Shown here piece after piece: positions 1-64,000 of a stretch of 64,000 nt of DNA. The stretch is from contig CAZTGD010000001.1 in assembly GCA_964613055.1 (NCBI GenBank), positions 6,977 through 70,976 of the forward strand, written 5' to 3'. The notes beneath the pieces were generated by a model. The model was given only the letters and a program-made list of their open reading frames with translations. It was not told where the DNA came from and searched no databases. Made by a program: the position numbers and the translations under genes. This stretch comes from an uncultured Caldisericales bacterium. Its GTDB lineage: Bacteria; Caldisericota; Caldisericia; JAAYUI01. Positions within the stretch are counted from its first letter, which is position 1. Each line of letters opens with the position of its first letter.

Positions 1-106
1 TTGAGTCATGACCTTTTTATTATTTAACCAATCATTTCTTATATATCAATTGTAACTTTTATGGTTCAGGTTATCATCAGTATAGGGTTGTCAAAAGGAG
101 GCTGTA

Positions 107-1660
107 GTGGTGAGATGGCGAATAGTATTTCTTGTATCAGTCATAATATTTCTTGTAACAATGCTCTGTGGTGAAGTGGTAGCCATTTTGGGTCCCGTTC
201 ATGTGGAATTGAATACATTTGGTGAGATGGAGGGTCCAACTCGCGCAAATACTATTACGTCATTTAAGATATACTTACGTATTAATGAAGACCTGCACTT
301 CGGTGATTGGCTTAAAGTATGGTTTCCCGTCGAAGAAGCCTCAAAGAAGAGAAATGATATATGCTATCCGGTATTTGAAAGCGACAGTTCAACTACATCG
401 AGAGAGATAACTGAAGAAACGTTCTACAAGGTTTTGGACTCAGAAACAGGACTAACTGAATTTTATAATATTTCTGGATGTGATGACATGGACACAGGTG
501 GTGTCAATTCTTCGGGAAAAAATAACTATCTTTATGGCACCGTATTTCCGTCATTGCCAAGAGATGAGGAAGAAAGAAAAGAAAAACTGATGCGAATTGA
601 CCATAGTACAGCCTTAGGCTACAGCCCATGTGGTGATTGTGGTCAAGGATATCCCATAATAACACAAACATGTGAAGAACGCTCATACCAGTTTAATTGT
701 ACTTTCCATTTAGAAACCTGGAGACAAGGTTACAACCCAATTGATATAAACACGAGCTATTATACAGGAATCTTAGCTCCCGCAACACCAGGTAGATACA
801 AGATTCGTGTGGCAACCGAACCAGAACCGACGCCTGTTGAATCAGACGCGTTCTTTCTGCCATGCTCATCTATCACCAAACCTGAACTTCATCTGATAGA
901 GCATAGAAGTACCAAGTATTACGCTGTTAACTTCAGTACTGGTGAAGGCGGAGCATTGGACAGTAGGCACTCAACGATTAATATCAGTTTCCCCGATGGA
1001 TTTGAGTTTTGGAACGTGGATATAGCCAAACGTATTACTGTAAATGGAATTGCCTGCGAAGAGGTCGACCGGGCAGGTCATGATGGAGTCCAAGTATTGT
1101 CGATAAATTCGCCTATCAACGTTAATAATATGGGTATGGTCAGTGTTCTTTTGAAAAGATCTGTTTTTAAAAGAACACTAGAGGATCAGTTTTCCGTGAT
1201 GGTCAACACGAGTTCTGAACCAGAGACCGTTGAATCATTTACATTAAAGGAAGCTAGAAATGATTCATCACTGATCAGGAATATTGAACTCTCATCATAC
1301 AGGACTGGTGATATAGCTGATATCGCTTTCAACCTGGATTCAAGACATCTTCCTGTCCACAAATACACCGAGTTTCGGATAATACTGCCTGAGACTGCAA
1401 GACTCCCTACTGCATTGCAGAATGGGCAATTCCTGATCAATGGTTACCCGGTTGAGAGATTACATCGGTGGAGTGGTAACGAGATAAGTCTGTGGATGAA
1501 CACAAATCATCTGATTGACTATTACTCCTTGAGATCCATTTCTTTTCATCTCACCGAATCTGCGGGGATAGTCAATCCAACTCGAAGGGGATTGAAGAGG
1601 TTGAGTATGAAAGTGGGCGGAAGACGACCCATCAAATCAAAGTATTTCTATATACATTGA
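107..1660 (+). CDS. Hypothetical secreted/membrane-anchored protein, paralogue family A (GPVHVELN / WRQGYNPID / TPATPGRYKIRVATEPEPTPVESDAF motifs)
   Basis: GTG start at 107 with AGGAGG RBS 5 nt upstream. N-terminal hydrophobic segment (IVFLVSVIIFLVTMLCG). Clear paralogy along its length to the 8011..10137 product. No recognisable catalytic motif. Confidence 0.6.
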   Translation: MVRWRIVFLVSVIIFLVTMLCGEVVAILGPVHVELNTFGEMEGPTRANTITSFKIYLRINEDLHFGDWLKVWFPVEEASKKRNDICYPVFESDSSTTSREITEETFYKVLDSETGLTEFYNISGCDDMDTGGVNSSGKNNYLYGTVFPSLPRDEEERKEKLMRIDHSTALGYSPCGDCGQGYPIITQTCEERSYQFNCTFHLETWRQGYNPIDINTSYYTGILAPATPGRYKIRVATEPEPTPVESDAFFLPCSSITKPELHLIEHRSTKYYAVNFSTGEGGALDSRHSTINISFPDGFEFWNVDIAKRITVNGIACEEVDRAGHDGVQVLSINSPINVNNMGMVSVLLKRSVFKRTLEDQFSVMVNTSSEPETVESFTLKEARNDSSLIRNIELSSYRTGDIADIAFNLDSRHLPVHKYTEFRIILPETARLPTALQNGQFLINGYPVERLHRWSGNEISLWMNTNHLIDYYSLRSISFHLTESAGIVNPTRRGLKRLSMKVGGRRPIKSKYFYIH

Positions 1661-1670
1661 GTAGTGTATA

Positions 1671-4600
1671 CTAATTTATACATATGTTACGTTTGAGTGT
1701 ATACAAAGCCTTAAGTTCTGTCTCTGCTTCAACAACCCTCCAAATAAACTCCGCTACACCAATATTGTTCTCAATGAGTTTACTGTCAGTTGTTTTTCCT
1801 GTTAATTGCATCCTTTTGTGGTATAAACTCGCAAGATGCATGGCTGTTTTAGCTACAAGAACCATGTCTTCTTTACCTCTTTCGATAACATCTTCAAGCA
1901 GTTCAATGTACCTTGTAGTGTCGTGTTTGTTGTATTCTTTCCTGTGATCATAGCATGCACCTAAGTTATGTTTGATAAGTATTTTGTATCTGAGTGAGAG
2001 ATCATCACAAAAAATTCTGTTCAGGGTTAATTCAATATCATCTATTATTTTATCTGTTACACAGAAGCCCGGAGTGTTTAGTATATGGAATGCACCGGTC
2101 AATATCAGACCTGTATCCTTTATTTCACAAGCCAACTGCCAAGCCTTTTCAAGGTGCATCTTGCCTTCGTTATACAATCCAGCATGAATATGTGTTTTTC
2201 CAAGTGTTATCCCTGAGTAGATATTTGCAAATGCGTTATTGGAATTCTTGCTCATATTGTGAATTCTCTTTGATTCAAGTTCACTTGTCTGCAGATTGTG
2301 TCTTGAGATATTAACAAGTGCTTTGTAATAAGTCTGCATGACCGTGTTGATAAACGCATATGATGATAAACCCTCTCCGGTTCTCGTTTCAATATCTTCA
2401 TCAATAAGATCATTCCAGTTCCCGAGATGATAATCCACCTTCATGCTGTGTGTTTTTGTCGATCTACAGAGTTCTGGCAAATGCCTTGTTTGGATAAGAA
2501 GTGAAGTTAATGAATCTTTAGATTTCGAGACATTCATATCCATGAAATCTATGATGGCATAGATGAACCTATTGCAAAGCTGTTCTTTCAGATTACCTGT
2601 ATTCATAGCTGTCTTGTTTAGATGATCCGTTATAGTACGAGCTTTATCTCCTTTAAGCATTAACAAAAACAGTGAAACCTTAAGTTTACAACAAGATACA
2701 TGTAGAAAGCCTTTGCAGTTTTCGCTAAAGTGTAACGCTTTCTCTATGTGTTTTAGAGAAGATCTGTAGTCTAGGGAGTAATAATACTGCTTGGACAACT
2801 CGACTGCTATTAGTGTTTCCAATTCAAATAATGGCTTTCTCAGCTTATTTAGATCGTCAAGTAGCTGATTCATCCCTTTCAAACTGCTTTGTGTTGAACC
2901 ATAATTGATTCGAATAATGTTGATGATGTGAATTGATAAATACCTGTAGATTGAATCGCTAATGGTAAATTTATTTAGAAGGCTTTCCGCTTCAAAAGGC
3001 TTTCCATTCTTGACAATATAAAGAGAGTCAATAACATTCCTTATATAGCTGGAAAATGTGTAGTCCGCATTTGAAAACAATTGCTCAAATTCTTTGATGA
3101 TGTCTATTCTACCTTCGAGATTATGGATGATGGATTCACAAAGATAATAGATTAATACAGTTAAAGACTGTTCATGGAGTTGAGCTTGGTAGAGATAATA
3201 TGCCAGATGATTGTATTCTACTAAAGATAAGAGTTTTCGACTGATTAGTAACTTCGCAATTGACAGATAGAGGTTTGTTTGCTTTGCATTGCTGATTCTA
3301 GAAACTATTGTTGAACGAACGAGGCTGTTGTTAAAACGAAACAAAACATTGCCATGAAAGTTTTTTGATGTGATGAGTAATCTTTGTTGGAGCTCATCTA
3401 TATCGTTATTGATTTGATCTCTGCTAAGTTGGAAGCCTTCCAAGAGTTCGTTAAAGCTAAAGAAATCATTGAAAAGTGCGGCGAACTCGAGAATAATCTT
3501 AGCGCTTGTGGACAGGTTTTTCAGTGAAGTGTTGATGATATCAATATCACAGAGTGGTTTTTCATCGTCTATCGATGTTTTAATGTATTCAATATTTTTA
3601 CCGTTTTTCCTAAGAATTCCTTTAGAAACCTGCATTCTTAAGAACTCGAGAATGTATAGAGGGTTGCCCTTTGAATTGTGGATAACGTCGCTTATCAGTT
3701 GCTGTGGTATACTCTGGGTTCCAAGTGACTTACCAATAATTGTGGTTAGGTCTATCCCTTCAAGTGGTTCAATGGGTAAGTGCGTAATATCCTTTAAATA
3801 TTTATCCTTTAGATAAATATTATTCTCGTTGATTTGTGTCATTAATATAAATATATGTTTGTGTTTCTGAGCCAACTCTATGCAGAATTCAACGGAAAAC
3901 CAATCCAGCATGTGTATATCATCAAGAATAATTGCTACTTTTCTCTTGTTATCTGACAAGATCTGTTCGAACTGAATAGCCAGTCTTGAAGTGTCAATAA
4001 ATGTTGTTTCTCTTGAAAGATTGGTAAGATCAGTAATTGACTCGCGTGTATTCCCTTTGAAGTTTTCAGATCCGGATTCAATTCGCCATAGGTCAAATGA
4101 TAGCTGAACGAGACCAGAACCTTTGCTGGGTGTGGAAGCCGAGTTACCTCTTGCCCTAAGTACGGGATGCCTATATAGATGCAAGGAAGAAGCAAACTCA
4201 TCTGTTATTCGAGTCTTTCCGATCCCAAAGGGACCCGAGAGAAGTATAATTCTTTTATCGATATTTCTGGACCACGAATCCTTTATCGTATGTATTTCCC
4301 ATTGGCGATCTACAAGTTCAGGTATGTTGACAATAGTTGGATTGTTTGACCTAGTTTGTAACTCTGAATACCTGATATTTTTTAGAGTCTCAGTAACCTC
4401 CTCTATTGATTGAATCCTCTGTGAGGGGTTCTTCATCAACATGAGTGATATCAGATTATCCAGTTTTTGTGGGACTAGGGCTGAGTGTTTCAGCACAGAG
4501 TTTTGAATATTCTGAAGTATCATGGATATTAAAACTTCAGGGTTGCTGGAATTGATTGGGTATTCACCTGTTATTGTCTTATATATAGAAACGCCTAATG

Positions 4601-5183
4601 AGTAGATGTCTGAACGTGTGTCAATAGGGTTACCGAGGAGTATCTCTGGTGCTAGGTAGTGAAGGGTACCAACAACCGATCCCTTCGATGTAATCCTTCC
4701 ATCAGCACAAAACCTAGCCAAACCAAAATCGATTAGTTTTGAATGCAGACCTTGTCTGTCTACACTTGGTAAAACAATTATATTAGAGGGTTTAATATCC
4801 CTGTGGACTATCCCTTTTGAGTGGAGATATGCAACTGTTTCAGTAATATCAATGAAGATATCGAAAAGCTTGCTGATTGACAGTCTCTCACATTCGGAGA
4901 GCAAAGTTCCTGGCACATACTCCATAACATAGAAAAGATCGTTATTATCTGTGCCGCTGTCATAGATATTCACAATCCCTGGGTGGTTAAGTGATTGCAG
5001 AAGCGAAGCTTCAGCTCGGAATCTGTTGACATTAATAATATTACCTTCGTTGCTTGCGGAGATCATCTTCACAACAATTGGTTTTTCCAATTGAAGATCC
5101 TCTCCAAAGAAAACCGAGGACATACCTGCCCCGCTAAGATTCCCTACCAGCTTGTATCGTCCGAAAAGGATTCTTTCAGACAT
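1671..5183 (-). CDS. Ser/Thr protein kinase fused to P-loop AAA/NB-ARC-like ATPase and long helical/TPR-like C-terminus (STAND-like signalling protein)
   Basis: Kinase subdomain motifs HRDIKPSNI, DFGLARF and GTLHYLAPE. Downstream Walker A LLSGPFGIGKTRI. About 700 aa of Leu-rich helical repeats follow. Confidence 0.8.
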   Translation of the reverse strand: MSERILFGRYKLVGNLSGAGMSSVFFGEDLQLEKPIVVKMISASNEGNIINVNRFRAEASLLQSLNHPGIVNIYDSGTDNNDLFYVMEYVPGTLLSECERLSISKLFDIFIDITETVAYLHSKGIVHRDIKPSNIIVLPSVDRQGLHSKLIDFGLARFCADGRITSKGSVVGTLHYLAPEILLGNPIDTRSDIYSLGVSIYKTITGEYPINSSNPEVLISMILQNIQNSVLKHSALVPQKLDNLISLMLMKNPSQRIQSIEEVTETLKNIRYSELQTRSNNPTIVNIPELVDRQWEIHTIKDSWSRNIDKRIILLSGPFGIGKTRITDEFASSLHLYRHPVLRARGNSASTPSKGSGLVQLSFDLWRIESGSENFKGNTRESITDLTNLSRETTFIDTSRLAIQFEQILSDNKRKVAIILDDIHMLDWFSVEFCIELAQKHKHIFILMTQINENNIYLKDKYLKDITHLPIEPLEGIDLTTIIGKSLGTQSIPQQLISDVIHNSKGNPLYILEFLRMQVSKGILRKNGKNIEYIKTSIDDEKPLCDIDIINTSLKNLSTSAKIILEFAALFNDFFSFNELLEGFQLSRDQINNDIDELQQRLLITSKNFHGNVLFRFNNSLVRSTIVSRISNAKQTNLYLSIAKLLISRKLLSLVEYNHLAYYLYQAQLHEQSLTVLIYYLCESIIHNLEGRIDIIKEFEQLFSNADYTFSSYIRNVIDSLYIVKNGKPFEAESLLNKFTISDSIYRYLSIHIINIIRINYGSTQSSLKGMNQLLDDLNKLRKPLFELETLIAVELSKQYYYSLDYRSSLKHIEKALHFSENCKGFLHVSCCKLKVSLFLLMLKGDKARTITDHLNKTAMNTGNLKEQLCNRFIYAIIDFMDMNVSKSKDSLTSLLIQTRHLPELCRSTKTHSMKVDYHLGNWNDLIDEDIETRTGEGLSSYAFINTVMQTYYKALVNISRHNLQTSELESKRIHNMSKNSNNAFANIYSGITLGKTHIHAGLYNEGKMHLEKAWQLACEIKDTGLILTGAFHILNTPGFCVTDKIIDDIELTLNRIFCDDLSLRYKILIKHNLGACYDHRKEYNKHDTTRYIELLEDVIERGKEDMVLVAKTAMHLASLYHKRMQLTGKTTDSKLIENNIGVAEFIWRVVEAETELKALYTLKRNICIN

Positions 5184-5221
5184 CGATTATATTCTATGGT
5201 TTATTCGATGAATATCAAATC

Positions 5222-5251
5222 TTGACATTACAGATAAATGGATTATCATGG
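5222..5251 (+). promoter_or_regulatory. Candidate sigma-70 promoter for the rpsF operon (TTGACA -16/17- TATCAT)
   Basis: TTGACA at 5222-5227 and TATCAT about 16 nt downstream, roughly 90 nt upstream of the rpsF ATG. Confidence 0.3.
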
Positions 5252-5340
5252 CAGGAATTGTGAGGGATCGTACCTTCTGGTCGAACTCAAGCGAATTCGA
5301 CCCTGTCCCAAATGGGAACAAATGACCGAAGGAGGAGTTA

Positions 5341-5829
5341 ATGAAGAAGTATGAGCAGATGTTCATCCTTGCCACTGATACCGAAGGTGACAAGGAAAAT
5401 GAGCTTGTAGAAAAACTCAAATCTGTGATTCTCGAAGATGGTGGTGAGATCATCGAGTCCACCAGGTGGGGAAAGAGAAAATTGGCTTATGAGATTAGGA
5501 ACCATAATGATGGTATATATTGGTATCATGTCTTTAATGCACCCCCAGAAGTACCCGCAAAACTAAGGCGTATTGTCAGGATCACCGAAGGTTTCATAAG
5601 GGATATCCTGATCGATCTTACATACGCCCAGAAAGCGGAAGAGAGAAGAAAGAATTATCTTAAGGAATCCGAGAAAAGGAAAGCCACTGTCAAACAGGAA
5701 TTGAAGGAGAACAGTGATCGTCAAGAGAATGATTTCAAGGATTTTGATGAGTCGTCAGATGTAAAAGCTAAAGCTGAGAATGATTCCGCTTCGGAACATG
5801 AGGAGGAACAGCCAAAAGATGCTGAATAA
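5341..5829 (+). CDS. rpsF: 30S ribosomal protein S6 with acidic C-terminal tail
   Basis: N-terminal MKKYEQMFIL...RWGKRKLAYEI is a typical S6 sequence. GGAGG RBS upstream. Conserved rpsF-ssb-rpsR-rplI order. Confidence 0.9.
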   Translation: MKKYEQMFILATDTEGDKENELVEKLKSVILEDGGEIIESTRWGKRKLAYEIRNHNDGIYWYHVFNAPPEVPAKLRRIVRITEGFIRDILIDLTYAQKAEERRKNYLKESEKRKATVKQELKENSDRQENDFKDFDESSDVKAKAENDSASEHEEEQPKDAE

Positions 5830-6244
5830 AGTTCTGTTGATTGGAAACCTTGTGGATGATCCAGAGCTTCGATCCACTCCGTCTGGTACCAACATAGCCA
5901 GGATGAGACTCGCTTGCAATGAGAGATACAAATCTAAAGTTACAGGCGAGTTGAAGGAAGACACCCTGTTTGTAACCCTTGATGTTTGGGGTAAACAAGC
6001 CAATACAGCCCAGCAGTATCTTCACAAAGGTAGTAGAATCTTTGTAGAGGGTAAACTGAGGATCAGAAGCTATGATCAAGATGGAATAAGGAAGTGGTTC
6101 ACATCAGTTACGGTATCACGTTTTATCTTCCTCGATAGAAAACAGGGAGGCGATGGCGAAGCAGGTACAGGTTCTAGTGATTCACAACGCACAGGGGAGA
6201 ACGATCCACCAGAATTTGATGAAGACGACATCCCCTTCTCATAG
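5819..6244 (+). CDS. ssb: Single-stranded DNA-binding protein
   Basis: MLNKVLLIGNLVDDPELR...OB-fold sequence with acidic tail ending DDIPF. The table ORF begins at 5780, but ATG 5819 matches canonical SSB N-termini and overlaps the rpsF stop. Confidence 0.85.
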   Translation: MLNKVLLIGNLVDDPELRSTPSGTNIARMRLACNERYKSKVTGELKEDTLFVTLDVWGKQANTAQQYLHKGSRIFVEGKLRIRSYDQDGIRKWFTSVTVSRFIFLDRKQGGDGEAGTGSSDSQRTGENDPPEFDEDDIPFS

Positions 6245-6264
6245 GATAAAAGGAGTATACAACA

Positions 6265-6525
6265 ATGAAGAATAACGATATGGGCTCGAGAAAAAGAGGA
6301 CGAGGAAGGTTCAGGAAACCAAGAAAGAAGATATGCGTGTTCTGCGCGGAACACATGGATTATATTGATTACAAAGACATCAACAGACTTAAAAGATATG
6401 TTTCAGAAACGGGAAGGATTAACTCCAGGCGACAAACTGGAGCTTGCGCAAAGCATCAGAGACGACTGACCACCGCAATCAAAAGAGCGCGTGAGATAGC
6501 CTTATTACCATTTGTGGTGGATTAG
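6265..6525 (+). CDS. rpsR: 30S ribosomal protein S18
   Basis: [15 protein letters not shown]...[29 protein letters not shown] is a typical S18 sequence. AAGGAG RBS. Confidence 0.9.
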
Positions 6526-6534
6526 GAGATACGT

Positions 6535-6993
6535 ATGAAACTGGAAGTAATACTACTTAGAGATGTCCCGAGCCTAGGTTCAAAGGGAGCTGTTGTAAGG
6601 GTTTCCAAAGGCTACGCCAGAAACTACTTGATCAAGAACGACATTGCTCAACTGGCAACAAAACATACCTTAGAGAATCTTGAGCACAACCTCGAGGTTT
6701 CCGACAGACGCTCAAGTAAAGCTAAAGTCAAAGCTGAAGAGATGAAGGAGATGCTTGAAGCGGAAACCATACAGATACATGCAAAGGCAGGACCTACAGG
6801 CACTTTGTTTGGCGCTGTAACCAGAGATGCTGTGGCAAAAGCACTGAAGCGAAAACTCAACATTGTCGTGGGCAAACGCTCTATGACAGTGGATGAGCCA
6901 ATCAAGAGTCTTGGTGTCCACACCGTTCACATTGACCTCCATCATGAGGTGAAGGCTAATTTGAATGTAGAGGTTGTTTCTGTAGCCAATTAA
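6535..6993 (+). CDS. rplI: 50S ribosomal protein L9
   Basis: MKLEVILLRDVPSLGSKGAVVRVSKGYARNYL is the L9 N-domain signature. Confidence 0.9.
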   Translation: MKLEVILLRDVPSLGSKGAVVRVSKGYARNYLIKNDIAQLATKHTLENLEHNLEVSDRRSSKAKVKAEEMKEMLEAETIQIHAKAGPTGTLFGAVTRDAVAKALKRKLNIVVGKRSMTVDEPIKSLGVHTVHIDLHHEVKANLNVEVVSVAN

Positions 6994-7021
6994 TCTAATC
7001 CGAAAACCAATTATCAATTGA

Positions 7022-7067
7022 ATCCAAACAACCGGGGAAGGCATTAATCGTCCCCGGTTGTTTGGAT
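7022..7067 (+). terminator. Perfect 17-bp stem hairpin after rplI (ATCCAAACAACCGGGGA ... TCCCCGGTTGTTTGGAT)
   Basis: Inverted repeat with a 12-nt loop 29 nt after the rplI stop, followed by TTTA. The T-tract is weak, so rho-independent function is uncertain. Confidence 0.45.
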
Positions 7068-7201
7068 TTATACTTTCGTTTCAAATTTTCAGATAGCTTG
7101 ATTTATCGAGATTCCAAAATTTTTACATTATCCTAATTGTCCTAAATGCATCAGATTATTAATCCAGATAATCTAGATATTGATTGTGTGAAACTCATTG
7201 A

Positions 7202-7933
7202 CTAATCATTGAAATTCAAACACGTCTTACGAATAATTTCTGAAACAAGCTCTATTCGTTCATTGAATATCGAGATGACCTCTTCATGCTTCAATTTCTT
7301 TTTTGCAACACCCGCCGCATGATTGGTAATGACTGCAAGAGCGCAGAAGGGTATCTCCAACTCAGCAGACAGAATGGCTTCAGTTGCAATGGTCATACCT
7401 ACAATTGTTGCCCCCATGGTTGAGTATGCCTTGATTTCTGCGGGAGTCTCATACCTTGGGCCATTTGTGCATATATAAACAGCGGATGGATGAAACAACA
7501 CATTTTCATCAACCAATGCTTTTTGCAAATGACTTCGGAGTTGAGAAGAGAATGGTTCGGATACATCAATGTGCCTCACCTTACCTGCTTCATCAAAGAA
7601 CGTGTTTTTCCGTCCATGAGTGAGGTCGATAAACTGATCGGGGATTGCAAGATCGCCAGGAGACATGTCTGGCTTGATTCCCCCAACAGCGCACGTTGCA
7701 TAGATGCCTGTCACACCAATCTGCTCTAATACTTTTATGTTTGCACGATAGTTGATTGCAGATGGTGGTAGTCTGTGTCCCGAACCATGTCGAGTTAGGA
7801 AGACAACCTCAAAACCCTCGAGATAGCCGATTTTGATGGTTGCTTTACCATAGTCTGTTTCTATCTCTTCGTCTCTGGAATCCTCAAGCCACGGCAAGTT
7901 ATACACCCCTGAACCACCAATTATTGCAATCAT
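7202..7933 (-). CDS. mtnP: S-methyl-5'-thioadenosine phosphorylase / purine nucleoside phosphorylase (PNP/MTAP family 2)
   Basis: MIAIIGGSG...TRHGSGHRLPPSAINYRANI...ICTNGPRYETPAEIKAY...ITNHAAG are typical MTAP/PNP motifs. Confidence 0.75.
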   Translation of the reverse strand: MIAIIGGSGVYNLPWLEDSRDEEIETDYGKATIKIGYLEGFEVVFLTRHGSGHRLPPSAINYRANIKVLEQIGVTGIYATCAVGGIKPDMSPGDLAIPDQFIDLTHGRKNTFFDEAGKVRHIDVSEPFSSQLRSHLQKALVDENVLFHPSAVYICTNGPRYETPAEIKAYSTMGATIVGMTIATEAILSAELEIPFCALAVITNHAAGVAKKKLKHEEVISIFNERIELVSEIIRKTCLNFND

Positions 7934-8010
7934 ATCTTCCCTCTGTGTCCTTTGATAGCTAGAGAATACTAGAAAAAATAGAGGTTATCAAGAACTGACA
8001 AGGATATTGT

Positions 8011-10137
8011 TCAACGACCATTGGGCTTCATGTGGTAAACATAGGTGATCCAATCACTCCATTCTCTGTAACGGTAGTTCAGATTGTGATGTGAATCAAA
8101 ATCACCGGGTGTCTTTCCAACCGACAGATTGTATTCACTGTTCGAATAATCATGCTGAAAGAGGAATACTGAACCGGGGCTGTTTGTGTAACCAACAACT
8201 TCATTTGGTAGCATCTTTGTAAACTCAACAGGATAGATCTCACCGAAGCGGTGGAAAACCTTTGTGTAATCACTGCTGAATCCAACCGATGGAATAAAGA
8301 GGAAATAAACATCGTGTTCATGTCGGATCTTCTTGCACTTTATGCTTGCGCACTGATCACCACCAACAATACCCATCATATAGTTGATCCCACTTCTGGC
8401 TGTAGCGCAGTGGATAGAGCATTCTCTCCAGCTTTTTATCATGACATCACAATACGGGAAGATGGTTTCAAAACCCGGATACGGTATCGTCAGCTGAGGA
8501 TTGAATGGATCGAAAGCGCTGAATCCAGGTTCGTAATGACAGCAGTCGGGACCAAGAAACGCAGTAGGTGATTCTTCATCTGTGGTATAATAGGTTAACA
8601 GGTACTCGGATTCATAAAAAATGGGTATGGGCAGTACCAAGTTCATGAGTTCATAGCGAACCTCTGGTCTCCTGCCCCACACAACAAATTCAAGGTCTTC
8701 AATCAGTTCATTGTATTTTGTAGTTTCCTCATCACTGGCGTTCTCATGATCAAAAGCACCATCATCTGATGGTAGTTCCTTATGTTCAAGTATTTGTTCT
8801 CTTACATGTTCAGGTGTTCTATTCCACAGATACCTTCCAGGTGTGCCAATGAATGATTGACAGCTTACACTCTCGGGTTCTGAGCTTGTGGTCGCTGAGA
8901 ATGTAATCATCTTTGACTCTTCAGGCTTTGGTATGCCTGCCTTTGAATCGATAGTGATATTTACGTGTTCCATGTTGTCAATATTCACAGGCGATACGAT
9001 GCTCAGTGTGTTGGTGTCTTTGAGATACTTTGCATGAACCTTCAGTGGTTTCCCGTTGACATGGATATCTGATGGTCCATATCTTTTGGGTAGTTCAAAC
9101 TTATTGGGGAATTTTATGTTGATGGTTGAGTATCCAGCATCCAGTGAGCCACCTTCACCGACATAGAAATCAATGGTAACGGAGATGTTATCATCCGAGT
9201 CATTTGATTCACAGGAAACCCTGAAACCTGATATCTGTGAACATGGTAGAACAAACGCGTCTGATTCAACGGGTGTTGGTTCAGGTTCAGTGGCAACACG
9301 GATCTTGTATCTGCCGGGTGTGGCGGGAGTTATAAAGCCTACACTTTGAGAAACAACCAGGTCTATTGGATTATACCCCTGTCTCCATGATTCTACATGT
9401 ACTGGTGAACGTAGCTGGAATAAACATCTTTTTTCATCCTGTATCATGATTGGATACGCCATACATTCAGAGCAAGGGTTGTAACCTGGTGAACAAGCAT
9501 GAACATATTTCATAGTTATTACCTTCCTATCCGATCTGTCCCTTGGCAATGCTGGTAACACCGTTCCCATTATCCAGCAACCCAACCCAGATGGGTCTTC
9601 AACGAGTCTACAATAACCCTCTTCTACTTCATCACAGTCAATGCAGTCATAGAATTTTGTATCAACATCACGTTCATCCAACACCTCATAAAGCTTCCCA
9701 ACCCTCTCCTCCTCTGGATTGTCATACTTCTCGAAGTACTTCTCATTGGGAACAAACCTGGGACTCTCATCATGTCCCTTTATCACAAACTCCTCACCAC
9801 ACACATCCTCCCAGTCATCAGAAGCCTCTTGTGTGGGAAACCACACCTTAACCCAATCATGTGTATGAATACCTTCACTGATACGCATGAATATCTTAAA
9901 AGCCGTTGGAGTGTTTGCCCTAGCATGACCCAACCTCTCCCCCGTGATATTCAACTCCACATGCACAGGACCCAACACAGCCTGAGTACTCCCCAACCGA
10001 AACACAAAAAACATGATAACAGCCAACAGAAATGATACAGCCACCCTATACGCATATAAGCTATATCTACACTTATTCTCATACTTATGATTACCCTTAT
10101 ATCTGTACAACACACTCACCCCCTTCCATCTTTTCAT
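8011..10137 (-). CDS. Hypothetical secreted/membrane-anchored protein, paralogue family A (longer member, aromatic/Cys-rich C-terminal extension)
   Basis: Shares the GPVHVELN, HxxDWVKVWFP, WRQGYNPID and TPATPGRYKIRVATEPEPTPVESDAF blocks with 107..1660. The ORF-table start is 10245. ATG at 10137 (MKRWKG...) places a TM helix (VAVSFLLAVIMFFVF) just before the conserved domain, so the start is uncertain. Confidence 0.55.
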   Translation of the reverse strand: MKRWKGVSVLYRYKGNHKYENKCRYSLYAYRVAVSFLLAVIMFFVFRLGSTQAVLGPVHVELNITGERLGHARANTPTAFKIFMRISEGIHTHDWVKVWFPTQEASDDWEDVCGEEFVIKGHDESPRFVPNEKYFEKYDNPEEERVGKLYEVLDERDVDTKFYDCIDCDEVEEGYCRLVEDPSGLGCWIMGTVLPALPRDRSDRKVITMKYVHACSPGYNPCSECMAYPIMIQDEKRCLFQLRSPVHVESWRQGYNPIDLVVSQSVGFITPATPGRYKIRVATEPEPTPVESDAFVLPCSQISGFRVSCESNDSDDNISVTIDFYVGEGGSLDAGYSTINIKFPNKFELPKRYGPSDIHVNGKPLKVHAKYLKDTNTLSIVSPVNIDNMEHVNITIDSKAGIPKPEESKMITFSATTSSEPESVSCQSFIGTPGRYLWNRTPEHVREQILEHKELPSDDGAFDHENASDEETTKYNELIEDLEFVVWGRRPEVRYELMNLVLPIPIFYESEYLLTYYTTDEESPTAFLGPDCCHYEPGFSAFDPFNPQLTIPYPGFETIFPYCDVMIKSWRECSIHCATARSGINYMMGIVGGDQCASIKCKKIRHEHDVYFLFIPSVGFSSDYTKVFHRFGEIYPVEFTKMLPNEVVGYTNSPGSVFLFQHDYSNSEYNLSVGKTPGDFDSHHNLNYRYREWSDWITYVYHMKPNGR

Positions 10138-10327
10138 CACCCTGAAATCAAAACAACCTTGTTTGCATATTCCATTATCCACAGCTATGAAACACCAACA
10201 ACAACCAGCAGGTGATGCTGAGGTTAAAGACGACAAGAACAACACCCAAATACAATACGATGGTCACCAGTTGATCCATAAACCAATAGCTATCGTCTTA
10301 CATAAATATTCTCAATAAATACAAACA

Positions 10328-10351
10328 GGGGGGCCGTCTAAAAAGCCCCCC
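10328..10351 (-). terminator. GC hairpin terminator (GGGGGGC-N10-GCCCCCC) downstream of the 10421..13558 gene
   Basis: 7-bp G/C stem. On the minus strand it is followed by UGUUUGUAUUUAUU. Lies 70-90 nt after the stop of the large surface-protein gene. Confidence 0.45.
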
Positions 10352-10420
10352 ATGTCACAAAACAGTTCTATGTTAAAACAATCAATGCTATGAAAGCATT
10401 GAGCTGACTATCTAATCACT

Positions 10421-13400
10421 CTACTTCTCTGATGGATACACCACCTCAATAGCGCTCTCCTCTGCTATCCAGTTTACATCAGCACCCAGTGACTCACAGG
10501 CAAACCTGAGTGGGAGCATGGTGCGACCATTCACAATTGTTGGATAGAGGACAGTCTGACCATCGGCACCAATGATTGTCGTCTCTACACCATTTATCTT
10601 GGCAGTGGACACATTGTCCACCCAAAGCTGAAGGAACGTATTGCCCAGTGTGACGTCAACCCTTCTGTCAGCATCAATCCAATCAACCGTTGCGCCCAAC
10701 GCCTCAAACACAGCCCTGACTGGCATGTATGAGTTGCCAGCAAGCTCTGCAGGAAGAGGTGGTGACTTGGTTGTAGGCATGGGATCAAGATCATCCGCCT
10801 GTTTGTTATTGATGACAAACTTGGGCTCATTGACCCAGAGTTTGAGCCTTATGGTTTCAACAGTTTCAAACTTGATGTAGCTGTCGATGGTTGATTCATT
10901 CCCAAGCGTGTCAACTGCCTTGACAGTTACAGCGTTGAGGCCAGAGTTGAGTTCAATTTCAAAGCTGAAGTTGCCTTCCAGATCAACTGAAGCTTCTTGA
11001 CCATTTATGAAGACCTTTGCCATAGGTTCAGTCGTTCCTTCAAGCGTAACTGGTGATTGAGAGACGAGTTCTGGAATATCACACTCAATGGCTGGAGGCT
11101 GTGAATCAACGATGAGAGTAAATGGAGTAGGATCAGAAGTTTTTTCACTCATTGTCGAAGCAATGACAGTAACATTGTATTGACCGTCTCCTTCTACGGT
11201 AATCTCTAACTCAAAGGAACCCTCTTCGTCTGACTGGCAGTACCCAACTGGAACATTGTCTATGAGTGCAACAACGCTGTGATTGGGGGATGTTTTCCCT
11301 TTGAGTGTGTATGTGGTTGTTTGCGAACCGGCGAATCCGGGTTCAGGAAGATCGAGTTCAAGGGGGATCTTAGTGGCATCAATGATTACAGTCCTGTTGA
11401 GTTTAAAAACATTACCTGCCTTATCCTTGGAAACCATATTGATTGTGTATTCACCGTCTTCGAGATCCTTGAGTATCACGCTGAACTCACCATTGGCAGA
11501 TACTTCAATGGGTTCATCGTTCACCATCAGTCTCGCTCCACGTTCGGTAGCGCCCTGGAACTCAAATGGAAGGCTGACAATCTTTTGACCCTCCTTAATG
11601 GTTGTTCGGATTATAGGTCTTCTTGTGTCAAGGATTACAACCTTGATAACATCGGCGGCATTTCCATCAGCGTCTTCAGCGTGGAACTTCAGCTCATTGC
11701 GACCCTCGTCAATGGGTATCATATCGCTGAATGTGCCATCTGTTTTAACAGTAACGGGTCTACCGTTAACGCTGAGTGTTGCACCTGGAACGGTTGTACC
11801 CTCTACCTTGAAGCTGTCCTCATTTGTGATTGTGGTATCGTCAAGGTCTATGTCTAGTTTTATTGGGGGTTTTGCAACAACGTTCATTTCAATTGGTATC
11901 GAGAGATTGCCAACACTCGACTCGACATCAATTGATCCACTGTGCATTCCGGGTTCCATACCTTCAGCAGACAGTGTGACCTCGTATGTCTGTGAGAGGG
12001 TGACATACTCTGTTGAAGACAGTGATATCCAATCATCGCTTGGGGTTAGTGTTCCGTTTATCTCACCAGTGTCATTATAATAAACTCGAACGTTTCTCGT
12101 TTTGACTTCATCCGGGTAGATCTGGTTTATCCTGATTGTGGATGGATCTGAGTACAGTCCTACAACCTTTTCGCCATAGCATATGATCCTGTCACCACTG
12201 ACAAACACCTTATCGTTTGCGATCACGGGCATTGGCATAATCATCGACCCACCACCAAACGGCATTCCACCGGACATCATTGTATCATCAGTGAAAACTA
12301 TTTCACCATCTGTGATGTTGGCTATTGAGAATTTGGTTCCTCTTGTGCTGATAACCTTGTCCTTAGTACAGGCAAATTGCATACAAGTGAATGCCATGCC
12401 ACCGGGTGTTTCGTTCTTCCACACAAGAGAGCCTTTGTTCTTGCTGACGCATATTGTATGACTCATGGCGAGTTGGAGAACGATACCTCTTGGTGTGATG
12501 GCAGGTATACCATATAGGCAGAAATCAACAGTTCTTTCATTAGCGTAGTCAATGCTGGAGATATCAAACACCCAGATATCTTCTCCATTCTCAGCGTTGC
12601 ATGCCATGAGTTCGCTGGTGGGCATGACCATCCTTCTACCACCGATTTCACTCGGTACTTTCATTTTAGAGAAGTAGATTCTACCATCTGCATAGGAGAT
12701 TCCTCCTGCAATTTCGCTTTCATCAAGCTTCTTTTCCCATGCTATCTTTCCCTCCTCATCAAATGCAATAACGGCAGAATCATTAATCTCAGGCATTGGA
12801 TTATCAGGATTCATCTTGATCTTTGCTACAGATGTAAATATCTTCCCATCCCCGTATGTCAGCATCATCAGTGGCATCCTGTCTAGATCAGCACTCCAAA
12901 CCTCTGACTGGTTATTTGGATCCATACATACAAACCTGGTGTTACCAATTGTCCGATCCTCACCTATCTCAGTGTATGCAAGATAGATATACTCTTCGCC
13001 AACCAGCCCTCCTGATATTGTGGTGGGTTTTTTTATCACTTCTTTGAAGATCTCGGCTCCATTTTCAGGTGAAATCATACCAATAACAGAACTCACTTCT
13101 GTCTCTTCAGTGGTACTCATCGGGTGACCACCTCCTCCAGGACGACCGCCTCCATGACCTCCACCTCCTGATCCATCTTCTCCACCTCCAGCTTGCATGT
13201 AAGATGTACAGATGAATACGATCTTCCCATCAACATATCCAATTTGAGCTGAACCTATTTCTCCAACCTTATAGCTCCATAGCTCTCGACCATCAGATTG
13301 TTCTAAGCATACAATCACGCCCTGTGATGTGCCAAAAATTATCTTGTCATCGATTGCTATGTGTGATGCAATTGTTCCGTTCTCAGGATAGTATACCCAT

Positions 13401-13558
13401 TCTCTTTGCATTACATCGGGTATGGTTGTGTCTGGTTGATAGTTGGTGTGAGAAGGATCATTAAACATGTTTGGCCAATCTGAATTGGTGGTCGCTGTCA
13501 GTATAAAAGCTGGCACTAGAAGTGCGACTACAACCAGTAATGCAGTAAACTTTCTCAT
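10421..13558 (-). CDS. Large secreted cell-surface protein: PQQ-like beta-propeller repeats, Gly-rich linker, Ig-like repeats, C-terminal copper-amine-oxidase-N-like (stalk) domains
   Basis: Start refined to ATG 13558 (MRKFTALLVVVALLVPAFILTA signal peptide, GGAG RBS), clearing the eno stop. Low-complexity GGGEDGSGGGGHGGGRPGGGGHP segment. Repeated W/Y-rich propeller motifs. C-terminal VPLRFACESLGADVNWIAEE stalk-type repeats. Confidence 0.7.
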   Translation of the reverse strand: MRKFTALLVVVALLVPAFILTATTNSDWPNMFNDPSHTNYQPDTTIPDVMQREWVYYPENGTIASHIAIDDKIIFGTSQGVIVCLEQSDGRELWSYKVGEIGSAQIGYVDGKIVFICTSYMQAGGGEDGSGGGGHGGGRPGGGGHPMSTTEETEVSSVIGMISPENGAEIFKEVIKKPTTISGGLVGEEYIYLAYTEIGEDRTIGNTRFVCMDPNNQSEVWSADLDRMPLMMLTYGDGKIFTSVAKIKMNPDNPMPEINDSAVIAFDEEGKIAWEKKLDESEIAGGISYADGRIYFSKMKVPSEIGGRRMVMPTSELMACNAENGEDIWVFDISSIDYANERTVDFCLYGIPAITPRGIVLQLAMSHTICVSKNKGSLVWKNETPGGMAFTCMQFACTKDKVISTRGTKFSIANITDGEIVFTDDTMMSGGMPFGGGSMIMPMPVIANDKVFVSGDRIICYGEKVVGLYSDPSTIRINQIYPDEVKTRNVRVYYNDTGEINGTLTPSDDWISLSSTEYVTLSQTYEVTLSAEGMEPGMHSGSIDVESSVGNLSIPIEMNVVAKPPIKLDIDLDDTTITNEDSFKVEGTTVPGATLSVNGRPVTVKTDGTFSDMIPIDEGRNELKFHAEDADGNAADVIKVVILDTRRPIIRTTIKEGQKIVSLPFEFQGATERGARLMVNDEPIEVSANGEFSVILKDLEDGEYTINMVSKDKAGNVFKLNRTVIIDATKIPLELDLPEPGFAGSQTTTYTLKGKTSPNHSVVALIDNVPVGYCQSDEEGSFELEITVEGDGQYNVTVIASTMSEKTSDPTPFTLIVDSQPPAIECDIPELVSQSPVTLEGTTEPMAKVFINGQEASVDLEGNFSFEIELNSGLNAVTVKAVDTLGNESTIDSYIKFETVETIRLKLWVNEPKFVINNKQADDLDPMPTTKSPPLPAELAGNSYMPVRAVFEALGATVDWIDADRRVDVTLGNTFLQLWVDNVSTAKINGVETTIIGADGQTVLYPTIVNGRTMLPLRFACESLGADVNWIAEESAIEVVYPSEK

Positions 13559-13571
13559 ATTGTCTTCTCCT

Positions 13572-14828
13572 TTAGATAACGCCATAAGTAGCGTTTTCAC
13601 CGAGTTCTTCTTCGATTCGAAGTAACTCATTGTATTTTTCAACACGTTCAGTTCGAGCTGGAGCGCCAGTCTTTATCTGTCCACTCCTGGAAGCTACCGC
13701 CAGGTGTGCAATGAAACTGTCTGCAGTTTCACCCGAACGGTGAGAAATAACGTAGCTGTAGCCGCTTTTTCTGGCAAGCTCAATCGTTTCCCACGTCTCT
13801 TTGACACTACCGATTTGATTTAGTTTAATTAGTATTGAATTGGCAAATTTGTCTTCAATTCCCTTCTTGAATATCCCTCGATTTGTAACGAACAGGTCAT
13901 CACCAACAACCTGTATTTTATCTCTGAGGGCTTTTGTGTGAAGCTTCCATCCATCGGCATCCTGCTCTGCCATGCCATCTTCAATTGATACGATTGGGTA
14001 TTTATCTATCATCTTTTCATACCAAGCATTAAGGTCATATGAGGTGATCTGTTTACCCTCGAATGAATATTTCCCGTCTTCATATATCTCTGATGATGCG
14101 GCATCTATTGTTAGTTCACAGTCCTCACCAGGTTTATAGCCAGCCTTCTTGATGGCGTTCATCAATAGCTGGAATGCTTCCTCGTGACTCTCAAGGTCTG
14201 GTGCGAAGCCACCTTCATCGCCTACAGCTGTAGACAAACCCTTTTCGTTCAATATCTTCTTGAGTGTGTGGTAAATCTCGATTCCCATCCTCAAACCCTC
14301 TGAGAATGTATCTGCGCCAGAGGGGAAGATCATGAATTCCTGCAAGTCAAGATTGTTGCTTGCATGAGCTCCACCGTTAATCACATTCATCATTGGCACA
14401 GGTAGATGACTAGCCATTGCTCCACCAAGATATCTGTACAGTGGCATATTAAGCGAATTTGCACCAGCTCTGGCAACAGCCAATGATACTGCAAGGATTG
14501 CGTTTGCTCCTAGTTTACTCTTGTTCTTAGTCCCATCGAGTTTCAGCAGAAGACTATCAACTCCAGCCTGATCGAATACATTGAAGTCAAACAGGGAGTT
14601 GGTGATCTTGTCATTGATCGTGTTTATTGCTGTTTCTACGGATTTACCCATGTAGTATTTTGGATTGCCGTCTCTCAATTCAAGAGCCTCTCGCATTCCG
14701 GTTGACGCTCCAGATGGAACAGCGGCTCTTCCAATGATTCCGTCAGAAGTAACTACGTCCGCTTCTATAGTTGGGTTACCTCTGGAATCGATTATCTGTC
14801 TGGCTGTTACGTTTTCAATTGTACTCAT
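13572..14828 (-). CDS. eno: Enolase (phosphopyruvate hydratase)
   Basis: [17 protein letters not shown]...[16 protein letters not shown]...[10 protein letters not shown] are canonical enolase motifs. Confidence 0.92.
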
Positions 14829-14938
14829 AATCAGTCATTTCCTTTCGTCGGGGATATCAGCCCTTGACCTGACCATGTATATGATTATATATTACACACA
14901 TTCTGTGGCAAGCCCATTTACGGTCACAGAATGGTCGT

Positions 14939-15025
14939 GCCGAAGTGGCGGAATTGGTAGACGCGCATGGTTCAGGTCCATGTCCAGGCAACTGGGTGGG
15001 GGTTCAAGTCCCTTCTTCGGCACCA
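14939..15025 (+). tRNA. tRNA-Leu (anticodon CAG), long variable arm, encoded CCA
   Basis: Manual fold. Acceptor GCCGAAG/CTTCGGC. Anticodon stem CATGG/CCATG with loop TTCAGGT. Variable stem CCAG/CTGG. 3' terminal ACCA. Confidence 0.85.
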
Positions 15026-15067
15026 CTGTTTCTTAGAACCCATACAAATATCAGCTGTATTGATAAT

Positions 15068-17257
15068 ATGAGGTTATCATCTCTTGTTCTTGTTGTGACC
15101 GCTATTGTGACTACGTCTGTCGTGTCTTCATCATTAATTGCTGTTGACGATTACAGAAAAGCTCCCGCTCCACCTTTTTCTTTGACATCAAAAGTGGATA
15201 TTGAAGCTGGATATCTTTCAAAATATCCACCAGTCTCGTTTAGGGATGGGTATATTTTTGGTGACTCCAAAGGGAGACTGCAGTACATAGTTGGTGACAG
15301 TTGCTGGATGAGTGTCTCTGTTGATGGTTCAGATATCAAGTCAGCACCAATTCTGGATGGGGATATCGTATTAGTTGGTACAATGGCAGGTACGTTGGCA
15401 AGTATTCATATGCCATCTGGAGAGTTGCGATGGGCGTTCAAAGCGAAGAATGCAATTATTGGAAGACCTCTTGTAGCAGAGGATAATGTTTATTTTGGCA
15501 GTGCTGATGAGAGATTCTATTGCCTCAACTTAGAAGATGGTTCAAAAGTATTTGAATATCAAACCAATGCTCCGATATGGAGTACTCCTTGTGTTGTGGG
15601 TGATAGTGTGATTTTTGGGTGTGATGATGATTCAGTTTATTGTATCAACAGGTTTGATGGAGAGCTAATTTGGGTGTTCAAGTGCGATGGCTGGGTGGAG
15701 GCAGAACCTGTAGTTGATGATATTTTTATATACATAGGTACTTTGGGTGGGAGTGTGTATAAAATAGATATCTTAACAGGTGAATTGGAATGGAAAATAC
15801 AACTTAATGATGCAGTTCATTCAAAGGGTGTGCAGATAGATAACAGGTATTTTACCGCTGATGACTCGGGATCGATAACATGTTTGGATACTTTCAACGG
15901 AGAAATTATCTGGCAGAGAACAGACTACTCCGCAATTGATACGCCTTTAGAGACAAATGGGGAGTTGATCTATTTTACCGACGAAAACAAGAGGTTTGTT
16001 TGTTTGGATGTGTTTGGTGATCAACTCTGGAGAAGGAATATGATTCATGCGGTTCGGAGTGGTGTTTTGGTGGATGAGTACACTCTTGTTATGGTGAGTT
16101 CAGATGGATTTCTTGAATGTTGGGATGAATGTGGTTATGTAGAGGTTACACCAAAGAACCGTTATCTGGGAGAGGTTGCTGAGGAGGATGGTTTTTTTTC
16201 ATTCAGGATGGATATTGTATCAGGTAGAAAGGATGATCGAGCTTCCCAGGGGATGATCGATTATAGACCTTTTGAAGCGGGGAAAAGGTGCAAAGCAGTT
16301 CAATTCAAGGAGTTGGGAATATCCTATATCAAGAATTTGCGGGTATTCAGCTATGAAGGAAACATAGATCTTTCAGATCCGTCCTTCTGTGATGGATCGA
16401 ACGATTTCGTTGTATATTTTGGTATCGGTCAACCGTTAAGCGAGGGTGATGGGATTTACCAGTCTCCCAGCTCAGATGGAATGGTTCACACTCGGTTTAC
16501 CTTTGATTTGGTTAGTGACAGGTCAGATTGTCAGACATGCGAGCCATGTTATAAAGTCAGCATAACGCCCAATAATACACCCTATTTCAAACGAAATGAG
16601 TCTGGGAGTTTTGAGATACAAGTTTCGTCTGCAGACGATATCAACAGGGAGATAGAGATTAATATAGAGGGCATAAAGGGAATCGAAAGTGAGGAACTCA
16701 AACTGATGCAGGAAGATGGTTTAGTGTCTCACCAAATTGAGTTCGATTGCATGGATCTGCCTGGAGGTTCGTATTTTCAGATACCGATCAGTATATCGTG
16801 TGTGACCTGCCCCAGACCAAATGAGAAAATGAGGTCTGATTGGCATTCAAACAGAACGATCAGTTTCACAACAGACCCCAGGCTGAGGATAGATATGAAA
16901 CCTGATTCGGTGGATGTGTTGGTCAACGGTAATCCAGTAAGACTCGATGTGCCAGCCAGGATAGTTGATGGCAGAACTCTTGTGCCTATAAGATTTGTAG
17001 CCGAAACGTTTGGTTGTGATGTATCTTGGGAGCAGGAAACAAAGAAGGTAACTATAATTAAAGATGAAACTGTTCTCAATTACTGGGCGTATCAAAAGAG
17101 AGCCAGATTCAATGGACTTGATGTGGAAATCGATGTTGGTCCCATAATCGAAAGGGGACGAACACTCGTTCCCTTTCGCTCAGTTGCCGAATCACTTGGA
17201 GCTTATGTACGGTGGATAGCTACATCAAGAGATATAATAATTGATTGGGAGTTTTAG
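15068..17257 (+). CDS. Secreted PQQ-like beta-propeller repeat protein with two C-terminal copper-amine-oxidase-N-like (stalk) domains
   Basis: The table ORF (14945) starts inside the tRNA. ATG 15068 gives signal peptide MRLSSLVLVVTAIVTTSVVSS. Repeated propeller motifs (DG..W, YF.TADDSG). C-terminal RTLVPIRFVAETFGCDVSWE and RTLVPFRSVAESLGAYVRW. Confidence 0.7.
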   Translation: MRLSSLVLVVTAIVTTSVVSSSLIAVDDYRKAPAPPFSLTSKVDIEAGYLSKYPPVSFRDGYIFGDSKGRLQYIVGDSCWMSVSVDGSDIKSAPILDGDIVLVGTMAGTLASIHMPSGELRWAFKAKNAIIGRPLVAEDNVYFGSADERFYCLNLEDGSKVFEYQTNAPIWSTPCVVGDSVIFGCDDDSVYCINRFDGELIWVFKCDGWVEAEPVVDDIFIYIGTLGGSVYKIDILTGELEWKIQLNDAVHSKGVQIDNRYFTADDSGSITCLDTFNGEIIWQRTDYSAIDTPLETNGELIYFTDENKRFVCLDVFGDQLWRRNMIHAVRSGVLVDEYTLVMVSSDGFLECWDECGYVEVTPKNRYLGEVAEEDGFFSFRMDIVSGRKDDRASQGMIDYRPFEAGKRCKAVQFKELGISYIKNLRVFSYEGNIDLSDPSFCDGSNDFVVYFGIGQPLSEGDGIYQSPSSDGMVHTRFTFDLVSDRSDCQTCEPCYKVSITPNNTPYFKRNESGSFEIQVSSADDINREIEINIEGIKGIESEELKLMQEDGLVSHQIEFDCMDLPGGSYFQIPISISCVTCPRPNEKMRSDWHSNRTISFTTDPRLRIDMKPDSVDVLVNGNPVRLDVPARIVDGRTLVPIRFVAETFGCDVSWEQETKKVTIIKDETVLNYWAYQKRARFNGLDVEIDVGPIIERGRTLVPFRSVAESLGAYVRWIATSRDIIIDWEF

Positions 17258-18837
17258 TTTTCGCTGACAGTTTCCCTTGCAAAGCATGCATCAATATGCT
17301 CTTGTGGCAGTTTATTAGTGTATTTGGAAACAACAAAAAGGGTGATGATTGAGAACAAAAGACCAACAAAACCTGGCTCAATGAAATTCAATGGGTGAAT
17401 GTTTGTTAGTGATTTAATGCCAAGTGTTCCACCGTTAAAAATGAATGTCCACAGAAGCGAAACAGCCAATCCCACTATCATTGAGCTAACGGCACCCGCT
17501 TTGGTTGCACCTCTCCAGAACAGCGCTCCGATGGTTGGAGCGAGGAATGTCCCCGCCGCTATGGCGAAGAAAAAGGCGGTGCATTTGGCAATCATACCAG
17601 CTGGAAGGATGAATATACCGAGTATGAATGTTAGTATTATTGATACTGCAATACCTACTCTTTTCCACAACAGAGTATTTTTAGTTTTTCTATTTTTTGC
17701 GATGTTATCTTCGTAAACGTCCTTTCCAATGGAGGTGCCAATCGTGTGGAACTGTGCAGATGATGTCGATATGCCTGCTGATATGAGAGTCAACAGGAAA
17801 ACATAAACAAACCATTTAGGCATGTATGTGGTTATTAGCTGTGGTATTACCTGGTCTACGTTCGAACCTACAATACCCATAGAGGTTTTCCCAAAGTCAT
17901 TAAAAAATGCTACATTGGATAATGATCCAGCTATATATGCACCACCAACGACGATGAGGATAAAGACAGCCCCAACAGCCATCGCCCTGGTCAGATCTCT
18001 ATTGCTTTTAACGGTCATGAAACGAACTAGTAGTTGAGGTTGAGATAAAACACCAACACCGATACCCATCATCAGTGTAGAGATGGTCAGCCACCAGAAT
18101 TGAGAGTTGAATACGGGGAAGGATGTCCATCCAGTGTGTCCTGCCTGTGCCAGCTTATCAGTTATGAGGTGGGACATCGAAGTCAACTGACTGTGAGCTG
18201 ATGTTATTCCACCAAGTTTTATATAGATAAATACTAAGATTCCAATCATACTCACCAGCATTATCGAACCCAGCAGGGAATCTGAATACACAACACCTTT
18301 GAGTCCTCCGGTGATAACGTATACAGCCACAATGATAATGTATATCAGTGCAAGCCAGGCAATGTCAATTCCAAACACTGGTACCATGAACTCAGCTGCA
18401 CCTTTCATCACTGCCGCGGCGTACAGAGGCATGAATATAAAGATGACAAGACCTGAGAACCATTGGGCGAAACTTGAACCAAACCTTTTCCCCAGAAACT
18501 CTGAAAATGTCTGTGATTTCAGATTTTTACCCATCTGTCTCATTCGCTTGCCAAACACCATGTAGGCAATCAGTATACCAATGGCAATGTTGAGGAAAAC
18601 GACCCACATCAGTGAGAACCCGAGTTTACCAGCAAGTCCGCCAAAGCCTATGATTGCAGATGTTGATATGAAAGCGGCACCATATGACAGCGCCATCATA
18701 TATGGATTTACAGAGCCTCCAGCCAGTAGATAGTCCTTTGTCGAGGATGTTCTTTTGTATCCCAGCCAAGCGAGGAAACCGAGTATCAGCAAGAATCCAA
18801 TCAGAATGGGTAAGAAAATTTTGACATCAACTAACAC
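17254..18837 (-). CDS. Sodium:solute symporter family (SSF) transporter
   Basis: About 13 predicted TM helices; SSF-like sequence. Probable GTG start at 18837 with AGGAGG 5 nt upstream, immediately after the stop of the upstream mini-ORF. The table start is 18870. Confidence 0.75.
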   Translation of the reverse strand: MLVDVKIFLPILIGFLLILGFLAWLGYKRTSSTKDYLLAGGSVNPYMMALSYGAAFISTSAIIGFGGLAGKLGFSLMWVVFLNIAIGILIAYMVFGKRMRQMGKNLKSQTFSEFLGKRFGSSFAQWFSGLVIFIFMPLYAAAVMKGAAEFMVPVFGIDIAWLALIYIIIVAVYVITGGLKGVVYSDSLLGSIMLVSMIGILVFIYIKLGGITSAHSQLTSMSHLITDKLAQAGHTGWTSFPVFNSQFWWLTISTLMMGIGVGVLSQPQLLVRFMTVKSNRDLTRAMAVGAVFILIVVGGAYIAGSLSNVAFFNDFGKTSMGIVGSNVDQVIPQLITTYMPKWFVYVFLLTLISAGISTSSAQFHTIGTSIGKDVYEDNIAKNRKTKNTLLWKRVGIAVSIILTFILGIFILPAGMIAKCTAFFFAIAAGTFLAPTIGALFWRGATKAGAVSSMIVGLAVSLLWTFIFNGGTLGIKSLTNIHPLNFIEPGFVGLLFSIITLFVVSKYTNKLPQEHIDACFARETVSEN

Positions 18838-18838
18838 A

Positions 18839-18946
18839 CTAAGCCTCCTTGTTCCAGAAGACAATACCAATAATCACACAGACTACAGCTGACAGAATGG
18901 TCAGAATGAATCCGAGAAATGTAGTAAAATCGGCGAATCCAAGCAT
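18839..18946 (-). CDS. 35-aa hydrophobic mini-protein (MLGFADFTTFLGFILTILSAVVCVIIGIVFWNKEA), symporter-associated small subunit-like
   Basis: ATG with AAGGAGG RBS. Single TM helix. Its stop lies 2 nt before the SSF transporter start. Too short for the ORF table. Resembles the small DUF-type peptides found next to SSF transporters, but this cannot be verified here. Confidence 0.45.
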   Translation of the reverse strand: MLGFADFTTFLGFILTILSAVVCVIIGIVFWNKEA

Positions 18947-18977
18947 AATAATCCTCCTTGTGGTTTATGATTCGCCG

Positions 18978-19005
18978 ATTATAGCATAAAAATGTAGAAT
19001 CACAA
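18978..19005 (-). promoter_or_regulatory. Candidate sigma-70 promoter (TTGTGA -16- TATAAT) driving the mini-ORF and symporter
   Basis: Reverse complement of 18978-19005 reads TTGTGA-16 nt-TATAAT, about 30 nt upstream of the mini-ORF RBS. Confidence 0.35.
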
Positions 19006-19006
19006 A

Positions 19007-19684
19007 TTATCGATTGTCAGTTTTTACTTGTTCTAGTTTATTCTCTATCCAATCAAACCAGGCATGAAGACCATCTCCCGATTTGATGGAGAAAGAGATG
19101 ATGTCCAGTTTTGAGTTCACTTTTAGGGCATCCTGCTTGAAGTCATCAATGTTGAAGTCACAGTATGGAATAAGGTCCAGCTTGTTGATTAGAACGCAGT
19201 CTGAAACCCTGAATGCTAGAGGATACTTTGCTGGTTTGTCGTCACCCTCGGGAACTGAGAAAAGGAGAATCTTTGAGTGTTCACCTAGTTCATATGCCGC
19301 AGGGCAAACGAGGTTTCCAACGTTTTCAATGAATATAATATCAAGATTATCGAGGGGAAGCCCCTCGATTGCCTCTTTAACCTGCGATGCTGTAAGGTGA
19401 CAGGAAGAACCAGTACCGGCTGTGTTAATGAGGGATACTGGGACATGCATCTTTTCGAGTCTTCTTGCATCCCTGTTGGTTTCGGGATCGCCCTCTACCA
19501 CTGCGAGAAGGTAGTCATTTTTAAACCTGGAGAGTGTTTTCTCAAGTAGAGATGTTTTCCCAGAGCCTGGAGAGCTGATCATATTCAGGGCAAGTATCCC
19601 TTTTGAATCAAATGTTTTCCTCAAATAATCTGCTATCTTCTCTGTCTTAAAATCAACTTTCTTCTTTATATCAATCTCCATCAT
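19007..19684 (-). CDS. hypB: Hydrogenase/urease nickel-incorporation GTPase HypB
   Basis: ISSPGSGKTSLLEKT (P-loop) and ENVGNLVCPAAYELGE are HypB signatures. Start refined to ATG 19684 (GGAGG RBS). The table ORF extends into hypA. Confidence 0.85.
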   Translation of the reverse strand: MMEIDIKKKVDFKTEKIADYLRKTFDSKGILALNMISSPGSGKTSLLEKTLSRFKNDYLLAVVEGDPETNRDARRLEKMHVPVSLINTAGTGSSCHLTASQVKEAIEGLPLDNLDIIFIENVGNLVCPAAYELGEHSKILLFSVPEGDDKPAKYPLAFRVSDCVLINKLDLIPYCDFNIDDFKQDALKVNSKLDIISFSIKSGDGLHAWFDWIENKLEQVKTDNR

Positions 19685-20024
19685 CAACCTCCATATGTAT
19701 TTTTTCAACAATGAGGTCTCTACCTGAGACCATTTTGCAATCGCCACTTCCACACTCAGGGCATGTAAAATCGTAACCCTCTGCACTGAAACTATTTCCA
19801 CAGTTTGAACAAACGAGTTCTGGGTCAACCAGTTTAAATTCGATCTTCATCCCACTACATACAGAATCTTGTGAGATCGTTTCCAGCAAGAACACAAGAG
19901 AATCAGGCATGATTCCAGACATACGCCCGATGATGAGTTTTACGCCCTTAACGGTAGCGTGCCTCGACTCAGCCTCGCTTTTGAGAAGATCAAAGACCTG
20001 GTTTGCTATCCCAAGTTCGTGCAT
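19671..20024 (-). CDS. hypA: Hydrogenase nickel-insertion metallochaperone HypA
   Basis: MHELGIANQV... N-terminus with zinc knuckle CSNCG...CPECG. Overlaps the hypB start. Confidence 0.85.
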   Translation of the reverse strand: MHELGIANQVFDLLKSEAESRHATVKGVKLIIGRMSGIMPDSLVFLLETISQDSVCSGMKIEFKLVDPELVCSNCGNSFSAEGYDFTCPECGSGDCKMVSGRDLIVEKIHMEVDDGD

Positions 20025-20104
20025 GATTAGCATGTTAACACACCTGTCAGATAATACAGTGAATTAAACATTAGAACTTGACGGTGATAAAGATACAAAC
20101 TTAA

Positions 20105-21577
20105 ATGGATGACGCTATGAACGAAGAGAGAGATCATACCAAAGGGAATATCCTGAAGAACCTGATAAGCCTTGCCTGGCCAGGTATTGCGGGAAGATTC
20201 TTTGAGAATCTTCATGGGATAGTTGATCTTATCTGGATCGGTATGCTTGGTGGGGCAATGGCTACACAAGCTCAAGCCGCGCTTGTTATATTTGGTGTGG
20301 TCTTTGCTTTCGTGTTTATATTCAACAACCTTTTCGGTCTAAGCTCCGTGTCGATCATTTCAAGGTATTGGGGAGAGAAAAACTACAAAAAAGCTGAGTG
20401 GGCGGCAGAACAAACCATACTGTTCAAGTTTGTTTTTGGTGTGGCAGGTGCAATACTGACATTGATCCTCCTGGAAACCTTCCTTTCTTTTGCTGGAGCT
20501 AGTGCGGAACTGTCGACAGAGTCGGGTTATTCGGTAGTCGGTATTGCCCTTGTATACGGTAGAATAATCCTCATCGCAACACCGTTCTGGTTCACCTACT
20601 TCACATTCAACACAATTTTCAGATGTACATCTGATGCCGAAACGGGAATGTTTCTGACCATTATGTCGGTCATAATAAACGTAGTGTTAGATCCACTGAT
20701 GATCCTTGGGATAGGAGTTTTTCCCAAAATGGGGATTGCAGGTGCCGCGTGGGCAACTGTTATTGCGCAGATGTGTTCGTTTATTCTTGGACTGATACTT
20801 TTATCAACAGGCTATAAGTTCCGATTTGTCCAAACGCGTTTTTCAATTGGAAAGATCATTTTACCAAAATTGATTCTTTTAAAGAGAGGAATAAAAATAA
20901 GCTTGCAAGGTCTGTTAAAACCAGATATTTCAATGATGCTTAACATGATGAGAATTGGTACTACCCCGGCATTGTCAAACCTTTTCAACACTGGATCGGG
21001 TATGATATTTATGAATATTGTGAGCAGTTATAATAACGATGCCCTCCTCTCAGCGTTTGGAATTGGTATGAGGCTCATCGGTTTAGTTAATATGCCACTC
21101 CTTGGTCTTCAGCAGGCGGCGGGTTCGCTTGTTGGTCAGAATCTGGGAGCTAATTCCCCTTACAGGGCTGAAAAAACAGTATGGTATTCTGTTTTGATAG
21201 CACTCAGTTTGTCTGGTTCAATGGTTGCAATATCATACCTTTTTGGAGGGCACATCTACTCTGTGTTCAATCGAGAAGCTGAAGTCATTGCCTTTGGTTC
21301 TTCTCTGCTTGGATTGGCTATGCTACAAAATACAACCTTTTCCATAAAATTCATGATAACATCGTCATTTGAAGGTTCAGGTTACACATTGTGGCCAATG
21401 ATATTTGACACATTAGCAACCTGGCTTGTGTTGTTACCGATCCTTTATTTTACAATCGTGGTCTTTAAATTCGGATACGAGTGGATTTTCATATCAGGTA
21501 TAATTGCCAACAGTGTGCAACTCTTTGTGAGTCTTATGCTTATGAGAATGGGAAGATGGAAGACCGCAAGGATTTGA
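20105..21577 (+). CDS. MATE family efflux transporter
   Basis: 12 TM segments. N-terminal ILKNLISLAWPGIAGRFFENLHGIVDLIWIG is typical of MatE domains. Confidence 0.8.
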   Translation: MDDAMNEERDHTKGNILKNLISLAWPGIAGRFFENLHGIVDLIWIGMLGGAMATQAQAALVIFGVVFAFVFIFNNLFGLSSVSIISRYWGEKNYKKAEWAAEQTILFKFVFGVAGAILTLILLETFLSFAGASAELSTESGYSVVGIALVYGRIILIATPFWFTYFTFNTIFRCTSDAETGMFLTIMSVIINVVLDPLMILGIGVFPKMGIAGAAWATVIAQMCSFILGLILLSTGYKFRFVQTRFSIGKIILPKLILLKRGIKISLQGLLKPDISMMLNMMRIGTTPALSNLFNTGSGMIFMNIVSSYNNDALLSAFGIGMRLIGLVNMPLLGLQQAAGSLVGQNLGANSPYRAEKTVWYSVLIALSLSGSMVAISYLFGGHIYSVFNREAEVIAFGSSLLGLAMLQNTTFSIKFMITSSFEGSGYTLWPMIFDTLATWLVLLPILYFTIVVFKFGYEWIFISGIIANSVQLFVSLMLMRMGRWKTARI

Positions 21578-21668
21578 GAGTGCACACAATCAATCTGAGG
21601 CAATTTCTATTCATTGTTTTCTCCTTTTGTCAAAACACCCAAGCTAAGAACCATCATTATCCAGATAA

Positions 21669-22256
21669 TCATTCTCTGTATATACTAATTAATAGCTTTC
21701 CAATTCTAGTTAGTGGTTGTCCGTATTTTCCACTTGCTATTATTCCTGAACCAAGCAATCTAGACATCATTGGGTCATTCAAATAATAATTCATATCATC
21801 ATTATTAATTATGAATTGGGCATTTGTCATTTTGTCTATTTTGACAATATCTTCATAAAAACATCTGTCTATTGCATACCCTACTTCAAAAAACTGATGT
21901 TCAGTAATCCTACCCATAATCAGATATTTAAAAGCTTTGCCAAGTAAGACTGCTTTTTCAACACAATCTAATCTATCAATTAATATCATCATTTTCTCAC
22001 AAATTTCTACTGATTTCCCACTATCCAACTTTTTAATATACAATTCTCGATCTTTTTGGGGAATTGTATCTGGATTACCCATGAATCCAATCCATTTCTT
22101 AAAAAATGCTCGTCTTAAACATTTTTCTACAAGTTCATAACCACTTGAAGCAATTGAACCAAGATAAGGGATCGCTGTCAATACTGTTTTTATACATTCT
22201 TTGACTATACAACTATCAGTTATTGGATTGTTCAGTCTATTATCAGATTCCTTCAT
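21669..22256 (-). CDS. Hypothetical 195-aa protein in the AT-rich island, co-oriented and 15 nt downstream of the Type IIG R-M gene
   Basis: Very AT-rich ORF with no recognisable motif. Lies immediately 3' of the R-M gene on the same strand, so co-transcription is likely. Confidence 0.5.
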   Translation of the reverse strand: MKESDNRLNNPITDSCIVKECIKTVLTAIPYLGSIASSGYELVEKCLRRAFFKKWIGFMGNPDTIPQKDRELYIKKLDSGKSVEICEKMMILIDRLDCVEKAVLLGKAFKYLIMGRITEHQFFEVGYAIDRCFYEDIVKIDKMTNAQFIINNDDMNYYLNDPMMSRLLGSGIIASGKYGQPLTRIGKLLISIYRE

Positions 22257-22271
22257 CTAAGCTCCTTATCC

Positions 22272-25200
22272 TTATTTATAAGGCAGTTTTGAAAGTTCAT
22301 TGACAAGCTTCACCGTTTCTAGTGAGACGGTTACCACCTTGCCAATGAGGTCAAATATATACCTTTCATTGCCGTCAAAGTTGTTTGGGTCTTGTTTTAT
22401 TCCTGACCTTTTATCTGTTTTGACCCTGTATTGGTCAACAATCCATTCTAAAGCAGAGCGGTTACCCAGCTTGTATTCATAGACTTCTGGTGGGATGCCT
22501 GCAAGTGTTATTGCTTTGTTGTAGACAAGTGATTTCTTATCCTTTGTAATTTTCATCTTGTCTACGGTGAACTTTACATCTGGGAATCTATCTTTATCAA
22601 TAACCTCTTCAAGCTCATATATGTCGGCGTTTTCATAGTCCAGGTGAATATCAGCGAGTCTTTTGCCAATCGAACTGAAGCTCCAGAAGTCTGGTGCAAA
22701 GGGTATTCTTGGTAATGATCCTTTCAGGTTCTTCTCATAGTCCTTGCGGTAATCCTTGTGGTGTAGCATTGCATAGATGTAGTAGAAGATGTCCCATTTG
22801 GTTATTTGCTCCGCTTCACAGGGAGGGTGGACAGGAGTATCATTTAAACCCCCCTGATTTGACTTCGTCAAATCTTCCCCCCTCGAAGAGGGGGGCTTAT
22901 TGTGTGCTTCGTCGGTTCCACTCGAAGAGGGGGGCTTAGTGTCTTTGTAGTGGTTGTGGAACAGTTTCAGGGTGTGGTCGGTAATGTTTTCACGTCTTCC
23001 TGTGCCGTCCTTGTTGTAGGTGTAGAAGGGGAAGCATTGTGAATCACCTGTAAAATGTAAATCAGGTATGGTCTTCGATATTAATGACTGGAATGGTTTC
23101 TTGTTTCCAACCGCTGTTGTGCATATCACCCTGTTCTCTTCCTCGGATGCGGATGTTGGAAAGAAACGATGTTGTTGGTATCTTCTTTGATTCAATAGAT
23201 GATCAAAATATAGATTCACTCGACAATAAGGTCTATAAATACTTTTTCTAAAACCGTTCTCTGATAACCTAATTTGAATATTTTTCTTGAGAGATTCTTT
23301 TAGTCTAACCGTCCACTTTATCTTGCTCTCATCATTTGATAAAATCTTTTCTAATTCAATATCACCAATTTGTCTGTGTGGTTGCTTCTCTAATTTTATT
23401 CTTTCAGTTTCATATGTTGAATAATGCAACATAAGATTTGTTTTTAATTCTTGTTGTGAGAAATTGTATACCCATATATCTCTACCTGTTGCAACTCCTC
23501 TTGAGTAAAGATTGAAGATGGTATCGCAGTCCGGTTTGCCCTTCTTGCGCTTGTCACCCATCAGGGGGTAATCCTCAAAGTCCTCCGCCATACCCTCAGT
23601 CAACCACAGGTGACGCTTGCTGGGTGTCAGTTTCTTCCAGTTGACTCCTTTTAAATCACCCGCCTTGTATACAATTTCAAACTTTTCAATCCTTGTAGAT
23701 CTGAAAGGTACGTCAAAGTACCAGATTCCCTTTTCTTTTGATGCTTTGTTCTTTATGAAGAATGAAATGGATATACCAACCATTGCTGACAGACCAAACA
23801 CTGTATGCTTTTCACCCAATGGTATACCATCTCTCATTGAGTCTTTCCGTATGTTACCCTTTAGATCCAACACATACAGCTTATCAAAATCCTTCTCCAG
23901 GTGCTTTCTCATCCCGTCAAAAGCGTATCCATCGATGAAGCTGTTGTTGGTGATCATGGCAATAACACCCTCATCACCGATTCTCTCTGATGCCCACTTG
24001 ATGGCTTTTACATATGGATCATAAATTGCATTCTTTTTTGTCGCTCTTGAGTCTTTCCCAAAGGTATTTCCGATAGCCTCCTCTAATTTGGGATATTTCC
24101 TGTTTTTATTATTATCCATCTCATTCTGCTGATTTGAGTTGTATGGAGGGTTACAAATGACAACAAAGATTGGTGATTCTGACTGTTTTATGACTCTCTG
24201 TGCGTTCTCATCATTGAAGTACAGACCACCGTGTTCTTCAAACATCTGAAAGGTGTCGGCAAAGCAGATGCCTGGGAAGGGCTCTCTTTCACCCATAGCA
24301 TCGTAGTATGCGTGCTCTATGTTGATGTTTGCTATGTAGTATGGCATCAGCTGTATCTCATTACAGTGAAGCTCCTCAAGGTATTTTTGTTTTAGTCTGG
24401 TAGGGTTAATCTTCTCTATCACGTTTACTATGAAGTTTCCTGTTCCCACAAAAGGATCAATAATGTGGACTTGTTCACTACCTAGACCCTGCTTCTTGTC
24501 AAACTCTGTCTTGAGTATCTCGTCTACTGACCTGACCATGAAGTTAACCACAGGTTGTGGTGTGTAGACTATTCCAAGTCTGTCTGCTGATTTTATTGCC
24601 CAGCCTTGAAAGAAACGCTCAAAGATATCGTTTAGGAAGACCTGTTTTGCTTTGAAATCCTCCAGCTTATATGCCGCTTTCACTATCTGATCGTAGAAAT
24701 GGTCAAGAGAGCCTAAGAACTCTGTTTTGTTGAAGTAACCTTTGGTCATTGAATCGATTACGCTTTCAATGTTCTTTGCTATTATGTTTCGACTTGTAAA
24801 GCTCTTAAGGTCAAATATGCTCTCCAGTATCCTCTCCGTAAGCAGGTGCTGTACAATCATCTCTTTGATTGCGACACGGCTCACATTGGGATTGATTGAT
24901 TTTGTGCAAAGTTTATAGAACTCATCAAATCTTTTTATGAAAAGCTCGTTTGTTTGTTGTGATTCCTCAATCTTTTCAAGCAGACCCTTGGCGAGTATTG
25001 GCATACGTTCATCAAAGGTGTCAATAGCCTCTTCCCATGTTTTCCTGTCAAAATGTTCATAGTTGAAGAACTTTTCAAGTACCTTGATGAAACTCTCTGG
25101 GTTGTCTGCTATATCTTCATCATAGACCTTTTTCTTTCGCTGTATTAGAACAGCACGCTTTGGTTGCCAGAAGAGTATATTGAAATCTGGATAGTCTTTT

Positions 25201-25559
25201 GTGAGAATCTTTTTTTCTATCTCTTCATCCAGGTCATCATCGTCATCCTTTGATTCCATATACCCCATGGGGAGAATGCCTACTTTTGATTCTAGAAAAC
25301 TGCCATCAGGGATGTTGCCGTTTGGTAGAGATTTCTTCGGTTCAAAGTTCCATTCAACTTGCTTTGAACAGTATGAAAGTAGGTTTAGGAAGATTGGCTC
25401 TACTACACCTTCAGATGGATTGTTGTTTGTACGAGTCTGAAAATATATCTCATACTGCCTCTTCATATCCCTGTAGTACTGCTCAATGGGTTTGTCAGAA
25501 GGTTTTAGGCTGAGTTTGCTCTGTTCATTCATACAACCACTCCCATTTATAGTTTTCAA
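22272..25559 (-). CDS. Type IIG (MmeI-like) restriction-modification enzyme: N-terminal PD-ExK-like nuclease + gamma-class N6-adenine DNA methyltransferase + target-recognition/C-terminal domain (alternative: BREX PglX-like MTase)
   Basis: Candidate nuclease motif IPDGSF...VGILPMGYMESK (PD...ExK), resembling the D..ExK catalytic motif recalled from MmeI (not verifiable here). MTase motif I IIDPFVGTGNFIVNV. Motif IV VVICNPPYNS. C-terminal FYYIYAMLHHKDYRKDYEKNLKGSLPRIPF matches the MmeI/PglX-type C-domain. No BREX partner genes nearby. Confidence 0.65.
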   Translation of the reverse strand: MKTINGSGCMNEQSKLSLKPSDKPIEQYYRDMKRQYEIYFQTRTNNNPSEGVVEPIFLNLLSYCSKQVEWNFEPKKSLPNGNIPDGSFLESKVGILPMGYMESKDDDDDLDEEIEKKILTKDYPDFNILFWQPKRAVLIQRKKKVYDEDIADNPESFIKVLEKFFNYEHFDRKTWEEAIDTFDERMPILAKGLLEKIEESQQTNELFIKRFDEFYKLCTKSINPNVSRVAIKEMIVQHLLTERILESIFDLKSFTSRNIIAKNIESVIDSMTKGYFNKTEFLGSLDHFYDQIVKAAYKLEDFKAKQVFLNDIFERFFQGWAIKSADRLGIVYTPQPVVNFMVRSVDEILKTEFDKKQGLGSEQVHIIDPFVGTGNFIVNVIEKINPTRLKQKYLEELHCNEIQLMPYYIANINIEHAYYDAMGEREPFPGICFADTFQMFEEHGGLYFNDENAQRVIKQSESPIFVVICNPPYNSNQQNEMDNNKNRKYPKLEEAIGNTFGKDSRATKKNAIYDPYVKAIKWASERIGDEGVIAMITNNSFIDGYAFDGMRKHLEKDFDKLYVLDLKGNIRKDSMRDGIPLGEKHTVFGLSAMVGISISFFIKNKASKEKGIWYFDVPFRSTRIEKFEIVYKAGDLKGVNWKKLTPSKRHLWLTEGMAEDFEDYPLMGDKRKKGKPDCDTIFNLYSRGVATGRDIWVYNFSQQELKTNLMLHYSTYETERIKLEKQPHRQIGDIELEKILSNDESKIKWTVRLKESLKKNIQIRLSENGFRKSIYRPYCRVNLYFDHLLNQRRYQQHRFFPTSASEEENRVICTTAVGNKKPFQSLISKTIPDLHFTGDSQCFPFYTYNKDGTGRRENITDHTLKLFHNHYKDTKPPSSSGTDEAHNKPPSSRGEDLTKSNQGGLNDTPVHPPCEAEQITKWDIFYYIYAMLHHKDYRKDYEKNLKGSLPRIPFAPDFWSFSSIGKRLADIHLDYENADIYELEEVIDKDRFPDVKFTVDKMKITKDKKSLVYNKAITLAGIPPEVYEYKLGNRSALEWIVDQYRVKTDKRSGIKQDPNNFDGNERYIFDLIGKVVTVSLETVKLVNELSKLPYK
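22842..22934. repeat. GC-rich structured in-frame insertion inside the R-M gene: 17-bp direct repeat (CTCGAAGAGGGGGGCTT x2), four C6/G6 homopolymer tracts, nested hairpins
   Basis: CCCCCC-TGATTTGAC-TTC-GTCAAATC-TTCCCCCC-TCGAAGA-GGGGGG ... TCGAAGA-GGGGGG. Much higher GC than the surrounding roughly 30% GC gene. Encodes the Pro/Ser/Gly linker KPPSSSGTDEAHNKPPSSRGEDLTKSNQGG. Confidence 0.5.
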
Positions 25560-25629
25560 ACCTGTTATCCATTACAACTGCCCATTATATAGCCACAAAT
25601 AATACCAATCAAATCTCTACTCTTTCATC

Positions 25630-25647
25630 GTATACCAAAGGGTATAC
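25630..25647. promoter_or_regulatory. Operator-like palindrome GTATACC-AAAG-GGTATAC in the R-M gene promoter region
   Basis: 7-bp inverted arms, 70 nt upstream of the R-M start codon (25559). Shares arms with the second palindrome 56 bp away. Confidence 0.35.
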
Positions 25648-25685
25648 ACAATATAACAGTTTGTAATACATTCCTTTTATATTAT

Positions 25686-25703
25686 GTATACCCATGGGTA
25701 TAC
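25686..25703. promoter_or_regulatory. Perfect 18-bp palindrome GTATACCCATGGGTATAC between the wHTH gene stop and the R-M gene start
   Basis: Perfect dyad with the same GTATACC arms as 25630-25647. A candidate dimeric regulator binding site. Confidence 0.35.
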
Positions 25704-25732
25704 TGTAATAGGGATGATGAATTACATAGTTA

Positions 25733-26257
25733 CTATCTGTGATTGATGATATTAGAGATGTCATAGGTGTTTGCTATTCCCGTTCTTCCTTTTCTGCTGT
25801 GTATACCCTTTGTGATTATTAGATTGTATTCACTTTCAAGTGACTTAATTGCTTTGTTGGGTCCTGCTTTTGAATAGGTTCCTCTGGTACTGGGTTGAAG
25901 GTTCATGAATTCACAGATCTGTTCAAGACTTAGGAAACAGCTTGTATTGTTGAATTGATGGCAGACTGAAAGGATGATACGAAGGATCTTGTGTTTGTAC
26001 TTATCACCTTTGATATTAAAGTATGAGGTGTTTATCTTTGGTCTGTGACATATTGATTGGATGCTGTTGTAAACATTGGTTAGGTATTGGTATCTGTAGT
26101 TAGAAAGCTCTGAAAAGTGACCAGGCTGATACTTGTCAAATACGTCTTTTATATCATCCAGTGAGTAACCACAGGTATCAAGACGGGTCATAACCGCGGC
26201 TTCTGCCTCTGATCTTGATGGATATGATTTGAAGGTGCTTAGAGTCTTTATATCCAA
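25733..26257 (-). CDS. Winged-HTH protein, possibly a truncated or non-canonically initiated replication-initiator/regulator-like gene of the island
   Basis: C-terminal wHTH-like segment LSLEQICEFMNLQPSTRGTYSKAGPNKAIKSLESEYNLI. The table ORF starts with TTG. The same frame stays open upstream to a TAG at about 26629-26631 (roughly 125 more codons, including a CSGCG motif) with no ATG, GTG or TTG in between. Confidence 0.4.
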   Translation of the reverse strand: MDIKTLSTFKSYPSRSEAEAAVMTRLDTCGYSLDDIKDVFDKYQPGHFSELSNYRYQYLTNVYNSIQSICHRPKINTSYFNIKGDKYKHKILRIILSVCHQFNNTSCFLSLEQICEFMNLQPSTRGTYSKAGPNKAIKSLESEYNLIITKGIHSRKGRTGIANTYDISNIINHR

Positions 26258-26658
26258 AGGGATTCCTTTTATAGCTGTTTTCAGGTTTTCAAGTGCTGTG
26301 TATACCCAAGGCTCTGGTTTGAGTTTTAAATACCGAGGGAGTACAAGTGATGTGTTTGATGATGTTGAAGTGCTGGGATTAACAAGGTCAGATATGTCTG
26401 ACCAATTTATCTCAGGTGGATTTATAAACCCGTTGTACCAGTCGTTGTTCCAGTAATATTCAAAGCTTCCAACTTCTGAGTTTGGTACAAGAGAATAGCA
26501 GTTTCTGATACGTGCCTCTCCCTTACCAACATCTGGTCTCCAATTGGTTACGGTTATGTCAGCGGGTTTTGTTAAGTTGTCAAGTCCACAGCCGGAACAT
26601 TGCGGCTCATCCTCGATGAGTTGAAATCTCTAGCATTCGTATTATCATCTAGCACTAA

Positions 26659-29145
26659 GTGCGACACTTTTTAGACACGCCGTTACTAATACGCTTCACG
26701 GGGTGCTTGCTGTTGGTATGCGCAGTAGGTATTGTGAGTGTTATTGGTGTATTGATACCTAGTAATAGTGCAGAAGCTGTAAATATTACCGATTATTACT
26801 ATTCTGACTTTAAACCCGTCAAGATTGTTGAAAATGATCATATCCAGAATATGCCATCCATTCATGGTAATTATATATCCTGGCTCGATTCAAGGTTAAA
26901 CGATAAGGCAGGTAGGATATTTCCGCGCAACTACATGATGGACATAAGAACGAGAGAAGAGAGGGTTGCAAACTCCTTTGCCAGGAAATCAGGTGCGATG
27001 ACTCAGTACAGGAACAAGATAGTATGGGCTGAAAATACTGACAGATTAAGGGAGAACAACTTCGATATTAAGTGCTACGATTTTAAAAGTGACGAAATTT
27101 CAACCGTGTGTAGCAACAAAACTATGCAATCGAATCCTCAGATATCTGATGATTACATTATATGGAATGATATGAGAGACTCCGATGTTGGTTCTGATGA
27201 TCCATCACAATTTGCTATTTATGGTATCCCCACAGAAGGAGGTGATGAGTTTCTTATAAAGGATCATGAAACACCTGGTATTGCAGAGTTGTTTGGTGAT
27301 TATATTATTTTATCAAAAGAAAATGAGGATAGAGGAGATTATGATGTATACCTTTTAATTCCGTCAAGTTCAAAAAGTATACCCATATGTACAGCTAAAG
27401 GAGACCAGTTTAACCCAGCAATAATCAACGATAATTTCGTAGTCTGGGAGGATACTCGAAATGCTCCTGAATTCGGTTTCGACAGACCTGGGGATATCTA
27501 TGGTTATTCGATAAATAATCACAAAGAGATTTTTATATCCATTGATAAAGCCAGAGACTATGGTTTGGTTGTGGGAGAGGAGCGGTACTGCCTTTGGTTC
27601 AGAGAGTCTGGTGATTCTATTGGTGGTTTGGCAAACACAATTCACGGTTATGATACCTTTGCTCAAAAGGAGTTTACAATTTGCGATAAACCAAGCGACA
27701 ATAGAAAGGCGGTTGTTGGAGAGGATTGGATTGTATGGGAAGTGCATACTCATACAGAATTTGGTTCTGACCTGATGGCATACCATATTGAATCAGATAA
27801 AATCTATACCTTATGTAAATCATATGGCGATCAAATGAATCCAAGCATTTATAGGAACCGAGTTGTTTGGGAAAATCACAGCAATTCCAATACAGAAGAA
27901 GTAAGCATCTGGTATGCAGATCTTGACATTCTAGCAAGTAATAAATCACTCAACCAGCAATGGGGGTTTTCTCACCGACCCATTTGGAGTCAATGTCGAG
28001 CAGATGATACTAATAGCGGTATGGGTTTTGCTGAGATTAGGGATCTTGATAGATTTAAAATGAATCAACAATGGAAGACAAAGCTTAATGGTTCAATCAC
28101 ATCTTCAGCATGTTTCGACAGAAGCTGTTTTGCATACTTAGGGACCTCACAGGGAAAGGATGGTTATTTCTACAAAATATCAGCCTATACGGGTGAAATA
28201 ATCTGGGAAAAAGCTGTAGAAGGAGGTGTTAGATCCTCTCCGGCTATATACAATAACCGCGCTTTCTTCGGTACCTCTTCCGGTAAGTTTTATTGCCTCG
28301 AAACCGATTATGGTCAAGAAGTTTGGAGTATACAACTTGATGATGCCATTGACACCTCGCCAACGATTTTTATCAGCGAGGTGGATCATTACCCCATGGT
28401 CATATTCAGCTCTAACAATAAATCATTGTATATGTATAGTGTTAGAGGAAACAAACCAAACAAGCAATGGGAAATTATGCTGGATGGATGGGTAAAAGGA
28501 ACAGTTGCAATCGATTATAATAGATTCTTCAGAGTATCAAGAAGAGAACCAGTAAAAAAGTATATTTATGCTGGATTGTCCAGCAACAGGATTGTGTGTA
28601 TTGATCCGGCAACAGCACAAATAGTCGCATCCTTTCCAACGGACTCTTCAATTAAAACCCCCCCAATCGCAATAGGACCTACTTGTATCGGTACTTCTGG
28701 TGAAGGCACGCTGTATTGTTTTGATTTCTGTGGATTGGGAAGGTCTCCAGAGCTTCACATTGAGGAAAAAACATATCACAGATCAATGTCCTCTCCAGTC
28801 TATGATCGAATCAACCAGATCCTATGTTTTGAAAGCAGTTCAGACTCAATATCATTTATAAATGGGAATAAAAAGTGGACGACTACCATCAGTAAAACTC
28901 TATCTGCTTCACCTTCTCTGTCGATTTCTACACGCAATGATGGTTCATATATGATTATTTCATCGTTTGATGGAAGTCTGTTTATTTTTAACACTGTAAA
29001 TGGTGAAATTCTTTGGAACAAGTCGCTTGAAGCCAGGGTAACGAGTTCACCAAGCATACTGGATACCGGATTTGTCTCGATAATTATAGGTTCAAATGAT
29101 TCTTATCTGTATTGCTGGGGCCAGAGACCCATCTATTCAGATTAA
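26659..29145 (+). CDS. Secreted beta-propeller repeat protein (N-terminal xxVWxDxR-type blades, C-terminal PQQ-like repeats)
   Basis: GTG start. Signal-peptide-like MRHF...LLLVCAVGIVSVIGVLIPSNSAEA. Repeated blade motifs YISWLDSRLND, IVWAENTDRL, YIIWNDMRDSD, FVVWEDTRNAPEF, WIVWEVHTHTEFGSD and RVVWENHSN. C-terminal PQQ-like GGVRSSPAIYNNRAFFGTSSGKFYCLETDYGQEVW. Confidence 0.65.
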   Translation: MRHFLDTPLLIRFTGCLLLVCAVGIVSVIGVLIPSNSAEAVNITDYYYSDFKPVKIVENDHIQNMPSIHGNYISWLDSRLNDKAGRIFPRNYMMDIRTREERVANSFARKSGAMTQYRNKIVWAENTDRLRENNFDIKCYDFKSDEISTVCSNKTMQSNPQISDDYIIWNDMRDSDVGSDDPSQFAIYGIPTEGGDEFLIKDHETPGIAELFGDYIILSKENEDRGDYDVYLLIPSSSKSIPICTAKGDQFNPAIINDNFVVWEDTRNAPEFGFDRPGDIYGYSINNHKEIFISIDKARDYGLVVGEERYCLWFRESGDSIGGLANTIHGYDTFAQKEFTICDKPSDNRKAVVGEDWIVWEVHTHTEFGSDLMAYHIESDKIYTLCKSYGDQMNPSIYRNRVVWENHSNSNTEEVSIWYADLDILASNKSLNQQWGFSHRPIWSQCRADDTNSGMGFAEIRDLDRFKMNQQWKTKLNGSITSSACFDRSCFAYLGTSQGKDGYFYKISAYTGEIIWEKAVEGGVRSSPAIYNNRAFFGTSSGKFYCLETDYGQEVWSIQLDDAIDTSPTIFISEVDHYPMVIFSSNNKSLYMYSVRGNKPNKQWEIMLDGWVKGTVAIDYNRFFRVSRREPVKKYIYAGLSSNRIVCIDPATAQIVASFPTDSSIKTPPIAIGPTCIGTSGEGTLYCFDFCGLGRSPELHIEEKTYHRSMSSPVYDRINQILCFESSSDSISFINGNKKWTTTISKTLSASPSLSISTRNDGSYMIISSFDGSLFIFNTVNGEILWNKSLEARVTSSPSILDTGFVSIIIGSNDSYLYCWGQRPIYSD

Positions 29146-29226
29146 CCTAATAATCCACACCTTTATTGACATAGTAACCATTGATCCTAATCTTATTTTG
29201 AACGTTATTCACTTGGAGGTCTAACT

Positions 29227-29544
29227 ATGTACGCGGTCATGAAAACTGGAGGCAAGCAGTATAAGGTTTGCCCTGAAGACATCATCAAGGTAGAGAAGCT
29301 CGACGTTGAGCCCGGAGATAAACTTGAAATCAAGGAAGTCACTATTTTAGAGAAGGATGGAGAGTTACTTTTCGGAAAACCCTATGTAAATGGAGCATCT
29401 ATTAAAGCCGAGGTTCTAAGGCATGGAAAGAACAGGAAGCAGGTTGTGTTCTTTTACAGACATAAGACTACCTATAAGAGGAAAAAGGGTCATAGACAGA
29501 ATCATACAGAGATTAAGATAAATTCAATACAACTGGAGGCATAA
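29227..29544 (+). CDS. rplU: 50S ribosomal protein L21
   Basis: MYAVMKTGGKQYKV...FFYRHKTTYKRKKGHRQ is the L21 signature. GGAGG RBS. Confidence 0.9.
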   Translation: MYAVMKTGGKQYKVCPEDIIKVEKLDVEPGDKLEIKEVTILEKDGELLFGKPYVNGASIKAEVLRHGKNRKQVVFFYRHKTTYKRKKGHRQNHTEIKINSIQLEA

Positions 29545-30858
29545 ATGGCTAAGAGAAAAGTAATCATCATGGGCGCTGCAGGGCGTGATTTTCACAATTT
29601 CAACACCCTTTACAGGGACAACGAGGATTTTGAGGTAGTTGCTTTTACAGCTACTCAGATCCCAGATATCGCAGGCAGAAAGTATCCGGCAGAACTTGCT
29701 GGTAAACTATATCCAAATGGCATACCAATTTACGATGAGATTGAATTGGTAAAACTAATGGAGGAAAATAAAGTTGATGATGTCGTATTCTCCTACTCGG
29801 ATCAGCCACATCTTGTTGTCATGCACAAATCATCGTTGGTAAACGCTCATGGAGCTAACTTTGTTTTACCCAGCTATCAAGATACTGCACTCAAATCTAC
29901 AAAACCTGTTATCTCAATCTGCGCAGTCAGAACAGGATGCGGTAAGAGCCAGACAACCAGACGTGTTGTTGAGATTCTAAGGCGAATGGGTAAAAAGGTG
30001 GTTTCAATTAGACACCCCATGCCATATGGTGACCTTGCAAAACAGGCCGTTCAGCGTTTTGCTGAGTACTCAGATCTCGACAAGCATGATTGCACCATTG
30101 AGGAAAGAGAAGAGTATGAACCACACATCGACCTTGGAGCTGTTATCTACTCTGGAGTTGATTACGAGAAAATCCTCAGAGAAGCAGAAAAAGAAGCTGA
30201 TGTAATCGTTTGGGATGGCGGTAATAATGATTTCCCATTTATTAAATCCGATATCCCCATTGTTGTTCTTGATCCGCTTCGTCCAGGCCATGAGAGTGCG
30301 TATTATCCAGGGGAATGCAATCTGCATATAGCCAAGATAGGAGTTATTAACAAGATTGACTCAGCCTATCCAGAGGATGTTGATTGCGTGAGAGAGAATG
30401 TCTTCTGCATTAATCCAGAGATGCTCATCATTGATGCGGCATCGCCAGTCTTCCTCGATGACCCATCCAAGATAAGAGGTAAAAAGGTTCTGGTTATTGA
30501 AGATGGTCCAACACTCACTCATGGAGAGATGGAGTATGGTGCAGGATACGTTGCCGCCAAGAAGGCAGGTGCATCTGAGATAATCTCACCCAAACCATAT
30601 GCTGTAGGTTCAATTAAGGACACATTCGAAGCTTATACTCATGTTGAGGATGTCTTACCTGCTATGGGCTATTCACCCGAGCAGATCAAGGATCTGAAGC
30701 AGACAATAGAAGCTGTTCCAGCCGATGTTATTATATCAGGTACCCCCATTGACATAACAAGGGTTCTCAATGTGTCAAAGCCAATACAGCGTGTTCGTTA
30801 TGAACTTGACGAAATAGGTACTCCCAATCTGGAGAAACTTATAAAGGAGATGCTCTAA
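29545..30858 (+). CDS. P-loop NTPase with N-terminal Rossmann-like domain (cyclic 2,3-diphosphoglycerate synthetase-like / DUF1611-like family; function uncertain)
   Basis: KVIIMGAAGRDFHNF N-terminus. Walker A ICAVRTGCGKSQTT. Start ATG abuts the rplU stop (TAAATG). Family assignment is from memory of motif patterns only. Confidence 0.55.
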   Translation: MAKRKVIIMGAAGRDFHNFNTLYRDNEDFEVVAFTATQIPDIAGRKYPAELAGKLYPNGIPIYDEIELVKLMEENKVDDVVFSYSDQPHLVVMHKSSLVNAHGANFVLPSYQDTALKSTKPVISICAVRTGCGKSQTTRRVVEILRRMGKKVVSIRHPMPYGDLAKQAVQRFAEYSDLDKHDCTIEEREEYEPHIDLGAVIYSGVDYEKILREAEKEADVIVWDGGNNDFPFIKSDIPIVVLDPLRPGHESAYYPGECNLHIAKIGVINKIDSAYPEDVDCVRENVFCINPEMLIIDAASPVFLDDPSKIRGKKVLVIEDGPTLTHGEMEYGAGYVAAKKAGASEIISPKPYAVGSIKDTFEAYTHVEDVLPAMGYSPEQIKDLKQTIEAVPADVIISGTPIDITRVLNVSKPIQRVRYELDEIGTPNLEKLIKEML

Positions 30859-31794
30859 GTGGCAGTTAATATGAAAGGACGCTCAATTCTAACGATCCAT
30901 GAGTTGAGCATTGAGGAGGTTGACCAGATATTTGACATGGCTCGGACTCTCAAACTCGAGCGAATGGCTGGGAAAATAATGAATCCTCTGCTTTCAGGGA
31001 AATCTCTGGCTATGATATTTGAAAAGGCTTCAACCAGAACACGTTTGTCATTTGAAGTAGCTATTCACGAACTGGGTGGACATCCCATCTATCTGTCATC
31101 CAAGGACATGCAGATAGGCAGAGGGGAGAGTATCGCAGATACAGCAAGGGTTCTGTCTAGATATGTTCATGGTATTGAAGCGCGTGTATTTGAGCATCAG
31201 AAACTCGTAGATATGGCAGAGTATGGTTCAGTTCCAGTGATAAACGGTCTCTCTGATCTCACTCATCCATGTCAGGTGTTGACTGACCTGTTCACGATCA
31301 GTGAAAAGTTTGGTGAGGTCGGTGGACTGAAAATGGTTTACATGGGTGATGGTTCCAACAACATGGCTCATAGTCTACTTTATGGATGTGCAAAGGTCGG
31401 GATGGACATGACCGTGTGTACTCCAGAGGGGTATGAACCAGATTCAACAGTGCTTGAGAATGCTAAAAAGGATGCTCTGGAAACCGGTGCGGAACTGATC
31501 ATCTCTCATGATCCAAATGAGTCTGTCATTGACGCAGACGTCATATACACTGATGTATGGGCTTCAATGGGTCAGGAAGAAGAATATGCCAAGCGTGTTA
31601 ATAATCTGAAGCCATACCAGGTGAATGCTGATTTGATGAAGAAGTCAGAAGGGGCAATATTTATGCACTGTTTACCTGCCCATCGTGGTGAAGAGGTAAC
31701 GGATGAGGTAGCAGACGCACCGTATTCTGTCATTTTCGATGAAGCAGAGAATCGACTACATGTGCAGAAAGCAATCCTAGCGCTGGTAATGTAG
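30859..31794 (+). CDS. argF: Ornithine carbamoyltransferase
   Basis: STRTRLSFE (carbamoyl-phosphate binding), HPCQ, DVWASMG and HCLPAHRGEE are the full OTC motif set. Confidence 0.88.
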   Translation: MAVNMKGRSILTIHELSIEEVDQIFDMARTLKLERMAGKIMNPLLSGKSLAMIFEKASTRTRLSFEVAIHELGGHPIYLSSKDMQIGRGESIADTARVLSRYVHGIEARVFEHQKLVDMAEYGSVPVINGLSDLTHPCQVLTDLFTISEKFGEVGGLKMVYMGDGSNNMAHSLLYGCAKVGMDMTVCTPEGYEPDSTVLENAKKDALETGAELIISHDPNESVIDADVIYTDVWASMGQEEEYAKRVNNLKPYQVNADLMKKSEGAIFMHCLPAHRGEEVTDEVADAPYSVIFDEAENRLHVQKAILALVM

Positions 31795-31830
31795 ATTCGA
31801 TTTGAACTCACTTGATAAATGAAAAGTAAT

Positions 31831-31866
31831 AAAGCCCCTGGTCTCGACCGGGGGCTTTTTCTTTAT
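31831..31866 (+). terminator. Rho-independent terminator after argF (AAGCCCCTGGTC-TC-GACCGGGGGCTT + TTTTCTTT)
   Basis: 12-bp stem (one mismatch) followed by a T-run, 37 nt after the argF stop. Confidence 0.6.
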
Positions 31867-31893
31867 CCTTAATACAGGGGACTTGACAAAAAT

Positions 31894-33168
31894 ATGAGAC
31901 CACATAAAATCCAATACATGCGTTTGAGCATAGTGATAGTTGTTGTTATAAGCGTACTTACTTCAGCAGTACCCATATGGGGTAATCCAAATACATGCTT
32001 AGATATTACTACAGATGCTTATGGGAATCTATTCCTTCTCAATCCCGATTCACAGAGGATATTCAAGTTTGACGACAACCTGAACTTTATCGAAGAATCA
32101 CTTAACTCATATTCGATGCAGATGAAATATGCCGATTCAATGACAGTATGCTGGTGTGCTGGAGAGTTATCTTTTTCATCATCTTCAAACGCTTCAACTC
32201 AGATGTATGAGATAGATGAGAAATGGGATTATATTTATCATCGAGACCTTGCAGATATTGGAGATGGAAAAGGTCAAATAACCAAACCAAGTGATGTTAA
32301 GTATCTTCGATCTGAGCAGGATTACTGGATTGCCATTGTTGATAGCGAACTGGGGAAGGTAGTTGTTATAGATGATTTTGGTGAGTTCCACCACGAGATT
32401 GCTGGATTGAAGAATCCAGTATCATCGTATTATTCAACAAGAAAAGAACTCTTTATTATAGACGAATCACAGATCAAGGTATTCTCATCGACTGGTTCAC
32501 TTGTCAGGTCATTTGGTAACAATCATTTGAAAAACCCAACAATCATTGACGCATCACGCAAAGAGGACAGGTTCTTTGTATTGGATGGTAATGATGTAAT
32601 TGTCTTTAACGCTAGCGGTGACATGACAGACACATTTAATGTACCTGATTCTGCTGTTGATCTGTCAGTTAACATATACAAAGACTGGTTGATCGTGGCT
32701 TCATGTGCTAAAAATGGAACATTGTACGCTTATGATTATGATGGAAATCTGGTTAAAACGGTTGAATCGGTTCTGAACCCAAAGAAACAAACCATACTAA
32801 GGTTCAAGGTTGGAAGTTACGTTTATTATATCAACGGAGAAGGTCAGAAACTAAGATGCCCTGTCAGGATTGAGAATAACCGGTCGCTTGTCCCTGTCAG
32901 GGAGATCACTGAATCAATAGGTGGTACGGTGAGTTGGGATTATGCGACCAAAACAATAACAATTGAGTATGGTGGTTCAATTATATGGCTGAAGATAGAC
33001 CATCCATATGCAATTGTAGACGGATTGCCAAAAATACTCCCATCGATGGTACCACCAAGGATTTATTGTGATGGAGTTACTATGGTTCCACTTCGCTTTG
33101 TAAGTGAAATACTGGGTGCTGAAGTGGAATATTTTGAAAAGGATAAAACGATTGAGGTGAGAAAATGA
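31894..33168 (+). CDS. Secreted beta-propeller (NHL/YVTN-like) protein with two C-terminal copper-amine-oxidase-N-like (stalk) domains
   Basis: Signal peptide MRPHKIQYMRLSIVIVVVISVLTSAVPIWG. C-terminal RSLVPVREITESIGGTVSWDYATKTITIEY and VTMVPLRFVSEILGAEVEYFEKDKTIEV. Confidence 0.65.
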   Translation: MRPHKIQYMRLSIVIVVVISVLTSAVPIWGNPNTCLDITTDAYGNLFLLNPDSQRIFKFDDNLNFIEESLNSYSMQMKYADSMTVCWCAGELSFSSSSNASTQMYEIDEKWDYIYHRDLADIGDGKGQITKPSDVKYLRSEQDYWIAIVDSELGKVVVIDDFGEFHHEIAGLKNPVSSYYSTRKELFIIDESQIKVFSSTGSLVRSFGNNHLKNPTIIDASRKEDRFFVLDGNDVIVFNASGDMTDTFNVPDSAVDLSVNIYKDWLIVASCAKNGTLYAYDYDGNLVKTVESVLNPKKQTILRFKVGSYVYYINGEGQKLRCPVRIENNRSLVPVREITESIGGTVSWDYATKTITIEYGGSIIWLKIDHPYAIVDGLPKILPSMVPPRIYCDGVTMVPLRFVSEILGAEVEYFEKDKTIEVRK

Positions 33169-33971
33169 GGAATATGAATAGAAATGCTAGTTATGCGATG
33201 GTTTTAATGCTTGTTGTAGGTTTGGTTGTATTTTCATCCTGTCAAACGGTAGTACAGAGGAATGTTGTTCTAACTGATGTTGAGTTATCCGAAAACGAAG
33301 CAGTTGTAACTGATAACAGCACCAATGAAAACCATTCATATAAAGAAACCCAAGCAGAGCCAGAGAAAGCACAGGTTGTTGATTCAGAAGAAGAGATAAT
33401 CGAGGTTGAACCAGAACCTGAATTGACTAACACTGAAGACCAAAACAAAGACAAGGAGTCAATGAAAAGTGCTGGAGCTGATCAGTCAATCGCTTCAAAT
33501 CCATTCTTTGATGCGGTATCCTCCGCTTCTAGGATTGGTAGTTCTGCAAAGCTAGCATGGATTGATCAAAATGGTGATGAACAGAATTTAGCAAGTTATG
33601 GTGGAAAAGTCTATCTTATTGATGTCTGGGCTGAGTGGTGTGGACCATGCAAGATGTCCACAGGTGCATTGAAGCAACTGTATGGTAACTACAGATACGA
33701 TGGTTTATCGGTTATAGGTGTTAATATCGATACAAACTCCTCATTGAAGACAGCCAAGACATATGCGACTGACAGCTCAATAGATTACCCAATACTCTCT
33801 GATCCAGAGGGTGAGAACGTTGGTGGTGTTTTTGTACAACGTGGTATACCCAACTTCACGCTAATAGATTCAGAGGGGAATATTATTCTAGAGCATGTAG
33901 GAGCAATCCAGATTGGTGATTCAGGCTATAAGGAAATTGAAAACGCAATAAAAACATACATTGGAAAATGA
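33165..33971 (+). CDS. TlpA/ResA-like thiol:disulfide oxidoreductase lipoprotein (thioredoxin fold, WCGPC) with long acidic N-terminal linker
   Basis: Lipobox VVFSSC. Active site VWAEWCGPCKMS. Acidic/low-complexity linker (EEEIIEVEPEPELTNTEDQNKDKE). Start overlaps the previous stop (ATGA). Confidence 0.75.
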   Translation: MRNMNRNASYAMVLMLVVGLVVFSSCQTVVQRNVVLTDVELSENEAVVTDNSTNENHSYKETQAEPEKAQVVDSEEEIIEVEPEPELTNTEDQNKDKESMKSAGADQSIASNPFFDAVSSASRIGSSAKLAWIDQNGDEQNLASYGGKVYLIDVWAEWCGPCKMSTGALKQLYGNYRYDGLSVIGVNIDTNSSLKTAKTYATDSSIDYPILSDPEGENVGGVFVQRGIPNFTLIDSEGNIILEHVGAIQIGDSGYKEIENAIKTYIGK

Positions 33972-34068
33972 TGATTGACCTTGTATTTTAATAACTTGTC
34001 AATACAATGTTCCAATCAGGTGGCTCAGAAGGGACTTAATCCTTGGTGGGTTGGACCTTGAAAGGGTA

Positions 34069-34145
<77 letters not shown>

Positions 34146-34152
34146 TTGGTGT

Positions 34153-34226
34153 GTGCCCGTAGCTCAGTTGGATAGAGCATCTGCCTTCTAAGCAGAGGGT
34201 CGGGCGTTCGAGTCGCCCCGGGCACG
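34153..34226 (+). tRNA. tRNA-Arg (anticodon TCT)
   Basis: Acceptor GTGCCCG/CGGGCAC. Anticodon stem TCTGC/GCAGA with loop CTTCTAA. T-loop TTCGAGT. No encoded CCA. Confidence 0.8.
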
Positions 34227-34245
34227 TATATCATTGGCATGGTAT

Positions 34246-34320
34246 GGGCCCATAGCTCAGATGGATAGAGCGGCGGTCTCCTAAACCGCAGGTCGCAGGT
34301 TCGACTCCTGCTGGGCTCAC
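34246..34320 (+). tRNA. tRNA-Arg (anticodon CCT)
   Basis: Acceptor GGGCCCA/TGGGCTC. Anticodon stem GCGGT/ACCGC with loop CTCCTAA. T-loop TTCGACT. Confidence 0.8.
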
Positions 34321-34335
34321 CATCGAAAAGAGGGA

Positions 34336-34410
34336 GCGCCTATAGCTCAACTGGATAGAGCGACGGACTTCGGATCCGTAGGTTGCGGGTTCGACTCCTG
34401 CTGGGCGCGC
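34336..34410 (+). tRNA. tRNA-Arg (anticodon TCG)
   Basis: Acceptor GCGCCTA/TGGGCGC. Anticodon stem ACGGA/TCCGT with loop CTTCGGA. T-loop TTCGACT. Confidence 0.75.
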
Positions 34411-34428
34411 CATTTGTATAGTTGATGT

Positions 34429-34504
34429 GGGTTGCTAGCTCAATTGGTAGAGCATCTGACTCTTAATCAGGCGGTTGGGGGTTCGAGTCCCTTGCAACCC
34501 ACCA
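34429..34504 (+). tRNA. tRNA-Lys (anticodon CTT), encoded CCA
   Basis: Acceptor GGGTTGC/GCAACCC. Anticodon stem TCTGA/TCAGG with loop CTCTTAA. 3' terminal ACCA. Confidence 0.8.
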
Positions 34505-34519
34505 CCTAAGCGGTAAGAA

Positions 34520-35491
34520 ATGGTTGATATTAGATACATACACTGGAAAAAGAGCATTCGTCGGTTGATGGATTTTGGAAGACGAGAGATCCTTCGCGGC
34601 AAGAACGAAAAGATTATAGTCGACAGGCTTCAAGATGAAATTCGAGATCCCCTAAAAACAGCAGATGTAATTGTTATAGCAATAAAAGGTGCATCAATGG
34701 TTGGATATTGCACTGGCATATTGTTGGACGAGGGAATAACAATAACTTCTCTCATTGTTTCGCCTACAGTTGATCGACTTAAGGTTACACCTCAACTCGT
34801 ATTTTCTGTAATCAACCAACTCTCCAGAAAGGGCAAGTTCAAGTTTATCCAGATGGAAGTGCCCTGCATTAATTCTGATTATATTTCAGCTAGCATGAGA
34901 CAGTTTGGGTTTATGATATTCTCTCAGCTTGAGATGTTTATCACTCATTATAATCCAAAACCAGAAAAGCATATTCCAGGTGTCTCTCTTGATAATTGGA
35001 GAATAGATACCGAGAATGAAGCCTCACTCGTTATCGCCATATCAGACCTTGGCGAAGAGGAGATGAGAAAGGATATTCAAGAACGAGAACCCAGGCAAAG
35101 GTGGTTGGAGGAATGCAAGCTTCTTTCTGGAGGCGAACTAGACAAAAATCTTTGCCATCAAGCCTTCATTGGCAACGAAATGGTTGGAATGATAGTCGGT
35201 TTGATTAGAGACAGGAAGATGGGTAGAATAGAGGGAGTTGGTGTTATTTCGGCAAGGAACAGAGAGCGAATAGAGAAGGTCTTAGTAGAACGTTCACTGG
35301 TTGGATTTGCTGAACATGGCATCAAACTTGTCAGAACCATTATCCCGATGACCAAGAAGAAAACTATAGATACACTGAAAACTATAGATTTTACTTCAAA
35401 TATCTATTGCCCCGATCTTCTTCTGCTTTCCTCAGACCAGAGCTGGGATGCTGTCTGCAAGGAAGCTCTCAGTGTTAACCTTGAAAGTTAA
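34520..35491 (+). CDS. Hypothetical protein, possible tandem GNAT-fold acetyltransferase
   Basis: Two halves each have a GNAT-like core (VIAIKGASMVGYCTGILL...RKGKFKFIQMEV and MVGMIVGLIRDRKMGRIEGVGVISARNRERIEKVLVERSL). Weak evidence. Confidence 0.4.
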   Translation: MVDIRYIHWKKSIRRLMDFGRREILRGKNEKIIVDRLQDEIRDPLKTADVIVIAIKGASMVGYCTGILLDEGITITSLIVSPTVDRLKVTPQLVFSVINQLSRKGKFKFIQMEVPCINSDYISASMRQFGFMIFSQLEMFITHYNPKPEKHIPGVSLDNWRIDTENEASLVIAISDLGEEEMRKDIQEREPRQRWLEECKLLSGGELDKNLCHQAFIGNEMVGMIVGLIRDRKMGRIEGVGVISARNRERIEKVLVERSLVGFAEHGIKLVRTIIPMTKKKTIDTLKTIDFTSNIYCPDLLLLSSDQSWDAVCKEALSVNLES

Positions 35492-35536
35492 CGCCTCATC
35501 CTTATACTCACTTGGAGCAGTTTGAAAAATGAGTGT

Positions 35537-35622
35537 GCGAGGGTGGCGGAATTGGTAGACGCGTTGGATTTAGGATCCAGTGAGCTTAGCTCGTGCGGGT
35601 TCAAGTCCCGCCCTTCGTACCA
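35537..35622 (+). tRNA. tRNA-Leu (anticodon TAG), long variable arm, encoded CCA
   Basis: Acceptor GCGAGGG/CCTTCGT (two G-U pairs). Anticodon stem TTGGA/TCCAG with loop TTTAGGA. Variable stem GAGC/GCTC. 3' terminal ACCA. Confidence 0.8.
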
Positions 35623-35640
35623 ACACTATAACTTGTTGAT

Positions 35641-35715
35641 GCGGGAGTAGCTCAGTGGTAGAGCACGACCTTGCCATGGTCGGGGTCGCGGGTTCGAATC
35701 CCGTCTCCCGCTCCA
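35641..35715 (+). tRNA. tRNA-Gly (anticodon GCC), encoded CCA
   Basis: GCGGGAGTAGCTCAGTGGTAGAGCACGACCTTGCCATGGTCG... Anticodon loop TTGCCAT. 3' terminal TCCA. Confidence 0.85.
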
Positions 35716-35727
35716 GAGCGGACACAT

Positions 35728-36990
35728 ATGGAAGTAGAATCAATTGACAGCAACCAACCTACGGTGAAGCTCTCGAGAGCAACCTTTGGACCTGATGAGA
35801 TAAAAGATGGATTCAATGAAGTATATGAATCCAAGAAGAGTAAGGTTAAGATACCGGGTTTCAGACCAGGTAAAGCAACCTATAAGATCTTCAGGAATTA
35901 TGTGGGAGATGACTATCTCAAGGAAGAGTTTATCTTCGCTACAAGCAACATGGCATTACGCAAGGTTCTTGAGGATGAGGAGCATCTCAGAATAGTAGGG
36001 AATCCAGATCTTTCACTCAAGTCATTCAGCCAGGATGAAGGCTGTGAGATCGAGATAAAGTTACACTATGTACCAGAATATTCCCTTCCGAATCCAAATG
36101 ATTTGATCATTAAGATACCATCCTTCGATGTCACAGAAGATGATATTACCAAAACCATTGACAGGCTGAGGCTTCAACACGCAACAATGGAACCGATCGA
36201 AAGACCAGTTGAAGAAAAGGACTTCGTTTATTTCAAGTGGGCAATTGTAAACAATGATGATTCACTTGGGAATTGGAAGGAAGAACTTGTCGAGGTTGGC
36301 AGGGGGGATTTTGTAAAGGATTTTGACAAGCATCTGATTGGTGTCAAATCGGGAGATACAAAGAGGATAAAAACAAAGCTTGATGGTGAGGACGATGCTG
36401 TTTCCATTGAAGTAAAGATAGGTGAGACGAAAACATCGAACATGCCTGATCTCGATGATGAATTTGCAAAAAGCCTTTCAATGGAGTCAGTTAAAACGCT
36501 AAAATCTGCAGTTGAAGCAGAGCTTAAATTCAGTGCGAAAAAAGCTGAACAGAACGCTGTTCATACAAAACTTGCAGAGCAATTACTAGAAAAAACAAAG
36601 ATTGTAATGCCACAGAAACTAGAGGACGCGGCGTTGCAAGACGAGATAGAACGTTTGAAACATGACCTTGAAGAAAAAGGTATGAACCTTGAGATGTATC
36701 TCAAGAAGAGAGACATCACTGAGGACAAACTTAGAGAAGAGTTAACCCCAAAGGCAATTAATCAGGTCAAGATCGATATGATACTTGAGGATTTTGCCAC
36801 ACAAGAGAATATTGAACCTGAAGACAGTGAAATAGAGGACGAATTGAACAGGTATCTTAAAGCTAGGATGCAGATGAATGGGAGTAAGCGAATCGACAGA
36901 GATGCCTTAAGAAAGAATATTTCATCATCGATCAGGAGAAGCAAGACGCTTGAATTCTTATTGGGGAAGGCTCAACTCAAGAAGGAGTAG
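35728..36990 (+). CDS. tig: Trigger factor (ribosome-associated chaperone / PPIase)
   Basis: The table ORF (35671) begins inside tRNA-Gly. ATG 35728 gives MEVESID... The ribosome-binding signature GFRPGKAT (GFRxGxxP) is present. Conserved tig-clpP-clpX-lon order. Confidence 0.88.
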   Translation: MEVESIDSNQPTVKLSRATFGPDEIKDGFNEVYESKKSKVKIPGFRPGKATYKIFRNYVGDDYLKEEFIFATSNMALRKVLEDEEHLRIVGNPDLSLKSFSQDEGCEIEIKLHYVPEYSLPNPNDLIIKIPSFDVTEDDITKTIDRLRLQHATMEPIERPVEEKDFVYFKWAIVNNDDSLGNWKEELVEVGRGDFVKDFDKHLIGVKSGDTKRIKTKLDGEDDAVSIEVKIGETKTSNMPDLDDEFAKSLSMESVKTLKSAVEAELKFSAKKAEQNAVHTKLAEQLLEKTKIVMPQKLEDAALQDEIERLKHDLEEKGMNLEMYLKKRDITEDKLREELTPKAINQVKIDMILEDFATQENIEPEDSEIEDELNRYLKARMQMNGSKRIDRDALRKNISSSIRRSKTLEFLLGKAQLKKE

Positions 36991-36996
36991 AGCTAA

Positions 36997-37593
36997 ATGG
37001 CAATACCATGGGTAATCGAGCAGACTGGTGCGGGAGAGCGCCAGTATGACATCTATTCTCGACTGCTGAAGGACAGGATAATCTTTTTAGGTGGAGACCA
37101 AATCGAGGATTCAGTATCAAGTACGGTTGTTGCGCAATTGCTGTACCTTGATGCAGTAGACCCAGAAAAAGAGATAAGCCTGTATATAAACTCACCTGGG
37201 GGCATTGTTACATCCGGACTTGCCATATACGATACAATGCAGTATGTTTCAGCTCCGGTATCAACTATCTGTATTGGGCAAGCGGCATCTATGGCGGCTG
37301 TACTGTTGGCATCAGGTGAGAAAGACAAACGCTCTGTTCTTCCGAATGCGAGGGTGATGATACACCAAATCGCAGGCGGAGCACATGGACAGGCAACTGA
37401 TGTTGAAATACAAACGGGTGAGATGCTCAGGTTGAAGAAGAAATTGAACGAGATACTCGCAAAGCATACAGGCAAGGATATCGAACAGATACGTTTAGAT
37501 ACTGAAAGAGACAGATTCATGGATGCCCATTCTGCAGTTGAGTATGGACTCGCAGATAAGGTGATCGAAAGGATTGAGTCTGGAAATGCCTGA
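36997..37593 (+). CDS. clpP: ATP-dependent Clp protease proteolytic subunit
   Basis: IIFLGG...[18 protein letters not shown]...[14 protein letters not shown]...MIHQ contains the Ser-His-Asp triad context. Confidence 0.92.
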
Positions 37594-38824
37594 TGAAGAC
37601 AGTAATTATTGTTCTTTTTGTGGTAGAAGGATAGGCAGTAACCTCCGGGGTATGGAGGGTAAAGATGGATGTCTGATATGTGAAGATTGCATCCGTATCG
37701 CTGGGAAAACACTAACAGTTGATTCGCAGAGACAGCTGAATAGGCGACTTGGTCATATCCCAACTCCCAAAGAGATCCACAGGCAGTTAGATAAATACAT
37801 AATCGGGCAAGATGAAGCCAAGAAACTCATATCCGTTGCAGTATACAAACACTATCGATCTGTGTTAACGCTGAAAACCGAGAAGGGCGCGGATACGAAA
37901 TCTAACATACTTCTGGTTGGTCCCACTGGAGCTGGTAAAACACTCATTGCTCGAACTCTAGCTGATATACTTGGAGTCCCATTCACTATTGCTGATGCAA
38001 CCACTCTGACAGAGGCAGGATATGTCGGAGAGGATGTTGAGAATGTCCTGGTTGGTCTTCTGAGGAATGCTGAATATGATGTAGAGCTTGCACAGATGGG
38101 CATTGTTTACATTGATGAGATAGATAAGATTGGTAGGAAATCCGAGAATAGATCAATTACACGTGATGTATCTGGCGAGGGAGTTCAACAAGCTTTGCTG
38201 AAGATGATCGAGGGTACGGTATGTAATATCCCTCCAAAAGGAGGGCGCAAACACCCTCAACAGGAATTTATTCAGATGGATACATCAAAGATACTGTTCA
38301 TATGTGGTGGTATGTTTGAAGGTATCTCTGAGATTATTGCGGGTAGACTTGGTGACAGGACGGTTGGTTACAAAACTAATACAAGAAGTCAGTTGGACAA
38401 GACAGCTTTAATGTCGAAGCTGATGCCAGATGATCTTATGAAATTCGGTATGATACCAGAGTTTATTGGCAGGATACCTGTATCAGCATATGTAAATGAG
38501 TTAACCATCGAAGACCTAAAGAAGATCCTGACTGAACCTGCCAATTCAATCGTTAACCAATATACAGACCTTCTGGCAATTGAAGGAGCAGAGTTAGAAA
38601 TAACTGACGATGCGTTGACGGTGATCGCTGAGAAAGCAAAGGAATTTGGAACAGGTGCAAGAGCGCTTAGAACCGTTTTTGAACGCATTATGATAGATTG
38701 CCTGTATGAGATACCAGACAGCCAGGTTATTGCTAAGTGTGTGATAGACAAAGAAGTAGCTCAAGGCAATAAGCTTGTTGTTATGATTGATTCGGATGGA
38801 CATGAGATGAAAAGGAGTGCTTAG
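37586..38824 (+). CDS. clpX: ATP-dependent Clp protease ATP-binding subunit ClpX
   Basis: Zinc finger CSFCG...CEDC. Walker [15 protein letters not shown]. Walker [14 protein letters not shown] 37586 preferred over the TTG at 37574 used in the table. Confidence 0.9.
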
Positions 38825-38825
38825 A

Positions 38826-41177
38826 GTGTCAGAAGAGAAGATATGGGATAAAAAAAGCACTCCACTGCTTCCTCTGAGGAACGTGGTAGTCTTTCCAGGT
38901 ATGACAGTTCCTCTGATTATTGGTAGGGAAAAATCAGTTAAGGCTATAGAACAGGCGTTTGAAACAGATAGGAAGATTCTCTGTCTGACCCAGAAGAAAG
39001 AACACTATGACGACCCAACACCATCTCAGTTGTATCAAGTAGGTACGGGATGTGAGCTACTGAAGATTCAGCAGAGACTCCCTGACGGCAACATGAGAAT
39101 TATCATAGAAGGTATAGAACGATTGAGAGCAGTTGGTTTCAATCAAAGTGATGATCTGACAACCGTTGATGTTGAAAGAATCCTTTCAGTTGGTGATGTA
39201 AATACAAAGGTTAGAGCGTCTATGCGTGTTTTGTCGAGTAAATTCGAGGAATACTTCCGAATACACAAGAGACTGCTTCCTGAGATACTACTGGGGCTTG
39301 AGGATATTAGTGACCCAGACAAACTAGTGAACATCGTTACAGCAAATATTGGTTTATCTATAAAAAACAAACAGAGAATTCTTTCAGAACAAAATATTAA
39401 AACGAGATTGAACATTCTCATCAGGATGCTCTCTGAGGAACTTGAGGTTCTATCCATCCAGAAGAAGATCGAGTCAGATGTAAAAAATAAGATAGATAAA
39501 ACCCAAAGGGAGTATTATCTGCGAGAACAGCTTCGTTCAATACAAAAGGAGCTTGGTGAGTCAGGTGATGATCAATCTGGTGAAATCGGTGAGTATCGCA
39601 AAAAGATAGAAAAACGAGATGATCTGCCTGATTATGTTATCGATAAGTGCAACGAACAGCTTGATAAGTTGCAGAAGATGCCCCCCATGGCAACCGAAGG
39701 TTCGGTCATAAGGAATTACCTCGATTGGCTGATCGTGCACCTGCCATGGAAGAATATCACAGAAGACAGACTGGATGTTAAGCAGGCGAGTATCATCCTC
39801 AATGAAGACCACTATGACCTAGATGAAGTGAAAGAACGCATTCTTGAGTATCTGGCAGTGCGTCAACTCTCCCCCAAAACGAAAAGCCCCATCCTGTGCC
39901 TGGTTGGACCACCAGGTGTTGGCAAAACCTCTCTCGGAAAATCAGTTGCTAGAGCCATGGGAAGGAAATTCGTTCGCATGTCCCTGGGTGGTATTAAGGA
40001 TGAGGCAGAGATACGTGGTCATCGAAGGACATATGTTGGTTCCATGCCCGGTAGGATAGTGCAAGGGATGAAACAAGCTGGCTCATCCAATCCAGTATTT
40101 TTACTCGATGAGATAGACAAGGTAGGTGTTGATTTTAGGGGTGATCCGACATCCGCTCTACTTGAGGCTTTAGACCCAGAACAGAACACTGCTTTCTCTG
40201 ATAATTATCTTGAGATACCATATGACCTTTCAGATGTTTTATTCATAACAACAGCAAATGTTACACACACCATACCAAGTGCATTATTCGATCGAATGGA
40301 ATCGATAACTATTCCCGGTTATACCCAGTTTGACAAGGTAGAAATAGCCAAACAATTCCTCATACCAAAACAACTGGAGAATAATGGTCTCAAACCATCA
40401 TACATAAGCATTCCAGACGAAACAATTGAAAGGATCATCAGGCGTTATACTAGAGAATCGGGATTAAGGTCTCTTGAGCGTAAGATTGCCAAGTTGATGA
40501 GGAAGTTCGCAAAGAGGAAGGTCGTTGGTGAGATTGACAAAAGTGTCGAGATCAAACCTGACAACCTTTCTGATTACCTCGATGTTCCAATCTTCAAATC
40601 AGATGTACAAAGAAAAAAAGATGAGATAGGAACTGTTACTGGTTTGGCAGTTACAGAGCAGGGTGGTGAGGTGCTTTGTATCGAGAGCACGATTATGGAC
40701 GGCACAGGAAAACTAATACTCACAGGTCAACTGGGCGATGTGATGAAGGAGTCTGCAAGAGCAGCTCTCTCCTTTGTAAAATCTCACAGAAACGAATTGG
40801 GGATATCAAACGACTACAAAGAGAGTGAACATGACATACACATACACTTTCCAGAAGGTGCGATACCAAAGGATGGTCCATCAGCTGGCGTTGGTATAGT
40901 TACATCCCTTGTTTCTGTGTTAGCAAAAAGATATGTCAGCTCAAAGGTCGCAATGACCGGAGAGGTTACACTCAGGGGTAATGTACTGCCCGTAGGTGGT
41001 ATAAAGCAAAAGGTACTTGCTGCCTATAGAAATAATATTTCTAGGGTAATATTACCGACAGAGAATAAACCTCATCTGGCTAAGGTTCCCGACAGAGTAA
41101 AAAAGGACATGGAGTTCGTTTTTGTAGACAAGATAAAGGAAGTATTAGAGGGAGCCCTTATCAAAGATGAATGCTAG
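38826..41177 (+). CDS. lon: ATP-dependent protease Lon
   Basis: Lon N-domain PLLPLRNVVVFPGM. AAA+ LVGPPGVGKTSLGKSVA. Catalytic DGPSAGVG and Lys region. GTG 38826 with AAAGGAG RBS 8 nt upstream (table start GTG 38817). Confidence 0.9.
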   Translation: MSEEKIWDKKSTPLLPLRNVVVFPGMTVPLIIGREKSVKAIEQAFETDRKILCLTQKKEHYDDPTPSQLYQVGTGCELLKIQQRLPDGNMRIIIEGIERLRAVGFNQSDDLTTVDVERILSVGDVNTKVRASMRVLSSKFEEYFRIHKRLLPEILLGLEDISDPDKLVNIVTANIGLSIKNKQRILSEQNIKTRLNILIRMLSEELEVLSIQKKIESDVKNKIDKTQREYYLREQLRSIQKELGESGDDQSGEIGEYRKKIEKRDDLPDYVIDKCNEQLDKLQKMPPMATEGSVIRNYLDWLIVHLPWKNITEDRLDVKQASIILNEDHYDLDEVKERILEYLAVRQLSPKTKSPILCLVGPPGVGKTSLGKSVARAMGRKFVRMSLGGIKDEAEIRGHRRTYVGSMPGRIVQGMKQAGSSNPVFLLDEIDKVGVDFRGDPTSALLEALDPEQNTAFSDNYLEIPYDLSDVLFITTANVTHTIPSALFDRMESITIPGYTQFDKVEIAKQFLIPKQLENNGLKPSYISIPDETIERIIRRYTRESGLRSLERKIAKLMRKFAKRKVVGEIDKSVEIKPDNLSDYLDVPIFKSDVQRKKDEIGTVTGLAVTEQGGEVLCIESTIMDGTGKLILTGQLGDVMKESARAALSFVKSHRNELGISNDYKESEHDIHIHFPEGAIPKDGPSAGVGIVTSLVSVLAKRYVSSKVAMTGEVTLRGNVLPVGGIKQKVLAAYRNNISRVILPTENKPHLAKVPDRVKKDMEFVFVDKIKEVLEGALIKDEC

Positions 41178-42483
41178 AGGAATTGTCTCAATAAGAGCGC
41201 TTGGTTGTCCAAAAGCCATCGTTGATGCAGAACAACTGCTTGCTGTTGCTCAAGACTGCGGCTATCAGGTTAAACTAGATTCTTATTATTGTGATGTCCT
41301 TATCGTTAATACATGTTCCTTTATAGAAAACGCTCGAGAAGAGAGCTTTGAAGCCATAGAAGAAGCTCTTCAACAAAAGTCTGAAGGCAGAGCACACAAA
41401 GTTTTTGTTACAGGATGCCTTCCTCAGATAATGATTGATGAAATAAGAACCAGCTACCCAGAAGTTGATGGGTGTCTTGGAGCTGGAATCAATTCCGTTT
41501 TAAAGGATGTTCTACAAGGTGATGTTTCATATAGGATAAGAGGAGAAGTATCTCCAGACCATGAGGTTCTTCCACGTTACAGAATTACGCTACCCCATGT
41601 TTCTTATCTGAGGTTGGCGGAAGGATGCTCAAACAGATGCTCATACTGCAGGATACCTGAGATAAGAGGTGATGTTCATTCGTTCCCGTTGAATCAGGTA
41701 ATATCTGAAGCGAAGGAGTTGGTCTCATCAGGCGTTAGGGAATTGATCCTAATAGCTGAGGACACAGCAATCGTTGGTTTGGATACAGATCCCAAATATT
41801 CATTGTCCAATGTTACGAAAGCTCTATCGGATATAGATGGCCTTGATTGGATAAGGATACTCTATACAAACCCAATGCACTTAACCGATGAAACGATTAG
41901 AGCTTTTAATGCACCAAAGGTACTTCCATACTTTGATATCCCCATCCAGCATTGTGATACTGGTATACTAAAAGCTATGGGCAGACCAATGCCTGATAAA
42001 GATGGTATCAGCAAGCTTGTTGAGAAAATTAGAGATACATTCGATGACCCAACCATTAGGTCAACTGTTATCGTGGGATTCCCTGGAGAGGATGAAAATG
42101 AATTTAGCCAGTTAGATGATTTTATAGGAGAGATAGAGTTTGATAGACTTGGTGTTTTTGCATACTCACCTGAACAATCAACTCCTGCTTATATTCTTGA
42201 CCATGCCTCAGACGATGTTGTGTCTGATCGATGCGAACAGATTATCATGACCCAGCAGGATGTAAACTGGAGGCGAAATTCTCAACTACTCGGAAAGATA
42301 ATTCCAGTTATTGTCGATCATGTTGATGATTCTAAGGGCATCGGAAGAACAAAGGCTGATGCCCCCGAGATTGATTGTCAGGTCAGAATTGACTCGGAAG
42401 GTCTTTCAGTTGGTGATATAATGGATGTAAAAATAACCGATCATGACCATTATGATCTTGTGGGAGTTTGCAATGCTGATTAG
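41167..42483 (+). CDS. rimO: Radical-SAM methylthiotransferase (RimO-like; MTTase family)
   Basis: MTTase N-domain (ALGCPKAIVDAEQL...VNTCSF). Radical-SAM AEGCSNRCSYCRIPEIRG. C-terminal TRAM-like domain. The rimO versus mtaB/miaB choice rests on size and the IP..RG motif. Confidence 0.65.
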   Translation: MNARGIVSIRALGCPKAIVDAEQLLAVAQDCGYQVKLDSYYCDVLIVNTCSFIENAREESFEAIEEALQQKSEGRAHKVFVTGCLPQIMIDEIRTSYPEVDGCLGAGINSVLKDVLQGDVSYRIRGEVSPDHEVLPRYRITLPHVSYLRLAEGCSNRCSYCRIPEIRGDVHSFPLNQVISEAKELVSSGVRELILIAEDTAIVGLDTDPKYSLSNVTKALSDIDGLDWIRILYTNPMHLTDETIRAFNAPKVLPYFDIPIQHCDTGILKAMGRPMPDKDGISKLVEKIRDTFDDPTIRSTVIVGFPGEDENEFSQLDDFIGEIEFDRLGVFAYSPEQSTPAYILDHASDDVVSDRCEQIIMTQQDVNWRRNSQLLGKIIPVIVDHVDDSKGIGRTKADAPEIDCQVRIDSEGLSVGDIMDVKITDHDHYDLVGVCNAD

Positions 42484-43012
42484 GTCTTTTATAGCATTGA
42501 CTCTGTCAGATGACATAAAAAAATACCTTGATGTTGTTGTGGCTGATTTCAAGAGGTTGGGTATTAAAGTAAGCTGGACAAAACCAGGTAATTTCCATCT
42601 AACACTGAAGTTTCTTGGTGATATTGATGATTCGTCTGTCCCGTTGGTTACAGACAGTTTGGAGAAAGTTTCTTTAGGGCTTCCATCTAAATGCAAACTC
42701 ACATCTATCTCAGCGTTCCCAAATAGGAGTAGACCAAGAGTAATATGGTATGGAATCCAAGATAATATAAGCGAGAACCTTTACCAACAGATTCAGAATA
42801 TTTGTCGTAAACTTGGGTTTCAAAGAGATAGCAAACCATTTAAACCACATCTGACACTTGGGAGAGTTAAGGGTGAGAGGATGGATATTTCAAGCCTGCT
42901 TGATAAATACTCAGACAAGAAGGTGGCTGGTCAATTTGAATCTCTGTGTCTCTTTAGATCAGACCTTTCAACTGCCGGACCGAGATATACCCCACTGTGG
43001 GAGAAAGAGTAG
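42476..43012 (+). CDS. thpR: RNA 2',3'-cyclic phosphodiesterase (2'-5' RNA ligase family, 2H phosphoesterase)
   Basis: Two H-x-T-x motifs (HLTLKFLG and PHLTLGRV). ATG 42476 overlaps the rimO stop. The table start is 42443. Confidence 0.75.
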
Positions 43013-43017
43013 TGAAC

Positions 43018-44061
43018 ATGGCTACAAAAAAGAACGACAAGGTAAAAACAGAGAGAGATAAGGCTTTGGATTCTGCAATTGCCGCCATTGAAAAAAACTA
43101 CGGCAAAGGAACTGTCATGCGTTTAGGTGACGGAAAGAGCAGAATGACGGTCGAAGTTATTCCAACAGGCATTCTATCCCTAGATATTGCGCTTGGTGTT
43201 GGTGGATTACCAAGAGGTAGGATCATAGAGATATACGGCAATGAGGGTTCTGGTAAGACCACGATTGCGTTAACAGCCATTGCTTCATGTCAACGAATGG
43301 GTGGGAAAACCGTATTCATCGACGCAGAACATGCACTTGACCCCAGTTATGCAAAGAGACTGGGCATAGATTTGAATGAACTTATCATCTCACAACCTGA
43401 CTCTGCTGAACAAGCGCTCGAGATAGCAGAGATTCTCACCAGGTCAGGGGCTATAGACATGTTTGTAGTTGATTCGGTTGCGGCACTCGTACCAAGGGCT
43501 GAGCTTGAAGGTGAGATGGGTGATGCATCCGTTGGACTCCAGGCAAGACTTATGTCAAAAGCCATGCGAAAACTAGCAGGAGGCATGGGAAAGAGTCATA
43601 CCGCTGGTATCTTTATCAACCAGATTAGAGAGAAAATCGGTGTCATGTTTGGCAATCCTGAAACCACTCCTGGTGGTCGTTCGCTGAAGTTCGCAACTAC
43701 GGTTAGGATTCAGGTAAGGCGAGGAGAAACATACAAAGATGCTGACAGGTCTTACGGCGCTCAGGCGAAGATAAAGGTCGTAAAAAACAAGGTAGCCCCT
43801 CCATACAGGCAAGCTGAATTCGACATCATTTTTGGTGAGGGTGTCTCACGCGAGTCACAACTTTTAAAACTCGGAGTTGACCTTGATGTCATTGAAAAAT
43901 CAGGGACATGGTTCTCTTATAATGGTGAACGTCTCGGTCAGGGACGTGAGAATGCGAAGGTTACTATTAAAGATAATCCGGCTATGGCTGATGAAATCGA
44001 GATAAAGATAAAATCAGCCTATGGATTGCCAACTCCAGAAAAGAATGAAAAGGAGGAGTGA
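43018..44061 (+). CDS. recA: Recombinase RecA
   Basis: Walker [16 protein letters not shown]. Walker [14 protein letters not shown]2 loop [12 protein letters not shown] 43018 with GGGAGAAAGAG RBS. Confidence 0.92.
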
Positions 44062-44470
44062 TCCACTTGATTATGCATATAGATTGCTGTCAATCAGGGA
44101 CAGAGCATGGTCAGAGATTGAAAAGAGAATGCGAATCAAGGGTTATTCTGTCAAGGAAATTGAAAGTGTTAAGGATAGACTCCTTGAGCTAAAACTCATC
44201 AATGATGATGAGTTTGTGGTTTTGTACATTGAAAACAAAAGAAAAAAACTCTGGGGACCGATTAGAATCATGATGGAACTACAAAGACTCGGTCTACATA
44301 GAATTTTGATAGAAAGACACCTTGAAGATGTTGATTGGGAAACTGTCTTTGATGAAGCGGTGAAAACGTTTCAGAGCAGATTCAAAGACAGGAGACTCAT
44401 TTCAAAGCTTCAAAGGCAAGGTTTTCCACTCTGTTGGATTTGGGAAGCGGTAAAGCAAATCGATAACTAA
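44021..44470 (+). CDS. recX: Recombination regulator RecX
   Basis: [26 protein letters not shown]... is a three-helical-repeat RecX-like sequence directly after recA. Start ambiguous (ATG 44021 or 44045), both overlapping the recA 3' end. Confidence 0.75.
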
Positions 44471-44482
44471 GGAGACGTTGAA

Positions 44483-46027
44483 ATGGACATAGTACTGTAT
44501 GTGATTATAGGATTCGTTATCGGAGGAGTCCTAGCATATCTTGTGGCGAATACTCTTTCTACAAAGACATCAAAAGGCAAGATAAAGCTGGCAAACGATG
44601 AAGCCGATCGAATAATTGAGAATGCTAAAAAGGAAGCTGACAGCGAGAAAAAAGAGATATTACTCACTGCTAAGGATGATGCCATGCGCATTGTCAGAGA
44701 ACAGAAGGCTGAGTTTAATCAACAAAGAAAAGAACTAACAGCTATTGAAAACAGGTTTTCTGTCAGAGAGGAGAAACTGGACCGAAGGTCTGAGAATCTT
44801 AATGCGCGTGAGAATGGTATAACAAGGCGAGAGAAAGAGCTGGATGTAAAGAATGAAAAGGTTGATCAGCTAGTCCTCAAACAACAGAAGGAACTTGAGA
44901 GAATTGCTGGTCTGTCCAGAGATGAAGCCAAGCAGGTGATATTGAGAGAAACAGAAAACAAGATGGAGCTTGAACTGGCGGCTAAGATTAAGTCCATGGA
45001 GGAAGAAGCTAAGGACAAGGCATATATCACCTCAAGGAATATCATAGCAAACTCTATTCAGAGGATTGCATCGGATTACACCGCTGAGGTAACGGTGTCT
45101 GCGGTTCCTTTGCCAAATGAGGAGATAAAGGGAAAGATAATCGGTAGGGAAGGTAGGAACATCCGCGCTTTTGAAACAGAGACCGGTGTTGATCTTCTTG
45201 TTGACGATACACCTGAGGTGGTTACAATATCCTCTTTTGACCCCATGAAGCGTGAGATAGGCAAGATGGCTTTAGAGAAACTTATCAACGATGGACGTAT
45301 ACATCCTGGAAGGATTGAAGAGGTTGTAACAAAGGCAACAAAAGAATTGGATGATAAGCTGAAGATAGAGGGTGAGCAAGCGTTGCTTGAGGTTAGTGTT
45401 CATTCAGTAAAACCAGAGTTGGTTAAATTACTAGGTAGGTTAAAATTCAGAACGTCTTATGGTCAGAATGTACTCAAGCATTCCATAGAGGTCGCACTCC
45501 TTGCTTCACACATGGCATCTGAACTAAACCTAAACACGAGAATTGCCAGAAGAGCGGGTTTGTTTCATGACATCGGAAAAGCAGTCGATAGAGAGAAGGA
45601 AGGTACACACGATGAGTTAGGCGCTGAGATACTCAAAAGGTTCAGCGAACGCACAGAGATTATTGAATCAGCACAACTTCATCACACAGACATTGCTCCT
45701 ACAAACGTTTATCCCGTCCTCATTCAGGCGGCAGATGCCATATCCGCTTCAAGACCTGGAGCCAGGAGAGAGAGTTTTGAGGCTTACATACAGAGACTTG
45801 AGTCATTAGAAGGCATTGCAAAGAGCTTTGATGGTGTTGATAAAACATTTGCAATACAGGCTGGTAGAGAACTCAGGGTAATCGTTAAACCAAAGATGAT
45901 AGATGATGTATTGGCTCATAAAATGGCAAGGGAAATTGCTCAAAGAGTCGAAAATGAACTCACCTATCCCGGTAATATAAAGGTTACTGTTATCAGGGAG
46001 AGTCGCTATTCAGAGAACGCCAAGTGA
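44483..46027 (+). CDS. rny: Ribonuclease Y
   Basis: N-terminal TM helix MDIVLYVIIGFVIGGVLAYL. Coiled coil. KH domain IIGREGRNIRAFETETGVDL. HD domain HSIEVALLASHMA...GLFHDIGKA. Confidence 0.88.
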   Translation: MDIVLYVIIGFVIGGVLAYLVANTLSTKTSKGKIKLANDEADRIIENAKKEADSEKKEILLTAKDDAMRIVREQKAEFNQQRKELTAIENRFSVREEKLDRRSENLNARENGITRREKELDVKNEKVDQLVLKQQKELERIAGLSRDEAKQVILRETENKMELELAAKIKSMEEEAKDKAYITSRNIIANSIQRIASDYTAEVTVSAVPLPNEEIKGKIIGREGRNIRAFETETGVDLLVDDTPEVVTISSFDPMKREIGKMALEKLINDGRIHPGRIEEVVTKATKELDDKLKIEGEQALLEVSVHSVKPELVKLLGRLKFRTSYGQNVLKHSIEVALLASHMASELNLNTRIARRAGLFHDIGKAVDREKEGTHDELGAEILKRFSERTEIIESAQLHHTDIAPTNVYPVLIQAADAISASRPGARRESFEAYIQRLESLEGIAKSFDGVDKTFAIQAGRELRVIVKPKMIDDVLAHKMAREIAQRVENELTYPGNIKVTVIRESRYSENAK

Positions 46028-46809
46028 TTGCACTGCTTATTGGTGATATTGTTGGCAGACCAGGCAGGAAAGCTGTCAGAGAGGTTTTGCCTTCACTCAA
46101 GGATGAACTGTCAATTGACTATGTTATTGCCAATGCTGACAATGCCTCAGGTGGATTTGGTTTAACCAGGGATAACGCCGATGAGTTGAGAACGTATGGC
46201 GTTGATGGATTCACACTTGGAAACCATGTGTGGGATCAGAAAGAAGCACCATCGATGGTTGAAAGCGATCCACAGATGGCTAGACCAGCAAACTTTCCAG
46301 AAGGCTCTCCAGGTCAAGGGTATTTTTATCTAGATGGTGTTTCTGGAATGCTTTGTGTTCTGCACCTTCAGGGAAGGGTATTCATGGATCCGATTGATTG
46401 CCCTTTTAGAGTTGGTAAAAGATTGGTTGAAGAAATGAGAGGGAACACAAAAGCCATTATCATTGACATTCATGGAGAAGCCACATCAGAGAAGCAGGCG
46501 ATTGGTGTTTATTTTGATGGAAGTGTTTCAGCGGTCGTAGGAACTCATACCCATGTAGCAACAGCCGATGAGAGAATACTTGAGGGTGGAACTGGATTTC
46601 ACACGGATGTCGGTATGACAGGTCCACATAGATCAGTTATCGGGATGAAAGCTGAGGGACCACTCAAGAAGATGGTTGAACACATGAGGACACGCTTTGA
46701 ACCGGCCGTCGAAGACGTATGGTTTAATTCCACTCTCATCGAGATTGACAAAGAAACAGGTCGATGTGTTCGAATAGAACGGGTTTCAAGGTCTATTGAC
46801 GATCAATAG
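46024..46809 (+). CDS. ymdB: YmdB-family metallophosphoesterase (2',3'-cyclic-nucleotide phosphodiesterase, TIGR00282-like)
   Basis: N-terminal IALLIGDIVGRPGR. Metallophosphoesterase motifs GNHVWD and GTHTHV. Conserved rny-ymdB pairing, as in Bacillus. GTG start overlaps the rny stop (GTGA). Confidence 0.8.
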   Translation: MIALLIGDIVGRPGRKAVREVLPSLKDELSIDYVIANADNASGGFGLTRDNADELRTYGVDGFTLGNHVWDQKEAPSMVESDPQMARPANFPEGSPGQGYFYLDGVSGMLCVLHLQGRVFMDPIDCPFRVGKRLVEEMRGNTKAIIIDIHGEATSEKQAIGVYFDGSVSAVVGTHTHVATADERILEGGTGFHTDVGMTGPHRSVIGMKAEGPLKKMVEHMRTRFEPAVEDVWFNSTLIEIDKETGRCVRIERVSRSIDDQ

Positions 46810-47545
46810 GCTCGAATGTTTCTTCAGCTGGATTTGCTTTCTTGGCAACAAACTGAATTGTTGGAGCACATCCTATGAGGTTTCTCTCTTGTGAGAGGCG
46901 GTATTCAATGGTTATGAGATTATCCAACTCGCTTTGAGTCCATTTTTCCCTTTTCAGACGATCTTCACTGAGCATAGACAAAGCAATCTGCCATCCATAG
47001 ATGTCAACCACCTTAAAACCCACTGCTTCAAGTGTCACTATTAAACTCTGAGGTGAATGGCACTCACTCACTCCGTCCCAATTACCCTGAGACTCCGTGT
47101 TATCATCAAGCAATTCAATCGCATTGCTTATTGAATTGCTGATCATGGAAAGAGAACAGGCAAAGCGGTTTGGAATACAGCCAATAAATATACCACCCTC
47201 TCGAAGTTTGTCGAATGCAAGTCGAGATGTTTTCTCTAATTCTAATTCATCGCATAACCAGCTGGATGAATATATAAACCCAAAGCTTTTATTTGGCATA
47301 TTCTGAAGCTCTTCAGGTATGCAACCTATAATATCTGATTGGGGGTCACAAAGTTTTGTCACAGCGAATCCTGATGATTCTAGATAATTGGATGTTTCAT
47401 TCTCGTTTTCACCATCCAGTACTAAAACTGCACATTCTTCATCGGGTATGTATCCAAGGATGGCGTAGCTCAACAGCTTGTTAATCGCTGTGCCAGCAAG
47501 TGTCCCCTTACCACAGTTTGGGTTTCTGTTCCACTTATCAGCCAT
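46793..47545 (-). CDS. Hypothetical protein, possible degenerate class I SAM-dependent methyltransferase fold
   Basis: VLVLDGENENE (degenerate motif I position) and REGGIFIGCIPNRF (post-II-like). Last gene of the mfd operon, translationally coupled (8-nt overlap) to the Cys-rich mini-protein. Confidence 0.4.
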   Translation of the reverse strand: MADKWNRNPNCGKGTLAGTAINKLLSYAILGYIPDEECAVLVLDGENENETSNYLESSGFAVTKLCDPQSDIIGCIPEELQNMPNKSFGFIYSSSWLCDELELEKTSRLAFDKLREGGIFIGCIPNRFACSLSMISNSISNAIELLDDNTESQGNWDGVSECHSPQSLIVTLEAVGFKVVDIYGWQIALSMLSEDRLKREKWTQSELDNLITIEYRLSQERNLIGCAPTIQFVAKKANPAEETFEPIDRQ

Positions 47546-47759
47546 TGTATGAACTCGATCTCAAATAGAACTCGATAGTGCGATCAAAGGTTGCTTCATC
47601 TTTTTTGTTAAAGTAGCATGCAGGTAGCTCCCCAAGAGCTCTGTGATACTCAATACACTCACAACATACACCATGTCTTGGGCAGTTATAAGTGCAGTTG
47701 CACTCGCTGTTTACTTCACCCTTTTTCAGTTTTCTATCTCTTCTTTTACAATTACTCAT
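47538..47759 (-). CDS. Small cysteine-rich protein (8 Cys; C-x-C...CPRHGVCCECIEYH), putative metal-binding
   Basis: 73 aa. Basic N-terminus, then CNCTYNCPRHGVCCECIEYHRALGELPACY. Start and stop overlap both neighbouring genes by 8 nt. Resembles small Cys-rich DUF-type proteins, but the family cannot be confirmed. Confidence 0.5.
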   Translation of the reverse strand: MSNCKRRDRKLKKGEVNSECNCTYNCPRHGVCCECIEYHRALGELPACYFNKKDEATFDRTIEFYLRSSSYNG

Positions 47760-48978
47760 TTCCGTCTACCAATTTTGATTTGTTCCACAGATCATCCATC
47801 TCTTTCATTGACATAGATTCTATCGGTTTATTATTTTTTTCTGATGCGTACTCAATGTATTGAAACCTCTTTGTAAACTTGTTCAATGTCAGAGAAAGTG
47901 ATATCTCAGGTTTGATTTTTGCGAATCGAGCAAGGTTGAGTAGAGTGAAAATAGTATCACCAAGTTCATTTTCAATTGATTCAATATCACCATCCCTGAT
48001 GGCATTCTTCAGTTCAGTTGTTTCCTCCAGCAGTTTCTCCATCACCCCATCTATGGTTTCCCAATCAAAACCCAATCCCTTTACAAAAGCCATTACTCTG
48101 TCAGCTCTCACCAGAGGAGGTAGGTCAGATGGAATGTCAGTAATTTTTCTTATTTCAGCTTGTTCTTCTCTTTTAATCTCACCCCACTGCTTCAGAACCT
48201 CGTCAGGCGTATCCACCGTAGAATGACCAAATACATGTGGGTGCCTGTTCCTCAGTTTTTCGAGCATTGAGTTTATTACAATTGAAATATTCAAATTATT
48301 TTTCTCAGATTCGATTCGAGAGATCATCAGAACAAGTAACAGGACGTCTCCCAACTCACTCGCTATTGAGTATTCTGAATGCCTCTTTATGGCTTCCCAG
48401 GTTTCGTATACCTCCTCTAACAGATTTTCCATTAGAGTTATTGATGTTTGCTTGGCATCCCATGGGCACTTCTTTCGGAGTGTGTCGATTATCATCTGGG
48501 CATTGTAGAAATCTTGAGCATCGTTATCAACGATGATCTCCCTTACATACTCAGCTTCATGAACTAATCCCTCTTGACCAGTGGTCTCAATCGAATTCTC
48601 ACTTCTGATCTCACGTATCTCATTTATTGCCTTTTCAGCGTTCATGTCCTTCATGACAACAAGATACACGGCACACATAGTGGCTGATCTCCCGTATCCA
48701 GCCATGCAATGTACAAGAACGGGTTGTTTCATCTGTTTCATAAAGGTTGCCCAGCGGATGAATGTCTTTAGTTGAGAGAGTGTTGGTTTACCGTAATCAG
48801 GCACAAGAAGATTGATATGATGAAAACCATACTCAGCGAGTTCTTCTTCGGAGAAAGGTATCTCGCACATTGAAGCAATTGCTTTCACGCCGGCTTTTTT
48901 GAGAAGCTTAAGCATCGTATGGCTTTCAGGTAGGGAGGAAACAATCAATTCATCTTCAATTATCCATGAGTAGTTCAC
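47752..48978 (-). CDS. Fusion protein: dual-specificity/tyrosine phosphatase domain (HCxxGxxRS) + tandem MazG nucleoside-triphosphate pyrophosphohydrolase domains
   Basis: N-terminal VLVHCMAGYGRSATMCAVYL (CX5R P-loop). C-terminal two MazG EExxE/ELGD motifs (LEEVYETWEAI...ELGDVLLLV and LEETTELKNAI...ELGDTIFTL). GTG start overlaps the mfd stop as GTGA. Strong GAGGAGGA RBS. Confidence 0.7.
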   Translation of the reverse strand: MNYSWIIEDELIVSSLPESHTMLKLLKKAGVKAIASMCEIPFSEEELAEYGFHHINLLVPDYGKPTLSQLKTFIRWATFMKQMKQPVLVHCMAGYGRSATMCAVYLVVMKDMNAEKAINEIREIRSENSIETTGQEGLVHEAEYVREIIVDNDAQDFYNAQMIIDTLRKKCPWDAKQTSITLMENLLEEVYETWEAIKRHSEYSIASELGDVLLLVLMISRIESEKNNLNISIVINSMLEKLRNRHPHVFGHSTVDTPDEVLKQWGEIKREEQAEIRKITDIPSDLPPLVRADRVMAFVKGLGFDWETIDGVMEKLLEETTELKNAIRDGDIESIENELGDTIFTLLNLARFAKIKPEISLSLTLNKFTKRFQYIEYASEKNNKPIESMSMKEMDDLWNKSKLVDGNE

Positions 48979-51900
48979 ACATCCTCCTCGCAAGCCAGTT
49001 CAATGAATTCACTGCTGATTTGTACAGGATTCTCATTCTGTTTTCGAATTCGAATCATGTTTGGTCTGATGGTTGTTCGGTTGCCAAACCTGGAGATAAG
49101 TCTGTCAAGGAAATCCTCTCTTAGTCTTGTTACAGGACCAAAGTGGAAGTTGATCGTTAGATTATCCTCCACTATCTGGGTGATACCCATTCGAGCACCC
49201 ATGACCCTTAGTTTTACCAGTTCAAATAGAGATTCAATCTCTGGTGGTGGGTGACCGAATCGATCCTCCAGCTCCAACTCAATTTTATAGACTTCATCAA
49301 GATTTTTTGATTGGATCATCCGCTGGTAGCAATCAATCCTTAAAGCCTCGTCAGGTATATATCTCTCAGGGATATAACCAGAGATCCTCAGATCAACGTT
49401 ACAATCTGAGTCGCTTTTCCTTGATGGTTTTTGAACAACACCTTTGCGTTCGTCCTCAAGCCTTTTCTTAGCATCATCGAGCATTCGAAGATAGAGGTCG
49501 TATCCAATTGCCGATATATGACCCGATTGTTCTGAACCGAGTATGTTTCCTGCACCCCTTATCTCAAGATCACGCATTGCAAGTTTGAGTCCCGCTCCGA
49601 GTTCTACAAAGTCCTTTATTGCATTGAGTCTCTCTTTGGCCACGCCAGTCAGCGCTTTTTCGTTAGGATAGAGAAAATAGGCATAGGCCCTTCGTTCTGA
49701 CCTTCCAACCCTTCCGCGTAGTTGGTACATCTGTGCCAAACCAAGATTCTGAGCGTTCTCAACGATGAGAGTGCTTGCAGAGGGGATATCCAGCCCTGAT
49801 TCAATGATTGTTGTACACAACAGAATATCGACTTCTCCTCTATAGAAAGCAAGCATGGCATCCTCAAGATCAAGCTCGGACATCCTGCCATGAGCAATCA
49901 TTATCCTAGCTTTTGGTACGAGTTTCTTCAGCTTCCATTCAATGGATGCCAATCCTCGAATCCGGTTGTTTACGTAGTATATCTGACCGCCTCTGGCTAT
50001 CTCTGTTTCTATAGCCTCCTTTACTGTTTTATCCGAGTATGGAAGCACGTAAGTTTTTACAGGCTTTCTTCCTTCAGGTGATGAGTTTATCTGAGAAACC
50101 TCTCGAACGCCATGAAGAGTCATCTCAAGCGTCCTTGGGATCGGTGTTGCTGTGAGGGTTAAGACGTCAATACTCTCTTTCAGAGATTTTATCTTCTCCT
50201 TGGCTTCCACACCAAACCTTTGTTCTTCATCAATGATCAACAATCCAATTATTTTCAACTCAACGTCATTGGACAGTAGTCGATGGGTTCCAATTACCAT
50301 CTCAATAGAACCATCCGCCAAGCCTGCTACTGTCTTGTTTTGGCTCTTCTTGCTTTTTATACGAGAAAGATGATCAACGGTGATTGGAAACGGAGCAAAA
50401 CGTTCTTTAAACGTGTTGAAGTGTTGCATCGCCAGGATCGTGGTTGGAACAAGCATAACGACTTGTTTTCCGCTGACGATTACCTTAAAAGCAGCTCGAA
50501 TGGCAATCTCCGTTTTTCCATACCCAACATCACCGCAGACCAGTCTGTCCATCGGTTGTTTGCTTTCGAGATCTTTTTTTACATCCCTGATTGCTGATAG
50601 CTGGTCTTCAGTTTCTTCGTAAGGAAATGCTGACTCCATCTCCTGTTGCCAGATGCTGTTTCCCTTGTATTGGATGCCCTGCGACAGCTCTCTCTTGGCG
50701 TAGATCTTGAGTAACTTAGCCGCAATATCCTTTGTCCCTCTAGCTACCTTAGCCAGTGTCTCTGGCCATTCTTTCCCTCCAAGACGATTTATTGAGACGG
50801 TCTCTGGATTACCGAGGTATTTATGGACAAGGGTTAGTCTCTCTGGGGGTATGTAAAGCTTATCACCTTTGGAGTATTCAACTTGCAGATACTCCTTGGT
50901 TACTCCTCCAGCTTTGACGGTTTTTAGCCCCTGGTATATACCGATCCCGAAAGTCAAATGAACCAGCAAATCACCTGGGTTAATCTCATCAATCGATGTG
51001 ATTGGTTTTCCACCCTTATACCTTCGAGTAGCTTTTATTTTTCGTCTCCATCCAAACAATTCGTTGTCGGTCAACAGGAGAATCTTTTTTCTTCTATCCT
51101 CAAAACCCTTCTCAAGCGAAATATTGACAAGATCAATGAATGGCTCGATCTCTTCCTTATCCTCTGGGTTCTCAGGTAAGTTGTCCGGTTTTTTAAATTC
51201 GTGATTTAACAGAAGTTCTGCGATCCTTGTGGGTTGTTTAGTGCCAATGACTATCCTGTATCCAGATTTAAGCTTGCTTGTTATATAATCGCTTACATCC
51301 TGAAGCCTGCCGATGAGAGGGTCGGGTTGTGGATGCTGTATACCCAAACGTTTTACCTCTGCCGGAGCCGGAGTCCTGGTGCTGTAGATTGAAATGCTGG
51401 GATTCTGTCTGGTGATATGGGGGAATTCAAGCCTTTCAATGTCGTCAAGTTCCCTTTGCGGGAGCAATTCGCCTCTCTTTAGACCTGTTATGTAAACATC
51501 CTCTGCATCTCTTCTGAATGACCTGTATTTTTCACTCAGCTCGTTTGGATCAATCCAAGCGACGGGAGATGAATCTATATAATCCAATAATCTGGTTGTT
51601 TTGACATTGAAGAAGGGTATGTAGTGCTCAATCCCAGAGAATCTTACTCCATTTTTGATATGTTCTATGTCCGTATTGACCTTAGCTTGCAGTTCAGAGT
51701 CGACCGATCGAACAGTCAGAAGGAACATGTTTATTCTAGAAATCGCACTCTCTATTCGAGTCTTATCAAGGATGATATGTGACGGTGGTAAAATCACCAC
51801 AGAGTCAACATGTTTGGAAGAGAGTTGTGTTGCGATATTGACCTCTCTGATAGTCTCAATAACATCAATATCAAACTCTATTCTGGATGGGTTATCCTGA

Positions 51901-52466
51901 TATGGTGAGAATACATCAATTATACCACCCCTTACTGCCATATCTCCAACCGATTCAACTTGGTGTTGTTGTTTATAACCAAACTCGAGAAGCTTCGTCT
52001 TCAGATTCTCAAGCGAGATGATATCATTTTTAGATAAGAGAATTGAACTCTCTTTGAGTGTTTTAACATCAATCAGGCAATCATACAGAGCTGGTAATGA
52101 TGTTGTCATCACAACAGGTTTTTCTGATTCAAGCAATCTGTACAATGATGATATCTGCCAAGATATGAGGTTGATTGAGCTGGTCGTTTTATCAAGTGGT
52201 ATTGAATCAGAATGTGGGAAGAACAACCTCACAACATCAGTATTGCTGAGTATGCCGTCCATTTCCTGATGAAGTTTTAGAGCTTTCTGCTCATTGGAGC
52301 AAACCACCAGAAGTCTGTTAATCTTTGAGGACATCGAAGCCAGGTTTATGACTAGGTCGCTATCCCTCAGACCATCAATGAATAATCTATGCCTTCTTCC
52401 TTTTGAAAGGGCAAGTATTTCATTTCCTATCTTCTTTGAAGCGAAAAATGGTATATAATCCTTCAT
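48975..52466 (-). CDS. mfd: Transcription-repair coupling factor Mfd
   Basis: 1163 aa. UvrB-homology N-terminus. RNAP-interaction (CarD-like) domain. SF2 helicase motifs GDVGYGKTEIAIRAAF, DEEQRFGV and GRVGRS. TRCF C-domain. Confidence 0.92.
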   Translation of the reverse strand: MKDYIPFFASKKIGNEILALSKGRRHRLFIDGLRDSDLVINLASMSSKINRLLVVCSNEQKALKLHQEMDGILSNTDVVRLFFPHSDSIPLDKTTSSINLISWQISSLYRLLESEKPVVMTTSLPALYDCLIDVKTLKESSILLSKNDIISLENLKTKLLEFGYKQQHQVESVGDMAVRGGIIDVFSPYQDNPSRIEFDIDVIETIREVNIATQLSSKHVDSVVILPPSHIILDKTRIESAISRINMFLLTVRSVDSELQAKVNTDIEHIKNGVRFSGIEHYIPFFNVKTTRLLDYIDSSPVAWIDPNELSEKYRSFRRDAEDVYITGLKRGELLPQRELDDIERLEFPHITRQNPSISIYSTRTPAPAEVKRLGIQHPQPDPLIGRLQDVSDYITSKLKSGYRIVIGTKQPTRIAELLLNHEFKKPDNLPENPEDKEEIEPFIDLVNISLEKGFEDRRKKILLLTDNELFGWRRKIKATRRYKGGKPITSIDEINPGDLLVHLTFGIGIYQGLKTVKAGGVTKEYLQVEYSKGDKLYIPPERLTLVHKYLGNPETVSINRLGGKEWPETLAKVARGTKDIAAKLLKIYAKRELSQGIQYKGNSIWQQEMESAFPYEETEDQLSAIRDVKKDLESKQPMDRLVCGDVGYGKTEIAIRAAFKVIVSGKQVVMLVPTTILAMQHFNTFKERFAPFPITVDHLSRIKSKKSQNKTVAGLADGSIEMVIGTHRLLSNDVELKIIGLLIIDEEQRFGVEAKEKIKSLKESIDVLTLTATPIPRTLEMTLHGVREVSQINSSPEGRKPVKTYVLPYSDKTVKEAIETEIARGGQIYYVNNRIRGLASIEWKLKKLVPKARIMIAHGRMSELDLEDAMLAFYRGEVDILLCTTIIESGLDIPSASTLIVENAQNLGLAQMYQLRGRVGRSERRAYAYFLYPNEKALTGVAKERLNAIKDFVELGAGLKLAMRDLEIRGAGNILGSEQSGHISAIGYDLYLRMLDDAKKRLEDERKGVVQKPSRKSDSDCNVDLRISGYIPERYIPDEALRIDCYQRMIQSKNLDEVYKIELELEDRFGHPPPEIESLFELVKLRVMGARMGITQIVEDNLTINFHFGPVTRLREDFLDRLISRFGNRTTIRPNMIRIRKQNENPVQISSEFIELACEEDV

Positions 52467-52510
52467 ATCAGCCAGCTAGAAATGATAAAACAGTAAAGAG
52501 AGTTAGTCAA

Positions 52511-53320
52511 ATGAGTAAGCGAATCGAGCGAATCAGAGCAGATGAACTGCTAGCGGAAAATCCTTCGGTCAACAGCAGATCAAAAGCAAAGACTCTAATT
52601 ATGGCAGGGGAAGTGAGTTATCAGAAACAGAGGATTATTAAACCGTCACACATGTTACCCAAGGATGCGCAACTAGTTATCAAACAGCCATTAAGGTATG
52701 TTGGAAGAGGAGGTTTTAAACTAGAAAAAGCTTTTGAGTCATTCGATATCTCTCCAAAGGGGTTGGTTGCTGTTGATATCGGGGCCTCCACTGGTGGTTT
52801 CACCGATTGCCTTCTACAGAATGGAGCTATAAAGGTTTATTGTGTTGATGTTGGATATGGTCAACTTGCATCAAAACTTGTTAATGACAACAGCCTTATT
52901 GTTATGGATAGGACCAATGCAAGGCATCTTACTGAAGAGAGTTTCGATGATAGACCGCAGTGTGCAACAGTAGACTGCTCCTTTATTTCAGGGTTTAAGA
53001 TCATTGAACCGTTGAAGAGAATTCTTGTTGAACCTGCCTGGATCGTATGGTTGCTGAAACCTCAGTTTGAAGCTGGTCCTGGTAAAGTGGGAAAGGGTGG
53101 AGTGATCAGAAAGAATAGTATATTGGCTGAAGCTATTAAGAATGCCCTAGTCAGGGTAAATGGAGTTGGTGCTCAAATTCGAAATGTTGTTCAATCACCT
53201 ATTACAGGTTCTGATGGTAACCATGAATTCTTAGTATATTTGGATTTTAGAAGAGAGAATGGATTGTCTATTTTGGATTCTGTTGAACGGATGCTACAGG
53301 GTCTGAGTCTGAAGCAATAA
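52511..53320 (+). CDS. tlyA: TlyA-family rRNA 2'-O-methyltransferase (S4 domain + FtsJ-like MTase)
   Basis: S4-like RADELLAEN...SRSKAKTLIMAGEV. SAM motif AVDIGASTGGFTDCLLQNGA. ATG 52511 chosen so the gene clears the divergent mfd start. The table start is 52403. Confidence 0.8.
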   Translation: MSKRIERIRADELLAENPSVNSRSKAKTLIMAGEVSYQKQRIIKPSHMLPKDAQLVIKQPLRYVGRGGFKLEKAFESFDISPKGLVAVDIGASTGGFTDCLLQNGAIKVYCVDVGYGQLASKLVNDNSLIVMDRTNARHLTEESFDDRPQCATVDCSFISGFKIIEPLKRILVEPAWIVWLLKPQFEAGPGKVGKGGVIRKNSILAEAIKNALVRVNGVGAQIRNVVQSPITGSDGNHEFLVYLDFRRENGLSILDSVERMLQGLSLKQ

Positions 53321-53903
53321 ATCCCGATCTCATAAATTTAGATGGTGGATTTCTTACTGCCCAAGGTATTTGTTTTATGAAACCCAGCATTATTAGCGTA
53401 ATCGCCGTATAAACACCTGCCATAGGAGCACCGGTTGCCCAAACCGAAACCCCAAAACCCCAATACTGAATTACACCGGCAAGGCTGATATATTTCGTTA
53501 TTACTGTGCTTGCTAAAGCGAACGGAGCAATAATAAAAAAATGGAGTGGAGCGATGAAAAACAGAACAGCCATCGAACTGGCCATACCACCTCCACCCTC
53601 AAAGCTTAGAAAAACTGGGAAATCGTGACCGAATACAACCATTATCCCACAGATCGACGTCACCCACATGGGTTGATTTAATATGTAATAAGCAATTGAC
53701 ATCGGTATCAATGCCTTGAGAATGTCCATTGAAAGACAAACAGCTCCAAATATTTTTCCTAACTGTCTTGTAACGTTTGCTGTACCAATCTGCTGACTGC
53801 CCATGTTGCGTATGTCAACACCTGCAAACGCTTTCCCTACAAGGAATCCAGAGGGTATTGAACCAAACAGGTATGACCCAATGAGCAGGATTGGGATAGA
53901 CAT
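53268..53903 (-). CDS. plsY: Glycerol-3-phosphate acyltransferase PlsY
   Basis: About 6 TM helices. N-terminal LLIGSYLFGSIPSGFLVGKAF...MGSQQIGTANVTR matches the PlsY G-S-x-x-x-G-x-x-N region. Its 3' end overlaps the convergent tlyA by 53 nt. Confidence 0.75.
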   Translation of the reverse strand: MSIPILLIGSYLFGSIPSGFLVGKAFAGVDIRNMGSQQIGTANVTRQLGKIFGAVCLSMDILKALIPMSIAYYILNQPMWVTSICGIMVVFGHDFPVFLSFEGGGGMASSMAVLFFIAPLHFFIIAPFALASTVITKYISLAGVIQYWGFGVSVWATGAPMAGVYTAITLIMLGFIKQIPWAVRNPPSKFMRSGFIASDSDPVASVQQNPK

Positions 53904-54212
53904 CTATTCCTCCAATTCCTCCATACTCTCCTCAATAAGCTCCTCGTTGATGTCGTCTAGATCTTCGCTCTCTCCAAGCAGATCCTTATCAATGATTGGT
54001 TTCACTGGACTTGGCTTCTTGTACTCAAAGGTGTATTTGCCTTCCAGAAACTCATCAATCGCTTGCTCTACAGTGAATCGTTGAGAACCAGCAATCAGTT
54101 TTTCTTTTCTTTCTTGGATTTGGGCAACCCTTTTGGCAAGAAACAAAGTAGCCAAATACTTATTTCCATCCATCTTCTCTACAAACTTCTCTATCTTTGC
54201 TCGGTCAATCAT
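53904..54212 (-). CDS. rpoZ: DNA-directed RNA polymerase subunit omega (with acidic C-terminal tail)
   Basis: KYLATLFLAKRVAQIQ matches the RpoZ core helix pattern. Conserved gmk-rpoZ order. Start at ATG 54212 (8-nt overlap with gmk) preferred over 54227. Confidence 0.6.
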   Translation of the reverse strand: MIDRAKIEKFVEKMDGNKYLATLFLAKRVAQIQERKEKLIAGSQRFTVEQAIDEFLEGKYTFEYKKPSPVKPIIDKDLLGESEDLDDINEELIEESMEELEE

Positions 54213-54780
54213 GTGACCTCCTGACACGGCAGTTATGTATTATCTTGGTTACATCATCCACTGCCTGCTCGATATTGTGATTTACTACAGAATAATCATA
54301 AATCAAGGAAAAATCAATCTCATTTTGAGCGTTGTCGAGACGATGTGTAATAGTTTCGGGGTTTTCGTTTTTTCTGTTACTCAGTCTCTTTCTCAATTCG
54401 TCTATTGAGGGAGGTGACAAAAAGATCATAACCGATGAGGGTAGTCTTTTTTTTATCTGTCTTGCTCCCTTTACATCGATGACAAGAAGACAGTCAATGT
54501 TTTCCTTTATTCTTTTTTCAATCGGATCTGCTGGTGTACCGTAACGATTTCCGTGGACACTTGCCCACTCCAAGTATCTGCTTTCAGCAACGCCTTCATT
54601 GAACTCATTTTCGGTTCTGAAGATATAGTCAACACAATTCTCTTCGTTATCCCTTCTTGGTCTTGTTGTCTCGGAGATTGAAACAAAGAGTTCCAAGTTT
54701 TCTTTTAATTGTCTTTCTATCGTGGTTTTACCAACGCCAGATGGTCCAGAGATAATGAAAAGGGTTCCCTTGTTAATCAT
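54205..54780 (-). CDS. gmk: Guanylate kinase
   Basis: TLFIISGPSGVGKTTI P-loop. GMP-binding SISETTRPRR..E..G..Y.F. Confidence 0.9.
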   Translation of the reverse strand: MINKGTLFIISGPSGVGKTTIERQLKENLELFVSISETTRPRRDNEENCVDYIFRTENEFNEGVAESRYLEWASVHGNRYGTPADPIEKRIKENIDCLLVIDVKGARQIKKRLPSSVMIFLSPPSIDELRKRLSNRKNENPETITHRLDNAQNEIDFSLIYDYSVVNHNIEQAVDDVTKIIHNCRVRRSHD

Positions 54781-57365
54781 TTACTCCAAAACCTTTTAAC
54801 TAATTTCCAGGCGTCAACTGAAAGCATTGGGATTATTCCAAGTCCGACAATAATTCCGATGTCCTGAATACGCAATGAAACTGTTTTGAATATATTCGGA
54901 AAGAAGAAAGTTCCAGTAAATAGCATAAAAGATATCCCTATAGCACCGAGTAACTGCGTGTTGTGTAATGGATTCAGTTCAAATGAGGTTTTTTTAAAAG
55001 ATCTGCATGTATAAGCTAAAAGCAATTCAGCAACAACTATTGTTGAGAAAGCGTAGGTTACACCCATTGCATGTCCTGCTTCGCTAGAATTCCCGATGAT
55101 ATAAGAAACAAAAACGACTGCTCCCATTATCAAACCCCTCACGATTGTATCTGTAAGAAATGCTCCAGAGATGAGTTTCTTCCTTGGGTTTCGAGGTTTG
55201 CGAGTCATTATCCCTGCTTCTGCTGGCTCTATACCAAGGGCTAGGGCTGGGAGACTGTCTGTTAGTAGGTTCACCCAGAGAAGCTGAATTGCAAATAGTG
55301 GCAGTTCCAGACCAAAAATAATGGTCAGGAAGATGAGGAATACCTCACCGATGTTTGCACCAAGCATGTACCAGATGAACTTCTTAACATTATCAAAGAT
55401 AACTCGACCTTCAAAGATGGCTTTAACGATCGTTGAGAAACTATCATCAGTAAGAATTAGAGATGCTGAATCCTTTGCCACTTCACAGCCAGTGATTCCC
55501 ATCGACACGCCGATGTCAGCCTTCTTTAGTGCCGGTGCATCGTTTACTCCATCGCCAGTCATTGCAACTACGTTGTTTCTTTGTTGCAGGATATTAACAA
55601 TTCTAAGTTTATGCTCGGGTGCAACTCGGGCAAAAACATTCGTCTTGGGAATCAATTCATCTATTCTGTCGCCTAATCTACTGAAGTCTTTGCCAGTAAC
55701 AGGTTCGTCGTTTTTATCTGCGATACCCAGTTTATGGGCATATATCATGGCTGTTTCCGGGTGGTCACCCGTTACCATTACAGGTCGGATACCTGCGGTC
55801 TTACATCTTCTGACAGCCTCCGGCACGTCTTGTCTTATGGGATCTTTTAGCCCGATGAATCCGACCAGAATCATTTTCTTCTCCTCGACCCTGTCTTTTG
55901 GTTCTGGCTCTGGAGAGTGTTTATAGGCAAATCCCATGGTTCTATAGCCATCATTGGTTATCTGAGATCCCAACTCAATGAGTTTATTTCTCGTTTCATC
56001 ATCAATACTGACGATCTTACCATTCAACAGCAATCTATCCGACATATTGAGTACGACTTCAAATGCACCCTTCGTGTATGCAAAGAGTTTGTCCTTCTCA
56101 CGATGGACAGTGGTCATGGCTTTTCTCTTTGAGTCAAATGAAAGTTCGTCTACCCTTCGTGGAATCATATCCTGGTCGATACCCAGGCTCATTGCAAACT
56201 GAAGCAATGCTATCTCAGTTGGATCGCCGGTAAATTCTCCGTCATCGTTGTACGTTGAGTCATTGCATCCGGCTGATATCTTAGCCATTGGGCCAAGGCT
56301 TTCAGGTCTCTCCTTGTAAAGATCAACAATCTTCATGTCGACAACAGCGCGTTCTGCCTTCATCTTGTTTTCAGTGAGTGTGCCAGTTTTGTCAGTACAG
56401 ATAACCGTTGTTGCTCCGAGTGTTTCAACAGAAGACAGCTTCTTGATGATCGCACCTTTCTTACTCATGCGTGATGTTCCAATCGATAGAACTATCGTTA
56501 CAACCGCTGGCAGACCCTCAGGTATGGCCGCAACAGCCAGTGAAACTGCAAAGATTAGCTGGCGTGTCCAATCACCATACATGTATACGTCTATTCCAAA
56601 AACCAACCCGCATACGACAAGGAATACAATACCAAGCATCAGTCCCAACTGGGCCAGTTGTTTTTCAAGCGGAGTTTTTTCTTTCTTAACACTGGCAAGA
56701 CTGCTGGCAATTTTACCCATAGCCGTGTCCATGCCAGTGGTAACTACTATACCAGTGCCTCTACCTGTGGTCACCATTGTCCCAGAGAAAGCTGAGTTGA
56801 ACCAGTCCCCATATGTAGCATCCTCTTCAACCGATGCATTAATATCCTTCTTCGCGGGTTTTGATTCACCTGTCAAAATGGCTTCGTTGCAAGCCAATCC
56901 GATGGATTCAATCAATCTGATGTCAGCTGGTATGAGATCGCCAGATGCAACAGAAACAACATCACCAGGCACCAGGTCATGTGCGGGAATCTCCTTTGTC
57001 TGTCCGTCTCTGATGACCTTTGCAAGGGGAGCACTCATCTCTCGAAGTGATGCAAGCGCGCCTTCAGCTTTATACTCCTGAACAATTCCCATGATAGCGT
57101 TGATTAAAACGATAATTATGATTGCAATTCCATCTATGAATTCACCGGTAAAGAAGGATGCAACACAAGCAAGGATGAGGATGATTATTAGAGGATTGAC
57201 GAATTGTCCTATGATCATCTGCCATATAGTACTGCCTTCATTTGCATCTATCTTGTTCAAACCATATTTTTCAAGTCTTGAAGATGCCTTGCTGTTAGTC
57301 AGTCCTCTGGCGGATGTTCCGAGTTTATCCAAAACAGCGTCTAAGTTCATTGCATGCCAATTCAT
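54777..57365 (-). CDS. Cation-transporting P-type ATPase (type II, Ca2+-ATPase-like)
   Basis: Phosphorylation site ICTDKTGTLTEN. TGES (TGESKP). MVTGDHPETA. GDGVNDAPALKKADIGVSMG. 10 TM helices. Confidence 0.88.
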   Translation of the reverse strand: MNWHAMNLDAVLDKLGTSARGLTNSKASSRLEKYGLNKIDANEGSTIWQMIIGQFVNPLIIILILACVASFFTGEFIDGIAIIIIVLINAIMGIVQEYKAEGALASLREMSAPLAKVIRDGQTKEIPAHDLVPGDVVSVASGDLIPADIRLIESIGLACNEAILTGESKPAKKDINASVEEDATYGDWFNSAFSGTMVTTGRGTGIVVTTGMDTAMGKIASSLASVKKEKTPLEKQLAQLGLMLGIVFLVVCGLVFGIDVYMYGDWTRQLIFAVSLAVAAIPEGLPAVVTIVLSIGTSRMSKKGAIIKKLSSVETLGATTVICTDKTGTLTENKMKAERAVVDMKIVDLYKERPESLGPMAKISAGCNDSTYNDDGEFTGDPTEIALLQFAMSLGIDQDMIPRRVDELSFDSKRKAMTTVHREKDKLFAYTKGAFEVVLNMSDRLLLNGKIVSIDDETRNKLIELGSQITNDGYRTMGFAYKHSPEPEPKDRVEEKKMILVGFIGLKDPIRQDVPEAVRRCKTAGIRPVMVTGDHPETAMIYAHKLGIADKNDEPVTGKDFSRLGDRIDELIPKTNVFARVAPEHKLRIVNILQQRNNVVAMTGDGVNDAPALKKADIGVSMGITGCEVAKDSASLILTDDSFSTIVKAIFEGRVIFDNVKKFIWYMLGANIGEVFLIFLTIIFGLELPLFAIQLLWVNLLTDSLPALALGIEPAEAGIMTRKPRNPRKKLISGAFLTDTIVRGLIMGAVVFVSYIIGNSSEAGHAMGVTYAFSTIVVAELLLAYTCRSFKKTSFELNPLHNTQLLGAIGISFMLFTGTFFFPNIFKTVSLRIQDIGIIVGLGIIPMLSVDAWKLVKRFWSK

Positions 57366-57383
57366 AAATGAAACTGCTCCTTA

Positions 57384-58541
57384 CTAGTTGTTGTTTAGAA
57401 CCTCTATGGCTCGCTGAACCACAAGGTCTTCTTCTGGGTTGTCTGGGGCTCTTTCGGTCAGGTATGGGTTCGGTGTTATAACAATGTCAGGCATGATACC
57501 ATATCCGTGGACCTGATGTTCGTTGGGTGTAAGGTATTGTTGAATGGATAGCTTGATTGCTGAACCATCGCTCGCCGGGAAAACCTGCTGGACCAATCCC
57601 TTGCCAAAAGTCCTGCTACCAATAATAGTGGCGGCTTCCCTGTCCTGGAGAGCACCAGCTAGAATCTCCGATGCCGAAGCTGACCACCTGTTTGTGAGCA
57701 CTACAAGGTCGTATGGGAATCTTTGCCCAGATGTTCGAATCGTTTTCATGTTGTTATTTTTGTCAACAACGTGTACAAGTGGTCCTTCCTCTAGAAATAA
57801 ACTTCCAATCTTAATGCAGGAATCAAGTAAACCACCCGTGTTACCTCTGAGATCGAGTATAAACTTCTTTGAATCATTGTTAATTGCATTGTTAATAGCA
57901 TTTTCCATCTCGATTGGACTGTCGGGCATAAACGATATGAACTCAATATAGGTTATATTGCCAGGTAGAGTCTCAGAGAACACCGAATCGGCAACTATTC
58001 GGTCACGAGTTATGGTCTTGGTGACCTCTATGCCATCATTGAGGAAAATGATATCAACGTTTGTTCCCTGTGGTCCCTTTATCTTTGTCACTATTAGATC
58101 AAGACTCTCACCGACCACTTCATCGTCATCAACAGCTTTGATGAGCCATCCCTCTTCGACTCCCGACTGTTGAGCGGGTGAGTCTCTAAATACCCTTGTG
58201 CATCTGGCGTATTGCCTGGTATCATCGAGTGAGATCATGACTCCTATTCCAAAGTAAACTCCAGTTGTCGTTTCCTGAAATTGATTGAACTCATCCTTCG
58301 TAAAGAATGTTGACCATGGATCAAGACCACGCAATAGTGCTTTTGCCAGCGTCTCATCATCGAGTTCGGTGAAGTATGATCCAAGCGATGTGCTAACAGC
58401 CTTGTTGAGTCTATCAAATCCATCAATACTGGCTGTGGAACCAAACCCACTATTTATCATTATACCAGCAAACATCCCGCCACCAAAGGCGACGATCACA
58501 ATCGATACGATTAAAAGTGAAAGAAGGCTTTTATTGTTCAT
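57384..58541 (-). CDS. ctpA: Carboxyl-terminal processing protease (peptidase S41)
   Basis: LDLRGNTGGLLDSCIKIGSLFL, TNRWSASASEILAGALQD and RTFGKGLVQ are S41 Ser/Lys dyad regions. Signal anchor. Confidence 0.85.
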   Translation of the reverse strand: MNNKSLLSLLIVSIVIVAFGGGMFAGIMINSGFGSTASIDGFDRLNKAVSTSLGSYFTELDDETLAKALLRGLDPWSTFFTKDEFNQFQETTTGVYFGIGVMISLDDTRQYARCTRVFRDSPAQQSGVEEGWLIKAVDDDEVVGESLDLIVTKIKGPQGTNVDIIFLNDGIEVTKTITRDRIVADSVFSETLPGNITYIEFISFMPDSPIEMENAINNAINNDSKKFILDLRGNTGGLLDSCIKIGSLFLEEGPLVHVVDKNNNMKTIRTSGQRFPYDLVVLTNRWSASASEILAGALQDREAATIIGSRTFGKGLVQQVFPASDGSAIKLSIQQYLTPNEHQVHGYGIMPDIVITPNPYLTERAPDNPEEDLVVQRAIEVLNNN

Positions 58542-58572
58542 GTTAGTATCCTTTCTGATAGGCCTGTGTTAT

Positions 58573-59757
58573 TTACTTCTCAGGTAGATAATCCCTGGGA
58601 TTCTTGTGTTCGCCATTAACTCGAACTTCAAAGTGAATGTGAGGTCCTGTACTCCAGCCTGTAGAGCCTATGTAGCCAATCACTTCCCCTCTCTTAACGC
58701 TGGCTCCCTTTGTTGTTCCAAATCTGGACATATGTCCATAGAGTGTTGCGAATGCTTTTCCAGAATCATCTACGCCGTGGTTAACGATAACACAATAACC
58801 ATAGCCACCATACCATCTGCATATCTCAACCACACCATTGGCAGAAGCGTTTATGGGAGTTCCCATTGAAGCAGGGATATCAATGCCAGTGTGCATCCTC
58901 CACTCCTTGAAGATGGGATGGTATCTCATACCGTATTCCGAACTCACCCTGCCAGGAATCGGCCATATGAATTTACCGTCTGTTCTAAGCCTTCGGTTGC
59001 GCTCCTCGATAGCTTTGAATGTAGCGTCGATTTCCCTGTCATACTTGTTGAGCTGGCTGTTGTAGTAGATTTTCTTTTCTTTGCTTTCAGTAATTTCAGC
59101 ACTGATTGTATTGAGAACAGATTTGTACTTGGATTGAAGAAGTGCTAGATCGTTTTTTTCTTTCTTGAGTTTTTCTTGAAGCTCCGAAAGTCGAATCTCC
59201 TTGTTCTCGAGGTTTATTTGATTTTGAAACTGAGATGCTGATTCCTCTCTCAGGTCATTGACAGCTATAATCACACCATCAATGAGTTTATTGATACTGG
59301 ACTTTCGAGTTACGAGTTCAGAGAATTCAGTTGATGAGAATACATAGTCTACGAAACGTTTGCCACTGATCTCTCGTACAAACTTGATCAGGTTGGTTAC
59401 CCTGCCTCGTTTTTCATCGATGTTCTCGCCTATTACAGACAGCTTCTCCCTTACGCTGGTTATGTGATGATTTGTTGTTTCTATCTCGAGTTCTGTCCTT
59501 ATAAGCTCTGCTGATACCTCAGTAATCTGCTGGTCTATATCGATTAGGTGTTTTGAGTTGTCTGAGTAGTCCTTGTTGAGAACCAACAGATTCTGTTTTT
59601 CTCTTGCAAGTGCAGAACGACTCTCACGTTGTCTACGTTTGGCGATTTCTAACTGTTGTTCGAGTGTCATGTATGCACTGATGTTTCCAGCAAACGAAAA
59701 TGAGAGAACGACGAGTACTATGATAGAAACAATCTTCTTCAATGGGATTTTTCTCAT
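58573..59757 (-). CDS. Peptidase M23 (LytM) family murein hydrolase activator with N-terminal coiled coil (EnvC-like)
   Basis: Long coiled coil, then HTGIDIPASMGTPINASANG...GHMSRF...GSTGWSTGPHIHFEV. Located directly after ftsEX. Confidence 0.8.
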   Translation of the reverse strand: MRKIPLKKIVSIIVLVVLSFSFAGNISAYMTLEQQLEIAKRRQRESRSALAREKQNLLVLNKDYSDNSKHLIDIDQQITEVSAELIRTELEIETTNHHITSVREKLSVIGENIDEKRGRVTNLIKFVREISGKRFVDYVFSSTEFSELVTRKSSINKLIDGVIIAVNDLREESASQFQNQINLENKEIRLSELQEKLKKEKNDLALLQSKYKSVLNTISAEITESKEKKIYYNSQLNKYDREIDATFKAIEERNRRLRTDGKFIWPIPGRVSSEYGMRYHPIFKEWRMHTGIDIPASMGTPINASANGVVEICRWYGGYGYCVIVNHGVDDSGKAFATLYGHMSRFGTTKGASVKRGEVIGYIGSTGWSTGPHIHFEVRVNGEHKNPRDYLPEK

Positions 59758-60638
59758 GGCTTAATCCTCCTGATATGCACAGATGATGATCGCCAGCTGG
59801 TCAGCAGTCCTGCGAGTAACCCAAAAGTCATAGTTGCTATGAGGATAAGGTTGAAGGTTGTTTCAGGCAGGGATATATTGAACCATGGTAACATTGACTG
59901 GATGAGAGTCTGAAATTTGTTCCATCCAAACCAGATTCCCACTGTTGCCAATCCTCCGCCTATCAGACCGTAAAATAAACCTTCAATTATGTACGGCATA
60001 ATGATGACGGATGGCGGAGCGCCAACGAGGCTCATTATCTCTATCTCATCCCTTCTCGAGGCGATTGACAAAATAATCGTTGAGCTGATAACGATGGTGG
60101 TTACCATCAAAGCGAGAATGGCAAGACCTAAAGCAATCCATCGAAACAGGCTGAATAGGGCTATGAATTTGTTGATCACTTCCTCTTCAAATACTGCTTT
60201 CTCAACAATAGTATACTGCTCAATAATCTCTGTTAACTCTTTTATCTGTTCAGGATTCTCTGGTGTGACAACCAGTTCCCACTGGAGAGGGTTAAAACCG
60301 ATTGAGGTTATTATCTCATCAGAGGTCAAACCTAGATAGTTCCCGAGGTCATCCATAACAACCTCAGGACTGTTTACAGTGACCGACTTTACTTCATCCA
60401 ATTCTTCAAGCATGGTTGCCAGGTTGTTGGCAGAGGTTTCATCGGCGTCTGCGGTCAGTTGTACTGGAATGGTGAATCTCTTTTTTGCAGTCTCACCGAA
60501 GGAGGTACCCGCCATACCAAGAAGCAATGTAGCGCTGACAAGGAATATGGTCACAGACATAACGACAATAGCAGACAGGGATCTGCCTGGGGTTCTGAGA
60601 ATCGACCTGAAAGCCCACCTTATCTGTCTACTCAGCAT
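59754..60638 (-). CDS. ftsX: Cell-division ABC transporter permease-like protein FtsX
   Basis: 4 TM helices. Large periplasmic loop. N-terminal LSRQIRWAFRSILRTPGRSLSAIVVMSVTIFL. Confidence 0.85.
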   Translation of the reverse strand: MLSRQIRWAFRSILRTPGRSLSAIVVMSVTIFLVSATLLLGMAGTSFGETAKKRFTIPVQLTADADETSANNLATMLEELDEVKSVTVNSPEVVMDDLGNYLGLTSDEIITSIGFNPLQWELVVTPENPEQIKELTEIIEQYTIVEKAVFEEEVINKFIALFSLFRWIALGLAILALMVTTIVISSTIILSIASRRDEIEIMSLVGAPPSVIIMPYIIEGLFYGLIGGGLATVGIWFGWNKFQTLIQSMLPWFNISLPETTFNLILIATMTFGLLAGLLTSWRSSSVHIRRIKP

Positions 60639-61299
60639 GGTTGTATCCTTCCATCTGACCGTGGTCCAGTTTCAATGCTTTTTTCATTGATTTGGTTACC
60701 AGTCTGCTGTCGTGTGTTGCAATCAAGAGTGTTGTGCCCATGTTGTTTATCTCTGATAGGATGTCCAGTATCATGTCCGAATTCGCATCATCAAGGTTGC
60801 CAGTTGGCTCGTCTGCGAGCAGTAGCTGAGGATTATTAACTAATGCTCTTGCTATGGCCACGCGTTGCTGTTCACCGCCAGAGAGCATGTTAGGATAATC
60901 TCTTGACCTGAGTGAGAGGTCTACAAATCCAAGTGCTTCACTCACCTTTTTCTTGATGTAGTTATTTTTTGCACCCTGAACCTCGAGTGCAAAAGCGATA
61001 TTCTCCCATACCGTTTTATTCTTGATTAGTTTGTAATCCTGGAAAACGATACCAAGTTTGCGGCGAAGCGATGCTACCTTGTTTGGTGAAAGTGATGCAA
61101 CGTTACTGCCGAAAAGGGACACACTCCCACTGGTTGGTTTGACGGCTCCATATATTAGTTTGAGAAGAGTGCTCTTACCAGAACCAGAATGACCCATAAT
61201 GAATTTGAAGTCACCTTTGTTGAGTGTTACAGAAACATCATTTAAAGCAACCTGACTGCCAAATCGTTTTGACACTGAGTCTATTTCAAGCATTACCAC
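60628..61299 (-). CDS. ftsE: Cell-division ATP-binding protein FtsE
   Basis: Walker A GHSGSGKSTLLKLI. ABC signature LSGGEQQRVAIARAL. Walker B LLLADEPTGNLD. Confidence 0.9.
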   Translation of the reverse strand: MVMLEIDSVSKRFGSQVALNDVSVTLNKGDFKFIMGHSGSGKSTLLKLIYGAVKPTSGSVSLFGSNVASLSPNKVASLRRKLGIVFQDYKLIKNKTVWENIAFALEVQGAKNNYIKKKVSEALGFVDLSLRSRDYPNMLSGGEQQRVAIARALVNNPQLLLADEPTGNLDDANSDMILDILSEINNMGTTLLIATHDSRLVTKSMKKALKLDHGQMEGYNHAE

Positions 61300-62189
61300 T
61301 CCTCAATTCTGGGTTTCTTGAATCCCTCTCCAATAACTTCGTTGAGAGGACCCACCATGCAAAAAACATCCGGATCGGTTTCCAAGACTATGTTCTTCGC
61401 ACTGGATATCTGAGACCTGTGGATGGCAACAATGATTACTGATTTTACTGATCCGCTGAAACCACCTTCACCTTTTATTATTGTAATGCTTCTGCCCAGT
61501 CTGGCAAGCAGGTTCTCCCTGATCTCCTCTTTCTTGTCAGTCACAATAGTCATTTTTTTGGTGTAAGAAATGCCTTCCTGTACAATATCGATTACGAATG
61601 AACTAACCACCAGTGCTATAAGCGCATAAAGTGATATGAGAGCATTTTGGAAGTAGAAACCTAACCCTATGATAACTAGAGTATCGATTAGCAATATTGC
61701 TTGACCAAAGGGGAGTCCGGTGTAGTAATGGACAACTTGAGCTATAAGGTCAGTTCCACCCGCAGATGCACGGTTTTTAAATGTGATGCCGATTCCGAGT
61801 CCATTGAGTATACCTCCATATATTGCCGCCAACATCATGCTGGATGATGGATTACTCTTATCTAGTATGTGAAATGCATCACGAAAAAGAAAAATAAAAC
61901 CATCGATGAACAGGAACGCCACAAAAGAGACAATTATTGTTCTGATGGCATACTTATAGCCCATTCTCTTCCAGGACAGAAAAACCCAAGGTACATTAAG
62001 GAGGAAGTAAGCAATACCTATACTTATTATTCCACCAGTCAAATCAGATACTATGATCGCAACAGCGGTCATCCCACCAGGGGCTATGTTGTGAGGTACA
62101 AGGAACAAGGCATAGGACATTGCCTCTATGGCAACACCGGTAGCAATGCCAATATATCTTTTTATCTCGCTAAAGATTCGTTTTTTCAT
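61293..62189 (-). CDS. YitT-family membrane protein (DUF161 + DUF2179-like C-domain)
   Basis: Five TM N-domain with GGMTAVAII motif. Cytoplasmic C-terminal domain ITIIKGEGGFSG...MVGPLNEVIGEGF. Confidence 0.7.
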   Translation of the reverse strand: MKKRIFSEIKRYIGIATGVAIEAMSYALFLVPHNIAPGGMTAVAIIVSDLTGGIISIGIAYFLLNVPWVFLSWKRMGYKYAIRTIIVSFVAFLFIDGFIFLFRDAFHILDKSNPSSSMMLAAIYGGILNGLGIGITFKNRASAGGTDLIAQVVHYYTGLPFGQAILLIDTLVIIGLGFYFQNALISLYALIALVVSSFVIDIVQEGISYTKKMTIVTDKKEEIRENLLARLGRSITIIKGEGGFSGSVKSVIIVAIHRSQISSAKNIVLETDPDVFCMVGPLNEVIGEGFKKPRIEEW

Positions 62190-62360
62190 TTCTTCACCTA
62201 CTGTTTGCTGGCATTCAGTTTAGGTGATTGCTTATGTTATTCAAGACATACAGATAACAGCAGTTAATTGATGAAACTGCCAAGAATACGATTTCTTTCA
62301 ATCCCATAGAGCATTAAACGAAAAGTAGCTGTTATCGGTTAAAAGGTGTTTTATTACCCC

Positions 62361-62388
62361 TTGACAAAATGTTTCTGTTGGCTAATAT
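62361..62388 (+). promoter_or_regulatory. Sigma-A type promoter of groESL (TTGACA -16- TAATAT)
   Basis: TTGACA at 62361-62366 and TAATAT at 62383-62388, immediately upstream of the CIRCE. Confidence 0.5.
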
Positions 62389-62399
62389 CTCAGTGTAGT

Positions 62400-62426
62400 T
62401 TAGCAGTCACATGATGAGACTGCTAA
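62400..62426 (+). promoter_or_regulatory. CIRCE operator (HrcA binding site): TTAGCAGTC-N9-GACTGCTAA
   Basis: Perfect 9-bp inverted repeat with a 9-nt spacer between the promoter and the groES RBS (AAGGAGG). Matches the CIRCE consensus TTAGCACTC-N9-GAGTGCTAA. Confidence 0.85.
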
Positions 62427-62451
62427 TAGTTTAAAAACACAAGGAGGATAT

Positions 62452-64000
<1,549 letters not shown>

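Follow-up and report, generated by a model that had tools for sequence, protein, structure and literature searches.

Two open reading frames in a 64,000-nucleotide window of genomic DNA from an uncultured Caldisericales bacterium (all positions below are those of the window) encode diverged proteins that share one long peptide without a single substitution. The locus raises the question of whether this peptide marks a processing, sorting or interaction site, as the original prediction had it, or belongs to the fold of the proteins. The reading that we favor, with a probability of about 0.7, is that the two products, A and B, are Sec-exported, extracellular or cell-surface Ig-like proteins restricted to Caldisericota, and that the shared block is a structural F-G hairpin. 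With this, two hypothetical proteins and their family receive a first working annotation.

Two divergent paralogues

107..1660, + strand: ORF A, 517 aa (signal peptide, head domain and two Ig-like modules; ORF list)
8011..10137, - strand: ORF B, 708 aa counted from ATG 10137 (ORF list, BLASTP, identical protein P0010)

Both ORFs are present as predicted and encode divergent paralogues, 42% identical over 397 aa (BLASTP, E 6e-91); a tblastn search found no third paralogue in the 64-kb window. They lie approximately 6.4 kb apart (end of A at 1660, end of B at 8011). P0001, from a 292-kb MAG contig, is 100% identical to A, and P0010 is identical to B. The shared motifs are also real: exact runs comprise LGPVHVELN (9 aa), KVWFP (5 aa), WRQGYNPID (9 aa) and the long block. 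A tree calculated with the block left out puts A and B in separate deep clades, both of which include members from other genomes.

The GTG at 107 of A has a ribosome binding site (AAAGGAGG) 5 nt upstream. In B, the open frame reaches back to GTG 10245; the true start is probably GTG 10113 rather than this codon or ATG 10137, as GTG 10113 is preceded by GGAAGGGGGTGA and the homologue P0006 starts at the same point. A terminator-like hairpin (10351-10328) separates B from the gene upstream of it.

As anticipated, this is an unannotated secreted family: A and B matched no Pfam or NCBIfam entry, and PDB sequence searches with them were empty. Searches of Pfam, NCBIfam and PDB sequences with profiles of the family and of the head domain, and with the C-terminal domain of B, likewise gave no usable match.

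Export signal and domain architecture

107..184, + strand: predicted type I signal peptide of A, residues 1-26 (...GEVVA/ILGPV; basic N-region, hydrophobic core, Ala at -1)
185..871, + strand: head domain of A, residues 27-255, an elaborated Cys-rich beta-sandwich (family alignment)
872..1246, + strand: Ig-like module 2 of A, residues 256-380 (alignment, all-beta model, matches to giant-protein repeat modules)
1247..1657, + strand: module 3 of A, residues 381-517, the same module in diverged form (alignment, HMM alignment; pLDDT 85-94)
9979..10137, - strand: presequence of B (...GSTQA/VLGPV; long basic N-region, hydrophobic core)
9226..9978, - strand: head domain of B, residues 54-304, Cys-rich insert complete (AF2 pLDDT 87, pTM 0.87)
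8866..9225, - strand: Ig-like module 2 of B, residues 305-424 (BLASTP, family alignment)
8014..8865, - strand: C-terminal domain of B, 284 aa, aromatic/Cys/His-rich

The N-terminal segment, previously taken for an anchor, has the appearance of a type I signal peptide that is cleaved off. In a rule-based check of 47 family members, Ala occupies position -1, directly before x-LGPV, in 45, and V, T or A is found at -3 in 37; the presequence has a median length of 26 aa and a minimum 12-residue hydropathy of 2.3. The features of the Sec/signal peptidase I class (basic N-region, hydrophobic core, small residues at -3 and -1) are thus all present, and the AF2 model of A has a helix at residues 2-20.

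Other export classes were considered and rejected. The LPCS next to the block (residue 251 of 517) has over 260 folded residues after it, unlike a sortase signal; the LPETA of A (near residue 427) aligns with the "FP.G..P" of the module and has 85 aa of module after it. The C-termini of A and B carry no hydrophobic or basic tail, and a C-terminal sorting architecture is absent. A lipoprotein signal ([LVI][ASTVI][GAS]C) is not seen: the ...TMLC/G of A has a Leu at -1 that is at odds with a lipobox, and the Cys is missing in the other members, which keep the Ala at -1 before xLGPV instead. As for Tat export, which would call for a twin-arginine motif (S/T-R-R-x-F-L-K), A has RWR, and the other members have K-rich N-regions lacking RR. 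The tatA and tatC genes lie upstream of A; a link between them and the family was dropped, there being no RR motif.

The family layout consists of a type I signal peptide, a Cys-rich head of about 230-250 aa and, after it, one or two Ig-like modules; the longer paralogues have Glucodextran_B and Cu_amine_oxidN1 domains at their C-terminal end. The AF2 model of A has a pLDDT of 81.5. Its head lacks a PRFVPN.KYF.KY sub-insert that most members have. Module 2 of A begins with F.TGEGGALD...S.I.I.FP and ends with V.TSSEPE.V.S..F, and module 3 reads ILPETARLP ... GIVNP..G...L..KV. The aromatic/Cys-rich composition foreseen for the C-terminal domain of B is borne out (8 Cys; 15.8% Phe+Trp+Tyr), although the domain measures 284 aa rather than about 250. 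It is highly conserved in P0013, P0023 and P0176 (FLGPDCCHYEPGFSA, PYCDVMIKS, GGDQCA); searches of Pfam and PDB sequences gave no match, and a further homologue search yielded only P0176.

The head domain has no relative in Pfam, NCBIfam or the PDB, and the B head model gave no PDB fold match at E < 0.01 (best Foldseek E 0.012, TM below 0.3). At least 50 head-domain proteins are known, all of them from Caldisericota. The DIC and LPCS cysteines occur together in 51/51 full-length heads and are both missing from six sister-subfamily proteins (see below); Cys86 and Cys253 probably form a disulfide. Other roles for cysteines were discarded: the CxxC sequences (CGDCGQ in A, CSECMA in B) have no His after the second Cys, as a heme CxxCH would, and a thioester is contradicted by the absence of a conserved Gln and by the CxxC pair, both cysteines of which are present in only 32 of 55 head domains.

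The shared block as a predicted hairpin

779..853, + strand: 25-aa block in A, PATPGRYKIRVATEPEPTPVESDAF, residues 225-249 of 517, followed by the invariant LPCS
9253..9327, - strand: 25-aa block in B, same peptide, with 12 synonymous base differences from A

The identity of the block is genuine, though the run is 25 aa long and not 26, the residue in front of it differing between the two proteins (Ala in A, Thr in B). Nor is the block confined to A and B: it is conserved family-wide. It ranks first among all 25-aa windows for conservation across the family, with a mean pairwise identity of 0.74 versus 0.42 for the homologous region, and ten of its positions are invariant in 32 aligned sequences.

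In the AF2 model of A the block falls in two beta strands (229-237 and 244-251, pLDDT 87-92). It aligns with a motif, P..G.Y.l.V.T..EP..V.S..f.I, found at intervals of approximately 133-144 aa in hundreds of large, multi-repeat surface proteins; with the family profile, the block aligns at repeat boundaries in giant proteins, for example at PTRSGTYRLRVSTSKEPTVVTSHSYVI in P0105. The repeat-boundary motif was found 325 times, in 148 of 175 related proteins, with a median spacing of 144 aa, and not once in shuffled sequences. These results suggest that the block, while real, is structurally ordinary, namely the best-conserved hairpin of a beta-sandwich module.

How far does this leave room for the functional site originally proposed, that is, a docking or interaction surface or a processing or sorting recognition sequence in which the structural role would be secondary? 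The family-wide rank of the block speaks for such a site, as does the 25/25 match of A and B, the extreme among 300 comparable pairs; moreover, the adjacent invariant residues E245 and S246 cannot both be buried. The head-domain version (PATPGRY, EPTPVES) is also far more invariant in sequence than the equivalent hairpin of generic modules, and for this reason some constraint beyond plain fold maintenance is likely. Against a dedicated site, however, the block is internal, made of confidently predicted strands and equivalent to a periodic motif of repeat proteins; it is neither an LPXTG, nor a lipobox, nor a twin-arginine signal, no C-terminal sorting architecture accompanies it, and nothing hints at cleavage. 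We consider a dedicated site improbable. A striking identical peptide in divergent paralogues can be the fold-defining hairpin of a repeat domain, and over-reading it as a signal is unwarranted.

Under the hairpin reading, signal peptidase I would cut at A/xLGPV and the mature protein would open with the head, a putative beta-sandwich of the same module type as the remainder, enlarged by the Cys-rich insert and followed by one or two ordinary Ig-like modules. The block would close the head as its F-G hairpin, with the invariant LPCS forming the link to the following module; it would be the head-domain version of the hallmark repeat motif NP..G.Y.l.V.T..EP..V.S..f.I. We propose that purifying selection acts on the block because it forms the fold core and the domain junction.

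Relation to known surface proteins

With the full A model, Foldseek returned 60 PDB matches at E <= 1e-3, Ig-like adhesin domains first, in agreement with an Ig-like beta-sandwich fold. The matches are tandem Ig-like proteins (PrgB, SspB C123, MSCRAMMs, integrin legs); the tandem modules of the family matched PrgB Ig-like domains at E 2.4e-11 and SspB C123 at E 4e-7. The head taken alone matches Ig-like folds weakly (best E 0.012) and, unlike the modules, has no significant PDB match.

The closest known systems are the Gram-positive tandem Ig-like (DEv-IgG-type) adhesins, which include PrgB, the antigen I/II proteins SspB and AspA, and the MSCRAMMs Cna, SdrG and ClfA. Like the family, these are secreted, and the long paralogues share with them an N-terminal head, a repeat stalk and a C-terminal wall-associated domain. 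Sequence identity, however, is 6-13%, Foldseek TM-scores are low and the family belongs to no Pfam entry; it has no LPXTG sortase signal, and its anchor, where present, is Cu_amine_oxidN1. A and B matched none of the Pfam bacterial Ig-like families (Big_x, Cna_B, FN3, CARDB and others) at E <= 0.1, and family members gave only sub-threshold matches to Big_8 and Big_13.

An exhaustive profile search retrieved 650 proteins, many of 1500-4600 aa with 5-16 repeated matches to profile positions ~230-530, defining an unannotated repeat module present in about 650 proteins in public data. Generic multi-repeat surface proteins share the pattern Y.I.F.tG..GaL..g...I.i.FP.g..vP..i....i.vNG ... aGi.NP..G.Y.l.V.T..E...v.S..y.I, with which modules 2 and 3 of A and the block align. 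They differ from the family in lacking the Cys-rich head and the LPCS junction, and in conserving the hairpin by pattern rather than residue by residue.

Some of these generic-module relatives are borderline matches to DUF2808 (PF10989), P0052 scoring 28.9 bits and P0095 26.3 bits against a cut-off of 25.3, and P0201 carries a precomputed PF10989 match. DUF2808 is itself a family with no known function; one such protein was found in the Anabaena exoproteome (PMC10957091). Neither A nor B gives any DUF2808 match, and only 1 of 32 family members scores at all (E 0.18).

A sister subfamily with a simple head (P0117, P0120, P0155, P0171, P0174 and P0132) shares the signal peptide, a first module containing an LPxLPxD...R helix as an insertion together with an SPCxxCQGLPI loop, and the same hairpin (..NP..PG.Y...VAT..EPT...S), followed by generic modules. 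The large Cys-rich insert is missing from this subfamily, as are the cysteines of DIC and LPCS and a mature N-terminus of the form xLGPVxVELN.

Gene neighborhood and the cell envelope

10421..13645, - strand: neighboring surface protein with PQQ beta-propeller, Glucodextran_B, Big and Cu_amine_oxidN1 domains (Pfam, conserved neighborhood)

The rpsF-ssb-rpsR-rplI operon does lie between A and B, but since the interval also holds a Ser/Thr kinase gene with an AAA_16 domain and a PNP_UDP_1 phosphorylase gene, the paralogues flank the operon only loosely. Any link with it appears incidental: in three other Caldisericia genomes the family genes cluster with PQQ-propeller/Cu_amine_oxidN1 genes, that is, with genes for surface proteins, and no ribosomal-protein gene is annotated in these neighborhoods. 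Two of the three contain an enolase gene or a kinase gene.

All 23 head-domain loci are in Caldisericota MAGs; the family is uncharacterized, restricted to the phylum and of surface-protein type. Cu_amine_oxidN1 (PF07833) is present in P0008, P0011, P0035, P0037 and P0041 and in the product of gene 10421-13645; Pfam detects none in A or B. Proteins with PF07833 occur in a Gram-positive surfaceome and among cell-wall hydrolases (PMC4137172). The long paralogues continue past the modules into Glucodextran_B/Big domains and Cu_amine_oxidN1 and have the head-stalk-anchor layout that is typical of a Gram-positive-type surface adhesin; A and B retain the head and do without the anchor. Surface display of the family is suggested by these features, attachment of the anchor-less A and B being an assumption, and the architecture points to a possible adhesin-like role for the head. 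The envelope type of Caldisericota is unsettled (PMC7203096), and literature searches on the Caldisericum envelope or S-layer, like those on DUF2808, yielded general context only.

The proteins might instead self-assemble into an envelope layer, a lattice of S-layer or sheath type in which head and hairpin serve as contacts, rather than act as adhesin-like monomers. Several paralogues per genome share one head domain, some carry a wall-associated domain, the mature N-terminus is conserved and the genes cluster with other envelope genes, all of which would suit a lattice. The head, however, is Cys-rich, and many Cys residues are unusual for S-layer proteins; C-terminal architectures vary widely, and neither A and B nor the 32 aligned members have a Pfam match to SLH or to any other known S-layer domain. 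On balance such a layer seems unlikely. Were the head an envelope-assembly or adhesion domain, it would offer insight into the poorly characterized Caldisericota cell surface.

A more elaborate possibility, to which we give very little weight, is that the head is a new Caldisericota-specific envelope-assembly or ligand-binding domain and that the hairpin, together with the Cys86-Cys253 junction, docks A and B onto Cu_amine_oxidN1-anchored paralogues or onto the wall. If true, Caldisericota, a phylum with a poorly understood envelope, would possess a multi-paralogue surface-layer system not described before; nothing in our results points to a new mechanism.

Origin of the identity between A and B

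Returning to the hairpin reading, there remains the matter of why A and B match at every position. An identical run of 25 aa on a background of about 40% identity is not due to chance. In 300 family pairs that have diverged to a similar degree, the block usually matches at 18-20/25 positions, and 25/25 is reached by the A-B pair alone (counted twice, since P0010 equals B). The coding sequences of the block differ at synonymous third positions, as had been noted, with the count being 12 of 75 bases rather than about 10. Four-fold degenerate sites differ at 10/17 positions inside the block and 34/58 elsewhere, 59% in both cases (Fisher p = 1), and synonymous divergence between A and B is saturated. 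This equality rules out recent gene conversion and indicates that purifying selection lies behind the identity, upholding the original claim.

For the same reason any conversion between A and B would have to be ancient: a short tract exchanged between linked paralogues and later overwritten by synonymous changes. Two comparisons are in its favor. P0002, which among proteins of other genomes is closest to A, departs from it at 3 block positions while being about 60% identical elsewhere; B, in the same genome as A and some 6.4 kb away, matches the whole block, with about 39% identity outside it. The three sites concerned, however, hold common family states (K/R, E/K, P/A), and sets of paralogues within other genomes show no homogenization of the block. 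An old conversion tract is therefore quite unlikely, the more so as P0011 and P0031, which come from different genomes, also match at 25/25 positions.

Organization of the two paralogues and their export signals

The paralogous genes, A and B, and the features lying between them are arranged as follows:

107-1660 (+), ORF A, 517 aa, present in the ORF list
1671-5183 (-), Ser/Thr kinase fused to an AAA_16 ATPase
5341-6993 (+), rpsF-ssb-rpsR-rplI
7202-7933 (-), PNP_UDP_1 phosphorylase
8011-10137 (-), ORF B, 708 aa from ATG; the open frame reaches GTG 10245

The two products share 42% identity over 397 residues (BLASTP, E 6e-91), including exact runs LGPVHVELN, KVWFP, WRQGYNPID and one long block, which bears out the original observation of two divergent paralogues with common motifs. 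No third copy was found in the 64-kb window by tblastn. ORF A has a strong ribosome binding site, AAAGGAGG, 5 nt upstream from GTG 107. The most likely start of B is GTG 10113, which follows GGAAGGGGGTGA and coincides with the start of homologue P0006; a terminator-like hairpin (10351-10328) separates B from its upstream gene.

We favor, with a probability of about 0.7, the interpretation that A and B leave the cell by the Sec pathway and are extracellular or displayed on the surface. They would be built of Ig-like modules plus a family-specific N-terminal head domain, and the block would be the fold-defining hairpin and domain junction of the head, kept by purifying selection.

Among the 47 family members with an xLGPV motif, 45 carry Ala at position -1 directly before it and 37 have V, T or A at -3, the presequence (median 26 aa) having a hydrophobic core. 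By this rule-based check, the presequence, originally called an N-terminal anchor, fits a type I signal peptide rather than a membrane anchor. Immediately upstream of A, beyond the edge of the window, are tatA and tatC (1959-2888 of the source contig). As no twin-arginine motif is found in the family signal peptides, this adjacency seems incidental.

The conserved block as a probable structural hairpin

The block, PATPGRYKIRVATEPEPTPVESDAF, is encoded by nucleotides 779-853 in A and 9327-9253 (minus strand) in B. Its identity in the two proteins stands but its length is 25 residues, not 26, since A has Ala and B has Thr at the position before it. An alignment of 32 family sequences reveals 10 invariant and 5 nearly invariant positions in the block, followed by an invariant L-P-C-S. 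No other 25-aa window of the family is as conserved (mean pairwise identity 0.74, versus 0.42 in the homologous region), and the block is not peculiar to the A-B pair.

AlphaFold2, which models A with a mean pLDDT of 81.5, assigns residues 229-237 and 244-251 to beta strands (pLDDT 87-92), indicating that the block is ordered as a hairpin rather than forming a linker. When 1.8 billion representative proteins were searched exhaustively with the profile, 650 matched at E <= 1e-3, many of them 1500-4600 aa long with 5-16 separate matches to profile positions ~230-530, that is, to the stretch from the block onwards. Local HMM alignments place the block on the boundary motif of each repeat in these giant proteins; those of one homologue, P0105, read aGIiNPTRSGTYRLRVSTSKEPTVVTSHSYVI, GIKNPTEPGNYYLTVATSREPTYITSYYYKI and GIRNPGIPGSYKLKVWTEKEPTKVLSNLYTL. 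A regular expression for the motif scored 325 occurrences in 148 of 175 related proteins (median spacing 144 aa) and none in shuffled versions. Module 2 of both A and B closes with the same motif (V.TSSEPE.V.S..F), and module 3 of A with a degenerate form of it. This recurrence at repeat boundaries and module ends identifies the block as the head's own version of the F-G hairpin, the defining element of a repeated beta-sandwich module. The feature noticed at the outset has an ordinary explanation.

The block had been suggested to be a processing, sorting or interaction site. Its far greater invariance than that of the generic hairpin speaks for this; its internal position, predicted strands and periodic recurrence argue against a primary role of this kind, which we regard as unlikely. 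The block matches no known sorting signal: a C-terminal LPXTG, a conserved lipobox and a twin arginine are all absent. The LPETA sequence of A (window 1385-1399, residues ~427-431) resembles a sortase motif but was rejected as a sorting signal, since it aligns to the "FP.G..P" strand position of the module and 85 folded residues come after it.

The head domain and its cysteines

The mature proteins begin with a single compact domain of 230-250 residues, the head, modeled with pLDDT 87 and pTM 0.87 in B (residues 54-304). The head model has no significant fold neighbor in the PDB (best E 0.012, TM below 0.3) and its sequence no match in Pfam, NCBIfam or PDB, in agreement with the earlier statement that the family lacks an assignable motif. 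By its sequence pattern, the head is the same module enlarged by a ~120-aa Cys-rich insert, with first strands ...F.I...N..I..DW.K.WFP and the block as last strands. In six proteins of a sister subfamily, found in the exhaustive search, the match to the head profile begins only near position 165; their head is simpler, the insert being cut down to an LPxLPxD...R helix plus an SPCxxCQGLPI loop. The "DIC" and "LPCS" cysteines (C86 and C253 in A) are both present in 51 of 51 full-length heads and both absent from these six proteins, from which we infer a disulfide that links the end of the hairpin with the insert. Only 32 of 55 heads have both cysteines of the CxxC pair, and His is absent after it, making a redox or heme role unlikely.

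Architectures

Family architectures built on the head
Head + one module: ~410 aa
Head + two modules: A and relatives, 517-557 aa
Head + one module + conserved 284-aa domain: B, homologues P0013 and P0023, split gene P0025/P0176
Head + modules + Glucodextran_B/Big + Cu_amine_oxidN1: homologues P0008, P0011 and P0041, 828-1100 aa

Compared with the PDB, the complete A model resembles tandem Ig-like adhesin domains, the best matches being PrgB (E 2.4e-11), SspB C123, MSCRAMMs and integrin leg domains; the TM-scores are low, as is to be expected when a chain has several domains. Cell-wall hydrolases carry PF07833 (Cu_amine_oxidN1), which is also present in a Gram-positive surfaceome (PMC4137172), so that the long forms share the layout of surface adhesins: N-terminal head, Ig-like repeat stalk and C-terminal wall-associated domain. 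An adhesin-like function, suggested by architecture, is a tentative proposal. That the family forms a lattice or sheath instead of adhesin-like fibers appears improbable, and would not conflict with reading the block as structural.

The aromatic and Cys-rich C-terminal domain of B is as predicted, except that it spans 284 aa (window 8014-8865, minus strand; residues 425-708) and not about 250. It is also rich in His. Conservation among the few orthologues is very strong, in the stretches FLGPDCCHYEPGFSA.D, YPGF.TI.PYCDVMIKS.R.CS, GGDQCA..CK, EIYP.EF..MLP and YV.HMK..GR, and the domain includes a vicinal Cys-Cys-His and six conserved Cys. It has no relative in Pfam or the PDB; a binding or catalytic function is possible.

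Silent sites and the age of the duplication

The A and B copies of the block differ at 12 of 75 bases (about 10 in the first count), every one a synonymous third position. When the comparison is limited to degenerate codons keeping the same amino acid in both genes, four-fold sites differ at 10/17 positions in the block and 34/58 in the rest of the homologous region (59% each; Fisher p = 1.0). Silent sites being as diverged inside the block as outside, recent gene conversion is ruled out. In a neighbor-joining tree built without the block, A groups with its closest relative, P0002, in one deep clade, and B with homologues P0006, P0003, P0005, P0013 and others in another; both clades contain proteins of other genomes, so the duplication is old. 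These findings support the original attribution of the identity to purifying selection.

A short, ancient conversion would be compatible with the structural reading. In 300 pairs of family members about as diverged overall, block identity is normally 18-20/25, the 25/25 of A and B being the extreme, and P0002 departs from A at 3 block positions. Either such a conversion or chance retention of common states (K/R, E/K, P/A) could explain this; we consider the conversion quite improbable.

Distribution and neighborhood

A scan by sequence pattern, covering a single genome of each GTDB species, identified 23 loci, all in MAGs labeled Caldisericia, Caldisericales or Caldisericota or in an unlabeled MAG carrying the same family; named family proteins in a large protein database are also from Caldisericia. 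The window is identical to a contig of MAG GCA_054921975.1, and the same protein was found in a microbial-mat metagenome assembly. The repeat module occurs also in giant proteins with FlgD_ig or T9SS-type C-termini, its sole link to a curated family being a borderline DUF2808 match. While secreted tandem Ig-like surface proteins are a familiar kind, this family and its head are unannotated and confined to one phylum, and the module has no curated model. The head and hairpin forming a docking surface in a multi-paralogue Caldisericota envelope system seems a long shot.

Family genes are clustered, three in tandem in locus L005 and several each in L004 and L006, where they adjoin PQQ-propeller, Big, Glucodextran_B and Cu_amine_oxidN1 surface-protein genes. 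L004 repeats the enolase and kinase-AAA_16 neighbors of the window, in which B lies beside a surface-protein gene (10421-13645) followed by enolase (13572-14828) and a second PQQ propeller. Thus, while A and B do flank the rpsF operon as noted originally, this position is incidental.

The kinase-AAA_16 product (1170 aa) has a STAND-like AAA_16 and ends in a long helical stretch. A comparable kinase-AAA_16 gene adjoins the family genes of another Caldisericia MAG (L004, 17920-20442). In the same locus (GCA_041391325.1, 5777-16988) the family genes are broken into many short ORFs, e.g., the split B orthologue P0176 + P0025, reflecting either assembly frameshifts or real pseudogenization of surface-protein genes.

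The window contains three large PQQ/BamB-like beta-propeller genes, 10421-13645 (-), 14945-17257 (+) and 26659-29145 (+), and in other Caldisericia genomes, too, genes of this kind neighbor family members. The first also encodes three Glucodextran_B, Big_6, Big_13 and a C-terminal Cu_amine_oxidN1. The listed GTG start of the second is overlapped by tRNA-Leu(CAG) (14939-15025, +), so its real start must be further downstream. A single-polypeptide Type ISP restriction-modification enzyme (N6_Mtase, ISP_coupler, Type_ISP_C) is encoded at 22272-25559 (-). A tRNA cluster, Pro(TGG), Arg(TCT), Arg(CCT), Arg(TCG) and Lys(CTT), lies at 34069-34504 (+), followed by Leu(TAG) and Gly(GCC) at 35537-35715 (+).

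Follow-up and report, generated by a model that had tools for sequence, protein, structure and literature searches.

A segment of about 5.0 kb (about 21.6-26.6 kb of the window, the window being the whole 64,000-nucleotide stretch of DNA analyzed here) is inserted between a MATE transporter gene and a PQQ/beta-propeller surface-protein gene. The island is composed of a known kind of restriction-modification (RM) enzyme beside a plasmid-like gene, now broken, and its conserved DNA hairpin, and of one unrelated gene. The account as a whole, namely an inserted segment with a self-sufficient DrdV-like RM gene, a truncated 356-aa-type gene upstream of it and orf195 as a mere neighbor, is one that we put forward with good confidence.

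Insertion and composition of the segment

Comparison with related Caldisericia genomes (L005-L009) revealed that the MATE and beta-propeller genes adjoin in five out of five, with the beta-propeller gene directly after MATE and a gap of about 100 nt, as expected for an empty site. Moreover, the flanking synteny (SSF, hypB, hypA, L21, a 437-aa gene and argF) is largely kept in the five relatives, and is complete in the two closest ones. Because the site is empty in these relatives, a truncated gene lies at the island's right edge, and the third-position GC content (GC3) of orf195 deviates with z = -3.8, the block is regarded as an insertion, as an earlier note on this DNA had proposed. The three ORFs described therein were all found, co-oriented on the minus strand (21669-22256, 22272-25559 and 25733-26257). 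The same note had seen no integrase, transposase or flanking tRNA, in agreement with our searches: searching the three island products in Pfam, PADLOC and NCBIfam gave no match to families of integrases or transposases, and no tRNA was detected between 15.0 and 34.0 kb. In addition, no direct repeats common to the left and right junctions were found.

Regarding base composition, orf195 has 30.6% GC and a GC3 of 21.5% (z = -3.8 against 39 window ORFs), while the enzyme gene has 40.1% GC and a GC3 of 44% (z = +0.9 against the same set), and the island as a whole has 38.6% GC versus 41.9% for the window. The suggestion that the genes and intergenic stretches are about 30% GC is thus correct for orf195 and for the spacer at 25560-25732 (31.2%), but not for the enzyme gene, orf174 (38.1%) or the spacer at 26258-26658 (41.6%). 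Among the island genes, orf195 was the only one with a deviant composition. As the enzyme gene lies near the GC content of the window, composition alone is not enough to mark it as foreign; the GC3 of orf195 against that of the RM gene, on the other hand, indicates a separate origin of orf195.

Table 1. Positions of the features of the inserted segment and its flanks in the window.
Feature	Positions	Strand	Basis or remark
MATE gene	20105-21577	+	left flank
Left junction, 91-nt convergent spacer (MATE stop to orf195 stop)	21578..21668
orf195, AT-rich, 195-aa all-helical protein with winged-helix-like C-terminal part	21669..22256	-
Predicted DrdV-like Type IIL RM gene, 1086 aa from ATG 25532	22272..25532	-	Pfam, PADLOC, DrdV match
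Target-recognition domain, Type_ISP_C, aa 681-1071	22347..23519	-	Pfam PF18135, E 4.4e-93
43-aa in-frame insert (PPSSSG...CEAEQ), recognition-domain loop	22806..22934	-	alignments
Gamma-class N6-adenine methyltransferase core, motif I to motif IV	24141..24458	-	Pfam, alignment
Helical connector, ISP_coupler, aa 190-300	24660..24992	-	Pfam PF22240, E 1.4e-14
K117 codon	25209-25211	-
PD-ExK nuclease motif PDGSFLESKVGILPMGYMESK with D85, E102, K104	25248..25310	-	family alignment, DrdV alignment
E50 codon	25410-25412	-
Best promoter-like site of RM gene, TTGATT, 17 nt, TATAAT	25584..25612	-	consensus match only
Nested 74-nt inverted repeat, two 18-bp palindromes GTATACCAAAGGGTATAC and GTATACCCATGGGTATAC	25630..25703
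orf174, C-terminal 174 codons (TTG start) of truncated 356-aa-gene homologue, candidate HTH region	25733..26257	-
orf174 frame continuation, no stop, no ATG/GTG/TTG	26258..26629	-	translation, tblastn, alignment
Fourth copy of 15-nt motif TGTGTATACCCAAGG	26297..26311	+	40-54 nt upstream of orf174 TTG, within extended frame
Right junction, end of homology to 356-aa gene	26620..26658		alignment
Promoter-like site of beta-propeller gene, TTGAAA/TATCAT	26621-26648		consensus match
PQQ/beta-propeller gene	26659-29145	+	right flank

A DrdV-like Type IIL enzyme

The largest gene of the island is predicted to encode a DrdV-like Type IIL (Type IIG class) single-chain nuclease-methyltransferase. Its listed ORF reaches a TTG at 25559 (22272-25559, 1095 aa), but ATG 25532 (M10; 1086 aa) is the more likely start, since homologues and the JGI/NCBI gene calls begin there. 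Pfam matches were obtained for Type_ISP_C (PF18135, E 4.4e-93), ISP_coupler (PF22240, E 1.4e-14) and N6_Mtase (E 5.7e-12), PADLOC returned REase_MTase_IIG (E 4e-230), and the best PDB match by HMMER was DrdV (7lo5, E 7e-175, query residues 76-1089); these three lines agree with the single-chain Type IIG enzyme recognized in the earlier note. From the N-terminus onward, the chain comprises a PD-ExK nuclease, then a helical connector, then a gamma-class N6-adenine methyltransferase and finally a recognition domain of the Type ISP type, which aligns to the C-terminal regions of both DrdV and LlaGI.

All the motifs noticed previously were located, namely PDGSF...GYMESK (25248-25310), DPFVGTGNF (motif I, aa 368-376, 24432-24458) and NPPY (motif IV, aa 470-473, 24141-24152), the latter two being invariant among 13 homologues. 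The nuclease residues E50, D85, E102, K104 and K117 do not vary among 13 family members, and of these D85, E102, K104 and K117 align to D64, E79, K81 and K94 of DrdV, whose roles in the DrdV nuclease have been described (bioRxiv 10.1101/2021.01.06.425610). Four of the DrdV nuclease residues could thus be mapped directly onto family-invariant positions, while we infer the fifth.

DrdV from Deinococcus wulumuqiensis (Type IIL, PDB 7lo5/7lvv) is a single protein that methylates an asymmetric site on one strand and cleaves a fixed distance away, multiple sites having a stimulating effect (bioRxiv 10.1101/2021.01.06.425610). It has the same domain order as the window enzyme and is likewise about 1030-1090 aa long and encoded by a stand-alone gene. 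The two sequences have, however, clearly diverged, and unlike DrdV, the window enzyme carries a 43-aa hairpin-encoded insert and a 7-aa N-terminal insert, and its locus has a truncated 356-aa gene and a nested palindrome upstream. Type ISP enzymes share homologous coupler, methyltransferase and recognition domains (LlaGI and LlaBIII, E 3e-148 and 5e-136), but the window enzyme has neither their Mrr-type nuclease nor their RecA-like ATPase motor. Its matches begin at residue 583 of LlaGI, residue 747 of LlaBIII and position 719 of the PADLOC profile, and only about 190 aa precede the coupler. Of the 1646 positions in the Type ISP-like PADLOC profile, the match takes in just 719-1639, so that there is no motor domain, and no helicase domain was matched by Pfam in the enzyme. 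Membership in Type ISP was rejected, as the RecA-like SF2 ATPase motor is missing between nuclease and coupler; with no motor, the translocation-collision mechanism of Type ISP cannot apply.

The assignment to MmeI or PglX made in the earlier note did not hold. MmeI is described (PMC2731913) as one chain with an N-terminal PD-ExK nuclease and a gamma-class methyltransferase with NPPY, conferring protective methylation on one strand. The general plan of this Type IIL family is common with the window enzyme, but the recognition domain differs, being of the Type ISP/DrdV type here; the MmeI_N, hel, Mtase, TRD and C domains are absent among the Pfam matches (E <= 0.01), and the PDB matches of the enzyme at E <= 0.001 do not include MmeI. 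As for the BREX protein PglX, the PADLOC matches are all REase_MTase/MTase models except one weak match to mad2 (MADS), and none is PglX; the neighbors of the enzyme gene are MATE, orf195, orf174 and the beta-propeller protein, versus the BrxA/B/C, PglZ and BrxL expected for BREX.

More than 6,700 homologues of the enzyme were found, most of about 1025 aa and aligning over their full length. No separate methyltransferase or specificity gene occurs in 17-31 kb of the window. Of the four close RM homologues that were inspected, three have neither of the island neighbor genes, and the homologues P0003, P0005 and P0004 are solitary among housekeeping genes. Since these stand alone and DrdV has a single-protein mechanism, the enzyme is regarded as self-sufficient. 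It is an ordinary and apparently intact member of its kind, with a predicted activity and specificity.

The upstream gene remnant and the nested palindrome

On the sequence evidence, orf174 is the 3' remnant of a 5'-truncated 356-aa plasmid-type gene. Its frame continues into a region homologous to about residues 55-185 of the 356-aa protein (26258..26629), with a degenerate 5' end, and the extended frame matches L024:5798-6868 (tblastn 9e-112, 60% identity over 297 aligned positions, query residues 2-292). This full-length copy, 61% identical, lies on another contig, directly upstream of the RM homologue P0008; L024 is an unclosed 37-kb contig which also encodes ParA, ParB, Abi_2 and an RHS toxin. 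It is the only further locus with the 356-aa gene and the palindrome, so that conservation refers here to two sequences. The winged-HTH gene that had been proposed upstream of the enzyme is reflected in sub-threshold matches, HTH_36 (E 0.031) for the L024 homologue and Phage_rep_O (E 0.18) for orf174, but in nothing above threshold. By eye, the N-terminus of the 356-aa protein displays the primase-polymerase-like motifs DLE.D, GYHHF and GEARIRNCYSLIPNS, with no profile backing.

Between this remnant and the enzyme gene lie the two GTATACC-N4-GGTATAC palindromes (25630-25647 and 25686-25703) that the earlier note had placed in the enzyme promoter region. The window contains 22 occurrences of GTATACC where 3.5 would be expected, and a 15-nt motif, TGTGTATACCCWWKG, has four copies, all within 25636-26311, against 0.5 expected per whole window. 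The 74-nt repeat is the best-conserved stretch in the spacer alignment with L024 and folds at z = -5.9 (z = -4.7 for the L024 copy); in the L024 palindromes, the inner spacing has passed from N4 to N3 and both halves have changed together. The promoter-like site of the RM gene lies downstream of the palindromes at a distance of 17 nt, with an arrangement in L024 that is alike by eye, and at both loci the palindromes stop 6-17 nt ahead of promoter-like -35 elements. Most likely, the nested palindrome is a putative binding site for the C-terminal HTH part of the 356-aa protein.

Two tentative readings of this arrangement were considered. The 356-aa gene and the palindrome might act as a controller of the RM gene, the HTH part setting the timing or level of the enzyme from the palindromes in a C-protein-like manner, for which the 174-aa product may suffice. 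This is consistent with the order of gene, palindrome and RM gene being common to two loci at about 55-61% protein identity, with the palindrome as their best-conserved DNA and its position close to the promoter-like -35 elements in both, with the lack of nested palindromes upstream of the three RM loci lacking the 356-aa gene, with the extra motif copy ahead of the orf174 start codon, and with an HTH_3 gene upstream of another RM homologue. The resemblance to C-protein RM systems lies in a co-oriented HTH-candidate gene upstream of the nuclease gene and in two palindromic sites, here putative operator boxes, abutting the promoter-like -35 region. Unlike in those systems, the sites come after the regulator gene and not before it, and the candidate regulator has 356 aa (174 aa in the window), being far bigger than, and unrelated to, known C proteins. 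Neither orf174 nor the 356-aa homologue matched an HTH_3 or C-protein profile, and the locus was not placed in the C-protein-controlled class, as the small HTH_3-type controller is missing and the only HTH assignments, HTH_36 and Phage_rep_O, are below threshold. Moreover, a delay switch is less needed by a single-chain enzyme, the comparison comprises just two loci, and the copies of the motif at 25798 and 26297 are coding, so that they may mirror the conserved peptides KGIHS and EPWVY, respectively.

It might equally be that the gene and the palindrome are a plasmid replication module, i.e., an initiator with an origin-like hairpin, the island being a decayed plasmid fragment whose palindrome exerts no RM control. 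ParA, ParB and Abi_2 on the L024 contig point in this direction, as do the weak matches to Phage_rep_O and HTH_36, which are HTH families characteristic of replication initiators, a long inverted repeat that folds as single-stranded DNA at both loci, the truncation of the chromosomal gene copy with its degenerate N-terminal region, and the primase-polymerase-like motifs seen by eye. Nevertheless, searches of Pfam, PHROGs, PDB, plasmids and phages gave the 356-aa protein no significant match to families of replication proteins or primases, and L024 is unclosed, 37 kb long and carries an RHS toxin gene, so that it is a putative plasmid only.

orf195, the recognition-domain insert and a proposed history

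The 195-aa gene is, as previously noticed, co-oriented and 15 nt downstream of the enzyme gene, and the 15-nt spacer bears an AAGGAG ribosome-binding site; therefore, orf195 is probably co-transcribed with the RM gene. The protein had no match in PADLOC, Pfam, NCBIfam or PHROGs, its comparison with known defense, abortive-infection and toxin-antitoxin families being negative throughout, and 51 members of its family gave scattered single weak profile matches only. The structural model has a winged-helix-like C-terminus, and the product is a probable DNA-binding protein. It was unexpected that the 195-aa protein should be the one with a winged-helix-like domain in its model.

The earlier note had raised the idea of a Type IIG system in which the enzyme is joined by an accessory or abortive-infection module. 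We consider it unlikely that the three genes form one such defense system, with the 195-aa protein, and perhaps also the HTH protein encoded upstream, as the module. Apart from its position and its own ribosome-binding site, orf195 has a relative (L020) situated downstream, by about 1 kb, of another, unrelated Type IIG enzyme, and others beside a Gabija-like pair and a C5 methyltransferase, beside Dam methyltransferase fragments, and 1.5 kb (two genes) downstream of a small restriction endonuclease gene, so that a looser functional link of the family to RM systems is possible. However, the four close RM homologues that were inspected all lack an orf195-like neighbor, GC3 is 21% in orf195 versus 44% in the RM gene, the upstream gene is truncated, and DrdV acts as a single protein. 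The family, uncharacterized and comprising 590 clusters, occurs in plasmids, phage-plasmid-like replicons, defense islands and a variable chromosomal spot, with some members solitary among housekeeping or plasmid transfer genes. Overall, orf195 is not a conserved partner of the enzyme family, from which its own family is mostly found apart.

The 43-aa insert of the enzyme contains two 39-nt tandem units with GC-rich hairpins, is located at DrdV position 842/843 and is missing in both DrdV and LlaGI; being in the recognition domain, it could impair function. That the enzyme is an orphan methyltransferase or an inactive protein, through this insert or other changes, is nonetheless unlikely, for although tandem GC hairpins sit within the recognition domain and the upstream partner gene has already decayed, the 1086-codon frame is unbroken, every nuclease and methyltransferase catalytic residue is retained, the same loop in relatives holds inserts, some of them larger and including a whole DUF559 domain, and four independent assemblies agree exactly in this sequence.

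Altogether, we propose that a segment of about 5.0 kb entered a Caldisericia-type chromosome between the MATE and beta-propeller genes. The 356-aa plasmid-type gene would have travelled with the enzyme gene and would now be a 5'-truncated remnant, and the conserved nested palindrome would have come along, lying now just upstream of the enzyme promoter-like site, where it may control RM transcription or may be a leftover replication element. The compositionally different orf195 would have come from elsewhere, as a neighbor rather than a required partner, and the working part of the island would be the single self-sufficient DrdV-like RM gene. By analogy with DrdV, the enzyme would bind a short asymmetric site and slowly methylate one adenine on one strand, protecting the host DNA, and would cleave the two strands a fixed distance downstream, but not unless several site-bound molecules have assembled, as would occur on unmethylated incoming DNA.

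Insertion between the MATE and beta-propeller genes

All three ORFs of the island lie on the same (minus) strand between the MATE and PQQ/beta-propeller genes, and their coordinates are collected in the table. The nearest relatives of the MATE protein are found in Caldisericia, with 64-66% identity in OY771555.1 and in the CBDUSO01 MAG, and 45% identity in three further Caldisericia genomes. In all five related genomes analyzed, a homologue of the 828-aa beta-propeller gene comes about 100 nt after the MATE homologue, and the gene order SSF, hypB, hypA, MATE, beta-propeller, L21, 437-aa gene, argF is largely kept, with the flanking order fully kept in the two closest relatives. As MATE and beta-propeller genes adjoin in each of them, the three-gene block represents an insertion in the lineage of the window, and the comparison with relatives that an earlier note had called for supports its proposal of an island here. 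Overall, the insertion is genuine and brings with it an ordinary DrdV-like Type IIL restriction-modification (RM) gene that appears to be intact.

The base composition that had been attributed to the island, about 30% GC, proved largely wrong: it fits orf195 (GC 30.6%, GC3 21.5%, z = -3.8 among the 39 window ORFs) and the 173-nt spacer at 25560-25732 (31% GC), but the enzyme gene has 40.1% GC (GC3 44%, z = +0.9 among the same ORFs) and orf174 has 38.1%. The entire finding has 38.6% GC against 41.9% for the window, and composition would not have revealed the enzyme gene as island DNA. Neither flanking direct repeats or att-like sites around the island nor a recombinase gene within it were found. 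Moreover, no tRNA genes were detected at 15-34 kb, and an Rfam scan of the whole window matched no family besides tRNA. A cluster of tRNA genes, seven in all (Pro, three Arg, Lys, Leu, Gly), lies at 34069-35715. It does not adjoin the island, whose right end is about 7.5 kb away, and nothing suggests that it has served for integration. An intergenic hairpin (GGGGGGC...GCCCCCC, 10328-10351) between two minus-strand genes resembles an ordinary terminator. The island sequence recurs at 100% identity in four other assemblies, represented by one JGI metagenome contig and three contigs assembled from other metagenomes, two of these three labelled microbial mat. No strain variation was seen within the island.

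Features of the island and its flanks, and contexts of orf195-family genes in numbered comparison loci (L)
Feature	Coordinates	Strand	Basis or context
MATE transporter gene, flank	20105-21577	+	Pfam/ORF listing
orf195	21669-22256	-	ORF, 195 aa
Enzyme ORF as listed	22272-25559	-	ORF, 1095 aa
Insert in enzyme, residues 876-918	22806-22934	-	No counterpart in DrdV or LlaGI
Promoter-like site TTGATT-17-TATAAT	25612-25584	-	Consensus match
orf174	25733-26257	-	ORF, 174 aa
PQQ/beta-propeller gene, flank	26659-29145	+	828-aa product
orf195-family gene, L010			Upstream of Dam methyltransferase fragments
orf195-family gene, L014	6001-6591		Alone in variable chromosomal spot beside 4HBT and DXS, OY771555
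orf195-family genes, L015 and L026			Plasmids of Anabaena and Synechococcus
orf195-family gene, L016			Paenibacillus plasmid; 1.5 kb and two genes downstream of small restriction endonuclease gene; integrase gene near
orf195-family gene, L017			Agrobacterium plasmid; traA on one side, mobilisation genes on the other
orf195-family gene, L020			About 1 kb downstream of unrelated Type IIG enzyme
orf195-family gene, L021			Adjoins Gabija-like OLD-TOPRIM/UvrD pair, C5 methyltransferase, MutH-like gene
orf195-family gene, L022			Primase-bearing mobile region
orf195-family gene, L025			About 110-kb phage-plasmid-like replicons of Klebsiella/Enterobacter/Citrobacter; adjoins FRG-domain gene

The enzyme and its recognition-domain loop

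The motifs first read in the enzyme are present (PDGSF...GYMESK at 25248-25310, DPFVGTGNF at 24432-24458 and NPPY at 24141-24152), but its proposed MmeI/PglX affiliation was rejected, as neither an MmeI domain in Pfam nor the PglX model in PADLOC matched. Instead, Pfam matches were obtained to Type_ISP_C (E 4.4e-93, aa 681-1071), ISP_coupler (aa 190-300) and N6_Mtase, and PADLOC assigns the enzyme to REase_MTase_IIG. Its top PADLOC profile, a Type ISP-like model with 1646 positions, was matched at positions 719-1639 alone, indicating that the enzyme lacks the Type ISP nuclease and ATPase motor; with the motor domain missing, membership of Type ISP is ruled out. Among solved structures, DrdV (7lo5, 1029 aa, E 7e-175) gives the best match, its alignment spanning residues 76-875 and 919-1089 of the query, whereas the alignment of LlaGI and LlaBIII begins only at the coupler. 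In an alignment of 13 family members, residues D85, E102, K104 and K117 are invariant, as are DPFVGTGNF and NPPY, and these four residues align to D64, E79, K81 and K94 of DrdV, the metal ligands and lysines of its PD-ExK site (bioRxiv 10.1101/2021.01.06.425610). In addition, the invariant E50 probably corresponds to DrdV E25. The enzyme is DrdV-like and belongs to Type IIL, which is a subclass within Type IIG. Its homologues number more than 6,700, most of them about 1025 aa long and aligned over their full length with 45-63% identity. Homologues and public gene calls use the start ATG 25532, with a GGGAG site upstream, and therefore the gene more likely spans 22272-25532 and encodes 1086 aa. 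By analogy with DrdV (bioRxiv 10.1101/2021.01.06.425610), the enzyme would bind an asymmetric site, slowly methylate one adenine on one strand, and cut both strands at a fixed distance only upon assembly of several site-bound molecules.

The insert in the recognition domain is encoded by two 39-nt tandem units, one of which contains the perfect hairpin CCCCCCTC-TTC-GAGGGGGG, translated as PPSSRG. This hairpin is the sole one of its kind in the 64-kb window, and of the nine G/C runs of at least 6 nt in the window, four fall within 22849-22934. Similar in-frame hairpins ("PPSKGG") occur in close relatives, in the same loop and in one or two other loops, and in two homologues (P0004 and P0007) the same recognition-domain loop accommodates an entire DUF559 nuclease domain together with P/G-rich linkers. 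The hairpins and the DUF559 domain in relatives indicate that the loop tolerates insertions, and the insert is therefore not taken as evidence of enzyme inactivation. In the window insert and in two loci with RM homologues, GC-rich hairpins of the form CCCCCC..GGGGGG, encoding PPS(K/S)(R/G)GG, were located in-frame in surface loops (8679-8725 in L018; 7821, 8736 and 8808 in L019). Such in-frame GC hairpins, or the DUF559 domain, may represent a mobile hairpin or domain cassette.

The truncated upstream gene and the nested palindrome

orf174 gave no profile match, and a word-indexed homologue search returned nothing but orf174 itself. Its frame stays open for about 125 codons further upstream, to 26629, and contains no ATG, GTG or TTG in that part. 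Over 297 aligned positions, the extended frame shares 60% identity (tblastn 9e-112) with L024:5798-6868, a full-length 356-aa gene located on a 37-kb contig that also encodes ParA, ParB and Abi_2, directly upstream of and co-oriented with an RM homologue (P0008) that is 54% identical to the window enzyme. The window copy lacks the first ~54 residues, and the next ~30 are degenerate, with indels where L024 has CVSRRGYHHFIKIKN; orf174 is therefore what is left of a gene whose 5' part was cut off at the island's right edge. Upstream of orf174, where the truncated gene offers no start codon, a perfect palindrome with a 7-bp stem, GGTCAGATATGTCTGACC, is present at 26386-26403 and scored terminator-like on both strands. 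Searches of Pfam, PHROGs, PDB, plasmids and phages with the 356-aa protein returned nothing significant, and no relatives were found in metagenome and viral contigs with the alignment of this gene. Sub-threshold hints to HTH_36 (E 0.031) and Phage_rep_O (E 0.18) fall in one shared C-terminal region; both are HTH families typical of replication initiators. As these are the sole HTH hints, the winged-HTH call made for the upstream gene is no more than plausible. By eye, the N-terminus of the 356-aa protein appears to resemble primase-polymerase motifs, a likeness that none of the searches bore out.

The two GTATACC-N4-GGTATAC palindromes that had been noticed before the enzyme gene were found at 25630-25647 and 25686-25703. 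The window has 22 copies of GTATACC where 3.5 are expected, and the longer motif TGTGTATACCCWWKG has four copies, all inside 25636-26311. These 18-bp palindromes make up the outer portions of a nested 74-nt inverted repeat (25630-25703), which as single-stranded DNA folds at -17.9 kcal/mol (z = -5.9). In L024, the 356-aa gene is directly followed, past its stop codon, by the same nested element (fold z = -4.7), which is the best-conserved part of the spacer when the two loci are aligned, with an inner spacing in both halves of N4 in the window and N3 in L024. A pattern scan of metagenome contigs for the palindrome gave no match. No such palindromes were present at the three RM homologues without the 356-aa gene (L018, L019 and L023); therefore, the element goes with the 356-aa gene. 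In both loci, a good promoter-like site lies 6-17 nt beyond the element. The element may be a controller-type operator for the RM promoter or, about equally likely, a replication/origin remnant from a plasmid on which the RM gene was carried. At another RM homologue (P0005), the enzyme gene is preceded (L019 5163-5954) by a gene of HTH_3 (XRE) type and a short one of Peptidase_M78 (ImmA-like) type, which may represent another kind of regulator pair for the enzyme family.

The orf195 family

As previously noted, orf195 is co-oriented with the RM gene and starts 15 nt past its stop codon; this short gap, together with an AAGGAG ribosome-binding site, suggests that it is probably co-transcribed. 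A word-indexed homologue search returned orf195 alone, and only an exhaustive HMMER scan revealed its family, with at least 590 clusters at E <= 0.001, whose members are about 200-240 aa long and 20-30% identical to orf195 in their alignment. No consistent Pfam or PADLOC match was found among 51 aligned members, and a PDB search with the family profile gave no meaningful match, its two low-scoring partial hits both being to a protein A fusion. While the single-sequence AlphaFold2 model was uninformative (pLDDT 42), the model built with the family alignment reached pLDDT 84, predicting a helical domain and a winged-helix-like C-terminal part; a BFVD search with the orf195 model gave a single match, unnamed, viral and full-length. 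orf195 is probably a DNA-binding protein.

Family members occur in varied contexts, several times beside methyltransferase or RM genes. The chromosomal spot of L014 carries the RM homologue P0003 in the CBDUSO MAG. At this variable Caldisericia site, beside 4HBT thioesterase, CoA-binding and DXP synthase genes, one genome has the orf195-family gene (L014) and another the closest RM homologue, 63% identical (L018 6001-9309). On Klebsiella pKp46564-1 (L025, 5974-7700) and about 90 plasmids like it, the gene is fixed in ~110-kb IncFIB replicons, where it is paired with the FRG-domain gene on the strand opposite the replication genes, resembling an accessory (moron) pair.

A second orf195-like copy was not present in any locus examined, and an orf195-like gene was not found beside any of the four close RM homologues examined. 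The suggestion of an undescribed accessory module to the enzyme is not supported as stated. Given these RM homologues and the varied family contexts, orf195 is mobile-element or defence-island cargo of separate origin, and not a conserved partner of the window enzyme, although a looser link between its family and RM/methyltransferase genes is possible. Two RM homologues share about 2.5 kb at 79% identity (L023 10175-12688 and L024 9719-12300), running from the 3' end of the RM gene through a 106-aa ORF to further small ORFs, a cargo that differs from orf195. We consider two more ambitious proposals unlikely, namely that the conserved unit of the 356-aa protein, the 74-nt palindrome and the DrdV-like gene is an undescribed control/mobilisation module for single-chain RM enzymes, and that the orf195 family is an undescribed defence or anti-defence family acting with or against RM systems.

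The enzyme is a further member of a very large family, already solved through the cryo-EM structure of DrdV, and its main use would be a likely new specificity from the poorly studied phylum Caldisericota. Leads that could repay study are the in-frame hairpin and DUF559 loop inserts of the enzyme subfamily, the orf195 family, widespread on mobile elements, and the palindrome with the 356-aa gene before two diverged RM genes, which may be a regulator or a plasmid origin.

Follow-up and report, generated by a model that had tools for sequence, protein, structure and literature searches.

Our analysis shows that ORF195, the gene that directly follows a single-chain restriction-modification (R-M) enzyme in the window (the whole stretch of 64,000 nucleotides that was analysed, from an uncultured Caldisericales bacterium), is a real gene and a member of a family of helical proteins of about 200-240 aa without annotation, with a C-terminal part of about 95 aa that is probably winged-helix-like. 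We put the probability at roughly 55% that ORF195 is an autonomous mobile passenger in the operon of the R-M enzyme, as opposed to a subunit or a specificity factor of that enzyme. The family counts as new because it is missing from four profile libraries (Pfam, NCBIfam, PADLOC and PHROGs) and from the sequences of the PDB, and has no significant Foldseek match in the PDB. Its kind is familiar: mobile modules that consist of one small gene, occur in defence islands and have a winged-helix-like domain. The notion that the open reading frame is spurious is ruled out by 590 homologous cluster representatives and by a confident AlphaFold2 model that is based on the family alignment; the ideally spaced Shine-Dalgarno site and the preservation of the gene in a second strain are further reasons to regard it as real. 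The features of the locus are collected in Table 1.

Table 1. Features of the ORF195 locus, in positions of the window.
Feature	Position	Strand	Description	Basis
Island of about 5 kb (ORF174, R-M gene, ORF195; all on the same strand)	21578-26610		between the MATE transporter and PQQ-repeat genes	
ORF195	21669-22256	minus	ATG start, 195 aa	open-reading-frame list
Intergenic spacer, 15 nt	22257-22271	minus	AAGGAG Shine-Dalgarno site 5 nt 5' of the ORF195 ATG	direct reading
Single-chain DrdV-like Type IIL R-M enzyme	22272-25532	minus	ATG at 25532, 1086 aa; no helicase	
Putative promoter/operator region of the R-M/ORF195 operon	25584-25703	minus	function suggested by sequence features	promoter scan, repeats, pattern search
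ORF174, first gene of the island	25733-26257	minus	gene in JGI record	open-reading-frame list

The earlier note on this DNA had described a same-strand ORF of 195 aa lying 15 nt past the R-M stop codon, with no separate promoter-like gap and with an extremely AT-rich composition, and all of these points are borne out. The distance from the TAA of the R-M gene to the ATG of ORF195 is exactly 15 nt, the minus strand reading ...AAA-TAA-GGATAAGGAGCTTAG-ATG with an AAGGAG site inside the spacer, and the spacer is unchanged in the variant strain. A consensus scan of the minus strand found no terminator-like site between the two genes, and the sole nearby promoter-like match is weak (9/12) and is located about 315 nt inside the R-M gene. 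No convincing terminator structure was found 3' of ORF195 (z +0.87). Since the gap is only 15 nt, ORF195 has its own Shine-Dalgarno site and neither a terminator nor a convincing promoter lies in between, the simplest reading is that ORF195 would be co-transcribed with the R-M gene, a call made from spacing alone.

The neighbouring enzyme had been labelled as Type IIG and MmeI-like, which is essentially right and can be sharpened to a helicase-less DrdV-like Type IIL enzyme. Its domains follow each other in the order of an N-terminal PD-ExK nuclease, an ISP coupler, an N6-adenine methyltransferase and a Type ISP-like target recognition domain, and Pfam detects ISP_coupler, N6_Mtase and Type_ISP_C. 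[quoted passage not shown] The top PDB match is DrdV (7LO5, 1029 aa; E 7e-175), with an alignment that begins at residue 67, and the N-terminal nuclease motif PDG...GY(W/M)ESKD (PDG...ESK) is common to both enzymes. An alternative TTG start at 25559 would give a protein of 1095 aa (22272-25559), and the public record has the ATG version of 1086 aa.

[quoted passage not shown] The description of DrdV mentions no partner of the single chain (doi 10.1101/2021.01.06.425610), whereas here ORF195 adjoins the enzyme. The DrdV-like homologues that were examined in plasmids also differ, as none has a counterpart of ORF195 beside it: behind the two closest helicase-less homologues there is a Fic gene or no same-strand gene at all. 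MmeI is not known to need a partner protein either.

The three genes of the island are absent from the corresponding place in two related Caldisericia contigs, whose MATE proteins are 84% and 66% identical to that of the window: there the PQQ gene comes straight after the MATE gene, and the remaining gene order is the same as in the window. The homologues of the MATE protein also mark the organism of the window as related to Caldisericia. The nucleotide homology with the closer relative ends at 21577 and restarts at about 26610-26647. Therefore, the window carries an insertion of about 5 kb with three same-strand genes. No convincing flanking repeats or att sites were found at the ends of the island. 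The relative with the 66% identical MATE protein has a family member of its own (P0006, 196 aa), which is solitary and lies about 1.1 Mb away at a housekeeping locus, between an acetyltransferase and a thioesterase gene.

The pair of R-M gene and ORF195 is kept in a strain that is 98.6% identical at the DNA level. Between the two strains ORF195 differs by one non-synonymous substitution, A128V (0.17% diverged), and the divergence amounts to 3.2% at the 3' end of the R-M gene, where a Pro/Ser-rich repeat differs in length; this strain-variable repeat is an insertion in the target recognition domain. The composition of the two genes is likewise discordant, with a GC content of 30.6% and a GC3 of 21.4% in ORF195 against 40.2% and 44.5% in the R-M gene (the whole window has 42.0% GC). 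A test of co-divergence thus found that ORF195 and the R-M gene do not go together, neither in GC3 nor in inter-strain divergence.

The family becomes visible only by exhaustive HMMER search, the word-indexed search being insufficient. A word-indexed protein search returned ORF195 itself alone, on the contigs of one organism from microbial-mat metagenomes, and the same kind of search with the family alignment returned 8 proteins. The exhaustive HMMER/phmmer search with ORF195, in contrast, gave 590 cluster representatives at E<=1e-3, 11 of them at E<=1e-10, which means at least 590 clusters defined at 50% identity. Almost all members have 200-240 aa, and they span Caldisericia, Firmicutes, Bacteroidota, Cyanobacteria, Proteobacteria, Gemmatimonadota and enterobacterial phage-plasmids. 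The profile searches and fold comparison that the earlier note had proposed have in this way led to a family of 590 representatives, with no significant fold match in the PDB.

An alignment of 61 sequences (A1) shows three motifs, IPxxG, FxKKxxxFL and L(L/I)DRLDxxEK(A/P)xxxGKxF, and only P30, K54, F58, L59, K101, F109 and G171 are columns conserved at 90% or more. No constellation of conserved acidic or histidine residues is present in A1, which argues against the role of an enzyme. ORF195 has an intact full-length frame with all of the family motifs; its identity to the other 60 sequences is 20-31%, and few members are as short or as divergent. Searches with ORF195 itself were negative in Pfam, NCBIfam, PADLOC, PHROGs and the PDB sequences: none of the PADLOC-DB v2 models matches at E<=1, the only PHROGs match is at E 0.095, and there is no HTH_3/Xre match. 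The 61 aligned members together gave no convincing Pfam match, including any HTH model, and the PADLOC models gave only scattered single matches among them, at E>=1.5e-4 and to unrelated models.

The AlphaFold prediction from the single sequence of ORF195 without an alignment was poor (pLDDT 43), and AlphaFold2 with the family alignment gave a model with pLDDT 82.7 and pTM 0.74. The predicted fold is all-alpha with one C-terminal beta-hairpin, and according to DSSP residues 134-194 of the model form three helices, the beta-hairpin and a further helix. Foldseek found nothing at E<0.001 for this model in the PDB; the list of non-significant matches is composed mostly of winged-helix proteins (HucR, MexR, OhrR, other MarR, ArsR, the RuvB C-terminal domain, MotA, S19e), MarR and ArsR proteins above all. 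The BFVD database contributed one match, a nameless viral protein of 221 aa (E 1.3e-4, TM 0.64).

The earlier note had recognised no HTH in ORF195, and this is probably wrong. When the profile of the C-terminal half (A4) was searched against all PDB sequences, the HxlR-type protein YybR of B. subtilis (4A5N) came out on top with a weak match (E 0.004, 20.8 bits) consisting of two collinear segments, which correspond to helices 1-2 and to the 'GL-wing-Y.LT..G..L' region. The whole-length family profile reached only E 0.25 against the PDB sequences, and hhalign comparisons with single PadR and ArsR sequences were not significant. The N-terminal profile (A5) had only spurious PDB matches (the summation of Protein A repeats, and an influenza M2 helix at E~0.6). 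A transmembrane reading of the N-terminal part was also considered and rejected, as the hydrophobic run is about 12 residues long and is broken by charged residues. From the model and the profile match we conclude with moderate confidence that ORF195 would consist of a novel N-terminal helical domain and a divergent winged helix. The C-terminal ~95 aa may resemble the HxlR-type winged helix of YybR, with which they can be aligned collinearly and with which the predicted order of the secondary structure elements agrees. On the other hand, ORF195 differs from these proteins by an insertion of about 20 residues after the putative recognition helix and by an N-terminal domain of about 95 aa that has no counterpart in them, and the family has neither a Pfam HTH match nor a family-wide operator signature upstream of its genes.

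The genomic contexts of the family were collected from about 40 independent loci by direct look-ups, by degenerate motif scans of genomes and metagenomes and by tblastn against plasmids. The degenerate DNA patterns were built on the LDRLDDxEK(P/A) motif. The first pattern identified 14 true members in species-representative genomes, about 71 of the 85 loci being chance matches, and all 7 matches in viral contigs were by chance; with the extended pattern 20 of 21 metagenomic loci held true members.

The neighbours of the family genes are heterogeneous and, in a raw tally, often belong to defence systems or mobile elements. In Clostridium thermopalmarium (L043) the complete Dodola pair DolA and DolB (DUF6414 and an AAA ATPase) adjoins the family gene; Dodola is made of a DUF6414 protein and a ClpB-like protein (doi 10.1101/2024.10.26.620412). 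DUF6414 occurs again at L111, together with DUF4365. Further neighbours are DUF2971 proteins (L114 and L116), Schlafen/AlbA_2 (L114), DUF4145 (L035), HerA (L041), Mrr_cat (L103), and pP_pnuc_1 and Abi_alpha (both at L006). Among 90 neighbour proteins, the PADLOC models that found a match were PDC-S03 (2 proteins), DolA, DolB, PDC-S31, PDC-M37B, HerA, ZorD/Mrr, Csa3, PDC-S02 and PD-Lambda-2_B. Mobile elements are represented by integrase, DDE transposase and Rep3 genes. Plain housekeeping contexts exist as well, L005, L017 and L139 among them. The family gene is found between the CMD and TlyA genes of a genome with 66% GC, after an alcohol dehydrogenase gene in Ferrovibrio, and immediately 5' of RNase III in three cyanobacteria. 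The position of the family gene varies relative to its neighbours (upstream, downstream or solitary), and many copies are without any defence neighbour.

These contexts speak for autonomy. When the 117 proteins that flank the family gene at about 35 loci were compared by all-against-all BLAST, no recurring partner family emerged, except in near-identical loci of close relatives. The co-occurrence with MmeI-like genes in other genomes, which the earlier note had suggested to look for, was not observed: a phmmer search with the R-M protein of the window against all ORFs of the loci with family members gave matches in the contigs of its own organism only, and none of about 40 other family loci has a Type IIL/ISP-like neighbour. 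The family gene has a lower GC content than its surroundings in 31 of 33 loci; the difference has a median of -7.6 GC points (Wilcoxon p 1.6e-8) and extends to -25 and -28 points where the host is GC-rich. Thirteen of 35 loci have a neighbour on the same strand at a distance of no more than 50 nt, and no functional relation connects these neighbours; close packing is therefore typical of the family in general and does not speak for a partnership. It is the absence of a recurrent partner and of another Type IIL/ISP neighbour, together with R-M homologues that lack ORF195, the GC3 mismatch, the AT-richness, the solitary copy in Caldisericia and the unrelated tight neighbours, that leads us to favour an autonomous ORF195.

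As an autonomous module, ORF195 would be the last, translated cistron of the R-M operon. The family would comprise two-domain proteins, with the helical part that carries IPxxG, FxKKxxxFL and LDRLDxxEK at the N-terminus, followed by a divergent winged helix of the HxlR/MarR kind as the C-terminal part; the family shows no conserved residues that look catalytic. Its members would arrive as single AT-rich genes in variable regions, such as defence islands, plasmids and hotspots of phage-plasmids, and sometimes between housekeeping genes, where they would often be packed tightly behind or ahead of unrelated genes of the same strand. The winged helix would bind nucleic acid and the N-terminal domain would probably form an oligomer. 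ORF195 would then act alone, its likeliest role being that of a stand-alone immunity or abortive-infection-type sensor; the modulation of adjoining cargo would be a less likely role. We hold a stand-alone immune or abortive-infection function of ORF195 to be only a tentative proposal. The same reserve applies to its extension to the whole of the undescribed, widespread family, which might constitute a new single-gene anti-phage or abortive-infection module, in which a novel N-terminal helical domain would be joined to a winged helix that senses foreign nucleic acid, the gene being an AT-rich, largely promoterless cassette that borrows the operons of its host.

Two known kinds of proteins invite comparison. 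Regulators of the BrxR/CapW type accompany many unrelated defence systems, and the ORF195 family is similar to them in being small, in containing a predicted winged helix and in standing beside diverse defence systems without a single partner. However, it has no WYL domain, the position of its genes relative to the neighbours is not fixed, and many copies have no defence neighbour. The family shares with single-gene candidates such as PADLOC PDC-S and Abi_alpha (PF14337) a solitary, AT-rich and mobile gene in variable defence regions and the lack of enzymatic motifs. It differs from them in that ORF195 is not detected by the PADLOC models and that kinship with Abi_alpha had to be rejected: there is no Pfam match, and a comparison of A1 by hhalign with the Abi_alpha protein found at L006 gave a probability of 0.5%.

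One could argue that ORF195 instead serves the Type IIL enzyme as a dedicated accessory, either a negative feedback regulator acting on the palindromes upstream of the operon or a modulator that tempers self-restriction. In favour of this, ORF195 shares an inserted island and an operon-like arrangement with the enzyme, and its C-terminal domain is probably winged-helix-like. Moreover, dosage control would be useful for the enzyme, as a single chain would prevent a separate timing of restriction and modification. The putative control region (Table 1) includes a promoter-like TTGATT-17-TATAAT, and just upstream of it, between ORF174 and the R-M gene, there are two perfect 18-bp palindromes of the sequence GTATACC-N4-GGTATAC (25630-25647 and 25686-25703). 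The chance expectation of such a palindrome in the window is 0.12, even with up to 2 mismatches allowed, and two perfect copies are seen. They look like candidate operators for a dimeric DNA-binding protein, and they are of the type expected for a winged-helix dimer. The arrangement in the window, with one island, one operon and operator-like palindromes upstream, would also fit a functional link with the R-M enzyme at this locus.

The protein that binds these palindromes could be ORF174 or ORF195, and we favour ORF174, because a 14-nt repeat, GGGTATACACAGCA, stands in its own upstream region as well as inside its 3' end. ORF174 is possibly a DNA-binding regulator: its Pfam matches are to HTH_36 / Phage_rep_O, below the cut-off (E 0.06-0.12), and no homologues of it were found in plasmids or in the PDB. 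It is thus at least as good a candidate for binding the palindromes as ORF195, which weakens the case for a feedback role of the latter. ORF195 also does not correspond to the controller (C) proteins of R-M systems. These are Xre-type HTH proteins of about 80-100 aa encoded upstream of the R gene or overlapping it, with C-box operators in their own promoter, whereas ORF195 has 195 aa, lies downstream of a fused R-M gene and is without an HTH_3/Xre match. An excess of palindromes upstream of family genes was found in only 1 of 43 loci at p<0.05, which argues against a classical autoregulated repressor.

The remaining points against a dedicated accessory are those given above: no other family member adjoins a Type IIL/ISP gene in about 40 loci, the plasmid R-M homologues that were examined lack ORF195, and the codon composition of the two genes is discordant. 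Thus it is rather unlikely that ORF195 is an accessory of the R-M enzyme. The earlier note had combined a likely co-transcription with a role as a defence accessory; of this, co-transcription stands as the simplest reading, ORF195 does share an island with the enzyme, and the family is often beside defence and mobile genes, but the attachment to the single-chain R-M enzyme is not supported by the contexts, the composition and the solitary copy in Caldisericia. It is not the case that homologues occur only outside R-M and defence contexts, a finding that had been named as contrary to the proposal, since many of them stand in defence contexts. A more general caution on guilt by association follows: a gap of 15 nt and an operon shared with an R-M enzyme do not imply partnership, because the family habitually inserts tightly against unrelated genes.

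The distribution on plasmids raises another alternative, in which the family serves mobile elements, as an anti-defence or establishment factor of plasmids and phage-plasmids, and its chromosomal copies are remnants of integrated elements. The tblastn search against plasmids returned 89 records with a family gene. Most of these plasmids are non-mobilizable IncFIB replicons of about 110 kb from Klebsiella, Enterobacter and Citrobacter, with dnaE, recombinase and exonuclease genes, and we take them to be SSU5-like phage-plasmids. The family gene of the IncFIB replicons is always in one hotspot beside dnaE, accompanied there by a gene for a 'DNA-binding protein' or by IS1 and an FRG-domain gene; WP_191260176 and WP_113991594 are homologues from Klebsiella phage-plasmids. 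In pRvVAR0630e of Agrobacterium vitis the family gene has the traA relaxase gene on one side and the mobilisation / T4CP genes on the other. The viral protein from BFVD with the same fold and the integrase, transposase and Rep3 neighbours would fit the same alternative. However, tblastn with two divergent queries found no match in 50,697 phage genomes, and neither motif pattern found a true member among the viral contigs of IMG/VR. Solitary chromosomal copies among core genes, with no mobile-element genes nearby, are also contrary to it, and an anti-restriction gene that is co-transcribed with the R-M enzyme of the host would be hard to rationalise. A service to mobile elements is therefore, in our opinion, an unlikely explanation of the family.

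If the autonomous passenger that we prefer is immune or immune-modulating, the family would be a single-gene module of very wide distribution that has escaped Pfam, NCBIfam, PADLOC and PHROGs, and one that is present on clinically relevant phage-plasmids of Klebsiella and Enterobacter. The copies on Klebsiella phage-plasmids in particular make it worth including in experimental defence screens. In the case of an ordinary passenger, the locus would amount to no more than a DrdV-like Type IIL island that has picked up an unrelated gene.

That ORF195 is a decaying or functionless passenger with an accidental position after the R-M gene is very improbable: its composition is very deviant, it is one of the shortest and most divergent members, and its sole inter-strain substitution is non-synonymous, so that selection is not measurable, but the frame is intact at full length, with all family motifs and a strong Shine-Dalgarno site, the confident AlphaFold2 model is that of the ORF195 sequence itself, and the gene is intact in 6 of 6 other contigs from its organism (L001-L004, L106 and L107), 4 of which encode an identical protein and 2 a protein with one substitution.

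The three-gene island made of ORF174 (its first gene), the single-chain Type IIL R-M gene and ORF195 (the 195-aa ORF that follows it) is missing in related genomes of the Caldisericia, in which the MATE and PQQ-repeat genes are direct neighbours. Direct repeats flanking the island and an integrase were sought, and neither was found.

The DNA at the head of the island carries two kinds of repeated sequence. Two perfect palindromes, GTATACC-N4-GGTATAC, are spaced by 56 bp and both immediately precede the R-M gene's promoter-like site. One copy of the exact repeat GGGTATACACAGCA is located within the 3' end of ORF174 and the other upstream of its start. Judged by their arrangement, these palindromes and repeats look like operators. 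The only profile matches of ORF174 are HTH_36 and Phage_rep_O, both sub-threshold, and a search for its homologues in plasmids and the PDB found none. We regard ORF174 as a candidate for regulating the R-M operon.

Coordinates of the features in the window and in the compared loci
Feature	Location	Strand	Remark
Three-gene island	21578-26610		
ORF174	25733-26257	minus	
18-bp palindrome, copy one	25630-25647		
18-bp palindrome, copy two	25686-25703		
14-nt repeat	25795-25808; 26294-26307	minus	
KPPSSxGxD repeat	~22830-22945		in R-M gene
PQQ / beta-propeller gene	15070-17257		
GTG-start long ORF	14945-17257		
tRNA-Leu	14939-15025		apart from cluster
tRNA cluster	34069-35715		n = 7 (Pro, Arg x3, Lys, Leu, Gly)
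Helicase-less enzyme (Type ISP-like / Type IIL) with Fic-family gene	L104 947-5510		Geminocystis sp. NIES-3708 plasmid pGM04
Shortened family members with rnc	L062 3608-4823; L084 6065-7344; L095 524-1756		three cyanobacterial MAGs
Family member with Dodola-like pair	L043 1626-4305		Clostridium thermopalmarium DSM 5974

A tandem repeat rich in Pro and Ser, KPPSSxGxD, is inserted in the Type_ISP_C region of the R-M gene. The underlying DNA is a GC-rich, hairpin-forming repeat, which varies in both length and sequence from strain to strain, and metagenome contig ends fall around it (~22794-23365).

The Geminocystis relative of the R-M enzyme (35% identity across 97% of the query) is followed after 110 nt by a Fic-family gene, a different gene from the one that holds the corresponding 3' position in the window, ORF195. 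The homologues of ORF195 have neighbours of several kinds. The cyanobacterial members are 156-177 aa long, have a GC content 11-18 points under their surroundings and are followed on the same strand, after 15-31 nt, by rnc (RNase III). In Clostridium the Dodola-like pair (a DUF6414 protein and an AAA ATPase) lies 123 nt downstream of the family gene on the same strand; a Desulfosporosinus copy, 77% identical to this member, adjoins a HerA-like ATPase instead. On ~110-kb IncFIB plasmids of Klebsiella and Enterobacter (L129, L131, L133), which are phage-plasmid-like replicons, family members occupy a single hotspot adjoining dnaE, with cargo consisting either of a 'DNA-binding protein' and the family gene or of IS1, the family gene and an FRG-domain gene.

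Elsewhere in the window, the PQQ / beta-propeller gene contains a Cu_amine_oxidN1 domain. It diverges by 3.9% between two strains, compared with ~0.1% in adjacent genes, and is either a recombination tract or a gene for a hypervariable surface protein. The 5' end of the long ORF with the GTG start overlaps tRNA-Leu; its true start is probably downstream of the listed GTG, because in the JGI record the gene called in this frame encodes 729 aa.
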